From the NCBI GenBank assembly GCA_038062935.1, contig JBBTWG010000025.1, positions 1 through 46,014 on the forward strand: a stretch of DNA of 46,014 nucleotides, read 5' to 3'. Position 1 is the first letter of the stretch, and the number at the start of each line of letters is the position of its first letter. A program made the position numbers and the translations under genes. Source of the DNA: Patescibacteria group bacterium. Its GTDB lineage: Bacteria; Patescibacteriota; Gracilibacteria; UBA1369; UBA12463. This document shows positions 1-46,014 of this stretch, one piece after another. The notes beneath the pieces are model-generated. The model was not told where the DNA came from. It saw only the letters and a list, made by a program, of their open reading frames with translations, and did not search any database.

Positions 1-437
1 TCATCTGCGTCATCATCGCCGAAAACGCGACACTTTCCGCCGCAGCCGCAGGATGCCAAGCCGAAGTCGGTGCCGCCAATTCTTGTGCCGCCGCAGCCGC
101 CGTTGAAATGAAAAAAGGAACCCCGCAGCAAGCTATGCACGCCGCCGCGATGGCTATGAAAAGCAGTCTCGGCCTCGTCTGCGATCCACTCGGCGGTCTC
201 GTAGAAGTCCCATGCATCAAAAGAAACGCACTCGGAAGCCAACACGCCCTCGGTGCCGCAGATCTCGCTCTGGCCGGAGTAGAAAGTTTCATTCCATTCG
301 ATGAAGTTGTTGAAACGATGTACGAAATCGGAAAAATCATGTCCCCCAGACTCCGCGAAACCGCCCTCGGAGGTTTGGCAACAACGAAAACAGGAATGAT
401 GATCAAAAAGAAAATGGGTCTACCCGTGATACAATAG
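1..437 (+). CDS. sdaAA: L-serine dehydratase, iron-sulfur dependent, alpha chain (C-terminal part; 5' end lies outside the window)
   Basis: The reading frame is open from position 3. The translation ...AAAGCQAEVGAANSCAAAAAVEMKKG...LGLVCDPLGGLVEVPCIKRNALGS... carries the GCQAEVG and DP.GGLV..PCI.RNA signatures of the SdaA alpha chain. The stop is TAG at 435-437. Confidence 0.85.
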   Translation, partial: ICVIIAENATLSAAAAGCQAEVGAANSCAAAAAVEMKKGTPQQAMHAAAMAMKSSLGLVCDPLGGLVEVPCIKRNALGSQHALGAADLALAGVESFIPFDEVVETMYEIGKIMSPRLRETALGGLATTKTGMMIKKKMGLPVIQ

Positions 438-472
438 GATCCTACATCCTAAATCCTAAATCCTACGCCCTA
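438..472 (+). repeat. Tandem G-free heptamer array (gATCCTA cATCCTA aATCCTA aATCCTA cgCCCTA) directly upstream of the purN coding sequence
   Basis: Read directly from the sequence. It has 4 good units and 1 degenerate 7-nt unit. The same unit occurs upstream of rpsR, ssb and atpA on the other strand. Confidence 0.8.
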
Positions 473-530
473 CCGCATCGCCATCCTCGCTTCCACCCGC
501 GGCACAGACCTACAGGCCATCATCGACGAA

Positions 531-1052
531 ATGAAGGCTGGAAAAATGCCCGGCGTCGAACTCACCGTGGTTATTTCAAACAAAAAAGATTGTTATGCAA
601 TCCAACGTGCCCGCGAGCAGGGATTCAAAGCTATTTTTATCGATCCAGCAGAAAAAACAAAAGAAGCTTTTGACGAAGAAATGAGAGAAATTCTCGACCA
701 AGAAAAAGTTGATCTCATTGTCCTCGTAGGCTACATGCGCATCCTCACGACACCTTTCGTACGACACTTCAAAAATCGCATCATCAACATCCATCCCGCA
801 CTCCTTCCAAAATTCGGCGGGAAAGATTTTTTTGGCATCAGCGTGCACAAAGCCGTCCTCGCCTCCGGCGACACCGAGACAGGCATGACAATCCATTTCG
901 TCGACGAAGGCATCGACACCGGAAAAATAATTCTCCAAAAAAAAATTACTATCGCACCAGGAGAAACACCAGAATCTCTGAAAGAAAAAGTCTTGGAACT
1001 TGAAAAAAAATATTATCCAGAAGTTATCTACCAACTTTCAAAATCTTTATGA
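531..1052 (+). CDS. purN: Phosphoribosylglycinamide formyltransferase (PurN); the true start is probably upstream of the first ATG
   Basis: Family hallmarks are present: VVISNKKDCYAIQRAREQG, DLIVLVGYMRIL and INIHPALLPKFGG. The same frame upstream (474-530) encodes RIAILASTRGTDLQAIIDE, the conserved PurN N-terminal motif. No ATG, GTG or TTG lies between the in-frame TAA at 450 and the ATG at 531. Confidence 0.85.
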   Translation: MKAGKMPGVELTVVISNKKDCYAIQRAREQGFKAIFIDPAEKTKEAFDEEMREILDQEKVDLIVLVGYMRILTTPFVRHFKNRIINIHPALLPKFGGKDFFGISVHKAVLASGDTETGMTIHFVDEGIDTGKIILQKKITIAPGETPESLKEKVLELEKKYYPEVIYQLSKSL

Positions 1053-1501
1053 ATGAAATACTCATCAGTATCGGCGTCTCCATAGCGCTCATAGTCATGA
1101 TATATTTCGCACTGATGCGAAATGCCAGAATATGGGGGAAATTTCCGCTTGATGCAGACGAAAAAGTCCTCTACGAAGAAGAAGGCATCAGAATTATGAC
1201 GAGCCTTCGTGGAGAAAATCGTCAGAAAATATATTTCAATTCAGGATTCAAATTCACCAACAAAAGATTTTTTGTACTCAGTGGAAAAACTTTTATTCTT
1301 CAGATTATAAATTTTGGAAAAAATGGAGAAGATGAAATTCTCAAAGGCACGTTCTACGTCCCAAAGAAAAATTTCATGCTCAAGGAAAATGAAAAGGGCA
1401 AAAATGTACTCCGTATCGAAAAACCTATCAATGCCATGATGTCCTACCTTTTTGAAGCACCCGTAAAAGACATGCATGCGATAGAGCATATTTTGAAGTA
1501 A
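1049..1501 (+). CDS. Hypothetical membrane-anchored protein (N-terminal TM, beta-rich C-terminal domain)
   Basis: There is an ATGA start/stop overlap with purN. The N-terminal hydrophobic helix is ILISIGVSIALIVMIYFALM. I recognise no family. Confidence 0.55.
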   Translation: MNEILISIGVSIALIVMIYFALMRNARIWGKFPLDADEKVLYEEEGIRIMTSLRGENRQKIYFNSGFKFTNKRFFVLSGKTFILQIINFGKNGEDEILKGTFYVPKKNFMLKENEKGKNVLRIEKPINAMMSYLFEAPVKDMHAIEHILK

Positions 1502-1512
1502 AAAGTAGAAGA

Positions 1513-1540
1513 TTGACTTATTAGAATTATTCAGTATAAT
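1513..1540 (+). promoter_or_regulatory. Sigma70-like promoter candidate (TTGACT-16 nt-TATAAT)
   Basis: TTGACT lies at 1513-1518 and TATAAT at 1535-1540, about 35 nt upstream of the ATG at 1575. Confidence 0.5.
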
Positions 1541-1574
1541 AGCTGAAATTTTTCACCATATTCGTCAATTTTTT

Positions 1575-2309
1575 ATGGAAATGAGGCCGCCAGATGAGCC
1601 AAAACAACCACAGCTAAGAATGATTCATTCCCAAGGCAAATCTCCTGGAGCAGGGAAAGCTGCAGAATCGGGGCCAGAAAACAGGGGGGCCGAAGAGGAA
1701 GGGAGTGTCATAAGTTTGGCCAGTCAAAGATCGCCATCTCAAATAGACCAAGTGGCAGAAGAAAGGATTCAGTTCCTCGAATATCTCTACGGTGATGATT
1801 TGAGGAATATTCTCTCTCCAAAAGATTTTCTATATTTGGCAGAGAATTTGGGTCTCCAGCTACGAATTCAGGAGCTTATTGATGCTGCCCAGCGCATGAA
1901 AGATGGAGGGGGTGTGGAAAGAATGAGTATGGCAATAAATCTCCGAAGAAATGATCCAGGGCCTTTGCTAGAAGAAACGCGACAATTCGTAAGAGGGTTG
2001 CTGGCAGAAAAAAGTCCCGGAATACAAATCAATTTTACGCAAAAAGAGCCAGTGAGATTCATCGATAGAGGCTTTGTGTTGAAGCGCGATTTCAAAGGTC
2101 TCATGAGACGGATAAGAAGAGAAAGGGGTTCAAGGGAAGCAGGGGAAGAGTTTGAAGTTTTTGTACGGACAGGAGAGAGTGACAAGACAGTCAGTCCTGT
2201 CATTTTGAGAGAACTTCGCATCCTTCATGATGCGAAGGAGACCCCCGCACTCAAAACGGTTATTCAGCGGTTTTTCCGCCCTAATAGGATATTTGACGAT
2301 CAACTTTGA
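1575..2309 (+). CDS. Hypothetical protein (disordered Pro/Gly/Glu-rich N-terminus)
   Basis: A 244-aa ORF with its own promoter candidate upstream. It has no recognisable motifs. Confidence 0.55.
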   Translation: MEMRPPDEPKQPQLRMIHSQGKSPGAGKAAESGPENRGAEEEGSVISLASQRSPSQIDQVAEERIQFLEYLYGDDLRNILSPKDFLYLAENLGLQLRIQELIDAAQRMKDGGGVERMSMAINLRRNDPGPLLEETRQFVRGLLAEKSPGIQINFTQKEPVRFIDRGFVLKRDFKGLMRRIRRERGSREAGEEFEVFVRTGESDKTVSPVILRELRILHDAKETPALKTVIQRFFRPNRIFDDQL

Positions 2310-2333
2310 AAAATCAGAAAAATATGCTATAAT
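2306..2333 (+). promoter_or_regulatory. Sigma70-like promoter candidate with extended -10 (TTGAAA-16 nt-TGcTATAAT) for the giant surface-protein genes
   Basis: TTGAAA lies at 2306-2311, TG at 2325-2326 and TATAAT at 2328-2333. An A-rich leader follows up to the ATG at 2384. Confidence 0.5.
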
Positions 2334-2383
2334 AAACCGAAGCCATAAAAGCTTTCAAAAATCAAAAAATAAAAATCAAAAAT

Positions 2384-5300
2384 ATGGATGTGCAAAATCC
2401 CGTTCCAACTCCGATCATAAATCCAGAAACTTCAGAGAAGAGGACGAAGATTCTAGGAATTTTTGTAGTTATCATTATTGCAGGTTTGGTGAGCTATTTT
2501 TTCTCACAATCAAGCCTTTTCCGGGGAACTTTTTTGACTCCAGGAAGTGAAGAAGAAGCTCAAGTCAAAGACACATTGAAAAGCATTGCCGACAACGCCG
2601 AGAGTGCTGAGTACGAAATGCATTATCAAAATAGTGTGGGCGATGAAAATCTCGATGGAGGGGGAAATATCGATCTCAAAATCACAGGAAAAGTAGATTT
2701 CACGGAAACTCCAGGAGTAGAAAAAAAATATCATATCGACATCACCGGAACAGGATCAGGGGTTGTAGTAAACGATACGAGTTGCCAAATTGCAAAGGTA
2801 GAATTCATGAAACCAGCAGGTTGGTATTACAAAAAAAGCACATCGACAATGCCACTGACACAAAGTTCAGGAGGTGATAATTTTGCTATAAAAGGCGAGG
2901 TTCTCTGCGGAAAAACTCCAACATTGAAAGCGATTATAGGGTTCAACGGAGGTGATCCATCAGAAAAAGAAGGCATACCTTTTGATCTGACAAAAAGTGT
3001 CGATGTTCCGGGAGTTTATGTTTTTAATCTGGAGAAAGCAAAAGAAGGTCTCAAGCAGGGATTATATAATTTCAAATTCGTATTAAGCACAGAAGGTTTT
3101 GAAACAACCAAGGAATACACGCTTGATATTCCAAAAGGCATTCCAGAAACGATGACACTGAAGTCTGTCATCACGGGACAGAACATAGAAATTACGGCAT
3201 CAAAAAATACTGATCATCCGGATGGCGAGTACACCTACGCCATCTACACATCAGCAACTCTCCCGGTCAAAACACCAGTAGAAACGCCAGCAGGAACTCT
3301 AACAAATGACAAATATACCGACACATTGGCAGACGGAAAGAGTCGGTATTACAAAGTCATCGGACTCGATAGCCAGAAAAATATTATTGCCACGAGTGAT
3401 TCGATTCTTGTACAGCCAGAAGGCACTTGCATAATTTCAAAAATAGAATATATCAATTCTCCAAATTTCGTGTACCAGAGTGCATCAACACTGCCGCTCA
3501 GTCCTCAGGAAGCCGAAAAGGCGTCAATCAAAGGAGAAGTAACATGTGATACAACAAAGGCAGCAGATCCAATCCTCAATGTGGTTGCAACATCAGCAAA
3601 GGATGGAGTGAGCCCAAAAATAAAAATTAATTTAAAAAAAGAAGCAGAAGGGAAATATTCTTTCCAGGAAAGTACGGAATCGGGGACAAAAGAAGAGCCA
3701 TTAAATCTCAATTTTATATTGAGTGCAGGAAATACAGACACAGAGCAGGCATATACATTGCATCTCAAAAAAGTCATTCCAAAAGAAATTACAACGTCTC
3801 ACTATGAAAAAACAGATGCCGGAATAAAATTGAGCTGGGCCTACAGCAGACCACTCAAGGAATTTCCAGGAAATGAAGGACTGTATAAAGTCTATAGAAG
3901 TGAAACCTCATTCAACCTGCCAGCAAAAGTCACAGGAGATTTCATAGATAAAATAGTCAGCACTGTAGTGGTAAAAGAACTCCCAAAAAACACAGAATTT
4001 GGAGAAACAACATGGACCGACACAGGGGCAACAGACAATTCAAAAAATTATCATTATTTTATCGCAGCATTTGAATACCTCAACTCGGAAAAAATAAAAC
4101 AGAGAGTCGTAGCGATATCAGATGAACTGTCAGGTACCAATAGCATAGAGCTGAGCACAGTCACAACCGAAGGAAATGTAAAACTCAGCTGGAAAGTTTC
4201 GAAAGATCCGTCTGTAGTTATAAAAAAATATACTATTTACAGGTCGACCGTACATTTGGCGCCGTTCATCAGCACTAATAAAATTGGAGAAGTATTGGCA
4301 GGGGGTAAGTTCGAATACAATGATGCCCTCGCAGAAGAAGATGTGTACTATCGTGTACTCGCCATCAATGAAGATGAGGAAAATCCTGTCATTGCAAGCA
4401 ATGAAGCTTATGTAAAATCATCACTCTTGCCAGGCACAAAAATAATTCCAAAAGAAATTACATCGTTCACAGGAACGAGAGTGGAAACCGGAGTAAATCT
4501 CCAGTGGACATATGGAAAACCAGCGGCAGAATTCCTCGGATATAAAATATATAGAAGTGAATCTCCATGGAATCTCAAAACAGAAGATATAGAAAAGTTT
4601 ATACAAGATCAGAAAGAAATAAAAAATCTTCTATCAACTGAAAAATCATGGGCAGATACAGGGGCAAGTGACAAGGAAAAAGATTATTATTACATGGTTA
4701 TTGCCTTTAATAGTAAATTCAAGCCAATTGGAATATCAGACGAACTGAAAGTAGAAAAAGGCCCATTCCCACAAACTATCGCTGCGAGCGCTACAACGAC
4801 GAAAGGAACAGTAAAAATTCAGTGGCCCGAAGATCCAGAAATAATGGCACGGACAGTCGCTTTGGATCTCACGATGATACCTGGCGGTACCATCTCTGTT
4901 TACAGCGAAAATCCTTCACAGCAGGAACAGATGGAGGTGCAGGATTATGTCCTCTACACAGCAGCATCGACACCAGTCTCAAAAGATCCAAATAAGAAAA
5001 TAGTAATAAAATGGCCAAGAGATCAAGTGCTAGATAATTATGGCGAAACATACTTTGAGCCAGTGGGGAATATTTGTAACAAATATTACGTGATATTTGC
5101 AGAAAGACCGGATGGAACAGTAGTCGCGCGTTCACCAGAAGTCGCAGCAAACTTCGGAACTTGTGCAAAACCAGTAGAAGAGCAACCTGCTCCGCAGATA
5201 TGGAAATATGAAATCCACAAATCGGCCATATCACCAGTTTCAGTAACAGGCGATCCTTGGGTCATAATAGATACCGGTTCATTGCCGATGTACTTGGATA

Positions 5301-8300
5301 CAGTCCCGAGTGGAGAAAAAGCATACTATCGCATAGTCGTGGTCGACCAAAACGAAAACATCATTACCACGAGCAACGAGATGGCCGCTGAAAATGCAAT
5401 AGCGATGTCTTTCGTCGACAGTCTCTACGCCAGCATTCTCGGTGCCAACACACTGCCACAACCAGAGAAATACACAGAAACAATAACCGGGTCAGGCGAC
5501 ATCGATGTGGCCAATCCAAAAGGTCCCTCTGGAACACTCGTGATCGACGACACATACAGAGTCACCACGAATGATGCAGTCGAATCGGTCATCATGACAG
5601 CAAAAATAGTCTTCTCACTCGACTCTGAGAACCAGAAAAAAACAGATATAACAGTCACAAGAACCGAAAGTAATGACAGTGATGGAAATACAATCAGCGA
5701 AGAAAGCAAAAAGAAATTGTCATTCGTGACAGAAGGATATGTGAAGCAGAAACTGCTCAAAGATCTGAAGATTTTGGACAATATAAAAGAGCATCAGGAG
5801 TTCATCGAGAGTGGCATCGCAAAAGGAGGCATCCAGAAAAGAATCAAAAATGATGATTTTACCAAGGGCGATGGCCTCACAACAGGTCTGGAAATCAGAG
5901 GAGAGAGCGATCTTTCTGATGAAGAAAAGGCAGAAGGAATCACGAAAGTTTTAGAAACCCAGGATCTCAAGAGATTCTTCGGAGGTGATGGAGCCACAGG
6001 AAAACTCACCATCGCTCTCAACGAAAAAGAAGAAAAGGCAAAGTTCGAAGGAGCATTGTCATTCGTCGAAAAACAGAAGATCACTTTCAAAGTCCAGAAT
6101 TTCGTGTGGAAAGCCGGCACACATTGGAATGTGACGAACATTCAGAGCCTCGCCGAAGCACTCCAGAATACATCCAAGGCCGAAATGGCATACTACTCAT
6201 CATGGATCGGCATTAAGAATGAAAACGTTGGGCGAGCGCTGAGAGTAAAAGTAGACAGTGGAATAGTCGATCTCATCGGCGATGGAAAAGATCTCGAACA
6301 TAATCTCATATTCGAGGGGCATGGCGAATATGTTCTTCCAGATGCCGCTTCAGTGCTCGTGCCAGAAGTGATTGATCTCAAAGTAGAAAAAATAAGCGAT
6401 ACGGCGACAGATAAAACAGTCAAAGTAACCTGGAATATAGTTGACTCAGAAATCGCAAAAAAAGCAAAAAGCTTCTATCTCTACCGATCAACGCAAAAAC
6501 CAGTATATACATCAGAGGAACCGATTTTCAAAACAGACAGTCTTGTATCAAACACGCACACACAGAAGCTCCCCAATACAGGAGAGAGCTATTATTATAA
6601 AGTTATCGCAAAGGATAAACTCATAGGAGAGGCCGGTGCGTCAGCCATTGCCACATCATCGGAGTTTCTCAAGTCAGGAGTGAGCAAGGCTATTGCATTG
6701 ACATGGGAGGAAGAAGAATCTGAAAAGATTGATGTTTATAACATTTACCAATCCTCAAAGAGCGATGTTGAAATGGACGAGGATCATTTTTTGGATATCG
6801 TAGACGTAAATGCATCAAATTCAGGTTCAGGGATCAAAAAATTCAAGTACATTGTAGAGTACATAGCTGAGGATCAGGAAATTCCAAAAAAATATTACAA
6901 GATTCAGGCCATAGGAAAAAAAGATGGGAAAACGATGAAGACATTTTCACTTTTAGCAAATGAAACAAAGACCGTGGAAGAATCTTTCAGCGGCGGTGGA
7001 AAATTGACACAAGCAGACACAGGCCTCACAGGAAAATTGACTCTTGCCCGTTCTTTCCAGGAATACAGCCAGGAAAAAACCAAAGGGGAGCCCGTCACAT
7101 CTACATTGCAATTGCCAATAGCCAACAACACTTTCGAATATCAATTCGACCCGATGAGTCCACCGGTTCCAGCGAACCCGGATTTGTCATGGATAAGTCA
7201 AAATTACCTGAAGAAAACTCTCGACGAGCTTCATACAGATAAAATTTTGCAGAGATACATTCAGAAAGAAAACAGCATATATGGTCTCATGAAAAAAGCG
7301 ATCAAAGAATCTCTCGTACAAAAAGGCCTTGCAGGAAAACTGAAGAAAACTCAAAAGGAACACAAATATACGACAACACTAGAAAATCTCTTCGGTGCAA
7401 TTCCTCCAGGTTTTGAATTCCTGAAGGGCAGCGAGCAGGATGCCATAGCCACAAACACGGTACAATTCACCGTCGATCCTATCAAGAAACAGTTAGAAAA
7501 AATCGAAGTGGTACTGGCATACAAAGAAGGAAATCAACTTTCTTTCATCATGACGAACTTCGTGATGCCAGAAGTGATTCCAGCTTGTCCAGACGGAAAA
7601 TACAAAACAGCAGGCATGACGGGTTGCGTAGACGTTCCAGCATTCCCAACTCCAGCAAACAAAACAGCATGCGATCAGTACGCAGCAATTGTCGCATCAC
7701 CAGATGCAAATCTGAGTCCAAAAACAAAAACAGACATGCAGGAAAAATTAAAAGATCCAATCTGCGTCGAAATAATTGGATCTCTAGATCTCCAGCTCGA
7801 TACCAAAGGCGACAGAGTCATAAAAATCAAATGGGTAGATATCCCAGGAACAAGCCCTGCAAGCAGTTATCTGGTGTACCGTTTTGAAGGAGCAGTATTC
7901 GATTTCGCAAAAGCTCAATCAGTCGCACAGCCAAAAGAAAAAACAGATTTCACTGAAACGATGCCGCTCGTGAACGGAAAAACATACCAGTACATGGTGA
8001 CTGCTATCGATGCCGAAAACAAAGTATTGAGATTCTCAAATGTACTCCCTATTCCACTCCCAGGCATCATTCTGACCAACACCGTGGTCGACAAAGAGGT
8101 GAAACTCGCCTGGACCGACACCACCGCAGGCATCGATAAATATAAAATTTTCAGATCCGAAGACATCGCTTCAAAAGGAACCGAGGTTGTAGCACTCGGA
8201 AAAGATGCAAAAACACACAACGATACACCGGCCAACCCAGCAAGCGGAAAAACATATTACTATAGTGTTGTTGGAACAGATATCGCTGGAATCGAAATGG

Positions 8301-9523
8301 CTCTTTCAAACCAGATTTCTGCAGCACCAGTAGCAATAGTCGTAGACTGCCCAACGATGATGCTCGATCTGAAAGCCAAAAAAACAGCATTCGACAAGTC
8401 ACCAACCGCCGAAAACGCAAAAGCATACAACGATGCATATGCGCTATTCATTGCAAAACCTTGTACAGCCACACCAGGTGTTACCCTTCCAACGTCGCTC
8501 ATCGCTCCAGTAGTAAATACATTCACACTCTCAGGAGTCGCTGCAGAAGGCGGTAACGTCAACCTCAGCTGGGAAGACACGAAATATGACCCTGCAAACA
8601 TTTATTACATCTATCGCGGCACGGACGCATTGACCTACAAAGAAGGCGACAATATGTTAGGAATTCCAGAAGTCACGAACGTCCAGGGGAAAACCAATCA
8701 ACAGACAGTCCCAACCGTGAACAAAGATTATTACTATGTCATGGCACTTCTCGACGCCAACAAAAAGATTATCAGAATTTCAAACAACATCAGTATCAAA
8801 ATCAATTACACGCCACCGGACAACGGAAGTGTCAATCTGCCAGTGGGAGGCGGTGGTATATCAACAGCAGAAATTCTCGCACTCCTGAAAGCAAAACAGG
8901 ATGCAGAAGCTTTCCAATTTAAGATTCAGCAATTCCCACAATTCCACAACGTCGGACCTTCACCATTCGTCGATCTCGTCCCTCAAATGTACGGATACGA
9001 CGCTATTATGCGTCTCTCACAGGCTGGAGTGATCGAAGGCTACAAGAAGCAGGGAAAATTCTTTTTCGAACCACAAAAACCGGTGAATCGTGCAGAAGCA
9101 GCGAAGCTCGTGCTCGCCGCCGCCTGCGTTGACGTCAGTGAAGCAGCAAAAAGACCACCAAAGATTTTCAAAGATGTAGAGCCATCACTCTGGTTCTTCA
9201 AATACACAAAAGAGGCTTATTTCCAGGGATATTTCAGTGGATACAAAAATAAAGTAGGCCCACCAACATTCAAGGCATCGAGCAAGATCACCCGCGCAGA
9301 ACTCGTCAAAGTATTAGTGCAAGTGCTCCGCAGAGGAGGTGTTATCAACGTTCCATCGATCCAGCAGACAGCACCATGGTGGATTCCGTTCATGCAGATC
9401 GGACTTCAGGTGCAACTCACCACAACAGAGGAGGCTATGTATCCAACAGAACCCCTCACCCGCGCGCAGACCGCAGTCATGGTCGACCGTGTGAAACAAA
9501 TCTATAATGGCTGTCAAAAATAA
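2384..9523 (+). CDS. Giant cell-surface protein: N-terminal signal anchor, at least 10 FN3-like repeats, three C-terminal SLH domains (putative S-layer or envelope protein)
   Basis: It is 2379 aa with a TM helix ILGIFVVIIIAGLVSYFF. Repeat signatures recur throughout: Y.[IV]YRS... followed by ..YYY.V.A.D (YKVYRSETS, YTIYRST, YKIYRSES, YLYRSTQ, YKIFRSED, YYIYRGTD; KDYYYMVIAF, ESYYYKVIAKD, KTYYYSVVGTD, KDYYYVMALLD). The C-terminus has SLH-type motifs: FVDLVPQMYGYDAIMRLSQAGVIEGY...PVNRAEAAKLV, FKDV...ITRAELVKVL and ...LTRAQTAVMVDRV. Confidence 0.9.
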   Translation: MDVQNPVPTPIINPETSEKRTKILGIFVVIIIAGLVSYFFSQSSLFRGTFLTPGSEEEAQVKDTLKSIADNAESAEYEMHYQNSVGDENLDGGGNIDLKITGKVDFTETPGVEKKYHIDITGTGSGVVVNDTSCQIAKVEFMKPAGWYYKKSTSTMPLTQSSGGDNFAIKGEVLCGKTPTLKAIIGFNGGDPSEKEGIPFDLTKSVDVPGVYVFNLEKAKEGLKQGLYNFKFVLSTEGFETTKEYTLDIPKGIPETMTLKSVITGQNIEITASKNTDHPDGEYTYAIYTSATLPVKTPVETPAGTLTNDKYTDTLADGKSRYYKVIGLDSQKNIIATSDSILVQPEGTCIISKIEYINSPNFVYQSASTLPLSPQEAEKASIKGEVTCDTTKAADPILNVVATSAKDGVSPKIKINLKKEAEGKYSFQESTESGTKEEPLNLNFILSAGNTDTEQAYTLHLKKVIPKEITTSHYEKTDAGIKLSWAYSRPLKEFPGNEGLYKVYRSETSFNLPAKVTGDFIDKIVSTVVVKELPKNTEFGETTWTDTGATDNSKNYHYFIAAFEYLNSEKIKQRVVAISDELSGTNSIELSTVTTEGNVKLSWKVSKDPSVVIKKYTIYRSTVHLAPFISTNKIGEVLAGGKFEYNDALAEEDVYYRVLAINEDEENPVIASNEAYVKSSLLPGTKIIPKEITSFTGTRVETGVNLQWTYGKPAAEFLGYKIYRSESPWNLKTEDIEKFIQDQKEIKNLLSTEKSWADTGASDKEKDYYYMVIAFNSKFKPIGISDELKVEKGPFPQTIAASATTTKGTVKIQWPEDPEIMARTVALDLTMIPGGTISVYSENPSQQEQMEVQDYVLYTAASTPVSKDPNKKIVIKWPRDQVLDNYGETYFEPVGNICNKYYVIFAERPDGTVVARSPEVAANFGTCAKPVEEQPAPQIWKYEIHKSAISPVSVTGDPWVIIDTGSLPMYLDTVPSGEKAYYRIVVVDQNENIITTSNEMAAENAIAMSFVDSLYASILGANTLPQPEKYTETITGSGDIDVANPKGPSGTLVIDDTYRVTTNDAVESVIMTAKIVFSLDSENQKKTDITVTRTESNDSDGNTISEESKKKLSFVTEGYVKQKLLKDLKILDNIKEHQEFIESGIAKGGIQKRIKNDDFTKGDGLTTGLEIRGESDLSDEEKAEGITKVLETQDLKRFFGGDGATGKLTIALNEKEEKAKFEGALSFVEKQKITFKVQNFVWKAGTHWNVTNIQSLAEALQNTSKAEMAYYSSWIGIKNENVGRALRVKVDSGIVDLIGDGKDLEHNLIFEGHGEYVLPDAASVLVPEVIDLKVEKISDTATDKTVKVTWNIVDSEIAKKAKSFYLYRSTQKPVYTSEEPIFKTDSLVSNTHTQKLPNTGESYYYKVIAKDKLIGEAGASAIATSSEFLKSGVSKAIALTWEEEESEKIDVYNIYQSSKSDVEMDEDHFLDIVDVNASNSGSGIKKFKYIVEYIAEDQEIPKKYYKIQAIGKKDGKTMKTFSLLANETKTVEESFSGGGKLTQADTGLTGKLTLARSFQEYSQEKTKGEPVTSTLQLPIANNTFEYQFDPMSPPVPANPDLSWISQNYLKKTLDELHTDKILQRYIQKENSIYGLMKKAIKESLVQKGLAGKLKKTQKEHKYTTTLENLFGAIPPGFEFLKGSEQDAIATNTVQFTVDPIKKQLEKIEVVLAYKEGNQLSFIMTNFVMPEVIPACPDGKYKTAGMTGCVDVPAFPTPANKTACDQYAAIVASPDANLSPKTKTDMQEKLKDPICVEIIGSLDLQLDTKGDRVIKIKWVDIPGTSPASSYLVYRFEGAVFDFAKAQSVAQPKEKTDFTETMPLVNGKTYQYMVTAIDAENKVLRFSNVLPIPLPGIILTNTVVDKEVKLAWTDTTAGIDKYKIFRSEDIASKGTEVVALGKDAKTHNDTPANPASGKTYYYSVVGTDIAGIEMALSNQISAAPVAIVVDCPTMMLDLKAKKTAFDKSPTAENAKAYNDAYALFIAKPCTATPGVTLPTSLIAPVVNTFTLSGVAAEGGNVNLSWEDTKYDPANIYYIYRGTDALTYKEGDNMLGIPEVTNVQGKTNQQTVPTVNKDYYYVMALLDANKKIIRISNNISIKINYTPPDNGSVNLPVGGGGISTAEILALLKAKQDAEAFQFKIQQFPQFHNVGPSPFVDLVPQMYGYDAIMRLSQAGVIEGYKKQGKFFFEPQKPVNRAEAAKLVLAAACVDVSEAAKRPPKIFKDVEPSLWFFKYTKEAYFQGYFSGYKNKVGPPTFKASSKITRAELVKVLVQVLRRGGVINVPSIQQTAPWWIPFMQIGLQVQLTTTEEAMYPTEPLTRAQTAVMVDRVKQIYNGCQK
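8966..9497 (+). other. Three tandem S-layer-homology (SLH) domains at the C-terminus of the 2379-aa protein
   Basis: The pattern F.D[VL]....... is followed by G.[IF].GY and then [IV].RAE...[LM] (ending RAQ in the third copy), repeated three times. Confidence 0.8.
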
Positions 9524-9558
9524 AAATAAAATTTTTAACAAATAACAAAAATTTATTT

Positions 9559-12500
9559 ATGGAAAATCTCAACAGCGTCCCAGCCCAGACATCTCCAACT
9601 CCAGCCCCAGCACCGAGTGCACCACCTTCCCCAGAGGGCGACCTCAAAAGGAAAAAAATGCTCGTCGGACTCTTCCTGGTGATTTTCGCCGGAGCAGTCG
9701 CCTATTTCTTCTCCAGCTCAGACATGTTCCGAGGAGCATTTCTCGCAGGACAGGAGAAGGAAGTTTTTCAGCAGGCCATGACAGACCTCTCAAAAACTGA
9801 TGGTGCCGATTATGAGGCGACATACAAGAATAAGATTGTTGTCGGAGATCAAACGCGAAATGTTGAGATAGCAGCAACAGGGAAACTGAATTTCGCTGGA
9901 ACCGAAGGAGCCCAGCACACGATCAAATTCACAGGAACAGGAAGCACAAAAGATCCAACGAGTTCAGAAAATACATTATTGCTCAGCGCCAAATTGGGCG
10001 AGTCTTTTCCAGAAGATGGGGAACAATTAGTGGATATTACCTGGGGAGATCTCGAGATGGAAGCAGAATTCGATCACACATATAAACTCTATAAATCAAC
10101 AAAAGAAAGTGACCTGAGTGATGCGGGAAATCTGGCAGGAAGCAATACCTATTTCAACAATTCATTTGGTGCCACAGTCCCAAAAAAATATACAGATCTC
10201 CTCACATCAAGCGGAACATATTTTTATAGAATGTTGAAAGTATCGAAGACAGAGCAAACGCAAGTTTTGAAAACTTCAAAGACCGTCAGTGTCACGCATT
10301 CTACAACGCCAAAACCAGCTGAAAGTGTCGTCATTAAATATCTCTACACAGATGACAAAGGCATTAATCTCACGTGGTTCGATCCAAATCCAAGCACTGG
10401 TAAAAGATACGAAGTATACAGAATTCGAACCGTGGGCGCAAACCCTCTGATCGATGGAGCGCCAATCAGTTCAGTAACAATAACAGCAGAAACGCAAAGT
10501 CAGCAGGGAGCAACATATGCAGATACCAACGCAAAAATTGGAGAAGAATATTATTATTTCGTCAGAAAAATTGGAGCCAACGACATAGTTCTTATCCAAT
10601 CACCAGATTCAGCGCATGTGACATGGAGTGGCGAGGCAGACATTGATATTGAAAACATCGATGGATTCGGTCTCAAGGTTGCATTTCAGTCTCCAAATAC
10701 AACAACATTTTATCCAGTATCGATTACACTCGAACCAACATTCGAGGTGGATAGCTACAAATTATTCAAAAATACATTCGTCGATGGAGTAAAGATAGGA
10801 AAAACAGAACTGGAAAAAACTATTCCAGCTTCTGCAGACGGAAAAACTCTCATAAACATGGGAGAAGGTATCGATCCAGGAACCTATCAATGGATCATCG
10901 TCGGGATGAAAAATGGAAAAGGAGTAGCAAAATTTGAGGACGAGGTCAGAACTTTGCCACATGTTCCAGACGCAGGACCTTCGCCAGAATTTTTCACAGC
11001 GACCGGCAATGTGGAAGGAGCAAAAATCACTCTTAATTGGAAAGATGACGCAACGACTATTCCAGCAAAAGACTGGGCATATTACATCCATGAAGGACCA
11101 ACAGAATCTGCGGCATTGAAAAAAACATTTGTCGGTCAAAATCTTGGTACTAGTTGGAATGCATCGCCAGGGACATACTTTTTTTTCATCGTCAAAAAAA
11201 CATTGGATGATAATGTCATGGTCGCCCAATCACAACTCATCAAGCTAGAAGTGCTAGCCCCAGAGCCAATGATTTTGAGCGGAACAATGAATCCCGGAGT
11301 GGGCATTACTTTAACTTTCAGCGATCCAGCACAATCGGAAAACGACCAGTATATTATGTACAAAACATTATCTCCGGGTGCAGTGAAAAACACAACAAGT
11401 TTGGTGGCAGCAGAAGAATACATTTTACAGCAGTTGGCTCCCGGCACATGGGATTATAACAATGCTAATTTTCCTGAAGAACATCAGTTTAAAAATGGTG
11501 TGACATATTACTTTGTTGTAGGGAAATACATCACAGGAGCCGCAGAATTTATTTCTGTATCAAACGAATTTTCTATTACCTATGAGGATGCACCACCAGT
11601 CGCCTTCCTCCCAACATCAAAATCGTTCGCTTCGATGCTCATGGCTGACGTATTGCCTCCAGCGGGAGAGAAATCCCCATACGAAGAAACGATCTCCGGC
11701 GGCGGAACACTCACAGAAACAAAAGGTGGACTCCAGGGAACATTAACTCTTGCTGATCGCTACGAGGTACTTGGCACGGAATACACCCAATCCATCATCA
11801 TGCAAATAAAAAACGGAAAAATAGAATCCGTAGTAGGAAATTTAGGGAGTCTGGAAAATAACAATGAGCCAGCACTCCAGTTCATCACTCAAGATTTCCT
11901 GGAAAAGGGCTACGAACAATATTTCAAGATCAACGCATTCCTCGAAGCATATCAGAAAGATTTGAACGCTCTCAGGGATGGAATCCAAAATGCCGCAACA
12001 AACACAGCATTGGCAGACGCGACATCCAAGAATGATGGCGGATATGAGTCGACAGTCGATGCATTCACAACAAAAATGGCATCATACCCAGAAAATGCAG
12101 CCGACAAGAAAATTATCTTTCTCACAGACAAAAATAAAATCACAGCCATCGAAGCAACTCTCAAGTTCGGAGAAGGAAAAACATCTTTATTTTTCATCAA
12201 TAATCTCCACGCCGGAACAGGTGCACCAGCAGGGAACCCACCAGTAAACCCACCAGCAGGCGGCGGAGGCGGCAGTAGCGGCCCAAGCGTCACCGGCGGC
12301 GGAAGCGGCCCATCCACGCTCGACATTCTTGCCCTCAAAAAAGCAAAAGAAGATGCCGAGAAGCTCAAGAGTCAGGTAAATATAACCCCGGTAGTAGAGC
12401 AACTCTCTCCATTCGTCGACGTCACTCCAGGGACATACGGTTTCAGCGCTATCGTACGTCTGTCGAAGAACGGCCTCATCGAAGGGTATCCACAAAAAAA

Positions 12501-13026
12501 TGGAACTATCCTTTTTAAGCCAGGGAAATCAGTCATTCGCGCAGAAATGTCAAAAATGATTTTGGGCAGTATCTGTATGGAGCCAAGCGATGTCGCAAAA
12601 AAGCCACCACAAATTTACGGCGACGTACAGCCAGGAACATGGTTCTTCCCATACACAAAACAGGCATACATCAAAGGATATTTCACCGGATACAAAGGTG
12701 AGAGAAACGCAGCCGGCCAGGAAATAAAATTATTCCGCCCAGGAAACACCATCACTCAGGCCGAAGTCATCAAGCCATTGATCGAAATCCTCCGAAGAGA
12801 AGGATTCCTCGATCTCAAAGGCATGAAGACGGAGAATCCATGGTACCTCCCCTACATGAGAGTTGCCAAAGACCTGGAACGATTCTGGCAGGACAAAGAA
12901 AATCCACCAGAAGTCACTTCACTGCTCAGCGAAGATGAAGAAAATCCAGGAAAACCAATGACTCGTGGAGAAGCAGCCGTCTTCATCGACCGCATGTTGA
13001 GTATCTACGGATCCTGCAGAGAATAA
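9559..13026 (+). CDS. Giant cell-surface protein, paralog of the upstream gene (signal anchor, FN3-like repeats, 3 SLH domains)
   Basis: It is 1155 aa with the same architecture. The anchor is MLVGLFLVIFAGAVAYFFSSSDMFRGAFL (upstream gene: ILGIFVVIIIAGLVSYFFSQSSLFRGTFL). A shared internal block is SGGGTLTETKGGLQGTLTLADRY (upstream: SGGGKLTQADTGLTGKLTLARSF). The SLH motifs are FVDVTPGTYGFSAIVRLSKNGLIEGY...VIRAEMSKMI, YGDV...ITQAEVIKPL and ...MTRGEAAVFIDRM. The C-terminal endings are similar (IYGSCRE versus IYNGCQK). Confidence 0.9.
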   Translation: MENLNSVPAQTSPTPAPAPSAPPSPEGDLKRKKMLVGLFLVIFAGAVAYFFSSSDMFRGAFLAGQEKEVFQQAMTDLSKTDGADYEATYKNKIVVGDQTRNVEIAATGKLNFAGTEGAQHTIKFTGTGSTKDPTSSENTLLLSAKLGESFPEDGEQLVDITWGDLEMEAEFDHTYKLYKSTKESDLSDAGNLAGSNTYFNNSFGATVPKKYTDLLTSSGTYFYRMLKVSKTEQTQVLKTSKTVSVTHSTTPKPAESVVIKYLYTDDKGINLTWFDPNPSTGKRYEVYRIRTVGANPLIDGAPISSVTITAETQSQQGATYADTNAKIGEEYYYFVRKIGANDIVLIQSPDSAHVTWSGEADIDIENIDGFGLKVAFQSPNTTTFYPVSITLEPTFEVDSYKLFKNTFVDGVKIGKTELEKTIPASADGKTLINMGEGIDPGTYQWIIVGMKNGKGVAKFEDEVRTLPHVPDAGPSPEFFTATGNVEGAKITLNWKDDATTIPAKDWAYYIHEGPTESAALKKTFVGQNLGTSWNASPGTYFFFIVKKTLDDNVMVAQSQLIKLEVLAPEPMILSGTMNPGVGITLTFSDPAQSENDQYIMYKTLSPGAVKNTTSLVAAEEYILQQLAPGTWDYNNANFPEEHQFKNGVTYYFVVGKYITGAAEFISVSNEFSITYEDAPPVAFLPTSKSFASMLMADVLPPAGEKSPYEETISGGGTLTETKGGLQGTLTLADRYEVLGTEYTQSIIMQIKNGKIESVVGNLGSLENNNEPALQFITQDFLEKGYEQYFKINAFLEAYQKDLNALRDGIQNAATNTALADATSKNDGGYESTVDAFTTKMASYPENAADKKIIFLTDKNKITAIEATLKFGEGKTSLFFINNLHAGTGAPAGNPPVNPPAGGGGGSSGPSVTGGGSGPSTLDILALKKAKEDAEKLKSQVNITPVVEQLSPFVDVTPGTYGFSAIVRLSKNGLIEGYPQKNGTILFKPGKSVIRAEMSKMILGSICMEPSDVAKKPPQIYGDVQPGTWFFPYTKQAYIKGYFTGYKGERNAAGQEIKLFRPGNTITQAEVIKPLIEILRREGFLDLKGMKTENPWYLPYMRVAKDLERFWQDKENPPEVTSLLSEDEENPGKPMTRGEAAVFIDRMLSIYGSCRE
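12412..12999 (+). other. Three tandem SLH domains at the C-terminus of the 1155-aa protein
   Basis: Same motif pattern as 8966-9497. Even the DNA at the first motif (ccattcgtcga) is shared. Confidence 0.8.
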
Positions 13027-13029
13027 ACC

Positions 13030-13842
13030 CTATCGCCACTTCCAGAAATATTTCGTCGCACTCTGAATGTGCAGCCAAAAAACTTTCCGGAAGAGAAGAT
13101 GCAAAAAATTTCCCCCACTCAGGCGCTTGTGATAATGATTCACGAGCGCTTTTGGGAAATAGATGACTTTGTAGCCAGCCTTGCGAATCTCTTTGCACAG
13201 ATCGAAATCTTCCATAAACAGAAAATATCGATCATCAAAACCGCCGACTTCTTCGTACACTTTGCGCGGAATCAACATCGCAGCGCCTGTCACGAGCTCC
13301 ACTTCCTGCGTCGAATCGTGGTGAAAATCACCCATCAGATAGCGCTGTAAACGTCGTCTTCCCCACGAAGTTTCTGAAAGAAAAGTGCGCTTAATCACGA
13401 GATCCCAAAACCCCATATCACGTCGACACGACTCCTGGACGCGTCCATCCGCATACACAAGTTTCGGAGCCAGGATGCCAATTTCTGGATGCTGTTCGAT
13501 GTAGTCCATCAAGATTTGCAGCGTATCTTCTTGTACCGTCGTATCCGGGTTCAGAATGAAAAAATAGTCACCCGTCGCGTGGCGTACACCGAGATTGTTC
13601 CCACCCGCAAATCCCAGATTCCGGTGACTGCGAAAAAGTTGAATGCGCTTTTCCTGTGCAGCACGTTCGAGGAAGCCGAGACTGATAGGATCGGTCGACC
13701 CATTATCTACAAAAATAATTTCAAAATCAAAATCAGTTACACTTTTTTCGAGAGCCTCCACCGAAAGTTTCGGAAAATGCTTGTGGTTGAAATTGACGGT
13801 AATGACAGAAAGTTTCACCACGAAAGTATAGGGAAAAATCAC
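13030..13842 (-). CDS. Family 2 glycosyltransferase (GT-A fold)
   Basis: VITVNFNHKHFPKLSVEALEKS..DFEIIFVDNGSTD, ..RNLGFAGGNNLG.. and ..GAAMLIPRKVYEEVGGFDDRYFLFMEDFDLC are classic GT2 motifs. Confidence 0.85.
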   Translation of the reverse strand: MIFPYTFVVKLSVITVNFNHKHFPKLSVEALEKSVTDFDFEIIFVDNGSTDPISLGFLERAAQEKRIQLFRSHRNLGFAGGNNLGVRHATGDYFFILNPDTTVQEDTLQILMDYIEQHPEIGILAPKLVYADGRVQESCRRDMGFWDLVIKRTFLSETSWGRRRLQRYLMGDFHHDSTQEVELVTGAAMLIPRKVYEEVGGFDDRYFLFMEDFDLCKEIRKAGYKVIYFPKALVNHYHKRLSGGNFLHLLFRKVFWLHIQSATKYFWKWR

Positions 13843-13849
13843 GAATTGC

Positions 13850-15202
13850 TCAACTTTTTCTGAGCTTCTCCATCATTTTCTCGCGAGCGCTCAGGTCCAT
13901 CTTTGTGCGATTTTCACGCTTCTCCAAAGTCCATTTTCCGTACACAAACTGTCGATCTCCGATGTCTTCGCCAATGCACAAACCCGAAGCAACAAAAGAG
14001 TTATTCCCAATTTTCACGCCCGGCATAATGCTGGTATTCACGCCAATCCGCACACCCTCCGCAATCATTGCGCCGAGTTTATTCGTGCCGCTCTCAATTT
14101 TCTCTACGCCATGTGCTCCCGCAATCTGCACCGAAATCGGCGCTTCATCCAGCCGCAAATTCGCTACCACCGCGCCAGAACCAAAAGACACATTCGACGC
14201 AATCACGCTGTCGCCAATGTAATTCGTATGTGTCCACACATGCGACGCGAGATAACTCCGCACAATCTCCGTAGAAAAACCCACAACCGAACCTTCACCA
14301 ATGTGTGAATCACGCACCAAAGCATTATTCGCCACCACCGCATTTTTTCCGATATACGCCGGACCCTGAATCACCGCATGATCGAAAACTCGCACGCCGT
14401 CCTCGAGAATCACATCGCCGCGGAGAATCGCAGTTTCCGCAATCTGCGCGCCAGCGCCATGCAGCCTGTTTCCCGCGCCTTCCATTCCGCCGCCAGCCGC
14501 CTTTCGCAAAACCATCTCCCGCGCAAAAAGCATTTTCCACACCGCAATCAAATGCCAAGGAAATTTCACCGCCTGCCAAGCCCCCGTGTATACACACGCA
14601 CGAATCTCCACGCCCGCAGAAATCATCGCATCCAGAGCCACTTCATAACGATCATCGCGCCCAGTCTTCGCATTCTTGAGCGCCTCGAAAAGCCTCCCCG
14701 GTTCGCGGTGGAGATGCGCCACAATGTTCACGAGATCACTCGGCTCTTTCCCGGCACCCGGTTTTTCAAGAATTTTTTCGACCAATCCATCGGACGAAAT
14801 TTTCAAATATCCGCCAGGAAAATAAGACGTCACTTTTTTTGCCAGCAGCGCACTCATTTTCTCTGCGAGAAGCGATGTATAGGCGCTATCCTCGATCACA
14901 TCATTGCTACTCACCACCAGAAAAGGCTCATCACCAATCAAATCCTCCACACTGAGTACCGCACCCGCCATTCCATCTTCCAGTTTTTTCTGCTCAACAA
15001 CGCTCACCATCGACCCGAAAACTTTTCCCAATTCCTCGAGATTATGTCGCCCACCCACCACGATCACATCTTCAAAACCGCATCGTCGCAACTGCTCCAC
15101 TTGATGCACGATGAGCGGCTTCCCCAGCATCGGCAAGAAATTTTTATCCGGCAACGGCGCCATGCGTTTACTCTGTCCCGCAGCAAGAATAATGGCTTTC
15201 AT
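13850..15202 (-). CDS. Bifunctional GlmU-like protein: sugar-1-phosphate nucleotidyltransferase plus left-handed beta-helix (hexapeptide) acyltransferase
   Basis: The N-terminus MKAIILAAGQSKRM...LPMLGKPLI is the NTP-transferase signature. The C-terminal half is made of hexapeptide repeats (IGKNAVVANNALVRDSHIGEGSVVG...VRIGVNTSIMPGVKIGNNSFV). The sugar specificity cannot be read from the sequence. Confidence 0.8.
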   Translation of the reverse strand: MKAIILAAGQSKRMAPLPDKNFLPMLGKPLIVHQVEQLRRCGFEDVIVVGGRHNLEELGKVFGSMVSVVEQKKLEDGMAGAVLSVEDLIGDEPFLVVSSNDVIEDSAYTSLLAEKMSALLAKKVTSYFPGGYLKISSDGLVEKILEKPGAGKEPSDLVNIVAHLHREPGRLFEALKNAKTGRDDRYEVALDAMISAGVEIRACVYTGAWQAVKFPWHLIAVWKMLFAREMVLRKAAGGGMEGAGNRLHGAGAQIAETAILRGDVILEDGVRVFDHAVIQGPAYIGKNAVVANNALVRDSHIGEGSVVGFSTEIVRSYLASHVWTHTNYIGDSVIASNVSFGSGAVVANLRLDEAPISVQIAGAHGVEKIESGTNKLGAMIAEGVRIGVNTSIMPGVKIGNNSFVASGLCIGEDIGDRQFVYGKWTLEKRENRTKMDLSAREKMMEKLRKS

Positions 15203-16182
15203 GCGACCATTGTAGCAGGCATTCGATATTTCTGCACGACACGGTCGATTTCATACTTTGGATGCTCCATGTCTGGCTCCATCAAAACTTTCCAAAATTC
15301 CGGCGCCTGATCTTCATGTGCAATCAAACTTGTATGCGCAATCCGCTCATGCGGCTCACAGAGCGGAACAATGGTATCGGGATTATGTTCGCGCCGCAGC
15401 GAAAACCGCTCCGTATGGTGCCAAATATCCGCTGGTTTATTGCAATTCGGAAACCCGCAAACACCTTTATATTTTTCCTGGATTTTCCGACGAATTTCAG
15501 CAGGAATATGCCGTGTCACGCATTCGGATTTTTGCGAAGATTTCCCGGGAACCCTCGCCGAAACCGGCTTTTTCTGCGCCTCCGCCAGTTTCAAAAATTC
15601 CTCCATCACTTCTCCGAGAGTCAGAGGTCTCCTGAATTTCTTCTCAAGCTGTTGCTGAAAAACACGAATTCGCGCCGCCGTTCTGCGGCTTACGGAAAAG
15701 GACAGAGTTTCGCGATCAGATACTGTCGATGAATTTTCAGCTTTATTTTCCCAGCCGGCTGGGAATTCAGCTTCAGAGTTGACTTTTTGTAACTTGAGTT
15801 CATGAACATACGTTTGAAGTGCCGATTTCGGCATCATCACGACTTTTTCAAGCCACATATCTTCATTTTCGGGTCGCACAAGAGAAGACACCACCTGCAG
15901 TTTCGACCACCCAACCTCACCAGACTGCAATTTTTCCTGAAGTTTCGGGGTTTCTTTCAAGTGCTCATTTACACGTAAAACTTCTTCCACGGTCTCACGG
16001 CTTACTCCAGCCAGCCGCGCAGCAAATTCGTAGACCGAATGCATGCCATATTTTCGATATAATTTTCGCCGTTCCACCTCCGGCAACATACCCAAGAATT
16101 GATTCCGATACTTCAAAATCAGCGTGCCAATTTCACGACAACGCTCATACATTTGGCAATCAGAAAAAGTTGAAAAATCCAT
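15199..16182 (-). CDS. HNH endonuclease-domain protein
   Basis: The C-terminal segment CGFPNCNKPADIWHHTERFSLRREHNPDTIVPLCEPHERIAH is an HNH/zinc-finger nuclease motif. Its stop overlaps the GlmU-like start (ATGA at 15199-15202). Confidence 0.75.
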   Translation of the reverse strand: MDFSTFSDCQMYERCREIGTLILKYRNQFLGMLPEVERRKLYRKYGMHSVYEFAARLAGVSRETVEEVLRVNEHLKETPKLQEKLQSGEVGWSKLQVVSSLVRPENEDMWLEKVVMMPKSALQTYVHELKLQKVNSEAEFPAGWENKAENSSTVSDRETLSFSVSRRTAARIRVFQQQLEKKFRRPLTLGEVMEEFLKLAEAQKKPVSARVPGKSSQKSECVTRHIPAEIRRKIQEKYKGVCGFPNCNKPADIWHHTERFSLRREHNPDTIVPLCEPHERIAHTSLIAHEDQAPEFWKVLMEPDMEHPKYEIDRVVQKYRMPATMVA

Positions 16183-16205
16183 ACTCAGTGACGATAAGGA
16201 ATATA

Positions 16206-16223
16206 GGTAAGTATATACTCACC
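16206..16223. promoter_or_regulatory. 18-bp near-perfect palindrome (GGTAAGTATATACTCACC) between purP and the HNH gene
   Basis: 8 of 9 positions pair. It lies about 25-40 nt upstream of the HNH ATG and about 35 nt downstream of the purP stop. It could be an operator or a weak hairpin. Confidence 0.3.
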
Positions 16224-16258
16224 ATCTATAAAGTGCAATAGAAAAATCTGGGAACAGT

Positions 16259-17383
16259 TTACGTAAGAATGGAACGCAACTTTCCAGCCATCTCCGCCTC
16301 CGAAATTTCCTTCGCAATCCGTTCCCCATAACTCATCGAATCACCCCAAAGATAGCCGCTATACGGCGTAAAAGCGGTCCCCGGCGAACCTGGAATGCGC
16401 ATGCTCACATCGAACACAAAGAAATTTTCACGGCCATCATCTGTGTTAACCGCTCCCTGCAAGGCAAAAGGTCCAATCATTCCGGGTGGAACCTGGAGCT
16501 TCATAGTATTCACGAAATCTTCTCCAGCTCTAAAAAATTTTTCCAACAGTGATTCTTTCACCGTCACCGCGATGTGCCCCGTTTCGATACGAATTGCCTT
16601 CTGATGAGAAGCCGGGATGAGAGCCTGTTCCCATGCAGGAAGTCGTAGAATGCCATCTAGATTTGTTTGTCGTCGCATATCTGTTCCCATAATTTCCAAT
16701 TCACTGTTCATGACAGAGTAGAAATAATTCACATTCACCTGCGCTCCTAAAATATATTCTTCGATAGTTGCACTCTCCAAATCTCGACGATCAATTTCAC
16801 CAGCCTGGATGCGTCGTTCCGATTCAGCAACGTATTCATTATAATTGCTCGCAATAAAAAACGCGCGCTCATATTTCCGCGTCGCTTCATTCACTTTCAC
16901 AATCACCAGTCGATCAATATCACGCGGACTGGCAAAAATCTTCGGCATCCGAATCCCAGCCCGAGCCAAAATTTCATACTGATTTCCCGGCACATTTCTC
17001 TCCTCCAATTTCACCGCTTCACGAGTCCCATACATCGGCACCAGAAAATCATTTTCAATCTTTTCAAAATCGCAATACACCCAAAAATATCGATTGTGCA
17101 CGAAAATTACATTCTTCGCCCGTAACTGTTCCTGCAACCCCACGATATCCCCAAATTTTTCCACCACCAAAACTTCATCCACACATCCACGACCATCACG
17201 AGTCGCATAATACTGCGAATACGTCTTCTCGCGCCCTTTCTGCGCCACAACCAAAGTCCGAAACCCATATTTCTTCGCTCCCCGACACACATCCAGAGCA
17301 CTATGCCCCCCGAGGACCCCGATCGTTAATTTCGAAAGATCATACTTGGAAAGGACTTCGGCGAGCTGTTTTTGGGAGATCAT
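16259..17383 (-). CDS. purP: 5-formaminoimidazole-4-carboxamide ribonucleotide (FAICAR) synthetase, archaeal type (PurP), paralog 1
   Basis: MISQKQLAEVLSKYDLSKLTIGVLGGHSALDVCRGAKKYGFRTLVV...HNRYFWVY...PPGMIGPFALQ... matches the PurP ATP-grasp family layout. I placed the start at the internal ATG 17383 (family-typical MIS... N-terminus), not at the ORF-track ATG 17434, which would overlap the upstream gene. Confidence 0.85.
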   Translation of the reverse strand: MISQKQLAEVLSKYDLSKLTIGVLGGHSALDVCRGAKKYGFRTLVVAQKGREKTYSQYYATRDGRGCVDEVLVVEKFGDIVGLQEQLRAKNVIFVHNRYFWVYCDFEKIENDFLVPMYGTREAVKLEERNVPGNQYEILARAGIRMPKIFASPRDIDRLVIVKVNEATRKYERAFFIASNYNEYVAESERRIQAGEIDRRDLESATIEEYILGAQVNVNYFYSVMNSELEIMGTDMRRQTNLDGILRLPAWEQALIPASHQKAIRIETGHIAVTVKESLLEKFFRAGEDFVNTMKLQVPPGMIGPFALQGAVNTDDGRENFFVFDVSMRIPGSPGTAFTPYSGYLWGDSMSYGERIAKEISEAEMAGKLRSILT

Positions 17384-17405
17384 GGCGAGAGTATAGCAGA
17401 AAACC

Positions 17406-18182
17406 CTATTTCCGCTCAAACGTGCCAAACACATGACTCGTATTCTGCGCCGGATCGACGAGGTTCATCAAACTCGCAGACGACGTCCTCTTCCACAGCA
17501 CGAAGTGTCGCGCGCCCTGCGCTTCCATCAATTTCAAAGTCACGTACAAAGTTTCCGGTGAATCAAAAGCGACCGCATCATCGCCTTCATCAGATTTTCC
17601 AATCGCAATCGACTTTGCCAAACCCAGAATTTTTTCAAAATCCACCGACTCATTCGACTCCAACCACGCAATCGCCCGCGCATCATTCTCCAGCGCATCT
17701 TTTTCGCCAACATAATGCGTAAAATCCACACTTGCGAGCACGAGCGTCTGCACATCCACACGCGGTAAAAGTTCCTTCACCAACGCATCCAAATTTTCCT
17801 GCGGCGTCTGGGGTTTCAGAATAATCGGAAGAATTTCCGCATCAGAAAAATATTTTTTGATGAAAGGAATATGCACCATAATCCCATGCTCTTTCGGAAA
17901 ATATCGCGGTGACTCCGACATCTGAACATAGCGCAATCCATATCCAAAATGATTCGGACTCAATAAAATAATTTTTCGCACATCAGAAAACTCGCGCTGC
18001 AAGTGTTGATAAAATTCATCAATGAAACTTTCCACCAGCAGATGATGCGGCAACACCGCACCGCGCAGCAGCGTATTTTCACGCACGTTCGACATTGACC
18101 CACACGCCGTCAGCAGAAGCAGCAAACCGCCGCACAAAATATGCTTTAATATTGCCATGCGCTGGATGAAGTACCGCCCCAT
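17406..18182 (-). CDS. MEMO1/AmmeMemoRadiSam-B family protein with a lipoprotein signal peptide
   Basis: Memo-family motifs are present: GAVLPHH, ILLSPNHFG, EHGIMVHIPFIKKYF, ILPIIL and LVLASVDFTHY. The N-terminus MAILKHILCGGLLLLLTAC has a lipobox (LTAC). The alternative start at 18158 gives a cleaner signal peptide. Confidence 0.7.
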   Translation of the reverse strand: MGRYFIQRMAILKHILCGGLLLLLTACGSMSNVRENTLLRGAVLPHHLLVESFIDEFYQHLQREFSDVRKIILLSPNHFGYGLRYVQMSESPRYFPKEHGIMVHIPFIKKYFSDAEILPIILKPQTPQENLDALVKELLPRVDVQTLVLASVDFTHYVGEKDALENDARAIAWLESNESVDFEKILGLAKSIAIGKSDEGDDAVAFDSPETLYVTLKLMEAQGARHFVLWKRTSSASLMNLVDPAQNTSHVFGTFERK

Positions 18183-19870
18183 TCGATGACCGTGAAGCCT
18201 TTTCTCGCAATGCTTCGGAAATCCTGTGGAATCGGAGTGAACCTCGTATTCACCGGTTGATAATACATAAACACGCGAATCAGCGTGTCAGGTTTTGGAG
18301 TGATATTGAGCGGCGCCACGTGATTGAAATCCCGTGTTCCGAGGAAACTCACAAACACATACGGTTCAGGATTTTTCATCATTCGTGGAACCCAGAAATC
18401 CATAAAATCTTTTTTTTCGGAATCATTCAGTCCCATTTTCCCCAAATTTTCTTTCAAGAAAGATGAAATCTCAGTGCGAGAAATCACGAACCCGCGATCC
18501 GCACTCACGCTTTTTTTCGACATTCCTTCCCAGAAAAGATACGGATAATTTTGCCCATCCGCATAATTCAAAAGTTGCCCACTTGGAGACGCTTTCACAA
18601 ACCAGCCATCGCGACCATAATCAGGAATTGTCTTCGTAAAATGATCGATATCCACACCCACACGCACATCCATTTCATGAGTCGGATAGAGATAAATCAC
18701 AGGTTTCCCACATTCTGCCGGAAGCTGTGTATCACGACTCACGAGATACGACCAGCGACCCAGAGGATCCTGCCAATAGAGAATCGGTTTCGTCTTCAAA
18801 AATGCAGCCATGGTCATCTTTTTTGCCCCCGGTTTCTCTTTGGAGCTATATTCAAAAATCGAACTGTATTGATTGTATTGATCCTGAATAATCTTCTTCT
18901 CTCCATCTCGCAGTTCAGGAGTATACATTTTGATCCCTCTCGAAGTCGTCCCCGCAAGTGTCAGATTTTTTTCGTTCACATCCGGGACGACCACATAGCA
19001 GTTTCCCTGAACACCGCATCCACCAGAGATATATTGATAACGCTCTCCCAATGATTCAGCAGAATTATCATTCCAGGTAACAACATCATCAAAAAATTTC
19101 GGATCAAATTCATACCGTGAAATCGTCCCATCCACTGCCTGGACATAGAAGCAACCCGAACCATCTTTCCCATCTCCATCAGAAAAGTACACATTCCCAA
19201 CCACGGGATCAGTAAAAGCAACTTTGCTACCAACAAGTCTATCCTGAAAAACACTCTGCAGCGCACCATTTTTCGACGAATCAGAGTAATAAGAATACAT
19301 CAGATCATGAACGCCCAAATGCAAAAATTGATTCGTATTTGGAATCCGTATTCTCTCTGGAAGTTCGAGTCCAGCAAGCGTCGTGCGATCATCATTATTT
19401 TTCAAAAGAGCTTGAATTTCTGGCGACATTTCTTCCTCCTCCTTGTCCATATACTGGGTCAGATGCACAATTTTTTTGTTACTTTTATCCCACGCCAGGC
19501 GATAAGCATATGATCGGAAACACATTCCATCACACTCGGCGTCCAGTAAAACCAGAGACCAGTCCTTGTAAGGAGCGACATTGATCGTTCCAATTTCGAA
19601 AAATGAGAACATGGGCTGTGAGCCTTTATCCGGAACCGGATACCCCGGAATCATAGCGGCAGGAATAATTTTTGGGATTGCAAAAGGAGTGAAATCAGGA
19701 GAAATCGCAACCGGTTGATTCTCAACAGAAGTGGTTTCAGGAGAAGTGAGCACTTCAGGAGTCGATGGAGTTTCCAGAGCAACTGGCGCTATTGCCGGTG
19801 TCTCCGCCCGGCATCCAGCAAAAATAGCAAGCATCAAAAAAGCAATCGGAAGAAATATTTTTTTCTGCAT
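18146..19870 (-). CDS. Hypothetical lipoprotein (about 574 aa)
   Basis: The internal start MQKKIFLPIAFLMLAIFAGC gives a lipoprotein signal with a lipobox. The ORF-track start at 19951 would overlap purP paralog 2 by 41 nt. I recognise no family. The CGKPVIYLYP...YLFWEG block looks like a conserved domain of unknown function. Confidence 0.65.
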   Translation of the reverse strand: MQKKIFLPIAFLMLAIFAGCRAETPAIAPVALETPSTPEVLTSPETTSVENQPVAISPDFTPFAIPKIIPAAMIPGYPVPDKGSQPMFSFFEIGTINVAPYKDWSLVLLDAECDGMCFRSYAYRLAWDKSNKKIVHLTQYMDKEEEEMSPEIQALLKNNDDRTTLAGLELPERIRIPNTNQFLHLGVHDLMYSYYSDSSKNGALQSVFQDRLVGSKVAFTDPVVGNVYFSDGDGKDGSGCFYVQAVDGTISRYEFDPKFFDDVVTWNDNSAESLGERYQYISGGCGVQGNCYVVVPDVNEKNLTLAGTTSRGIKMYTPELRDGEKKIIQDQYNQYSSIFEYSSKEKPGAKKMTMAAFLKTKPILYWQDPLGRWSYLVSRDTQLPAECGKPVIYLYPTHEMDVRVGVDIDHFTKTIPDYGRDGWFVKASPSGQLLNYADGQNYPYLFWEGMSKKSVSADRGFVISRTEISSFLKENLGKMGLNDSEKKDFMDFWVPRMMKNPEPYVFVSFLGTRDFNHVAPLNITPKPDTLIRVFMYYQPVNTRFTPIPQDFRSIARKGFTVIEWGGTSSSAWQY

Positions 19871-19910
19871 AATCAAAAAAGTCAGAAGAATAAGCGTCTT
19901 CAGTATAATG

Positions 19911-20969
19911 TCATCCCAGAATTTCCTCCAGTCGATCATCCTCGATCGCATGTTTCACTTCACGCGCGATCCTGCGACCCGTGCTCATCGGTTCGTTGTA
20001 GCGCAGCCACGTGTACGGCGAACCATTCACAAAAGGATTCGTCCCCGCCACGATGCGTGCTGAAATTTCAAATGTGAAGAAATTCAATTGTGGATCAATA
20101 ATTGTCTCCAGACAAAAAGGTCCAAAAATCCCGCGTTTGCCAACACCCTCCAGTTTTCGTGAAGTCTCCACCACGCGTCGACCCATCTGGAACAGTTGCG
20201 GCAAGAGCGATTCCCGGATCACCAGTGGCATATTTCCTGTAATCGTATAGCTCGTTTTGATATGCGCATCCATCTGATCGCGCGCTGCAATGCGCCCAAT
20301 CGAATCCGCATTCGACTCATATCGTTTGTCAAAACTCATAATTTCCAGTTCATCCGTCAGTGGTGAATAGAAGTAATGAATATACATCGGCACACCCACA
20401 ATATATTCCTGAAGCACATATTTTCGCTCCTCCATGGGATAATCCCGCACATGGTCATAAAATTCTTTTGGCGTATTGGCAATGAAGTATCCACTCCCAC
20501 CCATCGCGCCATGAAACTTCACAATCACTGGACGGTCAATATCTTCCGGTTTTTCCAGAACTTCCGGCTGGCGAAGACCGGCGAGAGCAAGCCATTCTCG
20601 CTGTTTAATCCGATCCGATTCCCAGGCGAGAATCGACCGCGTTCCGAAATGCATCATCGACACTTTCTGCACTTCTTTCGCACCGATGTAGCTCACAAAA
20701 CTTCCATGCGGAATCAAAACTGCATTCTGTTTTTTGAGCTCTTCTTCAACCGAAAAAAAGTCAGAAAATTTCTCCACTTCGAGGATCTGATCCGCCACCC
20801 GAAAACTCTCATAAGGCTCTTTCGTGCCTTTCGTACACACACAAATCGTTTTGAACCCCTCGTCCTTTGCTCCCTTCAGAATCTGAAGAGCCGTGTGGCT
20901 TCCAAGCGTCGCAATGGCGTAATCAGCAGGAGAACTCATGGGCAAAAGGTGAATATTTTCAGTGATCAT
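19911..20969 (-). CDS. purP: FAICAR synthetase, archaeal type (PurP), paralog 2
   Basis: YAIATLGSHTALQILKGAKDEGFKTICVCTKG...LIPHGSFVSY...VIVKFHGAMGGSGYFIA...MYIHYFYSPL...ITGNMPLVIRESLLPQ...GIFGPFCLE is a very close match to the canonical PurP motifs. Confidence 0.9.
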   Translation of the reverse strand: MITENIHLLPMSSPADYAIATLGSHTALQILKGAKDEGFKTICVCTKGTKEPYESFRVADQILEVEKFSDFFSVEEELKKQNAVLIPHGSFVSYIGAKEVQKVSMMHFGTRSILAWESDRIKQREWLALAGLRQPEVLEKPEDIDRPVIVKFHGAMGGSGYFIANTPKEFYDHVRDYPMEERKYVLQEYIVGVPMYIHYFYSPLTDELEIMSFDKRYESNADSIGRIAARDQMDAHIKTSYTITGNMPLVIRESLLPQLFQMGRRVVETSRKLEGVGKRGIFGPFCLETIIDPQLNFFTFEISARIVAGTNPFVNGSPYTWLRYNEPMSTGRRIAREVKHAIEDDRLEEILG

Positions 20970-21053
20970 ACGATTATTTCAGGATTTTGTCTAATGATTT
21001 TTCTTAAAAAGTGAGCAATTCTATCGAGTGACCGTCATTCTTTTTTACTCATC

Positions 21054-21569
21054 ATGATGCTTCCGATGGATTTTTTTGAACGGCCGACGCTCATTGTCGC
21101 CCATGATATGCTGGGGAAATTTTTGTGTTGCAGCGATGGGAGGGCATTGATGATTACCGAGGTGGAGGCTTATGATGGACCGCAAGATCTCGCCTGTCAT
21201 GCAGCACGGGGTCGAACTCCTCGTACGGAAGTTATGTTTGGCGCGGCGGGACATTTTTATGTGTATCTGATTTATGGCATTCACTGGATGCTCAATGTCG
21301 TTACTGACCGGAAAGACTATCCTGCGGCCGTGCTCATTCGTGGCCTTGAAGGAATTTCTGGTCCAGCACGTTTGACCAAGGCTTTGAAAATCGATAAAAA
21401 GCTCAACACTTTGCCGGCTCATCCTGCGAGTGGTTTCTGGTTCGAAGATCGTGGCACTCGCATTCCGTCGCGTGAAATAATCAAAACTCCCCGCATTGGC
21501 GTCGATTATGCAGGGCCTGAATGGGCCACAAAACCATGGCGATTTTTGGTGAAAAATGGGTCGAGCTAG
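21054..21569 (+). CDS. mpg: DNA-3-methyladenine (alkylpurine) glycosylase, AAG/MPG family
   Basis: The family signature is present: FFERPTLIVAHDMLGKFL...ITEVEAYDGPQDLACHAARGRTPRTEVMFGAAGHFYVYLIYGIHWMLNVV. The 181-aa ORF on the opposite strand is a shadow ORF. Confidence 0.85.
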   Translation: MMLPMDFFERPTLIVAHDMLGKFLCCSDGRALMITEVEAYDGPQDLACHAARGRTPRTEVMFGAAGHFYVYLIYGIHWMLNVVTDRKDYPAAVLIRGLEGISGPARLTKALKIDKKLNTLPAHPASGFWFEDRGTRIPSREIIKTPRIGVDYAGPEWATKPWRFLVKNGSS

Positions 21570-21638
21570 AATCAAAAACAAAAAAGCCATAGCGTACTTC
21601 AGAATTTTGGCTTACAATGGACAAAATTTTCAAAAACT

Positions 21639-22691
21639 ATGCTTTCACCCCAGGCGCTCGAACAATTTTGCAAAGCTGAAAAAATTCCCGCTTTTCGCGT
21701 GAAGCAGATTCTGGAAGCCATCTACGAAAAAGGCGTGCAATCATACGACGAGATTTCGACACTTCCAAAAGATCTTCGAAAAACACTCAGCGAAAAATTT
21801 CCCATCTCCACCGTCACGCCGAGCGCTCACGAAATATCCGCAGACGGCAGCACCGAAAAAGTTCTTTTCAAGCTCCGCGATGAAGGTGTCGTCGAATCCG
21901 TGCTCATGCATTTCAAAGATGGTCGCAAAACTGTCTGCGTTTCCAGCGAAGTTGGCTGTCCGCTCAAATGTACTTTTTGCGCATCAGGAACTTTGCTTTT
22001 CAAGCGCTCACTCCAGGCCGAAGAAATCGCAGACCAAGTCATCTATTTCGGACGCGCACTCAAGCGAAAAGGCGAGCGCCTCAATCACGTCGTCTACATG
22101 GGCATCGGTGAGCCATTTCGCAATTACGATAATCTCATCAAATCCCTGAAAATCCTCATGGACGACAAATTTCTCGGCCTCGGCGCCCGCAAAATCACCG
22201 TCTCGACCGCCGGCATCGCCGACAAAATCCGCACCTTCGCCGATGAACCTTTTCAGGTCAATCTCGCACTCAGTCTCCACGCGCCGACGCAAGAACTCCG
22301 CGCCAAAATCATGCCGATCTCTCGACGTTTCACGCTCGATGAAGTCATGGAATCCGTCAAATATTATTTGAAAAAAACCAACCGCCGCATTTCGTTCGAA
22401 TACGTCATGTTGAACGGTATCAACGACACCGAAGAATGCGCTCACCAACTCGTGAAACTCATCCGTGAAAAACTCGGCCCGCTGAAAAAACTCACGCACG
22501 TGAACATGATCCCGTACAACGCCACCGACATCGCCGAAATCAAAGGCTCCACAAAAGAGCAAATGCGAAAATTCCGTGCAATCCTCGAAAAAGCCAATAT
22601 TCCAGCGACAATCCGAGTGTCACTCGGTCAAGACATTGCCGCCGCGTGTGGACAATTGGCGAACAAGGTGGAGAAGAAAGAGAAAGTTTAA
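21639..22691 (+). CDS. rlmN: 23S rRNA (adenine2503-C2)/tRNA methyltransferase RlmN (radical SAM)
   Basis: FRVKQILEAIYEKGV, CVSSEVGCPLKCTFCASG (the CxxxCxxC radical-SAM cluster), VVYMGIGEPF and LALSLHAP are RlmN/Cfr-family motifs. Confidence 0.9.
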   Translation: MLSPQALEQFCKAEKIPAFRVKQILEAIYEKGVQSYDEISTLPKDLRKTLSEKFPISTVTPSAHEISADGSTEKVLFKLRDEGVVESVLMHFKDGRKTVCVSSEVGCPLKCTFCASGTLLFKRSLQAEEIADQVIYFGRALKRKGERLNHVVYMGIGEPFRNYDNLIKSLKILMDDKFLGLGARKITVSTAGIADKIRTFADEPFQVNLALSLHAPTQELRAKIMPISRRFTLDEVMESVKYYLKKTNRRISFEYVMLNGINDTEECAHQLVKLIREKLGPLKKLTHVNMIPYNATDIAEIKGSTKEQMRKFRAILEKANIPATIRVSLGQDIAAACGQLANKVEKKEKV

Positions 22692-22957
22692 ATGCCATAA
22701 ACATCTTTCCGATGTTTAATCCGCAGAATCATGAGAATAAAAACACGACCTTTTGCATCGACATCGAAAAGCGCACGATAGTCGCCAATCCGAAAACGAT
22801 ACATTCCCAAACGCGAGTCAGTAAGCTGCTTCGCAAACGAAAGAGGATCTTCTTGCTCACTATAAAAAGCAATCTTCTTCACCACGCGCTGAGCAATTTT
22901 TCGCTCAAGCTTCAAGAGATCCCGCCGTGCGTATTCTGTATAAAAAACCTGATGCAT
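22688..22957 (-). CDS. Type II toxin, RelE/ParE family
   Basis: It is 89 aa. ...YRFRIGDYRALFDVDAKGRVFILMILRIKHRKDVY is the typical RelE/ParE C-terminal core. It sits 8 nt downstream of a small antitoxin-like ORF. Confidence 0.8.
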   Translation of the reverse strand: MHQVFYTEYARRDLLKLERKIAQRVVKKIAFYSEQEDPLSFAKQLTDSRLGMYRFRIGDYRALFDVDAKGRVFILMILRIKHRKDVYGI

Positions 22958-22965
22958 GGGAAAAA

Positions 22966-23217
22966 CTAAAGAACTCCAAATTCTTTCAAAATATCCTGCT
23001 GCGTGCGAATATTCCCTTTTTTGACATCTTTCCGAGCTAAATTGATCTCATCGGAAAGTTTTTCAAGTAAAAAATCTTTTTCATCAATAGCGCGAATCTC
23101 AAGCACCGGAACGTTCTTTCGCAGCACAATATAGCGAGTATTCTTCTGTTTCGCCTTCTTCGTATAGTGCGCTAAATTTTGACGAAATTCTTTGAGTCCT
23201 ACAAATTGAATTGTCAT
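22966..23217 (-). CDS. Type II antitoxin, Phd/YefM-like
   Basis: The internal start gives MTIQFVGLKEFRQNLAHYTKKAKQKNTRYIVLRKNVPVLEI..., the Phd/YefM N-terminal pattern. The ORF-track start at 23316 adds an implausible 33-aa extension. Confidence 0.7.
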   Translation of the reverse strand: MTIQFVGLKEFRQNLAHYTKKAKQKNTRYIVLRKNVPVLEIRAIDEKDFLLEKLSDEINLARKDVKKGNIRTQQDILKEFGVL

Positions 23218-23226
23218 GATACCTTC

Positions 23227-23256
23227 AGTGTACACTTGAAAAACACTTTTTTCAAG
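23227..23256. promoter_or_regulatory. Two adjacent palindromes upstream of the antitoxin gene (candidate TA operator)
   Basis: AGTGTACACT is a perfect 10-bp palindrome at 23227-23236. CTTGAAAAA-cact-TTTTTCAAG is a 9-bp inverted repeat at 23235-23256. Both lie 10-40 nt upstream of the antitoxin ATG. Confidence 0.4.
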
Positions 23257-23284
23257 ACAGAAAATATCAACAAACGCTTTTTTC

Positions 23285-23312
23285 TTGCACCCCCCCCAAC
23301 TCGAGGTACGAT
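23285..23312 (+). promoter_or_regulatory. Promoter candidate TTGCAC-16 nt-TACGAT with a C8 homopolymer in the spacer
   Basis: TTGCAC lies at 23285-23290, the C run at 23290-23297 and TACGAT at 23307-23312, about 42 nt upstream of the ATG at 23354. Confidence 0.35.
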
Positions 23313-23353
23313 CCAAAAAGACATGTTTTAATTTTTCTTCACCCTCTCTTTTT

Positions 23354-24058
23354 ATGGAAAATCAAAAGAAACTGATCATCGGTCTCATCGCACTCGTAGT
23401 CGTCGGCGCAGGAGTCTATTTCGTCTCAGCGAGTAATCTCAAAGGCGATTTCTTTGACCGTCGTACCGGGAGAGCTATTGAAAAAGCGCCAGTAGAAGAA
23501 CAAAAAGTAATAACTGGCACAAGCAAAACAGCAAAAGATCTTTCATCAATAGTGAAAAATGCCCAAGAGGTTAATCCAACACCAATAGGGTGTATTATGG
23601 GGACAATATTTGCAGGTACAAAAGAGATAGGAAGTAATCAGCAGGCAGGATTTATAGAAAAACAGGAATACCCATTCCAAAATCTTGTCAGCGAAATTAA
23701 AGATGGAGGGAAGAATAATTGTGTTTATATGCTGAGAATTGTGGTTCATGATAAAGAAAGTTCTACCGTTGAAAAAATAGCGTATGAAGCAAATAGAATG
23801 GTATTCAAAGGCTTTGAAGCAACAGTAAAAGATGATGGACAGAGCATTGAAGTGATAGATCCAGCGTCAGGTCATGAGATTTTTATAAAAAAAATCAAAG
23901 AAAATGGCCAAGAAAAGATTAGAGTACGGCAAGTATTCATAGATCACGGTGGAAGGAATATCTTCACTATTTGGAATGGCTTGAACTCTGCAGCAGGAAC
24001 GCTACAAGAAAAACTCACTGTTGTTGTTACGGGCGTGGGCACTTACAACGTGCCATAG
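23354..24058 (+). CDS. Hypothetical membrane-anchored exported protein
   Basis: The internal ATG gives MENQKKLIIGLIALVVVGAGVYFVSASNLKGDFF, an anchor motif shared with the two giant SLH proteins. The rest has no recognisable family. Confidence 0.6.
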   Translation: MENQKKLIIGLIALVVVGAGVYFVSASNLKGDFFDRRTGRAIEKAPVEEQKVITGTSKTAKDLSSIVKNAQEVNPTPIGCIMGTIFAGTKEIGSNQQAGFIEKQEYPFQNLVSEIKDGGKNNCVYMLRIVVHDKESSTVEKIAYEANRMVFKGFEATVKDDGQSIEVIDPASGHEIFIKKIKENGQEKIRVRQVFIDHGGRNIFTIWNGLNSAAGTLQEKLTVVVTGVGTYNVP

Positions 24059-24068
24059 ATTGGCCCTC

Positions 24069-25622
24069 CTAATGCCGGAAAAGTCTCACCCCCGTCGTCA
24101 CCATCGCAAGCCCGAGCTCGTCCGCGCGCGCGACGACTTCATCATCACGGATGCTGCCGCCCGGTTGAATAATCGCCACCGCGCCAGCTTTCGCACACGC
24201 CTCCACGCCGTCCGCAAAAGGGAAAAACGCATCACTCGCCATGACGCTGCCCGGCACATTCGCGCCGCCTTTGTGTGCACCGATGAAAACCGCATCCACA
24301 CGCGACATCTGACCAGCGCCGATACCCGTCACCACCTCCGCACCATCATCCAAAACTTTCGCAAACACGATCGCATTTGAATGTACGTGCTTCACGATTT
24401 TATTCGCAAAGAGCATCGCCTGAATTTCGCGATCTGTTGGTGATTTTTTCGTCACAACTTTCAAATCCGCGACCGTCACATCGGAACCACCCTGACTCTG
24501 GATGAGAATGCCACCTTCGACTTTTTTGATGTCACGACTATCTTCATTCGGCCGTAGTTCGCCAGTTTTCAAAAGTCGCAAATTCTTGTTTTTCATGAGT
24601 ATCTCGAGCGCGTCCGGCGCAAAATCCGGCGCAATAATAATTTCCAGAAACCATTTCTTCTCCGCAATAAAATTCGCAACACTGATGCTACATCCGCGAT
24701 TCAACGCAAGGACTCCACCAAAAGCTGACATCGAGTCGACCTCGTATGCGTATCGCAGTGCTTCTTCCAGCGTCTCTGCACTCGCAACCCCACATGGATT
24801 ATTGTGCTTAATCACTGCAGCTGTCGGTCGAGAAAATTCTTTCACAAGCTCCAGCGCACTATTGCCATCCACAATATTATTGAAAGAAAGTTGCTTTCCA
24901 TGCAGCACCGCAGCGTTCGTAATATTCGCATCTTTGTTGAAAGGATTTTTGAAGAAAGCCGCTTTCTGATGAGGATTTTCGCCATAACGCATCGACGACA
25001 CTTTTTCATAATGCAGATTCATCAGTTCCGGTTCTTCGAGTTGTTGTCGGAGATAGCGCTCGATTTCTTCATCATACATGCGGGTGCGGGTGAACACCTT
25101 GCGCGCAAGCAACTTGCGAGTCACCAAAGTCGTATCCCCATGTTCTCGAATTTCTTCCAAAACTTTTCCATAATCCGCAGGATCCGTGAGCACTGTCACA
25201 AACCGAAAATTCTTCGCACTACTGCGAAGCATCGACGGCCCACCGATATCGATCTGCTCGATCACATCCAATTCACTCACACCTTTTTTCGCTGCCGTCG
25301 CCTCGAAAGGATAGAGATTGATCACCACGAGGTCGATCTCCGGAATTCCGTGTTGCGCCAAAGTCTCCATATGCGCAGCATTATCACGCAAAGCGAGAAG
25401 CCCACCATGAATTTTTGGGTGCAAAGTTTTCACACGCCCATCCAAAATCTCCGGAAATCCAGTCATATCGCTCACCAAAGTCACCGGAATATCATTTTCC
25501 TGAAGGAGTTTTGCTGTACCGCCAGTAGAAAGAATCTCGATTTTCAGCTTTGCGAGTGCCTGAGCGAAAGGAAGAATTCCGCTCTTGTCCGAAACGCTGA
25601 TAAGGGCACGAGACAAACCCAT
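24069..25622 (-). CDS. purH: Bifunctional AICAR formyltransferase / IMP cyclohydrolase (PurH)
   Basis: Full-length PurH signatures are present: ALISVSDKSGILPFAQALAKLKIEILSTGGTAKLL...GRVKTLHPKIHGGLL...VVINLYPF...IKHNNPCGVA...AIIQPGGSIRD...RLFRH. Confidence 0.95.
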   Translation of the reverse strand: MGLSRALISVSDKSGILPFAQALAKLKIEILSTGGTAKLLQENDIPVTLVSDMTGFPEILDGRVKTLHPKIHGGLLALRDNAAHMETLAQHGIPEIDLVVINLYPFEATAAKKGVSELDVIEQIDIGGPSMLRSSAKNFRFVTVLTDPADYGKVLEEIREHGDTTLVTRKLLARKVFTRTRMYDEEIERYLRQQLEEPELMNLHYEKVSSMRYGENPHQKAAFFKNPFNKDANITNAAVLHGKQLSFNNIVDGNSALELVKEFSRPTAAVIKHNNPCGVASAETLEEALRYAYEVDSMSAFGGVLALNRGCSISVANFIAEKKWFLEIIIAPDFAPDALEILMKNKNLRLLKTGELRPNEDSRDIKKVEGGILIQSQGGSDVTVADLKVVTKKSPTDREIQAMLFANKIVKHVHSNAIVFAKVLDDGAEVVTGIGAGQMSRVDAVFIGAHKGGANVPGSVMASDAFFPFADGVEACAKAGAVAIIQPGGSIRDDEVVARADELGLAMVTTGVRLFRH

Positions 25623-25767
25623 AGCGGAAAGACTCTACCACAAAAATCCCGCCAGAACAAGACTGGAAAGATGTGATACCCTGGCATCAGGGGCAGCTTC
25701 AGAAAATACTGTAACCAAATATTGAAAGGAATGGTATTTACATACAGAAATATAAAATATCCCTCAC

Positions 25768-26211
25768 ATGCCACCAAAAGAAATCAAAGAGGAGGTAGCG
25801 ACCACAGGCCATGACAATGACCTTGATGATGGTATTCTCGATCGTTATGAAGGAGATTTATCCCGAGAAACTGTGAGGCTTTTCAAGAAACATAATTTTA
25901 AAAAAGGCGAAATCGTTCAGGTAACAGAAGGTTGCTTCGGCGTCATAGATAATTTTCGTGGCACGGTGAAGTTTCCTCCTGGCATAGAAATGAACGAGAG
26001 AGACTACAGAAAATCAGTGGATCCCGGGGACTGGAAAAGGGAATTTTTCGCAGATGTGATTCGTATGCCCGATACAGGGAGCGGGACAACAGGGATATCG
26101 CTCCAGCAGTTGATCCAGATGAATCCAGAAGGTTCAAAAAAGATGAGTCTCAAAGAGAGCCTCGCGGCACATATTGAGGCAATAAGAGCCAAATTGGGAG
26201 AGATGCTTTAG
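25768..26211 (+). CDS. Hypothetical protein
   Basis: A 147-aa ORF with normal composition. I recognise no family. Confidence 0.5.
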   Translation: MPPKEIKEEVATTGHDNDLDDGILDRYEGDLSRETVRLFKKHNFKKGEIVQVTEGCFGVIDNFRGTVKFPPGIEMNERDYRKSVDPGDWKREFFADVIRMPDTGSGTTGISLQQLIQMNPEGSKKMSLKESLAAHIEAIRAKLGEML

Positions 26212-26232
26212 AATCTCCCAAAACAAAAAGCC

Positions 26233-26445
26233 CTACTTCACAAACGGCACCAGTGCCATATGTCTCGCACGTTTGATTGCCTGCGCGATCTTTTTCTGAT
26301 TCTGGAGATTTGCACCACTATAGTAGCGAGGCACAATACGTCCGTATTTCGAGATATATTTGGAGAGAAGTTGCAGATTTTTGTAGTCAATGTACTGAAC
26401 ACCGGCTTTAGAGATCTGACATTTACGATTTTGGTAGGTAGGCAT
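26233..26445 (-). CDS. rpsR: 30S ribosomal protein S18
   Basis: YIDYKNLQLLSKYISKYGRIVPRYYSGANLQNQKKIAQAIKRARHMALVPF is the S18 signature. The gene sits in the classical rpsF-ssb-rpsR arrangement. Confidence 0.95.
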   Translation of the reverse strand: MPTYQNRKCQISKAGVQYIDYKNLQLLSKYISKYGRIVPRYYSGANLQNQKKIAQAIKRARHMALVPFVK

Positions 26446-26450
26446 GCGTC

Positions 26451-26478
26451 GAGGATTTAGGATTTAGGATGTAGGAAG
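26451..26478 (-). repeat. Tandem heptamer array upstream of rpsR (coding-strand reading: cTTCCTA cATCCTA aATCCTA aATCCTC, then gacgc ATG)
   Basis: Read directly from the sequence. It has 4 units and ends 5 nt before the rpsR ATG. Confidence 0.8.
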
Positions 26479-26491
26479 TTACACGTCAATG

Positions 26492-26507
26492 GTCACATGT
26501 CACACGT
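26492..26507 (-). promoter_or_regulatory. Conserved 16-nt box ACGTGTGACATGTGAC (coding-strand reading) upstream of the rpsR heptamer array
   Basis: It is 15/16 identical to 45756-45771 upstream of atpA. A TTGACG -35-like hexamer (26484-26489) lies just downstream of it. Confidence 0.4.
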
Positions 26508-26510
26508 TTT

Positions 26511-26963
26511 TCACTGTATTTCCTCAGAAATAGCGTCGCCGAGGTCGAGTTCATCGAGAGGTGGTTCATCAGAAGATGGCTGGTTGCCGCCATCGCCATT
26601 CATCATATCGTCACCCATTTCACCTTGTGGACGTTTTTCGAGCATCACGACGTCTTGAGCCACGATTTCTGTTCGGAAACGCTTTCCCTGGCCATCTGGA
26701 GAATCCCAGCTGCGGGTTTTGAGATATCCTTCGATATAGACGAGTTTTCCTTTGCAGAGGTACTTTTGTGCAATCTCAGCCAATTTTGCCCAAGCCACGA
26801 CTTCGTGGAACTCTGTGGAAGAGTGTCTCTGTCCGTCGCGAGTGACCCAATCACGGTTTGTGGCAACGCCAAAAGTTGAAATAGGTTGACCACTCTGGGT
26901 CGTCTTCGAGACAGGATCGCGAGTTAAATTGCCGATGATGATAACTTTGTTAATGCTTCGCAT
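26511..26963 (-). CDS. ssb: Single-stranded DNA-binding protein
   Basis: The OB-fold N-terminus is MRSINKVIIIGNLTRDPVSKTTQSGQPISTFGVATNRDW...TEFHEVVAWAKLAEIA..YLCKGKLVYIEGYLKTRSW. The C-terminal tail is acidic and Gly-rich. Confidence 0.95.
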   Translation of the reverse strand: MRSINKVIIIGNLTRDPVSKTTQSGQPISTFGVATNRDWVTRDGQRHSSTEFHEVVAWAKLAEIAQKYLCKGKLVYIEGYLKTRSWDSPDGQGKRFRTEIVAQDVVMLEKRPQGEMGDDMMNGDGGNQPSSDEPPLDELDLGDAISEEIQ

Positions 26964-26964
26964 G

Positions 26965-27013
26965 GGAGGATAGAGGATTTAGGATGTAGGATTTAGATTT
27001 GGATGTCAGGATT
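26965..27013 (-). repeat. Seven-unit tandem heptamer array upstream of ssb (coding strand: AATCCTG ACATCCA AATCTAA ATCCTAC ATCCTAA ATCCTCT ATCCTCC, then c ATG)
   Basis: Read directly from the sequence. The three distal units overlap the last codons (NPDIQI) and the TAA stop of rpsF. Confidence 0.8.
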
Positions 27014-27565
27014 GTCCAAAAGACTGTCTAATTTCTTCTCTTCTGCTTTCAATTTTTCCTGCATCTCTGCCTCAGAAAGAGCTTTTTCTTTCTTCATTTC
27101 AGGAACAGGGAGCTCAGCAGGAGCCTCAGGTTTTTCTTTCATCGGAGGACGTCGGACTGGTGGTCTCTTCTTGTCTGCAGCATCAGCAGCTTTTTCTTGT
27201 TCAAATTTCAAACGAGCAGATTCGAGTTCTGCATCATACTCTTTCAAAGTCTTGAAAGTATAGCCACTTGGAACTTTGATCAAAAGATGACGAATAACGC
27301 CAGTTTCGATACGAACCGTCTTTTCAACAGTAGGCACTTTTGCTGGATCGTGTTCAAAGTGGAAAACAAAATAGCATCCACGGTTGTGTTTTCCGATACG
27401 GTAAGCCATATCGCGAATACCCGCGAGGTCTTCATGTAAAATCTTGCCGCCATCTTCTTTGATAGCAGTACGGATTTCATCGAGACGCGTCTTGAGCTGT
27501 TGGTCAGACAGATCCGGAGGGAGAATGACCATGAGCTCATACTGGAGAAGATCGAGATCTTGCAT
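26993..27565 (-). CDS. rpsF: 30S ribosomal protein S6 with a long Lys/Glu/Pro-rich C-terminal extension
   Basis: YELMVILPPDLSDQQLKTRLDEIRTAIKEDGGKILHEDLAGIRDMAYRIGKHNRGCYFVFHFE is the S6 core. It is followed by an approximately 90-aa charged tail. Confidence 0.9.
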   Translation of the reverse strand: MQDLDLLQYELMVILPPDLSDQQLKTRLDEIRTAIKEDGGKILHEDLAGIRDMAYRIGKHNRGCYFVFHFEHDPAKVPTVEKTVRIETGVIRHLLIKVPSGYTFKTLKEYDAELESARLKFEQEKAADAADKKRPPVRRPPMKEKPEAPAELPVPEMKKEKALSEAEMQEKLKAEEKKLDSLLDNPDIQI

Positions 27566-27981
27566 AGGTCGTTTTATTATGGATAAAAGCCAAGAAGCAA
27601 AAGCTTCAGAGCAATAAAAGAAAGCACAGGGAAGTTAGCAAAAAGACTTTCGAATCGCAAGGTGAAAAAATTGACAAAAAGATTAAAAGTTGAACAAATA
27701 CAAATTAAAAAAGCCCCCAAAAATAGAAACAAAGAAATAAAGAAGACAAAATGTCAACAACAAGAATATCTTCAAAAGATTCCAAAAAAGAAAAGATAAA
27801 AAGAGTAAAAAAACATGGAAATAAGCCAAAAAAATGAGAAAAAGAGAGTTTTTTTTAGAAAACAAAGGATATTGAAAGTCAAGACCCCACCCCTCGACGA
27901 AAAAGACAGGATCGGGGTAGGGTGAGGATACAAGACAGGACAGAGACCGTAAAAAGTGATCCGAAAATAGAAAATTAAACT

Positions 27982-29205
27982 TTGACGATCTTGATTACAA
28001 AGCCTCTCACCAACAGTTTAGAAGTAAATCTCGCGGCGCGCACAGAGCGTCAGCGAAAGCTATTTCGAAGCTACAGCTTCATTTCACTGGCCGCCAGGAG
28101 CGCAGGCCAGGTTTTTCATGGTATTGAAAGCAAGATTCGTGCCATAGGACCGAGATATCAGAGGTTTTCACCGCTCATTCACTGGGGAGAACATCGTCAG
28201 AAGGTAGCGACAGCAATCGTCAACCCTCGAACCATCTACCAACGCATCGCAGCTTTGAGTGTGGGGCTTTTCCTCATGACCGGCTTCATGGGAACGGGTA
28301 TCGAGCAGGGTTACGCCGAGGCAGGAGCTATGAATTCAGCAAATTTAGCATATGTAGTTGATCAAGAAGGATATTTCACCAACGTGAGCCCACAAACCTT
28401 CGACGGAGCCCGAATAGTCAAAGGAAAGATGAATCACACAATAGAAGAAGGAGAAAACTTGAGTCTCATCGCTTCTAAGTACGGAATCAAAGTCGAAACG
28501 TTACTGTGGGAAAATAGTCTGAGCCTCGGAAGCACCCTCAAAATTGGACAGAAGCTCTCTGTTCCACCGCTCGATGGAGTGAGTCACACAGCAATAGCAG
28601 GAGAAAATCTCGAAAAAATTGCAGCTTTATACAAAGCTGATAAAGCATCGCTCGTTGCCTATAACGACATGAGTTCAGGCGTCATTCAGAAGGGTCAGGT
28701 GATTTTCATTCCAAATGCCAAACCGGTCTCAGGAAGGAGCGTTCAGAGTACCCAGAGTGTTTCGAGAGGATCACAAGCTCGTGCAGGTGTCTCAGTCGGT
28801 CGTCTCGCAGGCACCGACGCACGCCCAACCGCAGGGAAATTCCTCATTTTCCCAACGATCGGATCTCTGACACAGAAATTTCACAAAGGACATTTTGCAT
28901 TTGATATCGGCAACAGAGGTAGACCACCAATTTGGGCAGCATCAGCAGGAACTGTTATCAAAGCCAGCTCCGGCACATGGGGTGGTGGATATGGAACTCA
29001 TATCATCATTGACCACGGCAACGGAGTACAGACGCTCTACGCTCACATGGAATACTTGACAGTCAAAGTTGGCGAAAAAGTGACACAGGGTCAGGTCGTC
29101 GGAAAAATGGGAAATACAGGAAATGTTCGAGGTGTGACAGGAATTCATCTCCACTTCGAAGTTATCGATCGCGGCATCAAACGAGTTCCATCAATGTATT
29201 ACTAA
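27982..29205 (+). CDS. Peptidoglycan hydrolase: membrane anchor, two LysM domains, M23 metallopeptidase domain
   Basis: The LysM repeats are HTIEEGENLSLIASKYGIKVETLLWENSL...GQKLSVP and HTAIAGENLEKIAALYKADKASLVAYND...GQVIFIP. The M23 motifs are GHFAFDIG...HIIIDHGNGVQTLYAHM...GKMGNTGNVRGVTGIHLHFEV. The start is non-ATG (TTG at 27982 or 27991), because the first in-frame ATG lies inside the TM helix. Confidence 0.85.
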   Translation: MTILITKPLTNSLEVNLAARTERQRKLFRSYSFISLAARSAGQVFHGIESKIRAIGPRYQRFSPLIHWGEHRQKVATAIVNPRTIYQRIAALSVGLFLMTGFMGTGIEQGYAEAGAMNSANLAYVVDQEGYFTNVSPQTFDGARIVKGKMNHTIEEGENLSLIASKYGIKVETLLWENSLSLGSTLKIGQKLSVPPLDGVSHTAIAGENLEKIAALYKADKASLVAYNDMSSGVIQKGQVIFIPNAKPVSGRSVQSTQSVSRGSQARAGVSVGRLAGTDARPTAGKFLIFPTIGSLTQKFHKGHFAFDIGNRGRPPIWAASAGTVIKASSGTWGGGYGTHIIIDHGNGVQTLYAHMEYLTVKVGEKVTQGQVVGKMGNTGNVRGVTGIHLHFEVIDRGIKRVPSMYY

Positions 29206-29206
29206 A

Positions 29207-29467
29207 ATGCTTCTCCAAAAAATCTGGCATGCACCACGAGATGCCGCCGCCTTTTGCATAAGACTTTATCAAAAAACCATCTCTCCAGATCACGGCCTGC
29301 TGCAGAGATTCTTTCCACATGGATATTGTAAATTTGCCCCAAGCTGCTCCGAATATGCACGTCAGGCTTTCGAGAAATATGGCTTCATAAAAGGATTTTT
29401 CAAAGCTACATGGCGTATTATACGCTGCAATCCGTGGAGTACAGGCGGGCTCGATTGCATTGAATAG
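29207..29467 (+). CDS. yidD: Membrane protein insertion efficiency factor YidD
   Basis: LYQKTISPDHG....CKFAPSCSEYARQAFEKYGFIKGFFKATWRIIRCNPWSTGGLD is the YidD signature. Confidence 0.9.
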   Translation: MLLQKIWHAPRDAAAFCIRLYQKTISPDHGLLQRFFPHGYCKFAPSCSEYARQAFEKYGFIKGFFKATWRIIRCNPWSTGGLDCIE

Positions 29468-29541
29468 AAAACATTGCACAGTAATCATCGGAGACTTGCC
29501 TTTTTCACAGAAAAGAATAAACTCCCCATAACGCAAAAAAT

Positions 29542-30843
29542 ATGAGCCTCACAAAAACAATCAGCAGAAAAGAAGATCCACTGAGTGCTAACAATAAAAT
29601 CACGCTCTCTCGATATTTCCCAAAAGGAACACAGTATTTTTATGCCTATCCAGCAGAGGAAGCATCTCATTTTTATAATGCTGTTCCGCCAGAAGTGGAG
29701 GAGGTTGTGGCTGCACGGCCACTTTCATGTTGTGGGCCAAATGTGAAGGTCATCTGTTTTGCAGAGTCACTCAAGCAAAAATCATGGGAAATGCTCAACG
29801 ATCTCAACGCAATCAATATCGAGAGGAAGAACATTCTCACACTTCCAGAGAAAATCACGACAGCTATCAAAGGAAATGAAAGAAATGACCTCATCTGTGA
29901 ATCGCTCTCAAAAATGGTGAAAAAAGGGAAATTACTGATGGCACAGCCATTCCTCGATGCAAGATTGAAGTCTTTTTACCAGATACCTCCTCAGCGCACG
30001 ATCTGGCTCAACGACAAGAGAAATCTTTCTTCTTTCATTCCTCAACAATTTTTGCCTCGCCGGTATTTCGAATTTTTGGATGGCATGTGCTTCCACGAGA
30101 CCGAAGAAAAAGTTCCACTGCCATGCGTCGTAAAAGTATCTTCTTCTTCGTCAGGTGATGGTGTGAGAATCTGTAGAACCAAGAAAGATCTCGAAGAAGC
30201 AAAACATGAATTCAGAAAAATAGAAGGAATGATTATCGTAGATGAATACATCAACATCAAAAAAAATCTCGGCGTTCAGTTCGGAATTCCATATGACTTG
30301 AAAAAGCCGATTGAAATCATCGGTATCCACGAGCAGCTCACGAGCAAAGATGGTGCTTTCTTGGGAGGAATTCTCGATCTCGAAGAAGAGAAATTCTACA
30401 GGAAAAAACTCAGCACACTTTTAATTAAAAAAATTCTCCCAGAAGTCCAAAGAAAAGGATGGTATGGAATCGGAGGGTTCGATGTTCTGGTCGACAAAAA
30501 AGGAAAATTCCATTTCGTCGATGCCAATTTCCGAATGACCGGAATGACGACATACGATTTTCTCGTCAGAAATAAAATTATTAAAAAATCACTTATCAGT
30601 TTTAGTGGTCTTTTCCATGGAAACGAAAGCGAATTCAGGGAAAAAATTATGAAGATTGCAACACCGAAGAACAAAGACCAGATGCTCTTCATCACGGCGC
30701 TCACAGAAAAAAACAATATGTATCGATTCAATGCAGCAATGATTTTCGATAACAAGCGTCAGATGAAAGTAAACGCCAAAAAACTGATAGAAAGCGGCGT
30801 CATTTCAGAGGTAATGTCTCAAGTCTGCGAAGGCAAGATATAA
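29542..30843 (+). CDS. ATP-grasp family ligase, substrate unknown
   Basis: ATP-grasp motifs are present: PCVVKVSSSSSGDGVRICRTKKDLEEA...IIVDEYI...WYGIGGFDVLVDKKGKFHFVDANFRMTG. The N-terminal approximately 170 aa are unassigned. Confidence 0.7.
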   Translation: MSLTKTISRKEDPLSANNKITLSRYFPKGTQYFYAYPAEEASHFYNAVPPEVEEVVAARPLSCCGPNVKVICFAESLKQKSWEMLNDLNAINIERKNILTLPEKITTAIKGNERNDLICESLSKMVKKGKLLMAQPFLDARLKSFYQIPPQRTIWLNDKRNLSSFIPQQFLPRRYFEFLDGMCFHETEEKVPLPCVVKVSSSSSGDGVRICRTKKDLEEAKHEFRKIEGMIIVDEYINIKKNLGVQFGIPYDLKKPIEIIGIHEQLTSKDGAFLGGILDLEEEKFYRKKLSTLLIKKILPEVQRKGWYGIGGFDVLVDKKGKFHFVDANFRMTGMTTYDFLVRNKIIKKSLISFSGLFHGNESEFREKIMKIATPKNKDQMLFITALTEKNNMYRFNAAMIFDNKRQMKVNAKKLIESGVISEVMSQVCEGKI

Positions 30844-32168
30844 ACTTTCGGAACCGGATTGATAAATTCCTGAGAGAGGACGTATTTGTAAGCTCCCTGA
30901 TATGGAACGACAATCACATCGTTTTCTTCGATCTGCGTGGCATATGAATAATATCCCCAAATATCATGTGGAGTGCACAGAGGTCCATACACCGTACAAT
31001 CAATCTCCTTGAGCGACGGATGAGTGAGATTGATGAGTGGATAGTAGAAGTGCTCACCATATTCCCAGCCAACAGCATTCACGCCACCATCAGCGATCAC
31101 GCACTGAGGATTTTTCACGTCCACCACGCGCGTCACGATGTGCATAGAATTATTCGAAATGATGCGCCCGGGCTCACTATAGTAATCACACTGGAGCAAA
31201 GGATCGAGATATTCTTTCACGGCACCAGCAATCGTCTGGGCAAATTGTTCCAGGGAAACAGAATTGGTCACAAAGTACTTGTCATCAAACGGCGTTTTGA
31301 CCCCAAAATAGTTATCAGCAGTTTGCAGGAGCGCTCCGGTCGGGAGACTCCCCGGATAATGAGATGTCCATGGATAATATCCCTCCGTCTGATTCGGGAA
31401 AAAGCCACCACCGAAATCAATAAAATCGATTTTTTTCAGCATCTCCGGACTGAAATTCGCCCGGAGGTACTCAGAAAGTTCTTTGAGAATCTGGACATAT
31501 TTCGAAGGATCACGATTCCAACTGATATGAAATTGAATGCCGCACAAATCTAAAAACGAATATTGCCGAGCTTCTTCCCAGAAATATTTCAAATCACTCA
31601 GTGGAATGCCGAATTTCGACCATGCACCATGAAACGAAGAGAAAAAGCGAACACCAGCACGGATGCGAATTTTCTTTTTCTCGCTCAATTTCCCCAGCTT
31701 CCGGAGTTCAGAAAAGCTGTCAATATTCACCGTCACGGTGTCGGCGTGATCCAAAGCAGTTGAGAGGCTTTTGAGTGTCTTTCCGGGTCCAGAAAAGAGA
31801 ATATTTTTGGCGCCCGCTTCCAGCGCGAGATTGAGCTCGCGTTCACTCGAAACGTCCAGTCCGAAACCATGCTGCAAAACTGTCTGGAGAATAAACGGAT
31901 GATGATCAGACTTCATCGCATAAAAAGGCTTGCAAGAAGGGAAAAATGTAAAAAAAGCGTTCTGGAATCGAAGGATGCTATTTTTGAGTTCATCCTGATC
32001 CAGCAAATAGAAAGGCGTCTCATATTTCTCAGCAAACTGCAAAATCCGGTCACCTTTCTGCTGAACATCCTGAACAACCTGGACCAAGCTTTGTGAACTC
32101 CTTTCAGGGGATGTTTCCAAAAGTTTGAGCAGTCGCTTTTTACTTTCTTCCAGGTTTGAGATAGACAT
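30819..32168 (-). CDS. PLP-dependent decarboxylase, Orn/DAP/Arg decarboxylase (alanine-racemase fold) family
   Basis: PFYLLDQDEL, FYAMKSDHH (PLP lysine), GLDVSSERELNLALEAGAKNILFSGPGK, FGGGFF, EPGRIISNN and GPLCTPHD are the family's catalytic motifs. The substrate cannot be assigned from the sequence. Confidence 0.8.
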   Translation of the reverse strand: MSISNLEESKKRLLKLLETSPERSSQSLVQVVQDVQQKGDRILQFAEKYETPFYLLDQDELKNSILRFQNAFFTFFPSCKPFYAMKSDHHPFILQTVLQHGFGLDVSSERELNLALEAGAKNILFSGPGKTLKSLSTALDHADTVTVNIDSFSELRKLGKLSEKKKIRIRAGVRFFSSFHGAWSKFGIPLSDLKYFWEEARQYSFLDLCGIQFHISWNRDPSKYVQILKELSEYLRANFSPEMLKKIDFIDFGGGFFPNQTEGYYPWTSHYPGSLPTGALLQTADNYFGVKTPFDDKYFVTNSVSLEQFAQTIAGAVKEYLDPLLQCDYYSEPGRIISNNSMHIVTRVVDVKNPQCVIADGGVNAVGWEYGEHFYYPLINLTHPSLKEIDCTVYGPLCTPHDIWGYYSYATQIEENDVIVVPYQGAYKYVLSQEFINPVPKVYILPSQT

Positions 32169-32251
32169 ATGATCCTGTGAAATATATGAGCAAAAAGGGC
32201 ATTTGTACAGATCTAAAAGTTAGAAAATATTTGACAAATATGTAAAAACAC

Positions 32252-33427
32252 CTACCACTCAACATGATGCCAGGGCTTCAGGATGACATCCTGAGTAATG
32301 GTGCTCGCACGTTCCACAGGCGCCAGAAGGCACTTTTCAAGTGGCCTTTGGAGGAGCGCTTCGGTCTTCAAAAGACCTGCAGCAAGCAAAGGATTGAGTG
32401 TTCTAGAAGTTTTGATTTCACGGGCATGAATTTTCCCGCCTGTTTCGATAAAAAGGTCGACCTCCAGTCCATCATTCGTCCGAAAATAAGAAAAAGCGGG
32501 ATGTTCTCCAGAGAAACTCGCCCATTTGAGATGTTCCAGAACAACGGCTGTTTCGAAAAGAGGTCCCAGGAAAAGCCCCTGATTCAAAACTGCCGGATCG
32601 TGAATGCCCATGAGATACGATGCGAGAGCCGTATCAGCAAAATAAATTTTGGGGGCTTTGACGAGACGTTTCGAAAGATTGATATGAAAAGGCTCGAGCA
32701 GATACACCTGATAGCTCGCCTGAAGAATCGAAAGCCAGCGTCGCACGGTGGGAACGCTGATACCTGTATCACGAGCGAGATCGCTCATGTTCAGAATTTG
32801 TCCAGTGCGAATAGCGACAAGTCTCAAAAAACGTTCGAAGAGTGTCAAATCGGTGACGTTCAGAATCTGTCGAATATCGCGTTCCAGATAGAGCCGGATA
32901 TAGCTCGCACACCAGATATTGCGATCCAGTTCAGGACGACTGCGAAGTTCCGGATATCCTCCACGAAGGATCCAATCAGCAATATCATCAGTTTGAGCAT
33001 GCGATAGTTTTTTCTTGCCATCCACTTCACGAATAGAGCAGGGATAGAGAGTGAGAACTGCGGCGCGCCCGGCAAGAGACTGGGAAACATGCTGCATCAT
33101 AAGGAAATTTTGTGATCCCGTAAGAATATATTGCCCATATCTCGTACGATGAGCATCCACAATACCCTGAATATAACTCGGCAACTGGGGGGCGTATTGG
33201 ATTTCATCAAAAATAACTGGAGCAGGAAAGTTTTCCAGAAAAGTTCTCGGATCTTCGAGCGCCTGACGTCGAATATCGGGATCCTCGAGAGATACGTATT
33301 GGTGCGTTTTTTCCAGAAGCATTTTGCACAAGGTGCTTTTCCCCGTCTGACGGGCACCAGTCAGGATGACAACAGGGAAAGTTTTGACCGATTTCAGAAA
33401 GAGTTTTTCCGTAAAACGCTGGTACAT
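32252..33427 (-). CDS. AAA-type ATPase with a DUF4143-like C-terminal domain (COG1373-like ATP-binding protein)
   Basis: It has a Walker A motif (VVILTGARQTGKSTL), then FDEIQYAP and YILTGSQNF. The C-terminal region is ...YFRTNDGLEVDLFIE.... I placed the start at ATG 33427 (MYQRF...). Confidence 0.75.
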   Translation of the reverse strand: MYQRFTEKLFLKSVKTFPVVILTGARQTGKSTLCKMLLEKTHQYVSLEDPDIRRQALEDPRTFLENFPAPVIFDEIQYAPQLPSYIQGIVDAHRTRYGQYILTGSQNFLMMQHVSQSLAGRAAVLTLYPCSIREVDGKKKLSHAQTDDIADWILRGGYPELRSRPELDRNIWCASYIRLYLERDIRQILNVTDLTLFERFLRLVAIRTGQILNMSDLARDTGISVPTVRRWLSILQASYQVYLLEPFHINLSKRLVKAPKIYFADTALASYLMGIHDPAVLNQGLFLGPLFETAVVLEHLKWASFSGEHPAFSYFRTNDGLEVDLFIETGGKIHAREIKTSRTLNPLLAAGLLKTEALLQRPLEKCLLAPVERASTITQDVILKPWHHVEW

Positions 33428-33578
33428 GACGACATCATAACACATGCAAATTAAACATTCAATATTAAATTTGCACACAAAAAGGTATATTTCAGCTTGA
33501 AATAAGAAATTTCATTGGAGAAATTCAAAGATAAAAAATAAATGCTTATGGAAAGAAAGAGACATCCAAACCGGCAGC

Positions 33579-33607
33579 TTGCGCCCAAAGCTATTTTCTG
33601 GTATAAT
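33579..33607 (+). promoter_or_regulatory. Sigma70-like promoter candidate with extended -10 (TTGCGC-17 nt-TGgTATAAT) in front of the orphan operon
   Basis: TTGCGC lies at 33579-33584, TG at 33599-33600 and TATAAT at 33602-33607, 35 nt upstream of the ATG at 33643. Confidence 0.5.
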
Positions 33608-33642
33608 AAAAAGAATTCTTCGAAAAATAAAAACATACAAAA

Positions 33643-34188
33643 ATGCTCAAAAAACTCCGCACGAAAATTCGACTCAGAAGAGCTCTTGTAGCTGAGCAGC
33701 GTGCGAAACAAGTCACGCATTTCGATCATGGAATCCTCGATTGGCAGACAACGCAATACAATGCGTACGAAAAAGGCGTCCTTTGGTATGTCATTTTCAC
33801 GGCTGTCATAAGCCTTTTTATCGTCTATGCGTTCTACAGCAAAGATTATTTCTTCGCAGCAGCCATGATCGCATTCGGAGTTGCATACGCTATTTTGCAG
33901 CGAGAAAAGCCAAAAAATGTGAAAGTTATCCTCTCGAAATACGGGATCAAAGTCGGAAATGATGTATATCCATACAGTGAGGTAATCGCATTTTGGCTGA
34001 TATACAAGCCACCATACGTGAAGACGCTCAATTTCAGAATCAAAAATCGCTGGGCACAGGATCTCGTGATCAACATCCACAAAGAAGATCCAGCAGAAAT
34101 TCGCGAGATGCTTGGTTCGATAATTCCGGAATGGAAAGGCAAGCAAGAAGCCTTTGCAGAAAGCCTCGTTCGCCTCCTGCGCCTCTGA
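33643..34188 (+). CDS. Hypothetical two-TM membrane protein with a beta-rich C-terminal domain (topology like bacterial PH/DUF304 proteins)
   Basis: The TM helices are VLWYVIFTAVISLFIVYAFY and YFFAAAMIAFGVAYAIL, followed by an approximately 90-aa soluble domain. The 264-aa antisense ORF is Cys/Phe-rich and was rejected. Confidence 0.55.
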   Translation: MLKKLRTKIRLRRALVAEQRAKQVTHFDHGILDWQTTQYNAYEKGVLWYVIFTAVISLFIVYAFYSKDYFFAAAMIAFGVAYAILQREKPKNVKVILSKYGIKVGNDVYPYSEVIAFWLIYKPPYVKTLNFRIKNRWAQDLVINIHKEDPAEIREMLGSIIPEWKGKQEAFAESLVRLLRL

Positions 34189-34224
34189 AGCACGAACGCC
34201 GTTCGTATACAAAAATAAAAAAAT

Positions 34225-35724
34225 ATGAGCAATCAAATTCCACAAATAGACGATTCAAAAAAAACCTTCGAAGATCGACAGATCACGTCAAAAGAGGTGG
34301 AGTACAACGAAAGAGTAGAACGCCTCGTCAGAAAATATCTCGAAGATGATATTGGAAAAGGTGAAAATGCCGATACTCAAATAGCGCAACTGATTCACGA
34401 ATTGAACGAAAATGGAATTCACAAAGTATTCGAAAAAGTGCGAGAAAAGCTCAAAGGCGCTTCGGCCAACGATCTTTCGAGTGTCGTCGACGACATCAAT
34501 CAGAAAACAAAGTATCTCGATGAGTACATGGACTACATCACAGCGGTGATTCTCACATACGCAGCGCAAGATTCAGAAGGAAAGAAAGACAAACTGAACA
34601 TTCGTGAACTCTATCGCTTCAACGTTGCCGCAAAAGGCAGTTTGAATGCGCATCAACGTGGATACGGAGGCATGGTGCAAAAGATGGCACAGGGAATCAA
34701 TCTGACGCAGAAAGAAGAAAAGAAGCTCGTACAAGGTTTGAAATCGCTCTCAGGAAATCCAGGAAATCGCAGCGGTCCACTCGAACAGATTCAGAATTCT
34801 GGCGCATGGGCGGTCGTGGGAATGATGAACGAACAGCAGCGATTCAATCTCGCGGCAACTTTTATCAAAGAAAAACCCGCAGAAGCAAAGTCATTTTTGG
34901 AAGGTATGACCACATCAGGAATCTTGACGATCGCAGATGCAAAAGCATTGTGGCCAGATGGGAGTTTCCCAGAAAAAGACCTTCAGGAAAAACAGCAAAA
35001 AGTGGCCAACATGCAGAGAGAATTAATGCAGCGAGTCGCAACTCAGCACAGCGATCAAAATCAGATTTTACGATTTACAGATCCGAAGAACCTCGCAGGA
35101 ATCGCGCTTCAGGTTTGGGGGGTCACCGAAATGATTTTGAATGGCGCAACCATGGCAAAAGCAGGAGATTGGAAAGGATTCGCCAGCAATCCATGGTTTC
35201 TCGGAGGCGCCGCCGCCGCAATGGCAGGCCACGGAATGACAACAAAAGGCGACATGTTCGCTTTCATCAAAGAGCCATCCGCAAATGAAAAAGAAGCAAT
35301 GAGATCACAGCAAAATCAAGAGAAGATCGGAAAAACATTGACTCGATATCCAACACAGTTTCAACAGATAGCCTGGGACGTCGTGGTGGCAGATGCGAAA
35401 CTCATGCGCGAGGATGCAATCAAGAGAAGCAAAGACAAGCACGCAATTCCATCAGTTGAATTAACGCTCAAAGATATCATCATCGGCATGAAAGAAAAAA
35501 ATGCAAAAAAACCAACCAAGCCCTATGGAGATCGAATTGCTGCACTCGAAATGATCCAGAATGCGAGCGACACCGGGACAAAGTTGGCGCTCAACGAAGC
35601 CATAACACTCATAGTCAAAACGCCAGAAATTGCGACAGCAGCAAACATAGACCAAATCTACAAACAGGCCATCAGAAAACAGGGAGTCGCCCAGAAAAAA
35701 CCGATCATAAAACCGGTCGTTTAA
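34225..35724 (+). CDS. Hypothetical protein (499 aa, mostly helical and charged, with one Gly/Ala-rich hydrophobic patch)
   Basis: A long ORF 36 nt after the previous gene. The hydrophobic segment is NPWFLGGAAAAMAGHGM. I found no catalytic motifs. Confidence 0.6.
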   Translation: MSNQIPQIDDSKKTFEDRQITSKEVEYNERVERLVRKYLEDDIGKGENADTQIAQLIHELNENGIHKVFEKVREKLKGASANDLSSVVDDINQKTKYLDEYMDYITAVILTYAAQDSEGKKDKLNIRELYRFNVAAKGSLNAHQRGYGGMVQKMAQGINLTQKEEKKLVQGLKSLSGNPGNRSGPLEQIQNSGAWAVVGMMNEQQRFNLAATFIKEKPAEAKSFLEGMTTSGILTIADAKALWPDGSFPEKDLQEKQQKVANMQRELMQRVATQHSDQNQILRFTDPKNLAGIALQVWGVTEMILNGATMAKAGDWKGFASNPWFLGGAAAAMAGHGMTTKGDMFAFIKEPSANEKEAMRSQQNQEKIGKTLTRYPTQFQQIAWDVVVADAKLMREDAIKRSKDKHAIPSVELTLKDIIIGMKEKNAKKPTKPYGDRIAALEMIQNASDTGTKLALNEAITLIVKTPEIATAANIDQIYKQAIRKQGVAQKKPIIKPVV

Positions 35725-35736
35725 AAAAAACAAAAA

Positions 35737-36624
35737 ATGGAAAATAATATCAAAAAATTCGAACACAAACTCCAGGAAAACGGCATGGATATCCGTGAAA
35801 AATTCCTGAGAAATCCAGCAGGTATGTATGTTGGCGAAGTTGCCAACACCGACAATGAACTTTTCCGTGCAGAGGTTCGCGAGACGAGCACGGGTGTGGT
35901 GTACGCATTCCAGCCCATTCGCGAAGATAAAGTCGAGATAGGTCCGAGCATTTCAATACCAGAAATAGCACTCAACCAAGCCATCCCACTCTTCGCACAA
36001 AAAATAGTAGAAGGTGATGTAGCGCGCAAAATCGCAGTACAAGAAATGGCAAAAAAAGCACTCACGCAAAGTCTCGCGGGAAGCGCAGTCGCTCGAGTAG
36101 TCGGCCACGAACTCAACGAACGTCTCATGGATCAGGCGATTCAGGAAAACGAGCAAGATCAAAGTGAAAAAGAGACAAGAAAAAAAGATTTTTTCAGAAA
36201 AAAAGCGAACAAAGAATACAGAATCAATAAAAAAATAAGCGAAGTTTTCGACGGAAAAATGACATTTACAGAAGAACTTCCCACCGGAAAACTCCCCGAT
36301 CTCCAGAAAATGAATCCAGAAGCAATATTGCGACAAGAAAAGAAAGGTTCAGGAAGAGCTACTCAATCACCAGGAGAAGCTCTCAAAACAAAAGAAACAT
36401 CGGGATTTCAGGATGCTCGAAAGAGGTATGACGAACAACAGAGAGAGCAGGCAAAGAACACGCAGCAACAGGAAGCACAAAAAGCAGAACAGAGGAAGCA
36501 GCAGCTCGCCCAACAAAGACAAAGATCAGGAAAAAGTTCCAGTACCTCATGGCTGACAGGAGGCGCCATCGGCGCCGGAGTCACGATCGGCGGAACAGGA
36601 TTATTCACTCTTCTCTTCTCCTAA
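35737..36624 (+). CDS. Hypothetical tail-anchored membrane protein (Gln/Glu/Lys-rich linker, C-terminal TM)
   Basis: It starts 12 nt after the previous gene. The C-terminal TM is WLTGGAIGAGVTIGGTGLFTLLFS, preceded by QQREQAKNTQQQEAQKAEQRKQQLAQQRQR. Confidence 0.6.
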   Translation: MENNIKKFEHKLQENGMDIREKFLRNPAGMYVGEVANTDNELFRAEVRETSTGVVYAFQPIREDKVEIGPSISIPEIALNQAIPLFAQKIVEGDVARKIAVQEMAKKALTQSLAGSAVARVVGHELNERLMDQAIQENEQDQSEKETRKKDFFRKKANKEYRINKKISEVFDGKMTFTEELPTGKLPDLQKMNPEAILRQEKKGSGRATQSPGEALKTKETSGFQDARKRYDEQQREQAKNTQQQEAQKAEQRKQQLAQQRQRSGKSSSTSWLTGGAIGAGVTIGGTGLFTLLFS

Positions 36625-36628
36625 AAAT

Positions 36629-38986
36629 ATGAACACCAAGCACACAAAAATGAGAAACCTCCGAAAAAGTGCCATCATGATCACGATCACGCTCGCGTGT
36701 GTGCTCATATTTTCCGGAGTCGCGTCAGCAGACACGACCACGACATTGCCACAAGAATTCGTCTCGAATTTTGCCAAGCTTTTGAGTTTCATTCTCCAGG
36801 CGCTCTCGAAGATCTTTTTGCCCATCATCATGCTCACGGGAGCGTTGATGAAAAGCGATTTTATCTTCAGCGGAACGATGAACGAGACACTCCTCACGAT
36901 CTGGACGCAGATCAGGAATCTCGTGAACGTCATCTTCGCCGTCATGCTCATCGTCGTCGCACTCTACAACGTTCTCGGACTGGGAGAATCCGCAGAAACA
37001 GGTGCCTATCTCCAATTCAAAAAAGCCCTCCCGAAAGTCGTCCTCGGACTCATCCTCGTCAATTTCTCGTACCTCGGAGTGAGAGTCTTGATCGACGTCG
37101 TGAATGTCGGAACCACGATCGCATTCTCGATCCCGAACTCTACGGGACTGCCAGCAAATGTTCAGAAAGAGCTCAAGGCAGACCAATCGCTCAACGCATT
37201 TTGTAGAATAGCAGCCAGTGACAAGAAACTCTACGGCGCCATCCAAAAAGCTCCTGCTCCACCAAAAAAAGGAGAAGAACCAAAGCCAAAACCAGTAGTC
37301 GCTCCCTCAAAAGAAATTTGTGATGAGAACCAGAAATTAACAAAAGAAACACTCGAAATGCTCACAAAGTGGAACATCGACGGTGCCGTCCCGATCATGG
37401 CGATCAAATTTATGAATCTCCAGAAGCTCGATAGTGTCAGCGCAGAAATTCAAAAAAGCGGCGGCAAGATTGAGAAGCTTACCTTAAATCTCATCGTCTC
37501 GATCGTGCTCTATCTCCTCTATGGAGTCAGCTTCTTGGCACTTTTTGTGATGCTCCTCGGGAGAGCCGTGGCTCTCTGGATGGTCGTCGTATTTTCACCC
37601 GTGATCGCTATCCAAATGGCGTTCCCGCAACTCATAAGCTCTGTAGGCGGCGGCAATTATGGCCAGCAAATTATCAAAACACTCATCGCCCCAATCATCA
37701 TCGGATTTGTGATGTCGATCGGATTCATGATTATCGGAACGATGCAGAATGTGGACTATAGTAACACTTCTCTCAACATCCTCTCCATCAGCACCACCGC
37801 AGCCGATCTCCAGACCTCGAACATCGAAACATTCCAGCAATTCCTCATCGCCATCGGCGCCGTCGCTTTTGTATTCCTAGGCGTGCAGAGCGCCACCAAA
37901 GACGCCATCGGCGGAGAAATCGCCGGAAGTATCCTCAGCGGTGCACAGCAGGTCGGAACCTGGGCCGCAACAGCGCCATTCAAATACGCTCCTATTTTCC
38001 CAGTGCAGAGTCCAGACGGCGAACATTTCAACGCCAGCCCTGCAGCGATGTTGAAAGTAGTGGGCGCTATTCCGGATGCCATGAATACTGCCGCGAACGA
38101 ACAAGCAAAAAAAATGTTTCCCACCGCTTTTGGTAATTTTGAAGCACAGCTCAAAGAAATCAAAGATGGTGCAAGTGCAGAAAAATTTGCAGACATAGTG
38201 CGAGGAACCAGCAAGCCAGAACTTTTGAAATCAAAAGAATTGGTATCAGCAGCAAAGAGAATGATGGATAAAGGAGGCATCACGGATAAAAATTTGAAAG
38301 AACAGATCGAGGCAATAGCAAACTCAGGTGGAGATGAAGAGAAAGTCAGTAAAGCCATCGAAAGAATTCGAAATTTGGCAAAAACAGGTCCAGTAGCTGC
38401 CGCTCTCGATACCAAAAAAACAGAAGTCCCACAACTCGTCAGTCAACGTCTCTTGGAAGGAGAAGAGCAGGGGAAATTAGAGAGACTCCAGAAAGCCTTA
38501 GCAGATGGGAAGATCAAAACAGAAGAAGATCTAAAAAATCATGAAGGATATGCAGCCTCCGAAAAAGCCAAGAGGATCAGTGAAGCAGTAGCAGCAACAA
38601 CAGGAGCAGCAACCGGCGCTGTCGGAGCCGCAAAAGCAGATCCAGCAAAAGTGACCGACGCACTCAACAAAGCAAAAGGAGAGTTGGAAACCGCAAAAGT
38701 GCCAAAAGCAAAACAGAAAGAAATTCTCGTCAAAATCGTCAATGATGCCACGAAACCGGAAGAAAGAACGGCAATAGCAGATGCTCTCGAGAAAGGCCAA
38801 GATGCAGAAATAAAAGCGGTCGGACAAGAAATAAGAAAGACTATTCCTCCGACACCACCAGCAGAACCTACTCCTGTGGCAGTTTCGAAGCCAGTAGCGC
38901 CACCAGTCGCTCCGGCAGCCGCCCCGCCAAAAGCTGAACCCCCTGCGGCAGAACCACCAAAACCAGGCCCAGCCGTCACCCCATAA
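36629..38986 (+). CDS. Hypothetical polytopic membrane protein: signal peptide, at least 6-7 TM helices, long Lys/Glu/Ala-rich and Pro/Ala-rich C-terminal tail (architecture reminiscent of VirB6/TrbL)
   Basis: It starts 4 nt after the previous gene. The signal peptide is AIMITITLACVLIFSGVASA|D. TM segments include IFLPIIMLTGALM, VIFAVMLIVVALYNVLGL, VVLGLILVNFSYLGVRVLIDVV, LIVSIVLYLLYGVSFLALFVMLLG, LWMVVVFSPVIAIQMAF, LIAPIIIGFVMSIGFMIIG and FLIAIGAVAFVFLGV. The tail ends PPTPPAEPTPVAVSKPVAPPVAPAAAPPKAEPPAAEPPKPGPAVTP. Confidence 0.7.
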   Translation: MNTKHTKMRNLRKSAIMITITLACVLIFSGVASADTTTTLPQEFVSNFAKLLSFILQALSKIFLPIIMLTGALMKSDFIFSGTMNETLLTIWTQIRNLVNVIFAVMLIVVALYNVLGLGESAETGAYLQFKKALPKVVLGLILVNFSYLGVRVLIDVVNVGTTIAFSIPNSTGLPANVQKELKADQSLNAFCRIAASDKKLYGAIQKAPAPPKKGEEPKPKPVVAPSKEICDENQKLTKETLEMLTKWNIDGAVPIMAIKFMNLQKLDSVSAEIQKSGGKIEKLTLNLIVSIVLYLLYGVSFLALFVMLLGRAVALWMVVVFSPVIAIQMAFPQLISSVGGGNYGQQIIKTLIAPIIIGFVMSIGFMIIGTMQNVDYSNTSLNILSISTTAADLQTSNIETFQQFLIAIGAVAFVFLGVQSATKDAIGGEIAGSILSGAQQVGTWAATAPFKYAPIFPVQSPDGEHFNASPAAMLKVVGAIPDAMNTAANEQAKKMFPTAFGNFEAQLKEIKDGASAEKFADIVRGTSKPELLKSKELVSAAKRMMDKGGITDKNLKEQIEAIANSGGDEEKVSKAIERIRNLAKTGPVAAALDTKKTEVPQLVSQRLLEGEEQGKLERLQKALADGKIKTEEDLKNHEGYAASEKAKRISEAVAATTGAATGAVGAAKADPAKVTDALNKAKGELETAKVPKAKQKEILVKIVNDATKPEERTAIADALEKGQDAEIKAVGQEIRKTIPPTPPAEPTPVAVSKPVAPPVAPAAAPPKAEPPAAEPPKPGPAVTP

Positions 38987-39046
38987 CCTCACCCATCTCG
39001 TCTCAGAAAAAACTTGACAAAAAACAAAAAGTATTGAATTATACCC

Positions 39047-42000
39047 ATGAAAGAAACTCAAAAACACACACAAATCAGAAAAGCAGCAGCGCAGATCGTA
39101 ACCCCTTTCTCGCTCATGCACAACACACAGCATCATCTCATGTTCTGTGATCTCGGAGCCTCCACAGCGGGGTCGCTCACCAGTCTCTACGGAAGGTCGG
39201 TTTTTTTCGCAGATAGCGGAAAAGCACAGACATCCGGAAATGATGATGTCACCAAAAAACTGTCATCCGAGCAGACAACGCATGATGATAAAAAGACAGG
39301 AACAAAGCTCGAGCAGCAGCTCGAAAAAAATAAAAAACGTTTCCATCCCACGACCTACAGCAAAGCACATGATGCCCTCAAGAGAGGAACATTCTACGAA
39401 GAAACACTCGTCGAACGTCTCATAGGAGGCACCATCACGAGCGAGCGTTTCGAAGAAATGGTGGAAAGACTCGGCAAAGAATTGAACGATCCCGAGAAAA
39501 ATCTCACAGAAATGGAGCTCACCGGCAAGATCAAATCCGGAACATATGATCAGGCAATTCAGTCGCTCCAGGAAGATGACGAAGCGTTCATCGAGCACAA
39601 AATGGCCGCGCGAGAACTTTCGAAAGGATTCATGAAAGAAAAAGAATTCCTCCTCTTGCTCAAGAAAAAACCACTCCCAAAAAAAGAGATAACGAGATTA
39701 AGTGCTCTCGAAACATACGGGAACGAAGCCATCGAAGTCGGCCGCGAAAGCACGCATCAACTCCTCGATGCGTACTCCACCAGCTACGAAGAATATTGCG
39801 ACGCAAAAGTCGACACACCAGAAATGGCTGAAGAGTACCAAAAAAACATGGAAAAGATGCGAGATGCAGCAGCAAGAAAGGATACTGTGGGAAGGCAGCT
39901 CGATGCTGTTTTGCACGAGGTGGCAGAAGGCGATCAGATACTCGAGAAAAAACTCTCCGATGCTCTTTTTAGTCTTCTCAAAGACGAAGAAAAAGTGACT
40001 ACAGCGCACATTCAAACAGCATTCCAAAAAGTCCGGGAAGGCAGCAAAAAGCAATTTCAAATTGATCCTCAGCAGGTTCAGCAGATTGAGGCACATTTTG
40101 AAAAAATCCAGAAAATCGGAGACGAATTTGCTGCAAAAAGCAAAGCAATGACCGATCATCTCGCACTCATTCAGAAAAAATCACTCGAAAAAGCAAGCGT
40201 CGACAAAGTCATCGCAGACGGTCAGAGAGCCACCGGCATCACACTCAAGCCCGGCACAAAGTTGAAATTCAAACAGAAGTATTACGACGAGGAAACTGGA
40301 AAGACGATCGAGAAAGACACTGAAACAGAAATCATCGGTATCTACGTCGACACATCCGCCAAAGAAAAAATCGAATGGAACGATCGCGAATTTCAGTCGG
40401 ATGAAATTCCACTCGTCGTCATGACCGGCCAAGGAGTGCCACTCACCATCACACGCCTCAAAAAATGGGTCGACGAATCCGGCGCACAGGAACAGATAGA
40501 AACCCAGCAGGAGCTCGAAAAAGAACTCGGCTTCAGCGTGAAGCCAGGGACACAATTGCAATTCAACACAGTAGTTCGAGAAACAGGAAAAATGCGAGCA
40601 GAAGAAGTTTCGAACACCGTCACAATTATGCCAGCACTCCAAGTACCAGGCGCAGAACCTCGCATCCAGCTCAACAAAAAAGTCACTCTCAGAACTCCAG
40701 AATCCGCCCCTCACGCTCGCCTCACGCAGCGCGTCGAGAAACAGAGCCTCACTTACGCCGAGTTTCTCATTTGGGCTAGAAATTATGAAGTAAGTCCAGA
40801 GCACACCAGCGTCGCAGAGCTCGCAAAAGCCGCAGAAATCGAATCCGGTTTGCACGAGAATCAAGTCCTGGTCTCCGGCGACGCCGCACGCTCGATGATG
40901 TGGCTCGTGAAAAAGATCGAACTTCCACAGCCATCAGGAAAAACAGGAAAAATCACACTCGGCAATGCACAGGGTGACATGACGCTGTCATTTGGAGAAT
41001 TCCTCCGCATGGCTCAGAAGCAAGGTCTCAGAAATTACGACGTGAAAGAAGAGGTCGATCAGCGCATGGCATCGCTCCAGGGCAGCGATGATTATTTCCC
41101 AGAATATGAACGCGAAACAAGAAACACAGCCAACAAAGTGGAAAAATTTACCGCACAAGCTTCGCGTGACGGAGCAGAAAAACAGCAGGAAAGTCAGGCA
41201 CTTCGGAAGGCAATTCAAAACGAACAAAGAATGGCCGCAGACAAAGGTGGGCACGGACCAACACTCCCTGTAGCCACCGCAGCACTCGAAACCGGTGCCG
41301 CCAACGACAACAAAGAACATCACGGCGAACACAAAGAACATGCCGGAGGAGCACACGCTGAAGGCGACCACCACCATGATAAAAAAGAAGGCGACGATCA
41401 CCATGACAAAAAACATGGCGACGATCACGGTAAAGGCGACGACCACGGCGGTGACGACCATGGAAAAGAAAAAAAACATGACGATCACGCCGGAGGGGAT
41501 GAGACCATGAAAGGTCTCAAAGACGTCGAAGTTCCAAAAGACGGAGCCATGAGAGCATTTTGGAGAAAGACAACATTCCTCCGAGGAGCGGATATCTGGG
41601 AGCTCGGAAAAGCCTGTTGGGAATACTACAAACGTTGGTACGAACGCGAATCCAAAGGTCGTTACGCCAATTACGGGAAAGATCTCCCGTACCTCATGAC
41701 GGAGATGTTGAAAGTCAAAGAAGACACCGAGCATCACGAAGTAGGACAGTTCAAAAGCGCCATGGTTAACATGGGTGTCGTCGAAATCCAACACATCATG
41801 CATCAGACCACCAATAAAGATCAGCTCAAAGCCTGTATCGAAGCACTCGTCGATAAAGGTCAGATGGACTGGAACGACATGCATTTTTGGCAGGCGCTCA
41901 ATCTCCACCTTCCCAACGACAAAAAAATTCGCTACGACAGCAATCACCTCGATCCCCACAAAGGTGTCTACGTCGATCCCACCACCGGCAAGAAATTGTC

Positions 42001-43270
42001 CGGTATTGATATGGTCAAGAAAGGTATCGACTCCATGTGGGGCGATAATCAATTCAACAACTGGTGGAGCAGCAACGATGGCAAATACACCTCCCAGATG
42101 AACACGTTCGATGCAAAAGGAATGCAATTCGAAAATGATCCCAAAAACAATGGTGGAGTGCGCGCACATCTTCAAATGATGTTGCGGGTTCACATGGAGG
42201 GTCAAGGTGGATGGACCGATCCACACGAGTATGAAGGCATTATCCGATTCATCATCAAGGCAGGAAAAGCGAGCGTCGAAGACAAGTTTTATTTCATCGT
42301 CATGGGAGTAGCAACAGGACTTCTCACGCTCGATCGTATCGGTGCTATCAATGGCGAATATCTCAATCAAATCCCATGGCTCGATTGGCTCACCGACAAA
42401 GGAACTCGAAAACCTTTTCAGGAAGGCGAAGGTCCATACAAAATTTCAGAGCTCAAAGAGCTGGCTGGATATCTCTTCCATGATCCGAATATCAAAGAGC
42501 CAGGACAGAAGTATCTCCCTCACCTTCGCACCCGAAAGTTACTATGGGAAACAGTTTTGCAGGACGACAAAACGCTCGTCAGAACGAACAAAGGCATTCG
42601 TCAGGCACAAAAAATCGATCACGAAGATACGCCATTTATCGTTCCACTGGTCTCAGAAGCAAACGCCGAAATTCTCTGTAAGCTCAGAAGTAGCACAGAA
42701 GGTATGTTCACGACAGAAGGTTATCTGAACGCCTACACCGGTTATGGTCAATTTATGCAGGTCACAGCCAAAACAGGAGCAGCAGATAAGCTGGCAACCT
42801 GCATCAAAGCGTATGTCCGTTATGACGGCATTCTCGACAATCGCTACAGACCCAACGAGATAGCGTATCAACGTCTGAGTATTTCTGACTACAGAAGGCC
42901 AGCACTCACGGATACCAAAGGGATTCATGTGATTCAACACAAACAGCAGCTCAGCGAAATGATTATCAATATCGGTCGTGCCTATGGCTATAACTGGGAA
43001 AAAGTCTTTCAGAAGAACGAAAAAGATAAGGATAAACAGAAAGAAATTCATGACGCCATCAATCTCTTCAATACGGAATTTCAGGAGGCAATCGATAATC
43101 AGGGCTCACAAAAAATGCTCGATATCGTGAAAAACACCGACCTCTACGGAACCGGCGAAGACTTCCTCACGCCACAAGAAACTCAGGCAAGAGCCAGAGC
43201 CGCAGAAGCACGAGTCGCCGCCGCATCAGAAGCCGCCGCCATGGCCGGAACCGGCACAGACGGGATGTAG
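39047..43270 (+). CDS. Giant hypothetical protein (1407 aa): coiled-coil-like N-terminal third, three approximately 95-aa tandem modules, a His/Asp-rich tract, and a roughly 600-aa Trp/Tyr-rich C-terminal domain
   Basis: A single uninterrupted ORF, last gene of the co-directional block. I saw no TM helix, Walker A motif or HExxH motif. The exact start is uncertain. The 460-aa antisense ORF at 40988-42370 was rejected as a shadow. Confidence 0.7.
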   Translation: MKETQKHTQIRKAAAQIVTPFSLMHNTQHHLMFCDLGASTAGSLTSLYGRSVFFADSGKAQTSGNDDVTKKLSSEQTTHDDKKTGTKLEQQLEKNKKRFHPTTYSKAHDALKRGTFYEETLVERLIGGTITSERFEEMVERLGKELNDPEKNLTEMELTGKIKSGTYDQAIQSLQEDDEAFIEHKMAARELSKGFMKEKEFLLLLKKKPLPKKEITRLSALETYGNEAIEVGRESTHQLLDAYSTSYEEYCDAKVDTPEMAEEYQKNMEKMRDAAARKDTVGRQLDAVLHEVAEGDQILEKKLSDALFSLLKDEEKVTTAHIQTAFQKVREGSKKQFQIDPQQVQQIEAHFEKIQKIGDEFAAKSKAMTDHLALIQKKSLEKASVDKVIADGQRATGITLKPGTKLKFKQKYYDEETGKTIEKDTETEIIGIYVDTSAKEKIEWNDREFQSDEIPLVVMTGQGVPLTITRLKKWVDESGAQEQIETQQELEKELGFSVKPGTQLQFNTVVRETGKMRAEEVSNTVTIMPALQVPGAEPRIQLNKKVTLRTPESAPHARLTQRVEKQSLTYAEFLIWARNYEVSPEHTSVAELAKAAEIESGLHENQVLVSGDAARSMMWLVKKIELPQPSGKTGKITLGNAQGDMTLSFGEFLRMAQKQGLRNYDVKEEVDQRMASLQGSDDYFPEYERETRNTANKVEKFTAQASRDGAEKQQESQALRKAIQNEQRMAADKGGHGPTLPVATAALETGAANDNKEHHGEHKEHAGGAHAEGDHHHDKKEGDDHHDKKHGDDHGKGDDHGGDDHGKEKKHDDHAGGDETMKGLKDVEVPKDGAMRAFWRKTTFLRGADIWELGKACWEYYKRWYERESKGRYANYGKDLPYLMTEMLKVKEDTEHHEVGQFKSAMVNMGVVEIQHIMHQTTNKDQLKACIEALVDKGQMDWNDMHFWQALNLHLPNDKKIRYDSNHLDPHKGVYVDPTTGKKLSGIDMVKKGIDSMWGDNQFNNWWSSNDGKYTSQMNTFDAKGMQFENDPKNNGGVRAHLQMMLRVHMEGQGGWTDPHEYEGIIRFIIKAGKASVEDKFYFIVMGVATGLLTLDRIGAINGEYLNQIPWLDWLTDKGTRKPFQEGEGPYKISELKELAGYLFHDPNIKEPGQKYLPHLRTRKLLWETVLQDDKTLVRTNKGIRQAQKIDHEDTPFIVPLVSEANAEILCKLRSSTEGMFTTEGYLNAYTGYGQFMQVTAKTGAADKLATCIKAYVRYDGILDNRYRPNEIAYQRLSISDYRRPALTDTKGIHVIQHKQQLSEMIINIGRAYGYNWEKVFQKNEKDKDKQKEIHDAINLFNTEFQEAIDNQGSQKMLDIVKNTDLYGTGEDFLTPQETQARARAAEARVAAASEAAAMAGTGTDGM
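41312..41503 (+). repeat. His/Asp/Gly/Lys low-complexity tract inside the 1407-aa ORF
   Basis: The translation is KEHHGEHKEHAGGAHAEGDHHHDKKEGDDHHDKKHGDDHGKGDDHGGDDHGKEKKHDDHAGGDE. The DNA shows reiterated ggcgacga(t/c)ca(c/t) units. Confidence 0.85.
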
Positions 43271-43271
43271 A

Positions 43272-44180
43272 TCACCCCTCCAACGCAATCTTCCCCGCTG
43301 AGATCTCCGAAATTTCTCGTGTAATCGTCGCCTGACGGACTTGATTCATGTGGAACGTGAGATCGTTGATGAAGTCATTCGCATTATTCGTCGCGCTCTG
43401 CATCGCCACCATGCGTGCAGAGTGCTCTGACGCCGTCGTTTCGAGCGCCGCCTGGAAGACTTGCATCTGCGTCAATTGTGGCAGCAAATTTCCGAGAATT
43501 GCCGCTGGTGAAGGTTCGAAGAGATAATCCGTCGGATCTTCTTTGCCAATATTTTTCAGGTGTTTCAAGCCGAGATCCTCCGCCAGAGTCATCACCGCTT
43601 CTTTCGAAAAAGGCAGCAGCTGATAGGCTGTAGGTTTCTGGACGAGCGGAGAAATGAAGTTCTGATAGAGCATCTCGATCTGGTCATACGTCCCATCCTG
43701 GAACAAATCCATCACATATTTCCCCACCGACAGAGTGTCCGCAAGTTTCGGATGATTCGTGAGAGCACCATACGAAAGCACGATATTTCGGCCACTGCGA
43801 GCCAAGAAATCCTGACCTTTTTTCCCGATCGCAATGTAATCCACCTCGGCACCATCTTTTTTCATCATTTTCTCGAATTCAAAAACTTTCTTGAAAAGAT
43901 TCGTATTAAATCCTCCACACAGCCCGCGATCCGAAGTGAAAACCACTGCCAAAACTTTCTTGATCGGACGTTGGGCGAGGAGTGGATGCGTAAAGCCCTC
44001 CACGCGCTCAGACAATTGAGTGAGCAACATAAGCGCCGTCGACGCATACGTACGCATCGTCGTCGCACTGTGTACAGCCTTTTTCATCTTCGCCGCCGAC
44101 ACGAGTTCCATCGCCCGCGTAATCTGGCGAGTAGAACGGATAGATTTGATTTTGCGACGAATTTCGCGAGAGGAAGCCAT
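43272..44180 (-). CDS. atpG: F0F1 ATP synthase subunit gamma
   Basis: The family pattern is present: MASSREIRRKIKSIRSTRQITRAMELVSAAKMKKA...SDRGLCGGFN...ITREISEISAG. Confidence 0.95.
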   Translation of the reverse strand: MASSREIRRKIKSIRSTRQITRAMELVSAAKMKKAVHSATTMRTYASTALMLLTQLSERVEGFTHPLLAQRPIKKVLAVVFTSDRGLCGGFNTNLFKKVFEFEKMMKKDGAEVDYIAIGKKGQDFLARSGRNIVLSYGALTNHPKLADTLSVGKYVMDLFQDGTYDQIEMLYQNFISPLVQKPTAYQLLPFSKEAVMTLAEDLGLKHLKNIGKEDPTDYLFEPSPAAILGNLLPQLTQMQVFQAALETTASEHSARMVAMQSATNNANDFINDLTFHMNQVRQATITREISEISAGKIALEG

Positions 44181-44199
44181 GGGACGAGAATTTAGAAAA

Positions 44200-45702
44200 T
44201 TACTTCTTCAAAAAATACGCCTTGAAATCTCCAATCACTTTCTTCAATTCTGGCTCAATCTCCGGAGTAAAATCTTTTTTCTCACGAAGCTCGGTCATCA
44301 ATTTCGCCTGCGCATTTTTCAAATGTTCGAAGAATGCTCGTTGGAAATCCATCATGTCAGCCACAGGAATTTCATCGAGATAGCCGTTCACCGCAGCGTA
44401 CAAAATCGACACCTGTTGCTCGACTGGAGTTGGTTCGTATTGAGGTTGTTTCAAAACTTCCGTGATACGGGCACCGCGATCAAGTTGTTTTTTCGTATCA
44501 GCATCGAGATCGGTTCCGAACTGTGCAAACACCGCAAGTTCTCGATATTGAGCGAGATCCAGACGCATCTTGCCAGCCACTTTTTTCATGGCTTTGATCT
44601 GCGCGGCAGAACCCACGCGAGACACCGAGAGACCGACGTTGACCGCTGGTCGAATACCTTTGAAGAAGAGATCCGATTCCAGATAAATCTGTCCGTCTGT
44701 GATAGAAATAACGTTCGTCGGAATATACGCGGAAACATCGCCTGATTGCGTTTCGATAATCGGAAGCGCCGTCAGAGAACCTCCACCGTGCTGTTCATTC
44801 AAACACACAGCGCGTTCGAGGAGACGAGAGTGCAGATAAAAAATGTCTCCTGGATACGCTTCACGTCCTGGTGGACGTTTGAGAAGGAGGGAAATTTGGC
44901 GATATGCCCACGCCTGTTTCGAGAGATCGTCATAAATCACAAGGACGTCTTTTCCTTTGTCGACAAAATATTCACCGATCGCGCAACCGCTATACGGTGC
45001 GAGAAATTGGAGAGGAGCTGGATCAGAAGCACCTGCGAGAACCACCGTCGTGTATTCCATCGCGCCATGTTTCTCGAGCTCAGAAACGATCTTCGCGACT
45101 TTGGAAGCTTTCTGGCCAATAGCCACATAAATACAGATCAAATCCTGACCTTTTTGGTTGAGAATCGTATCAATCGCGATCGCTGTTTTTCCGGTCTGGC
45201 GGTCGCCGATGATGAGCTCACGTTGACCACGACCGATCGGAATCATCGCATCGATGGCGCGAATACCTGTTTGCATCGGACGGCTCACGCTCTTGCGAGT
45301 GATGACACCTGGAGCCACTTTTTCCACTGGATAAAATTCTGTCGCAGGAATTGCTCCTTTTCCATCAATCGGTTGTCCCAACGCATTCACCACACGACCA
45401 ATGATTTTTTCGCTCACTGGCACCGAGAGGATGCGCCCAGTCGACTTCACGGTGTCCCCCTCGTGAATGCCTTCTGTTTCTCCCAAAATAACCGCACCAA
45501 TCGTGTCTTCCTCCAGGTTCAGAGCCCATCCGAAAGTTCCATTCGGAAACTCCAGAACTTCAGAAGATTTGGCTTCTTTGAGCCCAGAAATCCTCGCAAT
45601 ACCGTCACCCACTTCCAGCACAGTTCCGACGTGCTCGGTGGTCGATTTCGCGCGAAAATCCTGAATATGTTTTTTGAAGAGAGAAATGGTGTCGGAAGAC
45701 AT
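44200..45702 (-). CDS. atpA: F0F1 ATP synthase subunit alpha
   Basis: [19 protein letters not shown] (P-loop), [44 protein letters not shown] and ITDGQIYL are present. I placed the start at ATG 45702 ([11 protein letters not shown]...). The ORF-track extension to 45753 translates the heptamer array. Confidence 0.95.
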
Positions 45703-45707
45703 GGGGG

Positions 45708-45735
45708 AAGGATTTAGGATGTAGGATTGAGGATA
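45708..45735 (-). repeat. Tandem heptamer array upstream of atpA (coding strand: TATCCTC AATCCTA CATCCTA AATCCTT, then ccccc ATG)
   Basis: Read directly from the sequence. It has 4 units and ends 5 nt before the atpA ATG. Confidence 0.8.
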
Positions 45736-45760
45736 TAGCCAGTCACAAGTCACTTGTCAA
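45732..45760 (-). promoter_or_regulatory. Internal promoter candidate for atpA (TTGACA-17 nt-TATATC), overlapping the 3' end of atpH
   Basis: On the minus strand, TTGACA is the complement of 45755-45760 and TATATC is the complement of 45732-45737. The spacer is exactly 17 nt. The predicted transcript leader would consist of the heptamer array. Confidence 0.4.
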
Positions 45761-46014
45761 ATGTCACACGTAGCCGCTGTAATTGTCCAGCCACAGTTGC
45801 GTCAAAATACAGATCACCAACTTTGAGTGCAATACCACCGCCGAGCGCGGGATTTTCTTTTTGCTGGAGCGAAATTTTTTTCTTCAGAGATTTTTCCAGA
45901 TCAGTCGTCAATTTCGTGAGTGCTGCTGCATCGAGCGTTTTTGCGACATACGCCGTGACCGAAACGATGCCGTTTTCTTTCTTCCAGAGTTCATCAGCAA
46001 TCATCAAAATACGA
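45750..46014 (-). CDS. atpH: F0F1 ATP synthase subunit delta (C-terminal part; 5' end lies outside the window)
   Basis: ...[65 protein letters not shown] matches the delta/OSCP C-terminal pattern (...GG....GD...D.S....L). It lies directly upstream of atpA. Confidence 0.85.

Follow-up and report, generated by a model that had tools for sequence, protein, structure and literature searches.

Two adjacent genes on the forward strand, A and B, take up 10.6 kb of the window, i.e., of the whole 46,014-nucleotide stretch that was analyzed, which comes from an uncultured Peribacteria (Peregrinibacteria, CPR) bacterium of Hainich groundwater. Their open reading frames are exactly those given by the first-pass annotation, and sequence comparison upholds the paralogy that it had claimed: the products are 40% identical over the C-terminal 239 aa (E = 1e-53) and 38% identical over the N-terminal 109 aa (E = 4e-14). 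The genes and sites of the locus are as follows.

2306..2333, + strand: candidate sigma-70-like promoter (TTGAAA, 16 nt, TG-TATAAT; 11/12 matches), ~50 nt upstream of gene A
2384..9523, + strand: gene A (2379 aa, 262 kDa, pI 5.3), predicted modular envelope protein
9559..13026, + strand: gene B (1155 aa, 126 kDa, pI 5.0)
13030-13842, - strand: GT2 glycosyltransferase gene, convergent with gene B
13850-15202, - strand: gene for a GlmU-like sugar-1-P nucleotidylyltransferase/acetyltransferase of archaeal type

The gap from A to B measures 35 nt, and no terminator-like site was found in it, which makes cotranscription of the two genes probable. The promoter candidate, a consensus match only, is the best forward-strand site in the region, which overall has no more promoter-like sites than shuffled sequences. 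The GT2 and GlmU-like genes keep their position beside the surface-protein genes in a Peribacteria relative, and might be functionally tied to them. An extracytoplasmic location of both products is supported by a hydrophobic segment that follows a basic cluster near the N terminus and by cysteines that look paired (14 in A and 2 in B, even numbers with suggestive spacings). The modules of the two proteins, all on the + strand, are listed here.

2384..2512, + strand: leader of A (aa 1-43), with M-D-x-x-N, a Pro-rich n-region, KRTK, ~20 hydrophobic residues to YFF, SQS and then LFRGTF
2513..2767, + strand: N-terminal juxtamembrane domain of A (aa 44-128), common to B and to the homolog P0002
2768..3157, + strand: Cys-pair module 1 of A (aa 129-258, ~125 aa; C134/C175)
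3149..3427, + strand: FN3-like repeat of A (aa 256-348; repeat HMM E = 6e-7, not a model seed)
3410..3787, + strand: Cys-pair module 2 of A (aa 343-468; C349/C388), from Cys spacing
3788..4771, + strand: three FN3-like repeats of A (aa 469-796), from motifs and repeat HMM
4907..5404, + strand: two degenerate FN3-like repeats of A by repeat HMM (aa 842-927, not significant; aa 930-1007, E = 4e-4)
5426..6163, + strand: SGGG-LTLA module of A, copy 1 (aa 1015-1260), a TGSGDI...GTLVI variant
6383..6973, + strand: two FN3-like repeats of A (aa 1334-1530), from repeat HMM
6926..7603, + strand: SGGG-LTLA module of A, copy 2 (aa 1515-1740), from sequence comparison
7784..8332, + strand: two FN3-like repeats of A (aa 1801-1983), with Cys linkers on both sides (C1735/1748/1763/1794 and C1989/2027)
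8519..8818, + strand: last FN3-like repeat of A (aa 2046-2145), from repeat HMM
8957..9520, + strand: SLH triplet of A (aa 2192-2379; motifs NRAE, TRAE, TRAQ; conserved C2248/C2377)
9559..9948, + strand: leader (aa 1-54) and N-terminal domain (aa 55-130) of B, with KRKK, a hydrophobic stretch (aa 33-51), SSS and then MFRGAF
9994..10638, + strand: two FN3-like repeats of B (aa 146-360), from motifs and repeat HMM
10714-10956, + strand: fifth FN3-like candidate of B (aa 386-466), insignificant
10987..11598, + strand: two FN3-like repeats of B (aa 477-680), from repeat HMM
11626..12258, + strand: SGGG-LTLA module of B (aa 690-900), predicted structure with a pLDDT of only 32
12235..12393, + strand: Gly/Pro-rich linker of B with the conserved short helix STLDILALKKAKEDAE; low-complexity 12- and 18-nt repeats at 12224-12309
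12403..13023, + strand: SLH triplet of B (aa 949-1155; motifs IRAE, TQAE, TRGE; conserved C1006/C1153)

The three C-terminal SLH domains claimed for each protein are confirmed, since whole-protein PF00395 scores (40.8 bits for A and 35.9 bits for B) exceed the gathering cutoff of 20.8 bits and the fold search recovers the full triplet. Repeat by repeat, the cutoff is passed by the first two SLH of A but only by the first of B, whose SLH2 (15.3 bits) and SLH3 (12.2 bits) fall short. SLH3 of A goes undetected, so that the third SLH is under the Pfam threshold in both proteins. TRAE-like motifs occur in all three repeats of each protein. With the AlphaFold model of the B triplet (pLDDT 88.3, pTM 0.83) as a Foldseek query against the PDB, the top 15 significant matches are all SLH triplets of Sap or SpaA (probability 1.0, target TM-score 0.72-0.78), several of them crystallized with pyruvylated ManNAc ligands, and the SLH domain profile also finds Sap in the PDB (E = 1.2e-11). 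Profiles and predicted fold together identify the C terminus of A and B as a true three-SLH wall-binding module, which would dock noncovalently on a pyruvylated secondary cell wall polymer. In A, a Gly run and the conserved helix STAEILALLKAKQDAE lie ahead of the triplet. The endings of the two proteins, first described as near identical, are only similar (QIYNGCQK in A versus SIYGSCRE in B), so that the pattern IY.GC.. fits A only.

In Sap of B. anthracis (PDB IDs 3pyw and 6bt4) and SpaA of P. alvei (PDB IDs 6cwc-6cwr and 7sv3-7sv6), as in A and B, three tandem SLH repeats, each with a TRAE-like motif, form one pseudo-trimeric wall-binding module. There, however, the triplet is N-terminal, and outside it the proteins are unrelated to A and B, which consist of an FN3-like chain with novel modules. 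The SLH subtype of A and B also has a conserved Cys pair, their leader is nonclassical, and the identity is only 20 to 23%. This Cys pair is invariant in the SLH alignment (A2) and matches 52 of the 99 top homologs; it recurs in proteins of 4000 to 6000 aa, of which the named ones belong to Candidatus Gracilibacteria and Peregrinibacteria (e.g., HRY90744.1 and QQR54753.1), the same part of the CPR. In sequence, the A/B triplet is closest to that of these giants (30 to 40% identity over ~200 aa, E down to 1e-40), yet they share nothing beyond it, the matches covering only B 943-1151. Moreover, they begin with short classical signal peptides and carry Asp-rich, calcium-binding-like repeats after the triplet, with which A and B end.

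Between the two termini, the motifs Y.[IV]YRS and YYY.V are regularly spaced and mark repeats of ~95 aa; in A, 8 are clear and 3 weak, and in B, 4 and 1, respectively. The proposed repeat ladder is thus real: a repeat HMM finds in A its 8 seeds and three further repeats (263-344, 942-1002 and the nonsignificant 847-920), in B its 4 seeds and an insignificant fifth, and in the independent relative P0002 8 repeats, down to E = 3e-13. Their assignment as FN3-like holds in part. The repeat profile matches solved FN3 domains, namely, the Fn3-like protein 3mpc (E = 1.2e-4), the FN3 module of 5g56, the chitinase A1 FnIII domain, neogenin and titin, whereas Pfam fn3 (PF00041) has no match in A or B at E <= 1 and in 0 of 14 single repeats at E <= 10. 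The HMM also matches the product of the second gene at the relative's locus, where Pfam fn3 reaches 26.6 bits against a cutoff of 25. The repeats can therefore be called FN3-like at the profile level, with weaker support than the SLH domains have.

The block with the SGGG signature, reported as shared by the two proteins, is a module of ~210 aa present in both, albeit in two copies in A rather than one. The A 1525-1734 and B 702-891 segments are 25% identical (E = 4e-8), the A copy at 981-1164 is weaker, and both A copies are found again (E = 2.9e-11) by a model derived from B and P0002 alone. In A, the juxtamembrane domain has a weak second copy at aa 1245-1317, and an hhalign comparison shows no relation of Cys-pair module 1 to the FN3-like profile.

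Among 1.84 billion representative proteins, which were searched exhaustively, there is a single homolog of full architecture, P0002, which lies in the same syntenic slot of contig CAZFSD010000006.1 from an "uncultured Candidatus Peribacteria bacterium." The order there is SDH-alpha, PurN, a hypothetical gene, P0002, a second leader-plus-FN3 protein, GT2, the GlmU-like gene and PurP. The flanking proteins are 66 to 83% identical between the loci, while A and P0002 share 41% in the SLH domain and ~25 to 33% elsewhere, with a reshuffled domain order. The content of the slot probably evolves much faster than its neighbors, a pattern to be expected of a component exposed at the surface, be it an adhesin or a scaffold that phages or hosts target. 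A and B appear to be a rare, fast-evolving example of an already known kind of surface protein.

We interpret A and B as SLH-wall-docked, modular FN3-like surface proteins encoded in a hypervariable slot, with a probability of roughly 0.7 that applies to this core claim and not to a double anchor. From the N to the C terminus, the plan would comprise a nonclassical leader, a small conserved domain near the membrane, a divergent chain of FN3-like beta-sandwiches interspersed with lineage-specific modules (SGGG-LTLA in both proteins, Cys pairs in A only), a Gly-rich linker with a short helix, and the three-SLH pseudo-trimer. The chain may act as a stalk or spacer on which the variable modules are displayed. 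This layout follows the same logic as SdbA and OlpB of C. thermocellum, in which Ig, FN3 or cohesin stalks end in a C-terminal SLH triplet, and the nearest FN3 sequence match of the repeats is itself a C. thermocellum Fn3-like module (3mpc, 5g56). Unlike the clostridial proteins, A and B are from the CPR, have a different leader and include neither cohesins nor any other known functional module; the likeness extends only to domain classes.

The shared N-terminal anchor that had been proposed stands as a leader and N-terminal domain common to both proteins, albeit with retention in the membrane unproven. Each protein has one hydrophobic segment of ~20 residues in a Kyte-Doolittle scan (A 20-46 and B 32-54), preceded by an n-region of 22 to 36 aa, and the pattern M-[DE]-x-x-N ... 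AG.V.YF ... [KR]GxF is kept across five proteins, unlike the ordinary lipoboxes or ASA site of the other secreted proteins of the window. All five leaders also have a small-x-small triplet behind the hydrophobic stretch (SQS, SSS, AGT, TQT and SAS), which fits cleavage by signal peptidase I. The N terminus could accordingly be a long Gram-positive-type Sec signal peptide, cut after this triplet, a credible if less probable reading under which the SLH triplet alone would hold the mature protein and the FN3 chain would project outward with the conserved domain at its distal tip. Proteins with a C-terminal SLH anchor ordinarily have this topology, familiar from the outward-pointing modules of SdbA and OlpB in C. 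thermocellum. However, n-region and hydrophobic segment are longer than in the lineage's own classical signal peptides, and conservation within this segment and just after it is unusual for a disposable peptide. The relative's second protein, which has the same leader and no SLH, bears on both readings: with a cleaved leader it must be secreted or retained by other means, but if it is retained by the cell, the hydrophobic segment is its sole anchor.

On balance, we lean slightly toward a type II signal anchor, i.e., a leader that remains membrane embedded. Each protein would then be held at both ends, and B, ~25 nm when extended, could bridge membrane to wall, while A, ~60 nm, would form a loop (both lengths are our own estimates from typical FN3 dimensions). 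Such a double anchor is plausible but unproven, and given the SLH-less partner, it is not a trait conserved in the pair. A protein held in the wall by SLH and in a membrane by its other end would be reminiscent of the Omp-alpha/OmpM tethers of diderm Terrabacteria (Thermotoga, Negativicutes, Deinococcus-Thermus) (bioRxiv 10.1101/2021.05.31.446380). Those have the opposite polarity: their SLH is N-terminal, and it is the C terminus that enters the outer membrane, as an anchor or beta-barrel. In A and B, an N-terminal helix would sit in the cytoplasmic membrane, the cell being presumably monoderm, and neither a coiled-coil rod nor a porin barrel is present.

The two proteins had been put forward as the best candidates for the main surface layer, which is not supported: the lineage has many other SLH proteins, including enzymes and the 4000- to 6000-aa giants, so that A and B are not obvious unique S-layer candidates. 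Self-assembly of A and/or B into a paracrystalline outer lattice would agree with their closest structural matches, Sap and SpaA, being anchored by SLH triplets, with the acidic pI of 5.0 to 5.3, with the 11/12 promoter-like site and with the fast divergence of S-layer genes, which the slot shares. Yet outside the SLH, Pfam and profile searches linked neither protein to a known lattice-forming S-layer domain, the family hardly occurs elsewhere, and 262 kDa with 14 Cys (in A), a long nonclassical leader and a probable membrane anchor are atypical. FN3 chains with a beads-on-a-string arrangement are, moreover, typical of stalks and adhesins rather than of lattices. Even with S-layer protein genes reported for the class Peribacteria (PMC4736985), we regard a true S-layer protein as improbable and a conserved structural S-layer role as not demonstrated.

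A and B could also act in trans as episymbiont adhesins, N terminus in the Peribacteria membrane and distal SLH on a host's pyruvylated wall polymer. Peribacteria are inferred symbionts that may attach through exported proteins that are large and variable (PMC4736985); the hypervariable slot fits, the probable membrane anchor would place the SLH at the far end of an estimated 25- to 60-nm chain, and the CPR are reported to be generally devoid of CsaB (bioRxiv 10.1101/2021.05.31.446380). We nevertheless consider this very improbable. Ca. Peribacter riflensis, another member of the class, has two annotations of "polysaccharide pyruvyl transferase CsaB" and several enzymes with S-layer domains (PMC4736985 supplement). 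The presence of SLH on housekeeping wall enzymes there (an amidase neighbor, an esterase and a sortase-like protein) implies a ligand in the cell's own wall, which by analogy is plausible for A and B as well. The survey that reported the loss of SLH and CsaB in the CPR, based on 15 CPR genomes only (bioRxiv 10.1101/2021.05.31.446380), points the other way, against wall docking.

Proteins A and B are modular extracytoplasmic proteins that end in an SLH triplet resembling those of Sap and SpaA. Their genes, two co-oriented ORFs at 2384..9523 (+, 2379 aa, A) and 9559..13026 (+, 1155 aa, B), are present exactly as described in the first-pass annotation, with a promoter-like site at 2306-2333 (TTGAAA, 16 nt, TG-TATAAT; 11/12 matches) and a 35-nt gap between A and B that carries no terminator-like site. 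BLASTP of A against B aligned the two proteins in four regions: 239 aa at the C terminus (40% identity, E = 1e-53), 109 aa at the N terminus (38%, E = 4e-14), the SGGG...LTLA module at A 1525-1734 and B 702-891 (25%, E = 4e-8), and, more weakly, a second copy of this module at A 981-1164. A (pI 5.3, 262 kDa) and B (pI 5.0, 126 kDa) are both acidic, and their cysteines, 14 in A and 2 in B, are even in number and spaced like pairs, which is compatible with oxidised extracytoplasmic domains.

The three C-terminal SLH domains proposed earlier are borne out by profile and by predicted structure. Pfam PF00395 matches A with 40.8 bits and B with 35.9 bits, against a gathering cut-off of 20.8. Scored singly, A SLH1 (33.1), A SLH2 (22.5), and B SLH1 (27.4) exceed this cut-off, B SLH2 (15.3) and B SLH3 (12.2) fall under it, and A SLH3 is not detected by PF00395; the third repeat is thus sub-threshold in both proteins. 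The AlphaFold2 model of B 941-1155, built on a 30-sequence alignment of short (<400 aa) generic SLH proteins from a word-indexed search with the SLH-domain alignment, reached a pLDDT of 88.3 and a pTM of 0.83. Its 15 significant Foldseek matches in the PDB are exclusively SLH triplets of Sap (B. anthracis) or SpaA (P. alvei), with a probability of 1.0, TM-scores on target of 0.72-0.78, and 189-207 aligned columns, the next match having E = 0.16; several of these structures are crystals with 4,6-pyruvylated ManNAc ligands. The SLH domain profile matches Sap by sequence as well (E = 1.2e-11). A TRAE-type motif is kept in every repeat (NRAE, TRAE, and TRAQ in A; IRAE, TQAE, and TRGE in B), and the motif arginines of SLH1 and SLH3 (positions 53 and 195 of the B C-terminal fragment) are invariant in alignment A2. 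Equally invariant there are two cysteines, one after SLH1 and one near the C terminus (A 2248/2377, B 1006/1153), in a pattern that fits 52/99 top homologs; we infer that they form a disulfide stapling the triplet. Judged from sequence and model together, the C terminus of A and B is a genuine three-SLH module of the wall-binding type, pseudo-threefold and Sap/SpaA-like. Profile, predicted fold, and motif, three defining features of the SLH-anchored surface proteins, were all found, and by their triplet A and B are members of this class.

The Y.[IV]YRS and YYY.V motifs return every ~95 aa, as expected of the repeat ladder noted previously. A repeat HMM seeded on 12 repeats adds two non-seed repeats in A (263-344, E = 6e-7; 942-1002, E = 4e-4) and two candidates that do not reach significance (A 847-920 and B 396-462), and it detects eight repeats, down to E = 3e-13, in P0002, an independent relative of 2129 aa with the full architecture. 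Pairwise identity between repeats is 13-29%, a divergence to which pairwise BLAST self-comparison is blind: it gave no internal repeats in A or in B at E < 0.01. Tandem Repeats Finder found no long tandem repeats in the DNA, and this result and the weak repeat identity indicate that the ladder is old rather than recently amplified. The earlier assignment of the repeats to FN3 held in part. Pfam fn3 (PF00041) gave no match to A or B at E <= 1 or to any of 14 isolated repeats at E <= 10, but a profile of the 14 repeats resembles solved FN3 domains among the PDB sequences, namely, the Fn3-like protein 3mpc of C. thermocellum (E = 1.2e-4), the FN3 module of 5g56 (1.6e-3), the FnIII domain of chitinase A1 (1k85, 0.015), and, more weakly, neogenin (0.03) and titin (0.5), with the motifs LtW, Y.v.Rs, YtDt, and YYY.V.A aligned. 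In L003, the locus of P0002 on a Candidatus Peribacteria contig, a homologous repeat of the second gene scores 26.6 bits with Pfam fn3 (cut-off 25), and the A/B repeat HMM matches this gene as well. It seems reasonable to call the A and B repeats FN3-like, at the profile level only.

The other modules, SGGG-LTLA, Cys-pair, and N-domain, have no match in Pfam or NCBIfam. The SGGG block is present as claimed, ~210 aa long and in one copy in B, but in A it occurs twice rather than once; a model made from B and P0002 only retrieves both A copies (E = 2.9e-11). AlphaFold with a three-row alignment gave an unusable prediction of this module (mean pLDDT 32). The Cys-pair module (~125 aa) has two copies in A and two in P0002, and hhalign finds it unrelated to the FN3-like profile. 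The juxtamembrane N-domain is ~80 aa long; a second copy, only faintly recognisable, lies at A 1245-1317.

An exhaustive HMMER search with B against 1.84 billion representative proteins gave 1188 matches at E <= 1e-3. Among the best 150 of these 1188 matches listed, P0002 (222 bits) is the sole one to extend beyond the SLH domain, making the family very rare, and the alignments of all others are confined to B 943-1151. The top SLH-only matches within this set are proteins of 4000-6000 aa, the named giants being "S-layer homology domain-containing protein" of Candidatus Gracilibacteria or Peregrinibacteria. Peribacteria, Peregrinibacteria, and Gracilibacteria all use the intact Sap/SpaA-like triplet of the Cys-pair subtype. 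A word-indexed homolog search with B returned B alone and missed even its paralog A, and is therefore too insensitive for this family; the one run with the SLH-domain alignment returned only its short generic SLH proteins, P0002 not among them. A GTDB scan with an alignment of A, B, and P0002 found a single locus, that of P0002 on CAZFSD010000006.1 ("uncultured Candidatus Peribacteria bacterium"), and a scan of JGI metagenomes turned up 66 more, each a generic SLH locus (23-32% identity) that carries neither the N-domain nor the SGGG module. A 35.5-kb contig from the 0.2-um fraction of Hainich groundwater well H41 (ENA ERZ1292633) holds the same locus, with A and B identical.

The window and L003 share the gene order SDH-alpha, PurN, a small hypothetical gene, the big protein, and a second leader-bearing FN3-type protein at B's position, continued on the opposite strand by GT2, a GlmU-like gene, and PurP. 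Because the genes on either side are housekeeping genes whose synteny is conserved, a phage or mobile-element origin of the region was rejected. Between the window and the L003 genome, the flanking proteins share 66-83% identity; A and P0002 reach 41% identity in the SLH triplet only and ~25-33% elsewhere, and their module order is reshuffled. At B's position, L003 encodes a protein of ~460 aa (10649-12026, +) with the leader, three FN3-like repeats, and no SLH, whose ORF looks split because of a run of N in the record. The genomic slot is conserved and its content hypervariable, a fast evolution that points to an exposed, interaction-prone role (adhesin, phage target, or host contact).

A single type of leader is common to A, B, P0002, the second gene of L003, and the product of window ORF 23354-24058. 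It starts with M-[DE]-x-x-N, a Pro-rich n-region of <=36 aa, and a basic cluster; next come a hydrophobic stretch of ~20 residues that includes AG.V.YF, a small-x-small triplet, and [FL][KR]GxF. Four of these leaders lie as follows:
2384-2512, window, + strand: leader of A
9559-9720, window, + strand: leader of B
4226-4400, L003: leader of P0002
10649-10830, L003: leader of the second gene
The third leader protein of the window (23354-24058, +, 234 aa) has no Pfam or PHROG match; its leader, from which the Pro-rich n-region is missing, comprises M-E, a basic cluster, ~20 hydrophobic residues up to VYFV, SAS, and LKGDFF. In the remaining secreted proteins of the window, the signal is an ordinary lipobox or an ASA site, and the giant proteins with the same SLH subtype begin with a short classical signal peptide. 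The common leader appears to be an export or anchor signal specific to the lineage, flagging a conserved non-classical N terminus in several Peribacteria envelope proteins.

This leader is long and its sequence conserved, both of which speak for retention as a type II signal anchor, and we favor, at about 55%, the view that it stays in the membrane. Cleavage is possible given the small-x-small triplet after the hydrophobic stretch; A and B would then be held by the C-terminal SLH alone, an alternative that we take seriously while considering it the less probable outcome. The SLH triplet probably docks onto a pyruvylated secondary wall polymer, with the FN3-like chain as a putative spacer that presents lineage-specific modules. 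If the leader is retained, A and B would be fixed at both ends: B, with 4-5 FN3 domains and one module (~25 nm extended), could bridge membrane and wall, and A, with ~11 FN3 domains and four other modules (~60 nm), would form a loop, both lengths being our estimates from typical FN3 dimensions. A physical link of this kind, between membrane and wall or between symbiont and host, would bear on envelope construction and partner attachment in the ultra-small cells of the CPR. In the OmpM/Omp-alpha tether, an N-terminal SLH precedes a coiled coil, and the C terminus forms a barrel or anchor in the outer membrane, whereas A and B have a C-terminal SLH, a lone hydrophobic segment at the N terminus, and no porin domain that we could find; the opposite polarity and the missing barrel exclude this identity. 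Our literature searches returned nothing relevant on a precedent for a transmembrane segment with C-terminal SLH, or on SLH in Peregrinibacteria or Gracilibacteria.

The first-pass annotation took A and B as the best candidates for the main surface layer of the organism and proposed a double anchor; neither the S-layer role nor the double anchor is established. For the non-anchor part, Pfam and NCBIfam give SLH alone and no known lattice domain, the FN3-like repeat profile, the only non-SLH part compared with solved structures, matched FN3 modules alone, and the one relative with non-SLH similarity (best 150 of 1188 HMMER matches listed) is likewise uncharacterised. A lattice role is not demonstrated, and we consider it unlikely. 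More improbable still is that N-anchored A and B use their distal SLH to hold on to a host bacterium by its pyruvylated wall polymer. In a milder variant, they would be permanent staples between the membrane and the cell's own wall, and such stapling has, to our knowledge, no described counterpart in monoderm envelopes. Were the host-grip reading true, SLH would serve a CPR episymbiont for attachment to other cells, and the hypervariable slot would track host range. We give least credit to A and B acting in trans as host adhesins via SLH, a role that the fast evolution of the slot would suit.

No CsaB (PF04230) gene was found within the 46-kb window. Ca. Peribacter riflensis is annotated with several SLH-bearing proteins and with two "polysaccharide pyruvyl transferase CsaB" genes (annotation table in the PMC4736985 supplement), and the Peribacter paper itself mentions S-layer genes as well as exported proteins that are large and variable (PMC4736985). 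A survey of 15 CPR genomes judged that CPR have lost SLH and CsaB (bioRxiv 10.1101/2021.05.31.446380); the Peribacteria lineage is an exception, at least for SLH. Convergent with gene B are a GT2 glycosyltransferase gene (13030-13842, -) and a sugar-1-phosphate nucleotidylyltransferase/acetyltransferase gene (13850-15202, -) whose product is of the archaeal GlmU type (TIGR03992, 238.9 bits, below the 292 cut-off). The GlmU-like and GT2 genes hold the same position in L003 (66% and 74% identity, respectively), and their products may possibly make the SLH-bound wall polymer.

Large SLH-anchored surface proteins are a well-known class. Since large exported and S-layer-domain proteins have also been reported from Peribacteria, the class and its occurrence there are already known in outline; new are the rare family of A, B, and P0002 with its uncharacterised modules, the leader common to five proteins, and the hypervariable slot that the family occupies.

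Neighboring ORFs of unknown function gave nothing useful against Pfam, PHROGs, and NCBIfam. Four consecutive ORFs at 34225-43270 (+; 499, 295, 785, and 1407 aa), likewise lacking matches in these databases, possibly encode an uncharacterised membrane machine: the 785-aa protein combines a signal peptide with ~7 segments predicted to be hydrophobic (TM-like), a stretch of the 1407-aa protein is rich in His/Asp/Gly/Lys, and the AT skew across the region is unusually strong (0.35-0.40). The GlmU-like and PurP genes are separated by a 327-aa ORF at 15199-16182 (-) that weakly matches an HNH endonuclease (phrog_333, E = 0.004); in L003 the two genes are adjacent, so the ORF is an insertion. Between two PurP-type paralogs (DUF1246 + DUF1297; 16259-17434, -, and 19911-20969, -) are two predicted lipoproteins (17406-18182, -, and 18146-19951, -; lipoboxes LTAC and FAGC), one with a Memo-like domain and the other (601 aa) without a family match. 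The PurP-type family is mainly archaeal; the window also encodes a classical PurH (AICARFT/IMPCHase) at 24069-25622 (-), and one PurP gene retains its position in the Peribacteria relative locus.

Follow-up and report, generated by a model that had tools for sequence, protein, structure and literature searches.

Tandem arrays of a 7-nt unit, (A/C)ATCCTA, lie on the coding strand directly before the housekeeping genes rpsR, ssb, atpA and purN in a 46,014-nt contig of a Patescibacteria group bacterium (JBBTWG010000025.1, assembly GCA_038062935.1; the whole stretch analysed is called the window). In our judgement, there is an even chance that these arrays are slippage-born heptanucleotide repeats kept as unstructured, Shine-Dalgarno-free spacers on which ribosomes would land. 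The arrays are a new example of the kind of repeat known from the TAACTGA repeats of Beggiatoaceae and from the cyanobacterial STRRs.

How ribosomes choose internal start codons in the many bacteria that dispense with Shine-Dalgarno pairing is only partly understood. Heptamer repeats beside start codons had already been noted in Beggiatoaceae and cyanobacteria, and a lineage resembling the candidate phyla radiation is added here, together with a strand and position rule across phyla (the G-free strand at starts and the AGGA strand at stops, among the matches listed), a two-part composite in one 7-nt register, and a series of relatives that keep the kind of element but exchange its sequence. 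Should the arrays promote initiation, they would amount to simple and portable spacers for translation that is free of Shine-Dalgarno motifs; otherwise they would offer a clean case of leader constraints filtering selfish repeats.

Heptamer arrays before rpsR, ssb, atpA and purN

The arrays had been reported in a preliminary description of this DNA, and their letters were confirmed at all four sites (Table 1). The gap between array and start codon is 1–6 nt at rpsR, ssb and atpA, while the purN array adjoins the conserved start of the protein; read in the frame first used for it (26451–26478), the rpsR array does end 5 nt before the ATG. Tandem Repeats Finder gave a period of 7 at each of the four sites, with 3.6–5.9 copies, and an exact 18-mer, TCCTACATCCTAAATCCT, is common to all of them. 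Matches to ATCCTAMATCCT with up to two mismatches numbered 17, against 6.7 expected and a count that none of 100 shuffles reached, and all 11 matches with no or one mismatch fell inside the four arrays. With at least three head-to-tail 7-nt copies and several dispersed intercistronic arrays, the family belongs with the heptanucleotide simple sequence repeats of STRR type. The arrays were identical in independent assemblies from several samples, and an assembly artefact was rejected.

A fifth ATCCTAN array lies just beyond the window, before an atpZ-like open reading frame. All five arrays found in ~60 kb of this genome are in sense orientation, in stop-to-start spacers, 1–6 nt before a start, and two of them reach back into the final codons of the gene before them. 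None was found in the ~750 nt of divergent intergenic DNA in the window, and the ~60 kb contained no AGGA-strand array. At ssb the overlap with rpsF was as first described, the three 5′ units being the last rpsF codons and the stop, with the stop itself (TAA, 26995–26993) inside the third unit. The statement that the arrays contain no G held for the core units and failed at the margins: where the ssb array codes for rpsF it has a single G, and the purN array has Gs at its edges. Single copies of AAATCCT before a purP paralog and of AAATTCT before atpG were both found where they had been indicated.

The purN array spans from the stop codon of the serine dehydratase alpha gene (TAG, 435–437) to the conserved PurN N-terminus, where CGC ATC GCC, coding for the conserved R-I-A, follows directly. 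No ATG, GTG or TTG was found between the in-frame stop at 450–452 and this conserved N-terminus; a candidate AUC start is present at 477–479, and public gene callers use a later ATG that gives a protein of 168 aa. An exact-sequence look-up of the 173-aa PurN gave no match. Serine dehydratase alpha was confirmed by Pfam, and ribosomal protein S6 and the ATP synthase subunits were identified from stored Pfam matches.

Three of the arrays, those before rpsR, atpA and the atpZ-like frame, form the 3′ half of a dispersed element of ~60 nt in which four NNNTGAC heptamers are followed by four or five ATCCTAN heptamers in a single 7-nt register. The three copies are 82% identical by column, with register and architecture kept. 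The TGAC half begins 5 nt after the ssb stop (TGA, 26513–26511) at rpsR and overlaps the last atpH codons and stop (TGA, 45752–45750) at atpA; the ssb and purN arrays have no such half. This second, G-containing array of four NNNTGAC units, joined in register at rpsR and atpA, was absent from the preliminary description.

Table 1 Heptamer arrays of the window and the genes that follow them
Feature	Position	Strand	Units or basis
purN array, 5 heptamers	438..472	+	G ATCCTAC ATCCTAA ATCCTAA ATCCTAC GCCCTAC; identical in four assemblies
purN	474..1052	+	PurN identity by comparison with solved structures
(TCAAAAA)x4, other G-free heptamer array	2355..2383	+	Ends at ATG (2384) of a 2379-aa SLH-domain protein
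rpsR (ribosomal protein S18), downstream cistron	26233..26445	-	Pfam
rpsR array, G-free half	26450..26477	-	TTCCTAC ATCCTAA ATCCTAA ATCCTCG, then ACGC, ATG 26445-26443
rpsR array, G-containing half	26478..26505	-	GTGTGAC ATGTGAC CATTGAC GTGTAAC; same 7-nt register
ssb, cistron that follows one array and precedes another	26511..26963	-	Stored Pfam matches
ssb array, 7 heptamers	26964..27013	-	AATCCTG ACATCCA AATCTAA ATCCTAC ATCCTAA ATCCTCT ATCCTCC C, then ATG 26963-26961
atpA, downstream cistron	44200..45702	-	Stored Pfam matches
atpA array, G-free half	45707..45734	-	ATCCTCA ATCCTAC ATCCTAA ATCCTTC, then CCCC, ATG 45702-45700
atpA array, G-containing half	45735..45769	-	GTGTGAC ATTTGAC AAGTGAC TTGTGAC TGGCTAT

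Leaders without Shine-Dalgarno motifs

A Shine-Dalgarno-like motif preceded 1 of the 29 genes of the window and 4 of 188 in relatives, compared to 79 of 195 in distant bacteria, and the frequency of G in leaders of the window's clade is 0.03–0.17 over most of positions −20 to −1. The four array leaders contain no GGAG, GAGG or AGGA. That the arrays are not Shine-Dalgarno sites is upheld: they are rich in pyrimidines and A, their core units have no G, and the genome is essentially without such motifs. In predicted minimum-free-energy folds of the four leaders the arrays are unpaired, with z-scores from −0.8 to +1.2; since the leaders fold no better than shuffled controls, a structured riboregulator was rejected. 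A scan of the whole window with the Rfam 15 covariance models gave no match at the gathering score, and a search for tRNA and tmRNA genes found none.

An unstructured, Shine-Dalgarno-independent leader is the most reasonable reading and the one that probably fits best, given the sense position before starts, the predicted lack of pairing, and a genome without Shine-Dalgarno motifs. The same evidence sustains part of an earlier proposal, that of a lineage-specific leader of this type acting as a putative translation enhancer; the kind of element is not specific to the lineage. Under the landing-spacer reading, a lineage-specific family of heptanucleotide repeats would have settled in short co-directional spacers of housekeeping operons (rpsF-ssb-rpsR, the atp operon and sdaA-purN), with slippage and copying between loci as the ways in which arrays would arise and change. 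The arrays would be transcribed within polycistronic mRNA, as one array holds the rpsF stop and one composite holds the atpH stop. The start-proximal half, (A/C)AUCCUA, is nearly G-free and should not pair with itself, so that it would provide ~30 nt of open RNA ending 1–6 nt before the AUG. Such RNA would meet the need of 30S loading, or of re-initiation after an upstream stop, in an organism without Shine-Dalgarno motifs, a step that we infer from the established Shine-Dalgarno-independent initiation of Bacteroidota, cyanobacteria and plastids. The arrays also put UAA or UGA in all three frames, and next to a start codon selection would allow the G-poor strand only. What open RNA alone does not explain is the TGAC half or the 82% column identity of its three copies.

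Bacteroidota, cyanobacteria and plastids have unstructured leaders for this mode of initiation that are rich in A or pyrimidines, poor in G and unpaired at the start, and the window's clade has the same composition. Those leaders are not periodic, whereas the open region in the window is a 7-nt repeat.

Persistence and turnover among relatives

Of the six lineages sampled with SSB at least 80% identical, five have TCC-type heptamers ahead of ssb, in differing sequences; one relative (84%) has a plain T-rich spacer with no array. The arrays change fast among relatives with 80–95% SSB identity, and copy number was equal at two arrays in two strains, two only, that are 98.7% identical. The 7-nt unit had been called prone to slippage, a claim that the fast turnover favours and the equal copy number in the two strains does not. 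Phase variation was rejected on account of the housekeeping type of the genes, the imperfect units and the same equality of copy number. The arrays are also dispensable, because most window genes do without them and the 84% relative has its plain spacer before ssb.

At greater distance the element disappears. About 34 of the orthologous rpsF-ssb spacers from 37 metagenomic relatives (SSB 54–74% identical) had no array, and three of the 37 (L139, L141 and L145) have a different repeat-like sequence there. In 650 kb of DNA from relatives whose SSB identity does not exceed 74%, only 0–1 TCCT-type arrays were found, and more distant relatives have short G-free spacers at the rpsF-ssb junction. The distribution is thus sporadic, the unit being all but absent from relatives at or below 74% SSB identity, yet present in unrelated phyla.

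The same unit in other phyla

The AAATCCT unit forms arrays in many phyla, among the matches listed in a sample that was chosen by the search pattern itself and whose genes were called by simple ORF heuristics. Among these matches, an ATG-led frame within 10 nt downstream was found 22 times on the TCCTAAA strand and 2 times on the opposite strand, and in co-directional spacers the median distance to the ATG was 8.5 nt for sense arrays and 59 nt for antisense arrays (P = 0.0008), the latter lying a median of 4 nt past a stop codon. The polarity, within the same matches, is that of a UCCUAAA strand at start codons and an AGGAUUU strand at stop codons; in the 25 cases with an inverted AGGA arm, this arm always lay 5′ of the TCCT arm and never 3′. 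Away from locus ends, 54 of 99 arrays among the matches listed were near no start. The genes downstream of arrays elsewhere include rplP, rpsS, rpsK, rplT, rpsG and atpC.

In viral contigs, which are not bacterial DNA, AAATCCT arrays were found at 27 loci, compared to 61 and 33 for two composition-matched control heptamers. As the controls are at least as common there, the AAATCCT unit is not privileged. A literature search for this unit, with rotations and complements included, returned no relevant paper.

Comparison with known heptamer repeats

The element had been regarded as lineage-specific in kind, which does not stand, since heptamer repeats abutting start codons are already published (PMC4679880; 10.1101/2022.06.06.494920) and AAATCCT arrays occur in many phyla. 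TAACTGA intergenic direct repeats were described in marine Beggiatoaceae and also in some Cyanobacteria and Bacteroidetes, in sets of a few copies that recur many times in a genome, with close relatives lacking them; a translational role was proposed, and ribosomal protein S1, Csp and CsrA were put forward as binders (MacGregor 2015, PMC4679880). As in those repeats, the unit here is 7 nt, mostly forward and within a few nt of the start, where a ribosome-binding site would be, with no Shine-Dalgarno motif and with ribosomal protein operons included. The sequence family is another one, (A/C)ATCCTA plus NNNTGAC, and it occurs in a groundwater bacterium that resembles Patescibacteria. In addition, three arrays out of five make up half of a two-flavour composite in a single register, which is not described for TAACTGA.

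For Nostoc, whose contiguous heptamer repeats lie close to start codons or promoters, a preprint reports that heptamer repeats affect the expression of recF and recO, with the partner not identified there (10.1101/2022.06.06.494920). Like the cyanobacterial STRR and Nostoc heptamers, the window arrays are tandem, dispersed, intergenic and often adjoin start codons. Cyanobacterial arrays differ in often having an inverted copy that gives a hairpin, whereas the window arrays have no inverted partner, and cyanobacteria have many unit types and much longer arrays. The TGAC-type half resembles STRR2 (TGACCAA). At the Nostoc loci, TGACAAA arrays end 2–14 nt before the ATGs of two S10-operon frames, presumably rplP and rplV as judged by eye, and an AAATCCT array precedes rpsS.

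According to PMC4679880, the AGAT repeats before Moraxella uspA2 are phase-variable 5′-UTR repeats. They are comparable in being a tandem repeat between a promoter or upstream gene and a start, where copy number could tune expression. The window arrays differ in their housekeeping genes, imperfect units, equal copy number in two strains, and lack of a surface or virulence link.

Alternative explanations

The nearest competitor, which is possible though less probable than the landing-spacer reading, is that the arrays have no useful role and are microsatellite-like expansions, selfish or neutral. Heptamers prone to slippage would seed and spread through intergenic DNA and last only at sites, and on the strand, where they are harmless; the G-poor strand would be tolerated at start codons and the AGGA strand excluded from their vicinity. 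The sporadic distribution, with nearly none in the 650 kb of relatives at or below 74% SSB identity, and the quick turnover, replacement and loss among closer relatives are as such expansions would have it. So are the control heptamers, as common or commoner in viral contigs (27 vs 61 and 33), and the position of more than half of the cross-phylum arrays, among the matches listed, away from any start. Heptanucleotides are, moreover, the commonest long class of simple sequence repeats, with a scattered phylogeny, according to the summary of Mrazek 2007 given in PMC4679880. Against this stand the placement of all five ATCCTAN arrays before a start with none in the divergent intergenic DNA, the kind of element being kept at the ssb spacer down to ~80% SSB identity, and the register and architecture held by the three composites. 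The two explanations overlap, and the sole difference is whether the arrays bring a benefit.

It is unlikely that the arrays are a sequence-specific RNA or DNA binding platform for a putative lineage-encoded factor that would co-regulate the genes they precede, such as a chain of cold-shock domains (~7 nt each), ribosomal protein S1 or an sRNA with AGGAUUU repeats. The exact 18-mer in four arrays and the three ~60-nt composites, with their 82% column identity and fixed 7-nt register, would suit such a factor, as would the binders proposed for TAACTGA repeats (PMC4679880) and the effect of Nostoc heptamers on recF and recO (10.1101/2022.06.06.494920). B. subtilis CspB also binds a pyrimidine-rich heptanucleotide consensus (PMC1904285). 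However, no candidate factor emerged, the unit sequence shifts among close relatives while its position stays, which argues against a fixed recognition sequence, and the ~60 kb holds no AGGA-strand array able to encode a pairing sRNA. A bolder version, which we likewise consider improbable, would have the 7-nt period itself read, by a protein that binds single-stranded RNA and covers ~7 nt, such as a cold-shock domain or S1 OB-fold. The start-proximal arrays would be periodic platforms on which this protein loads; it would keep the spacer open and hand ribosomes to internal cistrons, a general mechanism that would take the place of Shine-Dalgarno pairing across phyla. The half that contains G and lies towards the stop, with its NTG-TGA 'start-stop' units, would then capture or release ribosomes.

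That the composite is an internal promoter, with TTGAC heptamers as −35 and TAAAT or TATAT of the second half as −10 and with very short-leader or leaderless mRNAs for rpsR, atpA and atpZ, is very unlikely. Candidates can be picked by eye (TTGACG-17-TAAATC at rpsR, TTGACT-17-TAATTC at atpZ and TTGACA-17-TATATC at atpA), and at least one gene here looks leaderless, with a consensus promoter ending 4 nt before its ATG. A sigma-70 scan for TTGACA-like and TATAAT-like hexamers 16–18 nt apart, the second having A as its second base and T as its sixth, nevertheless called none at any composite, every candidate −10 being without T at position 6, while canonical TTGACA/TATAAT promoters were found elsewhere in the window by the same scan. 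Further against it, a TGAC half is lacking at ssb and purN, one array runs over the end of a coding region within a classic operon, and in other phyla the same arrays are found among ribosomal protein genes, in the gaps between them.

Pairing of the repeat with rRNA as a substitute Shine-Dalgarno, whether through a changed 3′ tail of the 16S rRNA or through AGGAUU in the loop region of helix 24 (790), is hardly credible: AAUCCU is the complement of AGGAUU, which belongs to the conserved 16S sequence AGGAUUAGAUACCC, and the unit does recur across many phyla among the matches listed, but the G residues of that segment lie in a stem, the unit is neither privileged over control heptamers nor conserved among close relatives, and Shine-Dalgarno-less sister lineages carry no such arrays. 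Nothing was found in favour of the unusual rRNA partner suggested earlier, given a G-poor, Shine-Dalgarno-less wider clade without arrays and control heptamers at least as common in viral contigs. A search of all retrieved loci for a 16S 3′ end gave none.

One more array of the window precedes the gene for an SLH-domain protein (Table 1), with a consensus promoter, TTGAAA-16-TATAAT (2306–2333), upstream of it. Its unit, TCAAAAA, is also free of G, showing that this genome has heptamer leaders without G that are built from more than one unit.

Start-proximal heptamer arrays and the composite element

As the preliminary description had reported, tandem arrays of an ATCCTAN heptamer lie on the coding strand directly upstream of rpsR, ssb, atpA and purN; direct reading of the sequence confirmed all four, Tandem Repeats Finder called a period of 7 at each, and the identities of the downstream genes were borne out. 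A two-unit pattern allowing up to 2 mismatches matched the window 17 times against 6.7 expected, a count reached in 0 of 100 shuffles, and every match with 0 or 1 mismatch fell inside the four arrays. All four share the exact 18-mer TCCTACATCCTAAATCCT, and the rpsF stop codon lies within the third unit of the ssb array. An artefactual origin was ruled out, since the array sequences are unchanged across independent assemblies of several samples. The window and its contig extensions on both sides (~60 kb of genome) hold five ATCCTAN arrays, all five in spacers between co-directional genes and ending 1–6 nt ahead of the downstream start; no further array was found in the 8.4 kb left of the window on an overlapping public contig. 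Heptamers of another type, (TCAAAAA)x4 and likewise G-free, make up the last 29 nt of a ~50-nt leader that follows a consensus promoter; this array reaches up to the ATG of a 2379-aa SLH-domain protein.

The leaders of rpsR and atpA hold a longer element of which the G-free array makes up just the 3′ half, a point absent from the preliminary description: four G-containing NNNTGAC heptamers stand directly 5′ of the array in a shared 7-nt register. A third copy was found on a public contig (L201) running 6 kb past the window end, ahead of a small ATPase_gene1 (atpZ/atpI-like) ORF between atpC and atpB, and a gap-free alignment of all three spans ~60 columns, of which 82% are identical by the column-identity measure. 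This two-flavour, single-register architecture has no earlier description. Most units of the G-containing half consist of a start codon fused to a stop codon (GTG-TGA, ATG-TGA, TTG-TGA, GTG-TAA) and, recurring every 7 nt, therefore occur in all three frames; this make-up may be incidental, as a relative with 88% SSB identity has AGCTTNN units there. In a groundwater Bacteroidetes locus (L012), one array shifts unit by unit from TGAC to TCCT type, which suggests that the two flavours are connectable by stepwise mutation inside one array.

Coordinates and sequences of the features (coding strand for leaders)
Feature	Position	Sequence or content
rpsR leader		TTCCTAC ATCCTAA ATCCTAA ATCCTCG ACGC ATG
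Composite 5′ half, rpsR	window 26478–26505	GTGTGAC ATGTGAC CATTGAC GTGTAAC
ssb leader		AATCCTG ACATCCA AATCTAA ATCCTAC ATCCTAA ATCCTCT ATCCTCC C ATG
rpsF end, clustered strain differences	window 27002–27035	GAC AAT CCT GAC ATC CAA ATC TAA (window version)
atpA leader		ATCCTCA ATCCTAC ATCCTAA ATCCTTC CCCC ATG
Composite 5′ half, atpA	window 45742–45769	GTGTGAC ATTTGAC AAGTGAC TTGTGAC
Composite 5′ half, third copy	L201 3579–3606	
purN leader		G ATCCTAC ATCCTAA ATCCTAA ATCCTAC GCCCTAC, then conserved N-terminus at once
purN start region	window 450–485	in-frame stop TAA, 450–452; CGC ATC, 474–479; AUC, 477–479
(TCAAAAA)x4 leader and promoter	window 2306–2384	TTGAAA-16-TATAAT with upstream TG
Promoter of 1407-aa ORF	window 39014–39049	TTGACA-17-AATTAT
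PurP paralogs	window 16259–17434 and 19911–20969	DUF1246/DUF1297
ATP synthase genes	L201 1778–8431	atpD-atpC-(atpZ-like)-atpB-atpE-atpF-atpH-atpA-atpG
ssb–rpsR spacer, 95% relative	L203 570–696	~110-nt element
TGAC-to-TCCT array, Bacteroidetes	L012 ~4680–4760	AATGACC ATTGACT AATGCCC AAGTCCC AAGTCCT AAATCCT

Leaders without Shine-Dalgarno motifs

The window DNA traces to Hainich aquifer metagenomes, named SSB homologues with 62–66% identity carry the labels Peregrinibacteria, Gracilibacteria or Patescibacteria, and the standard genetic code keeps the window ORFs intact; the source is probably a Peregrinibacteria-like bacterium of the candidate phyla radiation. Shine-Dalgarno-like motifs, scored at −20 to −4, precede 1 of 29 window genes, 4 of 188 genes in relatives whose SSB is at least 54% identical and 79 of 195 genes in more distant bacteria from the same search, while G frequency is 0.03–0.17 across most of the final 20 nt ahead of starts. 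Given this motif scarcity and G depletion, G-poor leaders are the norm of the clade, and the arrays are one route to such a leader. Structure prediction leaves the arrays unpaired and gives the leaders folds no better than those of shuffled versions; together with the motif count in the window, this supports the proposal that the arrays are unstructured and lie in leaders lacking Shine-Dalgarno sequences. No Rfam family was matched. Across the window and the loci of relatives (L121–L160), G is depleted from ~−20 to −1 and T is common at −1, and in the window and close relatives a run of C precedes several starts (CCC ATG).

Polar placement across phyla

When one genome from each species (596 Gb) was scanned with TCCTAMATCCTAMATCCT, at least 116 loci were returned, where ~70 chance 18-mer matches are expected by our own arithmetic under uniform composition. 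The cross-phylum matches are true arrays, because 105 of the 123 arrays among the matches listed run past the seed; those matches include Planctomycetota, Bacteroidota, Acidobacteriota, Verrucomicrobiota, Cyanobacteria, Chloroflexota, Patescibacteria, Peregrinibacteria, Betaproteobacteria and others. Array placement across phyla is polar. Among the matches listed, a set selected by the query and with genes called by ORF heuristics, ORFs that open with ATG and run for 80 codons or more begin no further than 10 nt downstream of the array in 22 cases for the TCCTAAA strand versus 2 for the opposite strand, and within 60 nt in 35 versus 12. In co-directional spacers of the same matches, sense arrays (n = 28) lie a median of 8.5 nt ahead of the ATG and 44 nt past the stop codon, and antisense arrays (n = 17) 59 nt ahead of the ATG and 4 nt past the stop codon (Mann-Whitney P = 0.0008 for the distance to ATG). 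Arrays with an inverted copy carry the AGGA arm on the 5′ side of the TCCT arm in 25 cases and on the 3′ side in 0. Immediately downstream genes of these listed arrays include rplP, rpsS, rpsK, rplT, rpsG, atpC and nrdR. In other phyla, too, TGAC-type and TCCT-type heptamers are found together, and in Nostoc loci the TGAC-type ones end 2–14 nt ahead of the ATGs of two S10-operon ORFs that, by eye, we take to be rplP and rplV. The window composite fits the same rule, with G-containing units near the stop and G-free units near the start.

The unit itself is apparently not special among heptamers: on viral rather than bacterial DNA, the exact three-unit seed of AAATCCT occurred at 27 loci versus 61 and 33 for the composition-matched controls AAATCTC and AAACTCT. 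That AAATCCT is no commoner than control heptamers on these viral contigs argues against a universal sequence-specific partner such as the unusual rRNA segment that had been suggested.

Turnover among relatives

The between-strain comparison of unit copy number that had been suggested gave equal numbers in a second strain (98.7% identical), with a few substitutions at array edges. At the orthologous rpsF–ssb spacer, heptamers are present at 95% SSB identity (four ATCCTAN units, with differing variants), at 88% (another composite of five AGCTTNN-type and ~six TCC-type units, with a similar composite after ssb) and in both lineages at 80%, as TCCTTTA TTCCTAA CTTCTCC TTTCTCC in the first and, 3′ of a long hairpin, ACTATCC TCTAACC TACATCC TAACTCC in the second. 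The spacer is plain and T-rich at 84%, and at 74% or less it is short, A-rich and G-free, with the array absent in ~34 of 37 loci and essentially no TCCT-type arrays in 650 kb of these relatives. In this series, the kind of element persists at the junction down to ~80% SSB identity, with loss possible, and there is rapid turnover of sequence, of copy number and of the partner on the 5′ side.

In the 95% relative (L203), the ssb–rpsR spacer is without the TGAC/TCCT composite and carries an unrelated element in its place; repeats resembling TTCGAAAT occur in this element together with inverted arms (TTCTAAACAA ... TTGTTTAGAA), and it ends in CCCCCCCC ATG. The two strains differ at 34 positions of a 2.5-kb alignment, and 13 of these differences, all synonymous, fall in the last ~12 rpsF codons beside the ssb array. 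The last seven codons are more array-like in the window version; the cluster has the look of a tract left at the array edge by recombination or conversion.

Proposed function and comparison with known repeats

We infer that the arrays are transcribed as part of polycistronic mRNAs and that the G-free half would provide open RNA where 30S subunits or post-termination ribosomes engage the next AUG. A reading of the arrays as neutral repeats differs from this landing role solely by denying a benefit, and the data separate the two poorly. A sequence-specific binder is possible, and B. subtilis CspB binds a pyrimidine-rich heptanucleotide (PMC1904285). The unit drifts among close relatives, which speaks against recognition of one fixed sequence. 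The composites are unlikely to act as promoters, as the scan that called canonical promoters elsewhere in the window called 0 at the composites.

Apart from unit sequence, the window arrays share all defining features of known start-proximal heptamers, and they are a known kind of repeat seen in a new lineage. TAACTGA direct repeats of marine Beggiatoaceae (169 sets of 2–6 copies each) are chiefly in forward orientation a few nucleotides from start codons, in spacers without ribosome-binding sites and in some cases inside ribosomal protein operons; they are absent from a close relative and present in some Cyanobacteria and Bacteroidetes, and a role in translation was proposed, for which S1, Csp and CsrA were named as possible binding proteins (MacGregor 2015, PMC4679880). 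As relayed in that paper, Mrazek et al. (2007) found heptanucleotides to be the commonest long simple-sequence-repeat units, with scattered phylogeny. Contiguous heptamer repeats in Nostoc lie by start codons and promoters and affected reporter expression (preprint 10.1101/2022.06.06.494920). The AAATCCT unit was not named in any paper found by our literature search.

Observations on individual genes

In purN, no ATG, GTG or TTG occurs between the in-frame stop and the conserved RIAILAS, and alignments to solved PurN structures begin at residue 7–9 of the open frame. The AUC is a candidate start, because CGC ATC resembles the CGC ATG ahead of rpsR. The start region has the same sequence in four assemblies from different samples, and public gene callers shorten purN to 168 aa. 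The consensus promoter of the 1407-aa ORF, for which no site appeared in any shuffle of the region, ends 4 nt ahead of the ATG, suggesting an mRNA that is leaderless or nearly so. The ATP synthase genes are unusual in that those for beta and epsilon lead. Two archaeal-type PurP paralogs lie either side of a Memo-family gene, by purH and purN, and such a complete purine pathway is unusual in a genome of the candidate-phyla-radiation-like type.

Follow-up and report, generated by a model that had tools for sequence, protein, structure and literature searches.

The five genes g1 to g5, which lie on the plus strand of the window (the whole stretch of DNA analysed, 46,014 nt), are a real five-gene operon, a single transcription-unit-like cluster (Table 1) whose order is conserved among uncultured members of the Peregrinibacteria, which are ultra-small bacteria. 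The five products are all orphans outside any known family, and no known fold accounts for g4 or the C-terminal domain of g5, both of which were modelled. The universal and ancient core of the cluster is the translationally coupled pair g1 and g5. We tentatively favour, as a possible rather than a probable reading, that the operon is passed on vertically and encodes a cytoplasmic complex tethered to the membrane, with an enzyme-like head of new fold.

Table 1. Features of the g1 to g5 operon, in window positions
Feature	Positions	Strand	Description
Promoter candidate	33579..33607	+	TTGCGC -35 (33579-33584), 17-nt spacer, extended -10 TGgTATAAT (33599-33607); read directly in the sequence
g1, 181 aa	33643..34188	+	Basic N-terminus, 2-TM hairpin (~46-64, 69-85), then conserved ~95-100-aa beta-rich C-terminal domain ending in a helix
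g2, 499 aa	34225..35724	+	No signal peptide, no strong TM; moderately hydrophobic conserved double segment ~283-350
g3, 295 aa	35737..36624	+	Glu/Lys/Gln-rich N-terminal part, basic stretch, Gly/Ala-rich hydrophobic C-terminal tail
g4, 785 aa	36629..38986	+	Signal-peptide-like N-terminus, ~7 TM, helical tail ~430-740, disordered Pro/Ala end
g5, 1407 aa	39047..43270	+	Coiled-coil-like helical N-terminal region ~100-390, beta-rich middle ~390-660, acidic disordered linker, conserved C-terminal domain
g5 linker, residues 745-825	41279..41521	+	His/Asp/Gly-rich, disordered; from translation
g5 C-terminal all-alpha domain, residues ~835-1375 (~540 aa)	41549..43171	+	AF2 model; family hallmark
g5 motif R1179-x2-K1182-x8-D1191-H1192-x-D1194	42581..42628	+	Near-invariant, within the C-terminal domain

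Layout and inheritance of the operon

The first-pass annotation had described the promoter candidate and five same-strand ORFs separated by 36, 12, 4 and 60 nt, and re-reading of the sequence confirms it on each point. A generic promoter scan passed over this promoter because just three of the six -35 bases match. Among 17 homologous loci, 14 have an extended -10 element (TGnTAnnnT) no more than 100 nt upstream of g1, whereas the background rate in random 100-nt windows is 7% (binomial P ~6e-14, for loci that are not phylogenetically independent). These 17 loci, all in Peregrinibacteria/Peribacteria MAGs, repeat the order g1-g2-[g3]-g4-g5, with order and strand preserved at protein identities down to ~25-30%. 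The median gap at their junctions is 13 nt, 16 of the 64 junctions overlap or abut, and g1, g4 and g5 invariably co-occur in this five-gene form. The gene order in relatives was a check that the first-pass annotation had itself proposed, a lack of conservation being part of what would have counted against it; since the order is conserved, that objection does not arise.

The pair g1 and g5 extends further still. Distant variants with 46-62% GC (L026 and L028-L030) have these two genes alone, with start and stop codons that abut or overlap in L026 and L028, and g1 is present in every locus.

The operon is opposite in strand to atpG and converges with it, their stop codons being 1 nt apart. The atp operon of close relatives runs atpD-atpC-atpI-atpB-atpE-atpF-atpH-atpA-atpG; with atpD-atpC at its start, no gene is missing after atpG. 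The earlier suggestion of an insertion or rearrangement where atpD and atpC belong thus finds no support, and the convergent strand and the relatives' gene order speak against insertion into the ATP synthase operon. The neighbours across loci are rpsF-ssb-rpsR, a LysM-M23 gene, the atp operon and thrS, and the recurrence of the cluster at this position in many genomes marks it as ancestral there, not newly inserted. Its GC content resembles that of the flanks, and a search of the cluster for plasmid, phage and defence-system matches gave none. We infer that in Peregrinibacteria/Peribacteria the operon is a vertically inherited, single-locus part of the core genome.

The five orphan products

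Searches of g1 to g5 against Pfam, NCBIfam, PHROGs, PADLOC and PDB sequences returned nothing above noise, in keeping with the first-pass annotation, which by eye could place none of the products in a known family. A scan of all five proteins for Walker A, HExxH and LPxTG motifs was equally negative, and the claimed lack of Walker A and HExxH signatures thus stands. The Foldseek check that had been recommended was run on the g4 and g5 C-terminal domain models and found no neighbours: g4 has no match in the PDB, and the g5 domain none in the PDB or BFVD (best E-value 0.04, TM-scores <=0.2). The topologies assigned at first pass hold in part, namely for g1 (two TM segments with a small domain), g3 (tail-anchored), g4 (polytopic, with a signal-peptide-like start and a Pro/Ala end) and g5 (soluble). 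That at least three of the five products are integral membrane proteins is supported.

In g1, the alignment of 18 sequences has a mean column identity of 42%; in Pfam, seven of these 18 members give weak DUF6232 matches and nothing stronger. The predicted role of g1 is that of a membrane anchor or adaptor for g5.

The g2 slot is never empty (ORF sizes 474-600 aa), and the position of its hydrophobic region is conserved; sequence similarity is visible among closer relatives only, and g2 has no matches in Pfam or the PDB. Its double segment is possibly a membrane-inserting hairpin. The g3 slot ranges from 74 to 418 aa and is empty in four of the 17 loci. The N-terminal part of g3 is hypervariable from locus to locus, and most ORFs in the slot have the hydrophobic C-terminal tail, preceded in g3 by basic residues that we counted for a cytoplasmic location. 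The basic stretch and hydrophobic tail together argue for a tail-anchored accessory subunit. The sequences of g2 and g3 change too quickly to constrain what either protein does.

The predicted TM helices of g4 span residues 48-72, 93-115, 133-155, 290-312, 314-336, 348-371 and 402-423. Its 134-aa loop 156-289 contains two invariant Cys, and there are invariant polar residues in or beside the helices (W92, R96, N100, N145, D156, N159, R312). The family comprises 56 homologues, all from CPR MAGs, and no Pfam domain is reproducible among them. The AF2 model has a pLDDT of 72. With 72 K+R counted inside and 2 outside, the predicted orientation is N-out and C-in, which would place the tail in the cytoplasm; the two Cys then fall in a modelled cytoplasmic loop, and if they form a disulfide this topology and the tail placement are wrong. 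In some g4 orthologues the signal peptide is followed by a long N-terminal extension that is extracellular.

The conservation profile singles out the g5 C-terminal domain as the most conserved segment of the whole cluster. Its AF2 model has 29 helices (pLDDT 89, pTM 0.84), and the domain family counts 505 representative clusters (50% identity) at E<=1e-3, with no recurring Pfam family among 40 members. In 131 representatives whose overall identity is 23-61% (median 31%), conservation reaches 90% or more at 19 charged or polar positions, and in the motif R1179, D1191 and D1194 reach 100%, K1182 98% and H1192 96%. Two conserved blocks align between g5 and its Peregrinibacteria orthologue P0002. 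The linker differs among orthologues in length and composition, being His-rich in the nearest subclade only and Pro-rich in others, and the N-terminal coiled-coil half is poorly conserved and not kept in distant variants. The C-terminal domain, whose invariant residues comprise Arg, Lys, Asp, His, Asn and Glu, is thus, from its sequence, a candidate catalytic or binding head, enzyme-like and of new fold; catalysis is a guess from the conservation pattern, because no catalytic motif or fold matched.

The first-pass annotation had suggested that g5 is a cargo or effector, for example for secretion, adhesion or cell-cell contact. Effectors and adhesins are usually variable, whereas the g5 C-terminal domain, with its invariant polar set, is the least variable element of the cluster; moreover, signal peptides and TM segments are absent from all 152 family members examined, and N-termini in the family are polar and variable. 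These features speak against a cargo, effector or adhesin and are more in line with a housekeeping enzyme or a binding module than with a secreted effector under fast evolution.

A proposed membrane-tethered complex and its rivals

In the complex that we tentatively propose, g1, with its 2-TM hairpin and a small cytoplasmic domain of PH-like appearance, would keep g5 attached to the membrane on its inner side, and the five products would form a membrane-associated assembly with its bulk facing the cytoplasm. Three membrane partners would have been added between g1 and g5 in Peregrinibacteria: g4 as a 7-TM partner whose helices contain conserved polar residues and whose long tail is cytoplasmic, g2 as a possible hairpin-inserted partner and g3 as a variable tail-anchored one. 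These three may couple the activity of g5 to a transmembrane step, for example the handling of an envelope or lipid-linked substrate.

Perhaps g5 is instead a giant structural protein, held by g1 and g4 in a scaffold or cytoskeleton-like arrangement that organises the division site, the pole or a host-attachment zone, its conserved residues then forming binding surfaces and not an active site. The weak coiled-coil-type PDB matches of its N-terminal part (SMC, prefoldin, myosin), its large size, its long acidic disordered linkers and its lack of a cofactor or NTP motif, and the location of the g1+g5 pair near ftsA-ftsZ and dnaA in one variant (L030) are all in keeping with this. Nevertheless, a short motif that keeps Arg, Asp, His and Asn invariant at such low overall identity is what one sees in catalysis or ligand binding more often than on a scaffold surface, and the coiled-coil half is the poorly conserved part of g5, missing from distant variants; we regard a scaffold as rather unlikely. 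We give still less credence to the first-pass reading, in which g1 to g4 form an envelope machine that exports or displays g5 for cell-cell contact. Three integral membrane proteins and one giant protein do share an operon, the extracellular extension of some g4 orthologues would suit such a machine, and CPR bacteria are host-attached and encode many giant surface proteins (PMC8080830, PMC4736985). Against it stand the conservation of the g5 C-terminal domain and the lack of signal peptides in its homologues, the absence of an ATPase or other recognisable energy source from the cluster and its direct neighbours in the loci examined, the minimal variants in which g5 accompanies g1 with no g4, and the cytoplasmic side of the membrane, on which most of g1, g3 and g4 is predicted to lie.

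It is quite improbable that the operon is a diverged remnant or offshoot of a type IV secretion system (T4SS), with g1 VirB3-like, g4 VirB6-like with VirB2-like hairpins and g5 in the place of VirB4. The coupling of g1, small and with two TM segments, to a >1000-aa cytoplasmic partner resembles VirB3-VirB4; the g4 of the window weakly matches PF18895 T4SS_pilin (E 0.02), two g4 homologues weakly match TraA and one g1 homologue VirB3; and in L026 three signal-peptide and TM-hairpin proteins with weak PF18895 matches follow g5. In class Gracilibacteria, moreover, VirB6 is reported to be undetectable and VirB3 and TrsD to be unlinked to virB4 (PMC12102498). However, Walker A is absent, and the confident model of the g5 C-terminal domain is all-alpha, not a RecA-like ATPase. 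The TrbL/VirB6 Pfam models match none of 37 g4 homologues at E<=1, the hhalign probability for g4 versus the pilin-like set is 5.6%, and the Foldseek search with g4 is empty. The weak matches are of the type expected of hydrophobic composition. Least credible of all, to the point of being most improbable, is that the five genes simply lie side by side, unrelated and without a common function: g2 and g3 are indeed poorly conserved, but order and strand are kept over 17 loci, the gaps are tiny or overlapping, and g1, g4 and g5 stay together.

Comparison with known systems

Like the patescibacterial/monoderm T4SS (VirB3/PrgI, VirB4, VirB6/PrgH and VirB2-like pilin arrays; PMC12102498), the g1 to g5 cluster is chromosomal and conserved in CPR. 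In each, the gene for a small 2-TM protein immediately precedes that for a very large cytoplasmic one, and there is also a long-tailed polytopic protein; in one variant, L026, pilin-like hairpin genes adjoin g5. The cluster differs in having no ATPase motifs and a g5 head modelled as all-alpha and new in fold; comparison of g1, g4 and g5 with the T4SS by sequence, profile and fold gave nothing significant, and the neighbourhoods examined contain no virB4 or virD4.

The Firmicute type VIIb cluster (EsaA, EssA, EssB, EssC) combines small single- or double-pass, ~800-1000-aa polytopic and ~1400-aa proteins in one operon, a mix of sizes and topologies similar to that of g1 to g5. EssC is a membrane-anchored FtsK-type triple ATPase, whereas g5 has neither a TM segment nor a P-loop; the cluster also has no WXG100 substrate gene and no Pfam matches. 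Bacterial PH-domain membrane proteins of the YdbS/YdbT type consist of an N-terminal 2-TM hairpin, a beta-rich domain of ~90-100 aa and a final helix. Compared by layout only, g1 is the same; it differs in having no bPH Pfam match, just weak DUF6232 and DUF5673 ones, and its PDB profile search gave no matches.

Finally, HMW1 and HMW2, which belong to the internal cytoskeleton of the Mycoplasma attachment organelle, are giant cytoplasmic, coiled-coil proteins with acidic or proline-rich disordered linkers, tied to membrane proteins. There is no sequence relationship to them, and the conserved all-alpha head of g5 with its invariant polar residues has no Mycoplasma counterpart. By analogy only, g5, as judged from its sequence and model, is likewise a giant, predicted cytoplasmic, coiled-coil-containing and linker-rich protein, putatively tied to membrane proteins in a reduced-genome, wall-poor or host-attached bacterium.

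The operon and its place beside the ATP synthase genes

The five plus-strand open reading frames g1 to g5 lie where the first-pass annotation had put them, separated by gaps of 36, 12, 4 and 60 nt, and a regular-expression check agrees with it that none of their products carries a Walker A or HExxH motif; LPxTG is likewise absent from all five. The promoter candidate that it had read before g1 (TTGCGC, a 17-nt spacer and TGgTATAAT) is also present in the sequence. It was missed by a generic promoter scan because its -35 element matches at only three of six bases, and by that scan the promoter-like and terminator-like sites of the region are not commoner than in shuffled sequence. This promoter is rescued by conservation of its extended -10 element: of 17 homologous loci, 14 have TGnTAnnnT in the 100 nt before g1, whereas it occurs in only 7% of random 100-nt windows drawn from those loci (binomial P ~6e-14, a value overstated because the loci are related). 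The leaders before g1, here and at the equivalent positions elsewhere, are A-rich, and most loci have no Shine-Dalgarno-like sequence there. A second promoter-like element, TTGACA-17-AATTAT, stops 5 nt short of the start codon of g5, and in most loci no junction is wider than that between g4 and g5 (40-124 nt); the element is possibly an internal promoter for g5, or g5 may have a leaderless start. An Rfam scan of the whole window gave no match.

Features of the operon, its surroundings and the homologous loci (L numbers) on other contigs; positions refer to the window or, for the L loci, to their own contigs
Feature	Position	Strand	Size or remark
g1	33643-34188	+	181 aa
g2	34225-35724	+	499 aa
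g3	35737-36624	+	295 aa
g4	36629-38986	+	785 aa
g5	39047-43270	+	1407 aa
TTGCGC of promoter candidate	33579-33584		
TGgTATAAT of promoter candidate	33599-33607		
Leader before g1	33620-33642		A-rich
g4 invariant Cys pair	37202-37321		C192, C231
TTGACA-17-AATTAT element	39014-39042	+	
Terminator-like hairpin and T-run	43135-43157	-	
atpG	43272-44180	-	
Giant ORF	2384-9523	+	2379 aa; sole Pfam match a C-terminal SLH domain
Giant ORF, adjacent	9559-13026	+	1155 aa; sole Pfam match a C-terminal SLH domain
Purine genes: two PurP-like (DUF1246+DUF1297) and bacterial purH	16259-17434, 19911-20969, 24069-25622	-	
ATP-grasp gene (+), Orn/DAP/Arg PLP decarboxylase gene (-), AAA_14+DUF4143 ATPase gene (-)	29542-33478	+, -, -	ATPase at 32252-33478
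atp operon, L001	14010-20824		close relative; atpD-C-I-B-E-F-H-A-G, atpD-atpC at 5' end
atp operon, L003	17086-22466		close relative; same order
g1+g5 alone, L028	139-5751		followed by dUTPase gene; contig GC within 53-62%
g1+g5 alone, L029	8414-13680		as L028
g1+g5 alone, L030	9463-15075		as L028
Variant, L026	9498-16833		g1-like gene overlaps start of 1790-aa g5-like gene; no g2, g3, g4

Downstream, atpG, atpA and atpH lie on the minus strand, so that the operon converges on atpG, with a single base between the stop codons of g5 and atpG. It had been suggested that g1 to g5 occupy the position of atpD and atpC and might thus mark an insertion or rearrangement. In the closest relatives with longer contigs, however, the atp operon begins with atpD-atpC (atpD-atpC-atpI-atpB-atpE-atpF-atpH-atpA-atpG), and the five-gene cluster is in the same position, convergent on atpG. 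Since atpG is the last gene of the relatives' operon, no gene is missing after it; the ATP synthase operon in the window is undisrupted, and a tempting misreading is corrected. The canonical order B-E-F-H-A-G-D-C occurs in a more distant lineage (the P0184 locus), where the cluster again adjoins the atp operon. The atp transcript may end inside the convergent g5: close behind the atpG stop codon, in the 3'-terminal coding part of g5, there is a terminator-like hairpin with a T-run after it.

With its 46,014 bp the window comprises an entire contig from a Patescibacteria metagenome-assembled genome (MAG), in which g5 is annotated as AAB551_02075 at NCBI. Its other genes are compatible with Peregrinibacteria: giant SLH-domain proteins, PurP-type purine genes, rpsF-ssb and a LysM-M23 peptidase. 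The two giant SLH-domain ORFs probably encode S-layer or surface proteins like those known from Peribacteria. The two PurP-like genes, which we take to encode the archaeal-type FAICAR synthetase, accompany purH, and therefore both routes for one purine step appear to be encoded. Between the LysM-M23 gene and the operon is a 4.3-kb stretch with the ATP-grasp, PLP decarboxylase and AAA_14/DUF4143 ATPase genes; the close relatives L001 and L003 lack it, so that it represents a local insertion. The AAA_14/DUF4143 ATPase encoded upstream of g1 matches the PADLOC candidate defence family PDC-S01 (E 2.6e-103); it is an unrelated neighbour of the operon.

Conservation of the cluster and of the g1-g5 pair

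A locus scan with one genome per species, for which the query alignment consisted of the 12 closest g4 sequences, gave 20 loci in MAGs labelled Peregrinibacteria, Peribacteria, Gracilibacteria, Patescibacteria or simply "bacterium"; on one of these, a 998-kb contig, the cluster is single-copy. The gene order, which the first-pass annotation had proposed to compare in relatives, is constant, and on a single strand, in all 17 loci with enough DNA. Across these 17 loci the five slots encode proteins of 156-218 (g1), 474-600 (g2), 74-418 (g3, where the slot is not empty), 670-855 (g4) and 1014-1505 aa (g5), and the genes are tightly packed, with a median gap of 13 nt and overlapping or abutting ends at 16 of 64 junctions. 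While phmmer recognises g1, g4 and g5 in every locus with enough DNA, it does so for g2 in the closer relatives only, the gene being assigned elsewhere by position; g3 is hypervariable and missing from four loci.

The cluster is a conserved, single-copy, vertically inherited locus of the core genome, among housekeeping genes. Its GC content (0.42-0.50) is that of the rest of the window, and tblastn found no homologue of the g5 C-terminal domain in 72,556 plasmids (PLSDB) or 50,697 phage records (INPHARED); together with the syntenic place beside housekeeping genes, this led us to reject a mobile element or genomic island. An anti-phage defence system was likewise rejected, g1 to g5 matching no PADLOC family. 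The cluster is not described in papers on Peribacteria, Vampirococcus or patescibacterial type IV secretion systems (T4SS).

More distant variants have g1 and g5 alone, with stop and start codons that abut or overlap in L026 and L028. Since it is only these two genes that the distant variants keep, the ancient unit is g1+g5; g2, g3 and g4 were added to it in the five-gene form that Peregrinibacteria and their relatives have. In L030 the pair is near dnaA, thrS, ftsA-ftsZ and a TrbC/T4SS_pilin gene. In L026 the g5-like gene is followed by genes for three small proteins that combine a signal peptide with transmembrane (TM) hairpins, two of them with weak PF18895 matches on record.

Five proteins without a recognised family

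The first-pass annotation could place none of the five products in a known family, and their orphan status holds: used as single queries, g1 to g5 gave no match that stood out from noise in Pfam, NCBIfam, PHROGs, PADLOC or the PDB sequences. PDB profile searches with g1, g2, g4 and g5 returned only low-complexity or coiled-coil noise, and scanning homologues against Pfam member by member (37 for g4, 18 for g1, 40 for g5) gave no recurrent family save a weak DUF6232 for g1. The outcome that would have explained the operon away, namely unrelated characterised families without a shared gene order in relatives, was found in neither of its parts.

Nowhere is the cluster better conserved than in the C-terminal domain of g5 (the "head", residues ~835-1375). 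This domain is preceded by a variable, polar N-terminus without signal peptide, a helical, coiled-coil-like first half, a beta-rich middle in which BLAST found no internal repeats, and an acidic disordered linker that is His-rich only in the nearest subclade. Word-indexed searches with g5, as a single sequence or as an alignment, recovered only two proteins; it was an exhaustive HMMER search of residues 815-1407 against 1.84 billion representatives that revealed the family, with 505 matching clusters at E<=1e-3 and 162 at E<=1e-30 (clusters counted at 50% identity). In the best matches the domain is nearly always C-terminal in proteins of 1000-1800 aa, a few shorter ones consisting of the domain only. 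This is a large family without a Pfam entry, not even a DUF. Among 152 family members, none has a strongly hydrophobic segment and none is fused to a g1, g2 or g4 domain. A structural model of the domain built from 47 sequences is confident (pLDDT 89, pTM 0.84) and comprises 29 helices with almost no strand. Foldseek found no neighbour for it in PDB (best E 0.04, TM-score <=0.2) or BFVD, with no match at E<=0.001, and it is in this sense that we speak of a new fold. In 131 representatives with a median identity of 31%, G938, R1179, D1191, D1194 and G1232 are invariant and N1228, E1063, K1182, R1097, H1192 and E886 are 96-99% conserved, yielding the motif R-x2-K-x8-D-H-x-D. A paralogy between g2 and g5 was rejected (hhalign, 0.1% probability).

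With respect to g4, its 56 homologues all come from CPR MAGs labelled Peregrinibacteria, Peribacteria, Gracilibacteria or Patescibacteria. The model from 37 sequences (mean pLDDT 72) has a signal-peptide-like N-terminal helix, about seven TM helices, a 134-aa loop, a helical tail (~430-740) and a disordered Pro/Ala end; by the positive-inside rule (Lys+Arg 72 inside vs 2 outside) the topology is N-out/C-in. Against PDB, the best Foldseek match of this model had E 0.29 and none reached E<=0.001. Invariant polar residues in or beside the TM helices (W92, R96, N100, N145, D156, N159, R312, W317) form a pattern that would fit a conduit or substrate site. Two cysteines, C192 and C231, are also invariant, the closest relatives having four. 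They sit in the 134-aa loop, cytoplasmic by the same rule, and could form a disulfide, contradicting the predicted topology, or a metal site; the mechanism proposed below leaves them unexplained. A PF19590 flag on the record of the g4 homologue P0043 was not reproduced.

In the small g1 protein a basic N-terminus precedes two adjacent TM helices, after which comes a conserved beta-rich domain with a helix at its end. This layout resembles that of bacterial PH-domain membrane proteins; none of 18 members matches bPH_1-6 in Pfam, the matches being a weak DUF6232 in 7 of 18 (best E 0.0024) and a weak DUF5673 in 2 of 18, and the PDB profile search gave none. The g2 protein lacks a signal peptide; its middle contains a conserved double segment of moderate hydrophobicity, which is the hydrophobicity maximum of most orthologues and may be a membrane-inserting hairpin. 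A flotillin/NfeD (SPFH) pair was considered and rejected, neither g2 nor g1 matching Band_7 or NfeD in Pfam and the PDB profile searches being negative. In most loci g3 consists of a variable Glu/Lys/Gln-rich part, a basic stretch and a Gly/Ala-rich hydrophobic C-terminus; the last is a predicted tail anchor, leaving the bulk of g3 in the cytoplasm. We rejected g3 as a sortase-anchored surface protein, for it has no LPxTG, no N-terminal hydrophobic segment and basic residues before the hydrophobic tail; against NCBIfam LAETG it scored 15 bits, the cut-off being 200.

Proposed function and comparison with secretion systems

The first-pass annotation had proposed a membrane-embedded machine with a giant cargo or effector, for example for secretion, adhesion or cell-cell contact. 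Its orphan operon stands, borne out by synteny and two structural models; its reading of the atp genes does not, and its functional reading is borne out only in part. The predicted mass is mostly cytoplasmic or in the membrane, the locus is single-copy and vertical, g5 is its best conserved product and no energising NTPase was found in the cluster, all of which speaks for a cytoplasmic complex tethered to the membrane rather than for a secretion machine and its cargo. We put this complex forward tentatively, at rather less than even confidence: g1 would anchor g5 at the membrane, the head of g5 would bind or transform a membrane-proximal substrate and, among Peregrinibacteria, the activity of g5 would be coupled to a transmembrane step by g4, together with g2 and g3. 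A bolder version, which we consider doubtful, is that g1+g5 is an unrecognised ancient membrane-tethered enzyme system with a catalytic fold absent from PDB, part of the core genome of a large CPR clade and elaborated with g2-g4 in Peregrinibacteria into a lineage-defining machine for a transmembrane envelope or host-interaction step, unlike characterised systems. The main rival is a purely structural scaffold; with an active-site-like motif in the head, we judge it unlikely. Export or display of g5 appears more improbable still, the protein having no signal peptide.

About half of the genes of CPR/Patescibacteria have no assigned function, and we know of no cultured member of the Peregrinibacteria. 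This operon is less of a surprise in view of how common conserved hypothetical operons are in CPR genomes. Nevertheless, with >500 clusters and no entry in Pfam, a domain model of high confidence that has no neighbour in PDB and a motif resembling an active site, the family is a concrete, testable lead. If the g5 domain is an enzyme, it would represent a new catalytic fold and indicate a process of the envelope or membrane that is specific to these ultra-small bacteria; as a scaffold, it would be a new bacterial membrane cytoskeletal element. Either way, the g5-domain family merits a name and a solved structure.

Among known secretion systems, type VIIb (Ess) was rejected: EssC is an FtsK/SpoIIIE-type ATPase with N-terminal TM helices, whereas g5 has no P-loop, no Pfam match and no TM segment in any of 152 homologues. 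Several observations suggested a degenerate T4SS (VirB/MPF-FATA), and yet we consider it very improbable. Within the class Gracilibacteria, VirB6 is reported to be undetectable and VirB3 and TrsD to be unlinked to virB4 (PMC12102498), and the pilin-like genes of L026 and weak TraA and VirB3 matches in a few homologues point the same way; for g1, a two-TM hairpin coupled to g5, the VirB3 match (PF05101) is found in 1 of 18 homologues at E 0.019. However, the weak match of g4 to PF18895 (T4SS_pilin; E 0.02) is confined to 1 of 37 homologues and is below the gathering score, and hhalign gave 5.6% probability for g4 against a pilin-type set of four sequences (one from L030 with TrbC and T4SS_pilin matches on record, three from L026 with weak PF18895 matches or none). 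None of the 37 g4 homologues matches the TrbL/VirB6 Pfam model at E<=1, nor does Foldseek of g4 against PDB show a VirB6-like fold. Moreover, g1 to g5 have neither a Walker A motif nor an ATPase Pfam match, the head of g5 is confidently modelled as all-alpha and not RecA-like, and no VirB4-type ATPase gene was seen in the neighbourhoods examined. On the pilin, VirB6 and ATPase counts the lead failed throughout, and the likeness of the cluster to a T4SS is one of layout only.
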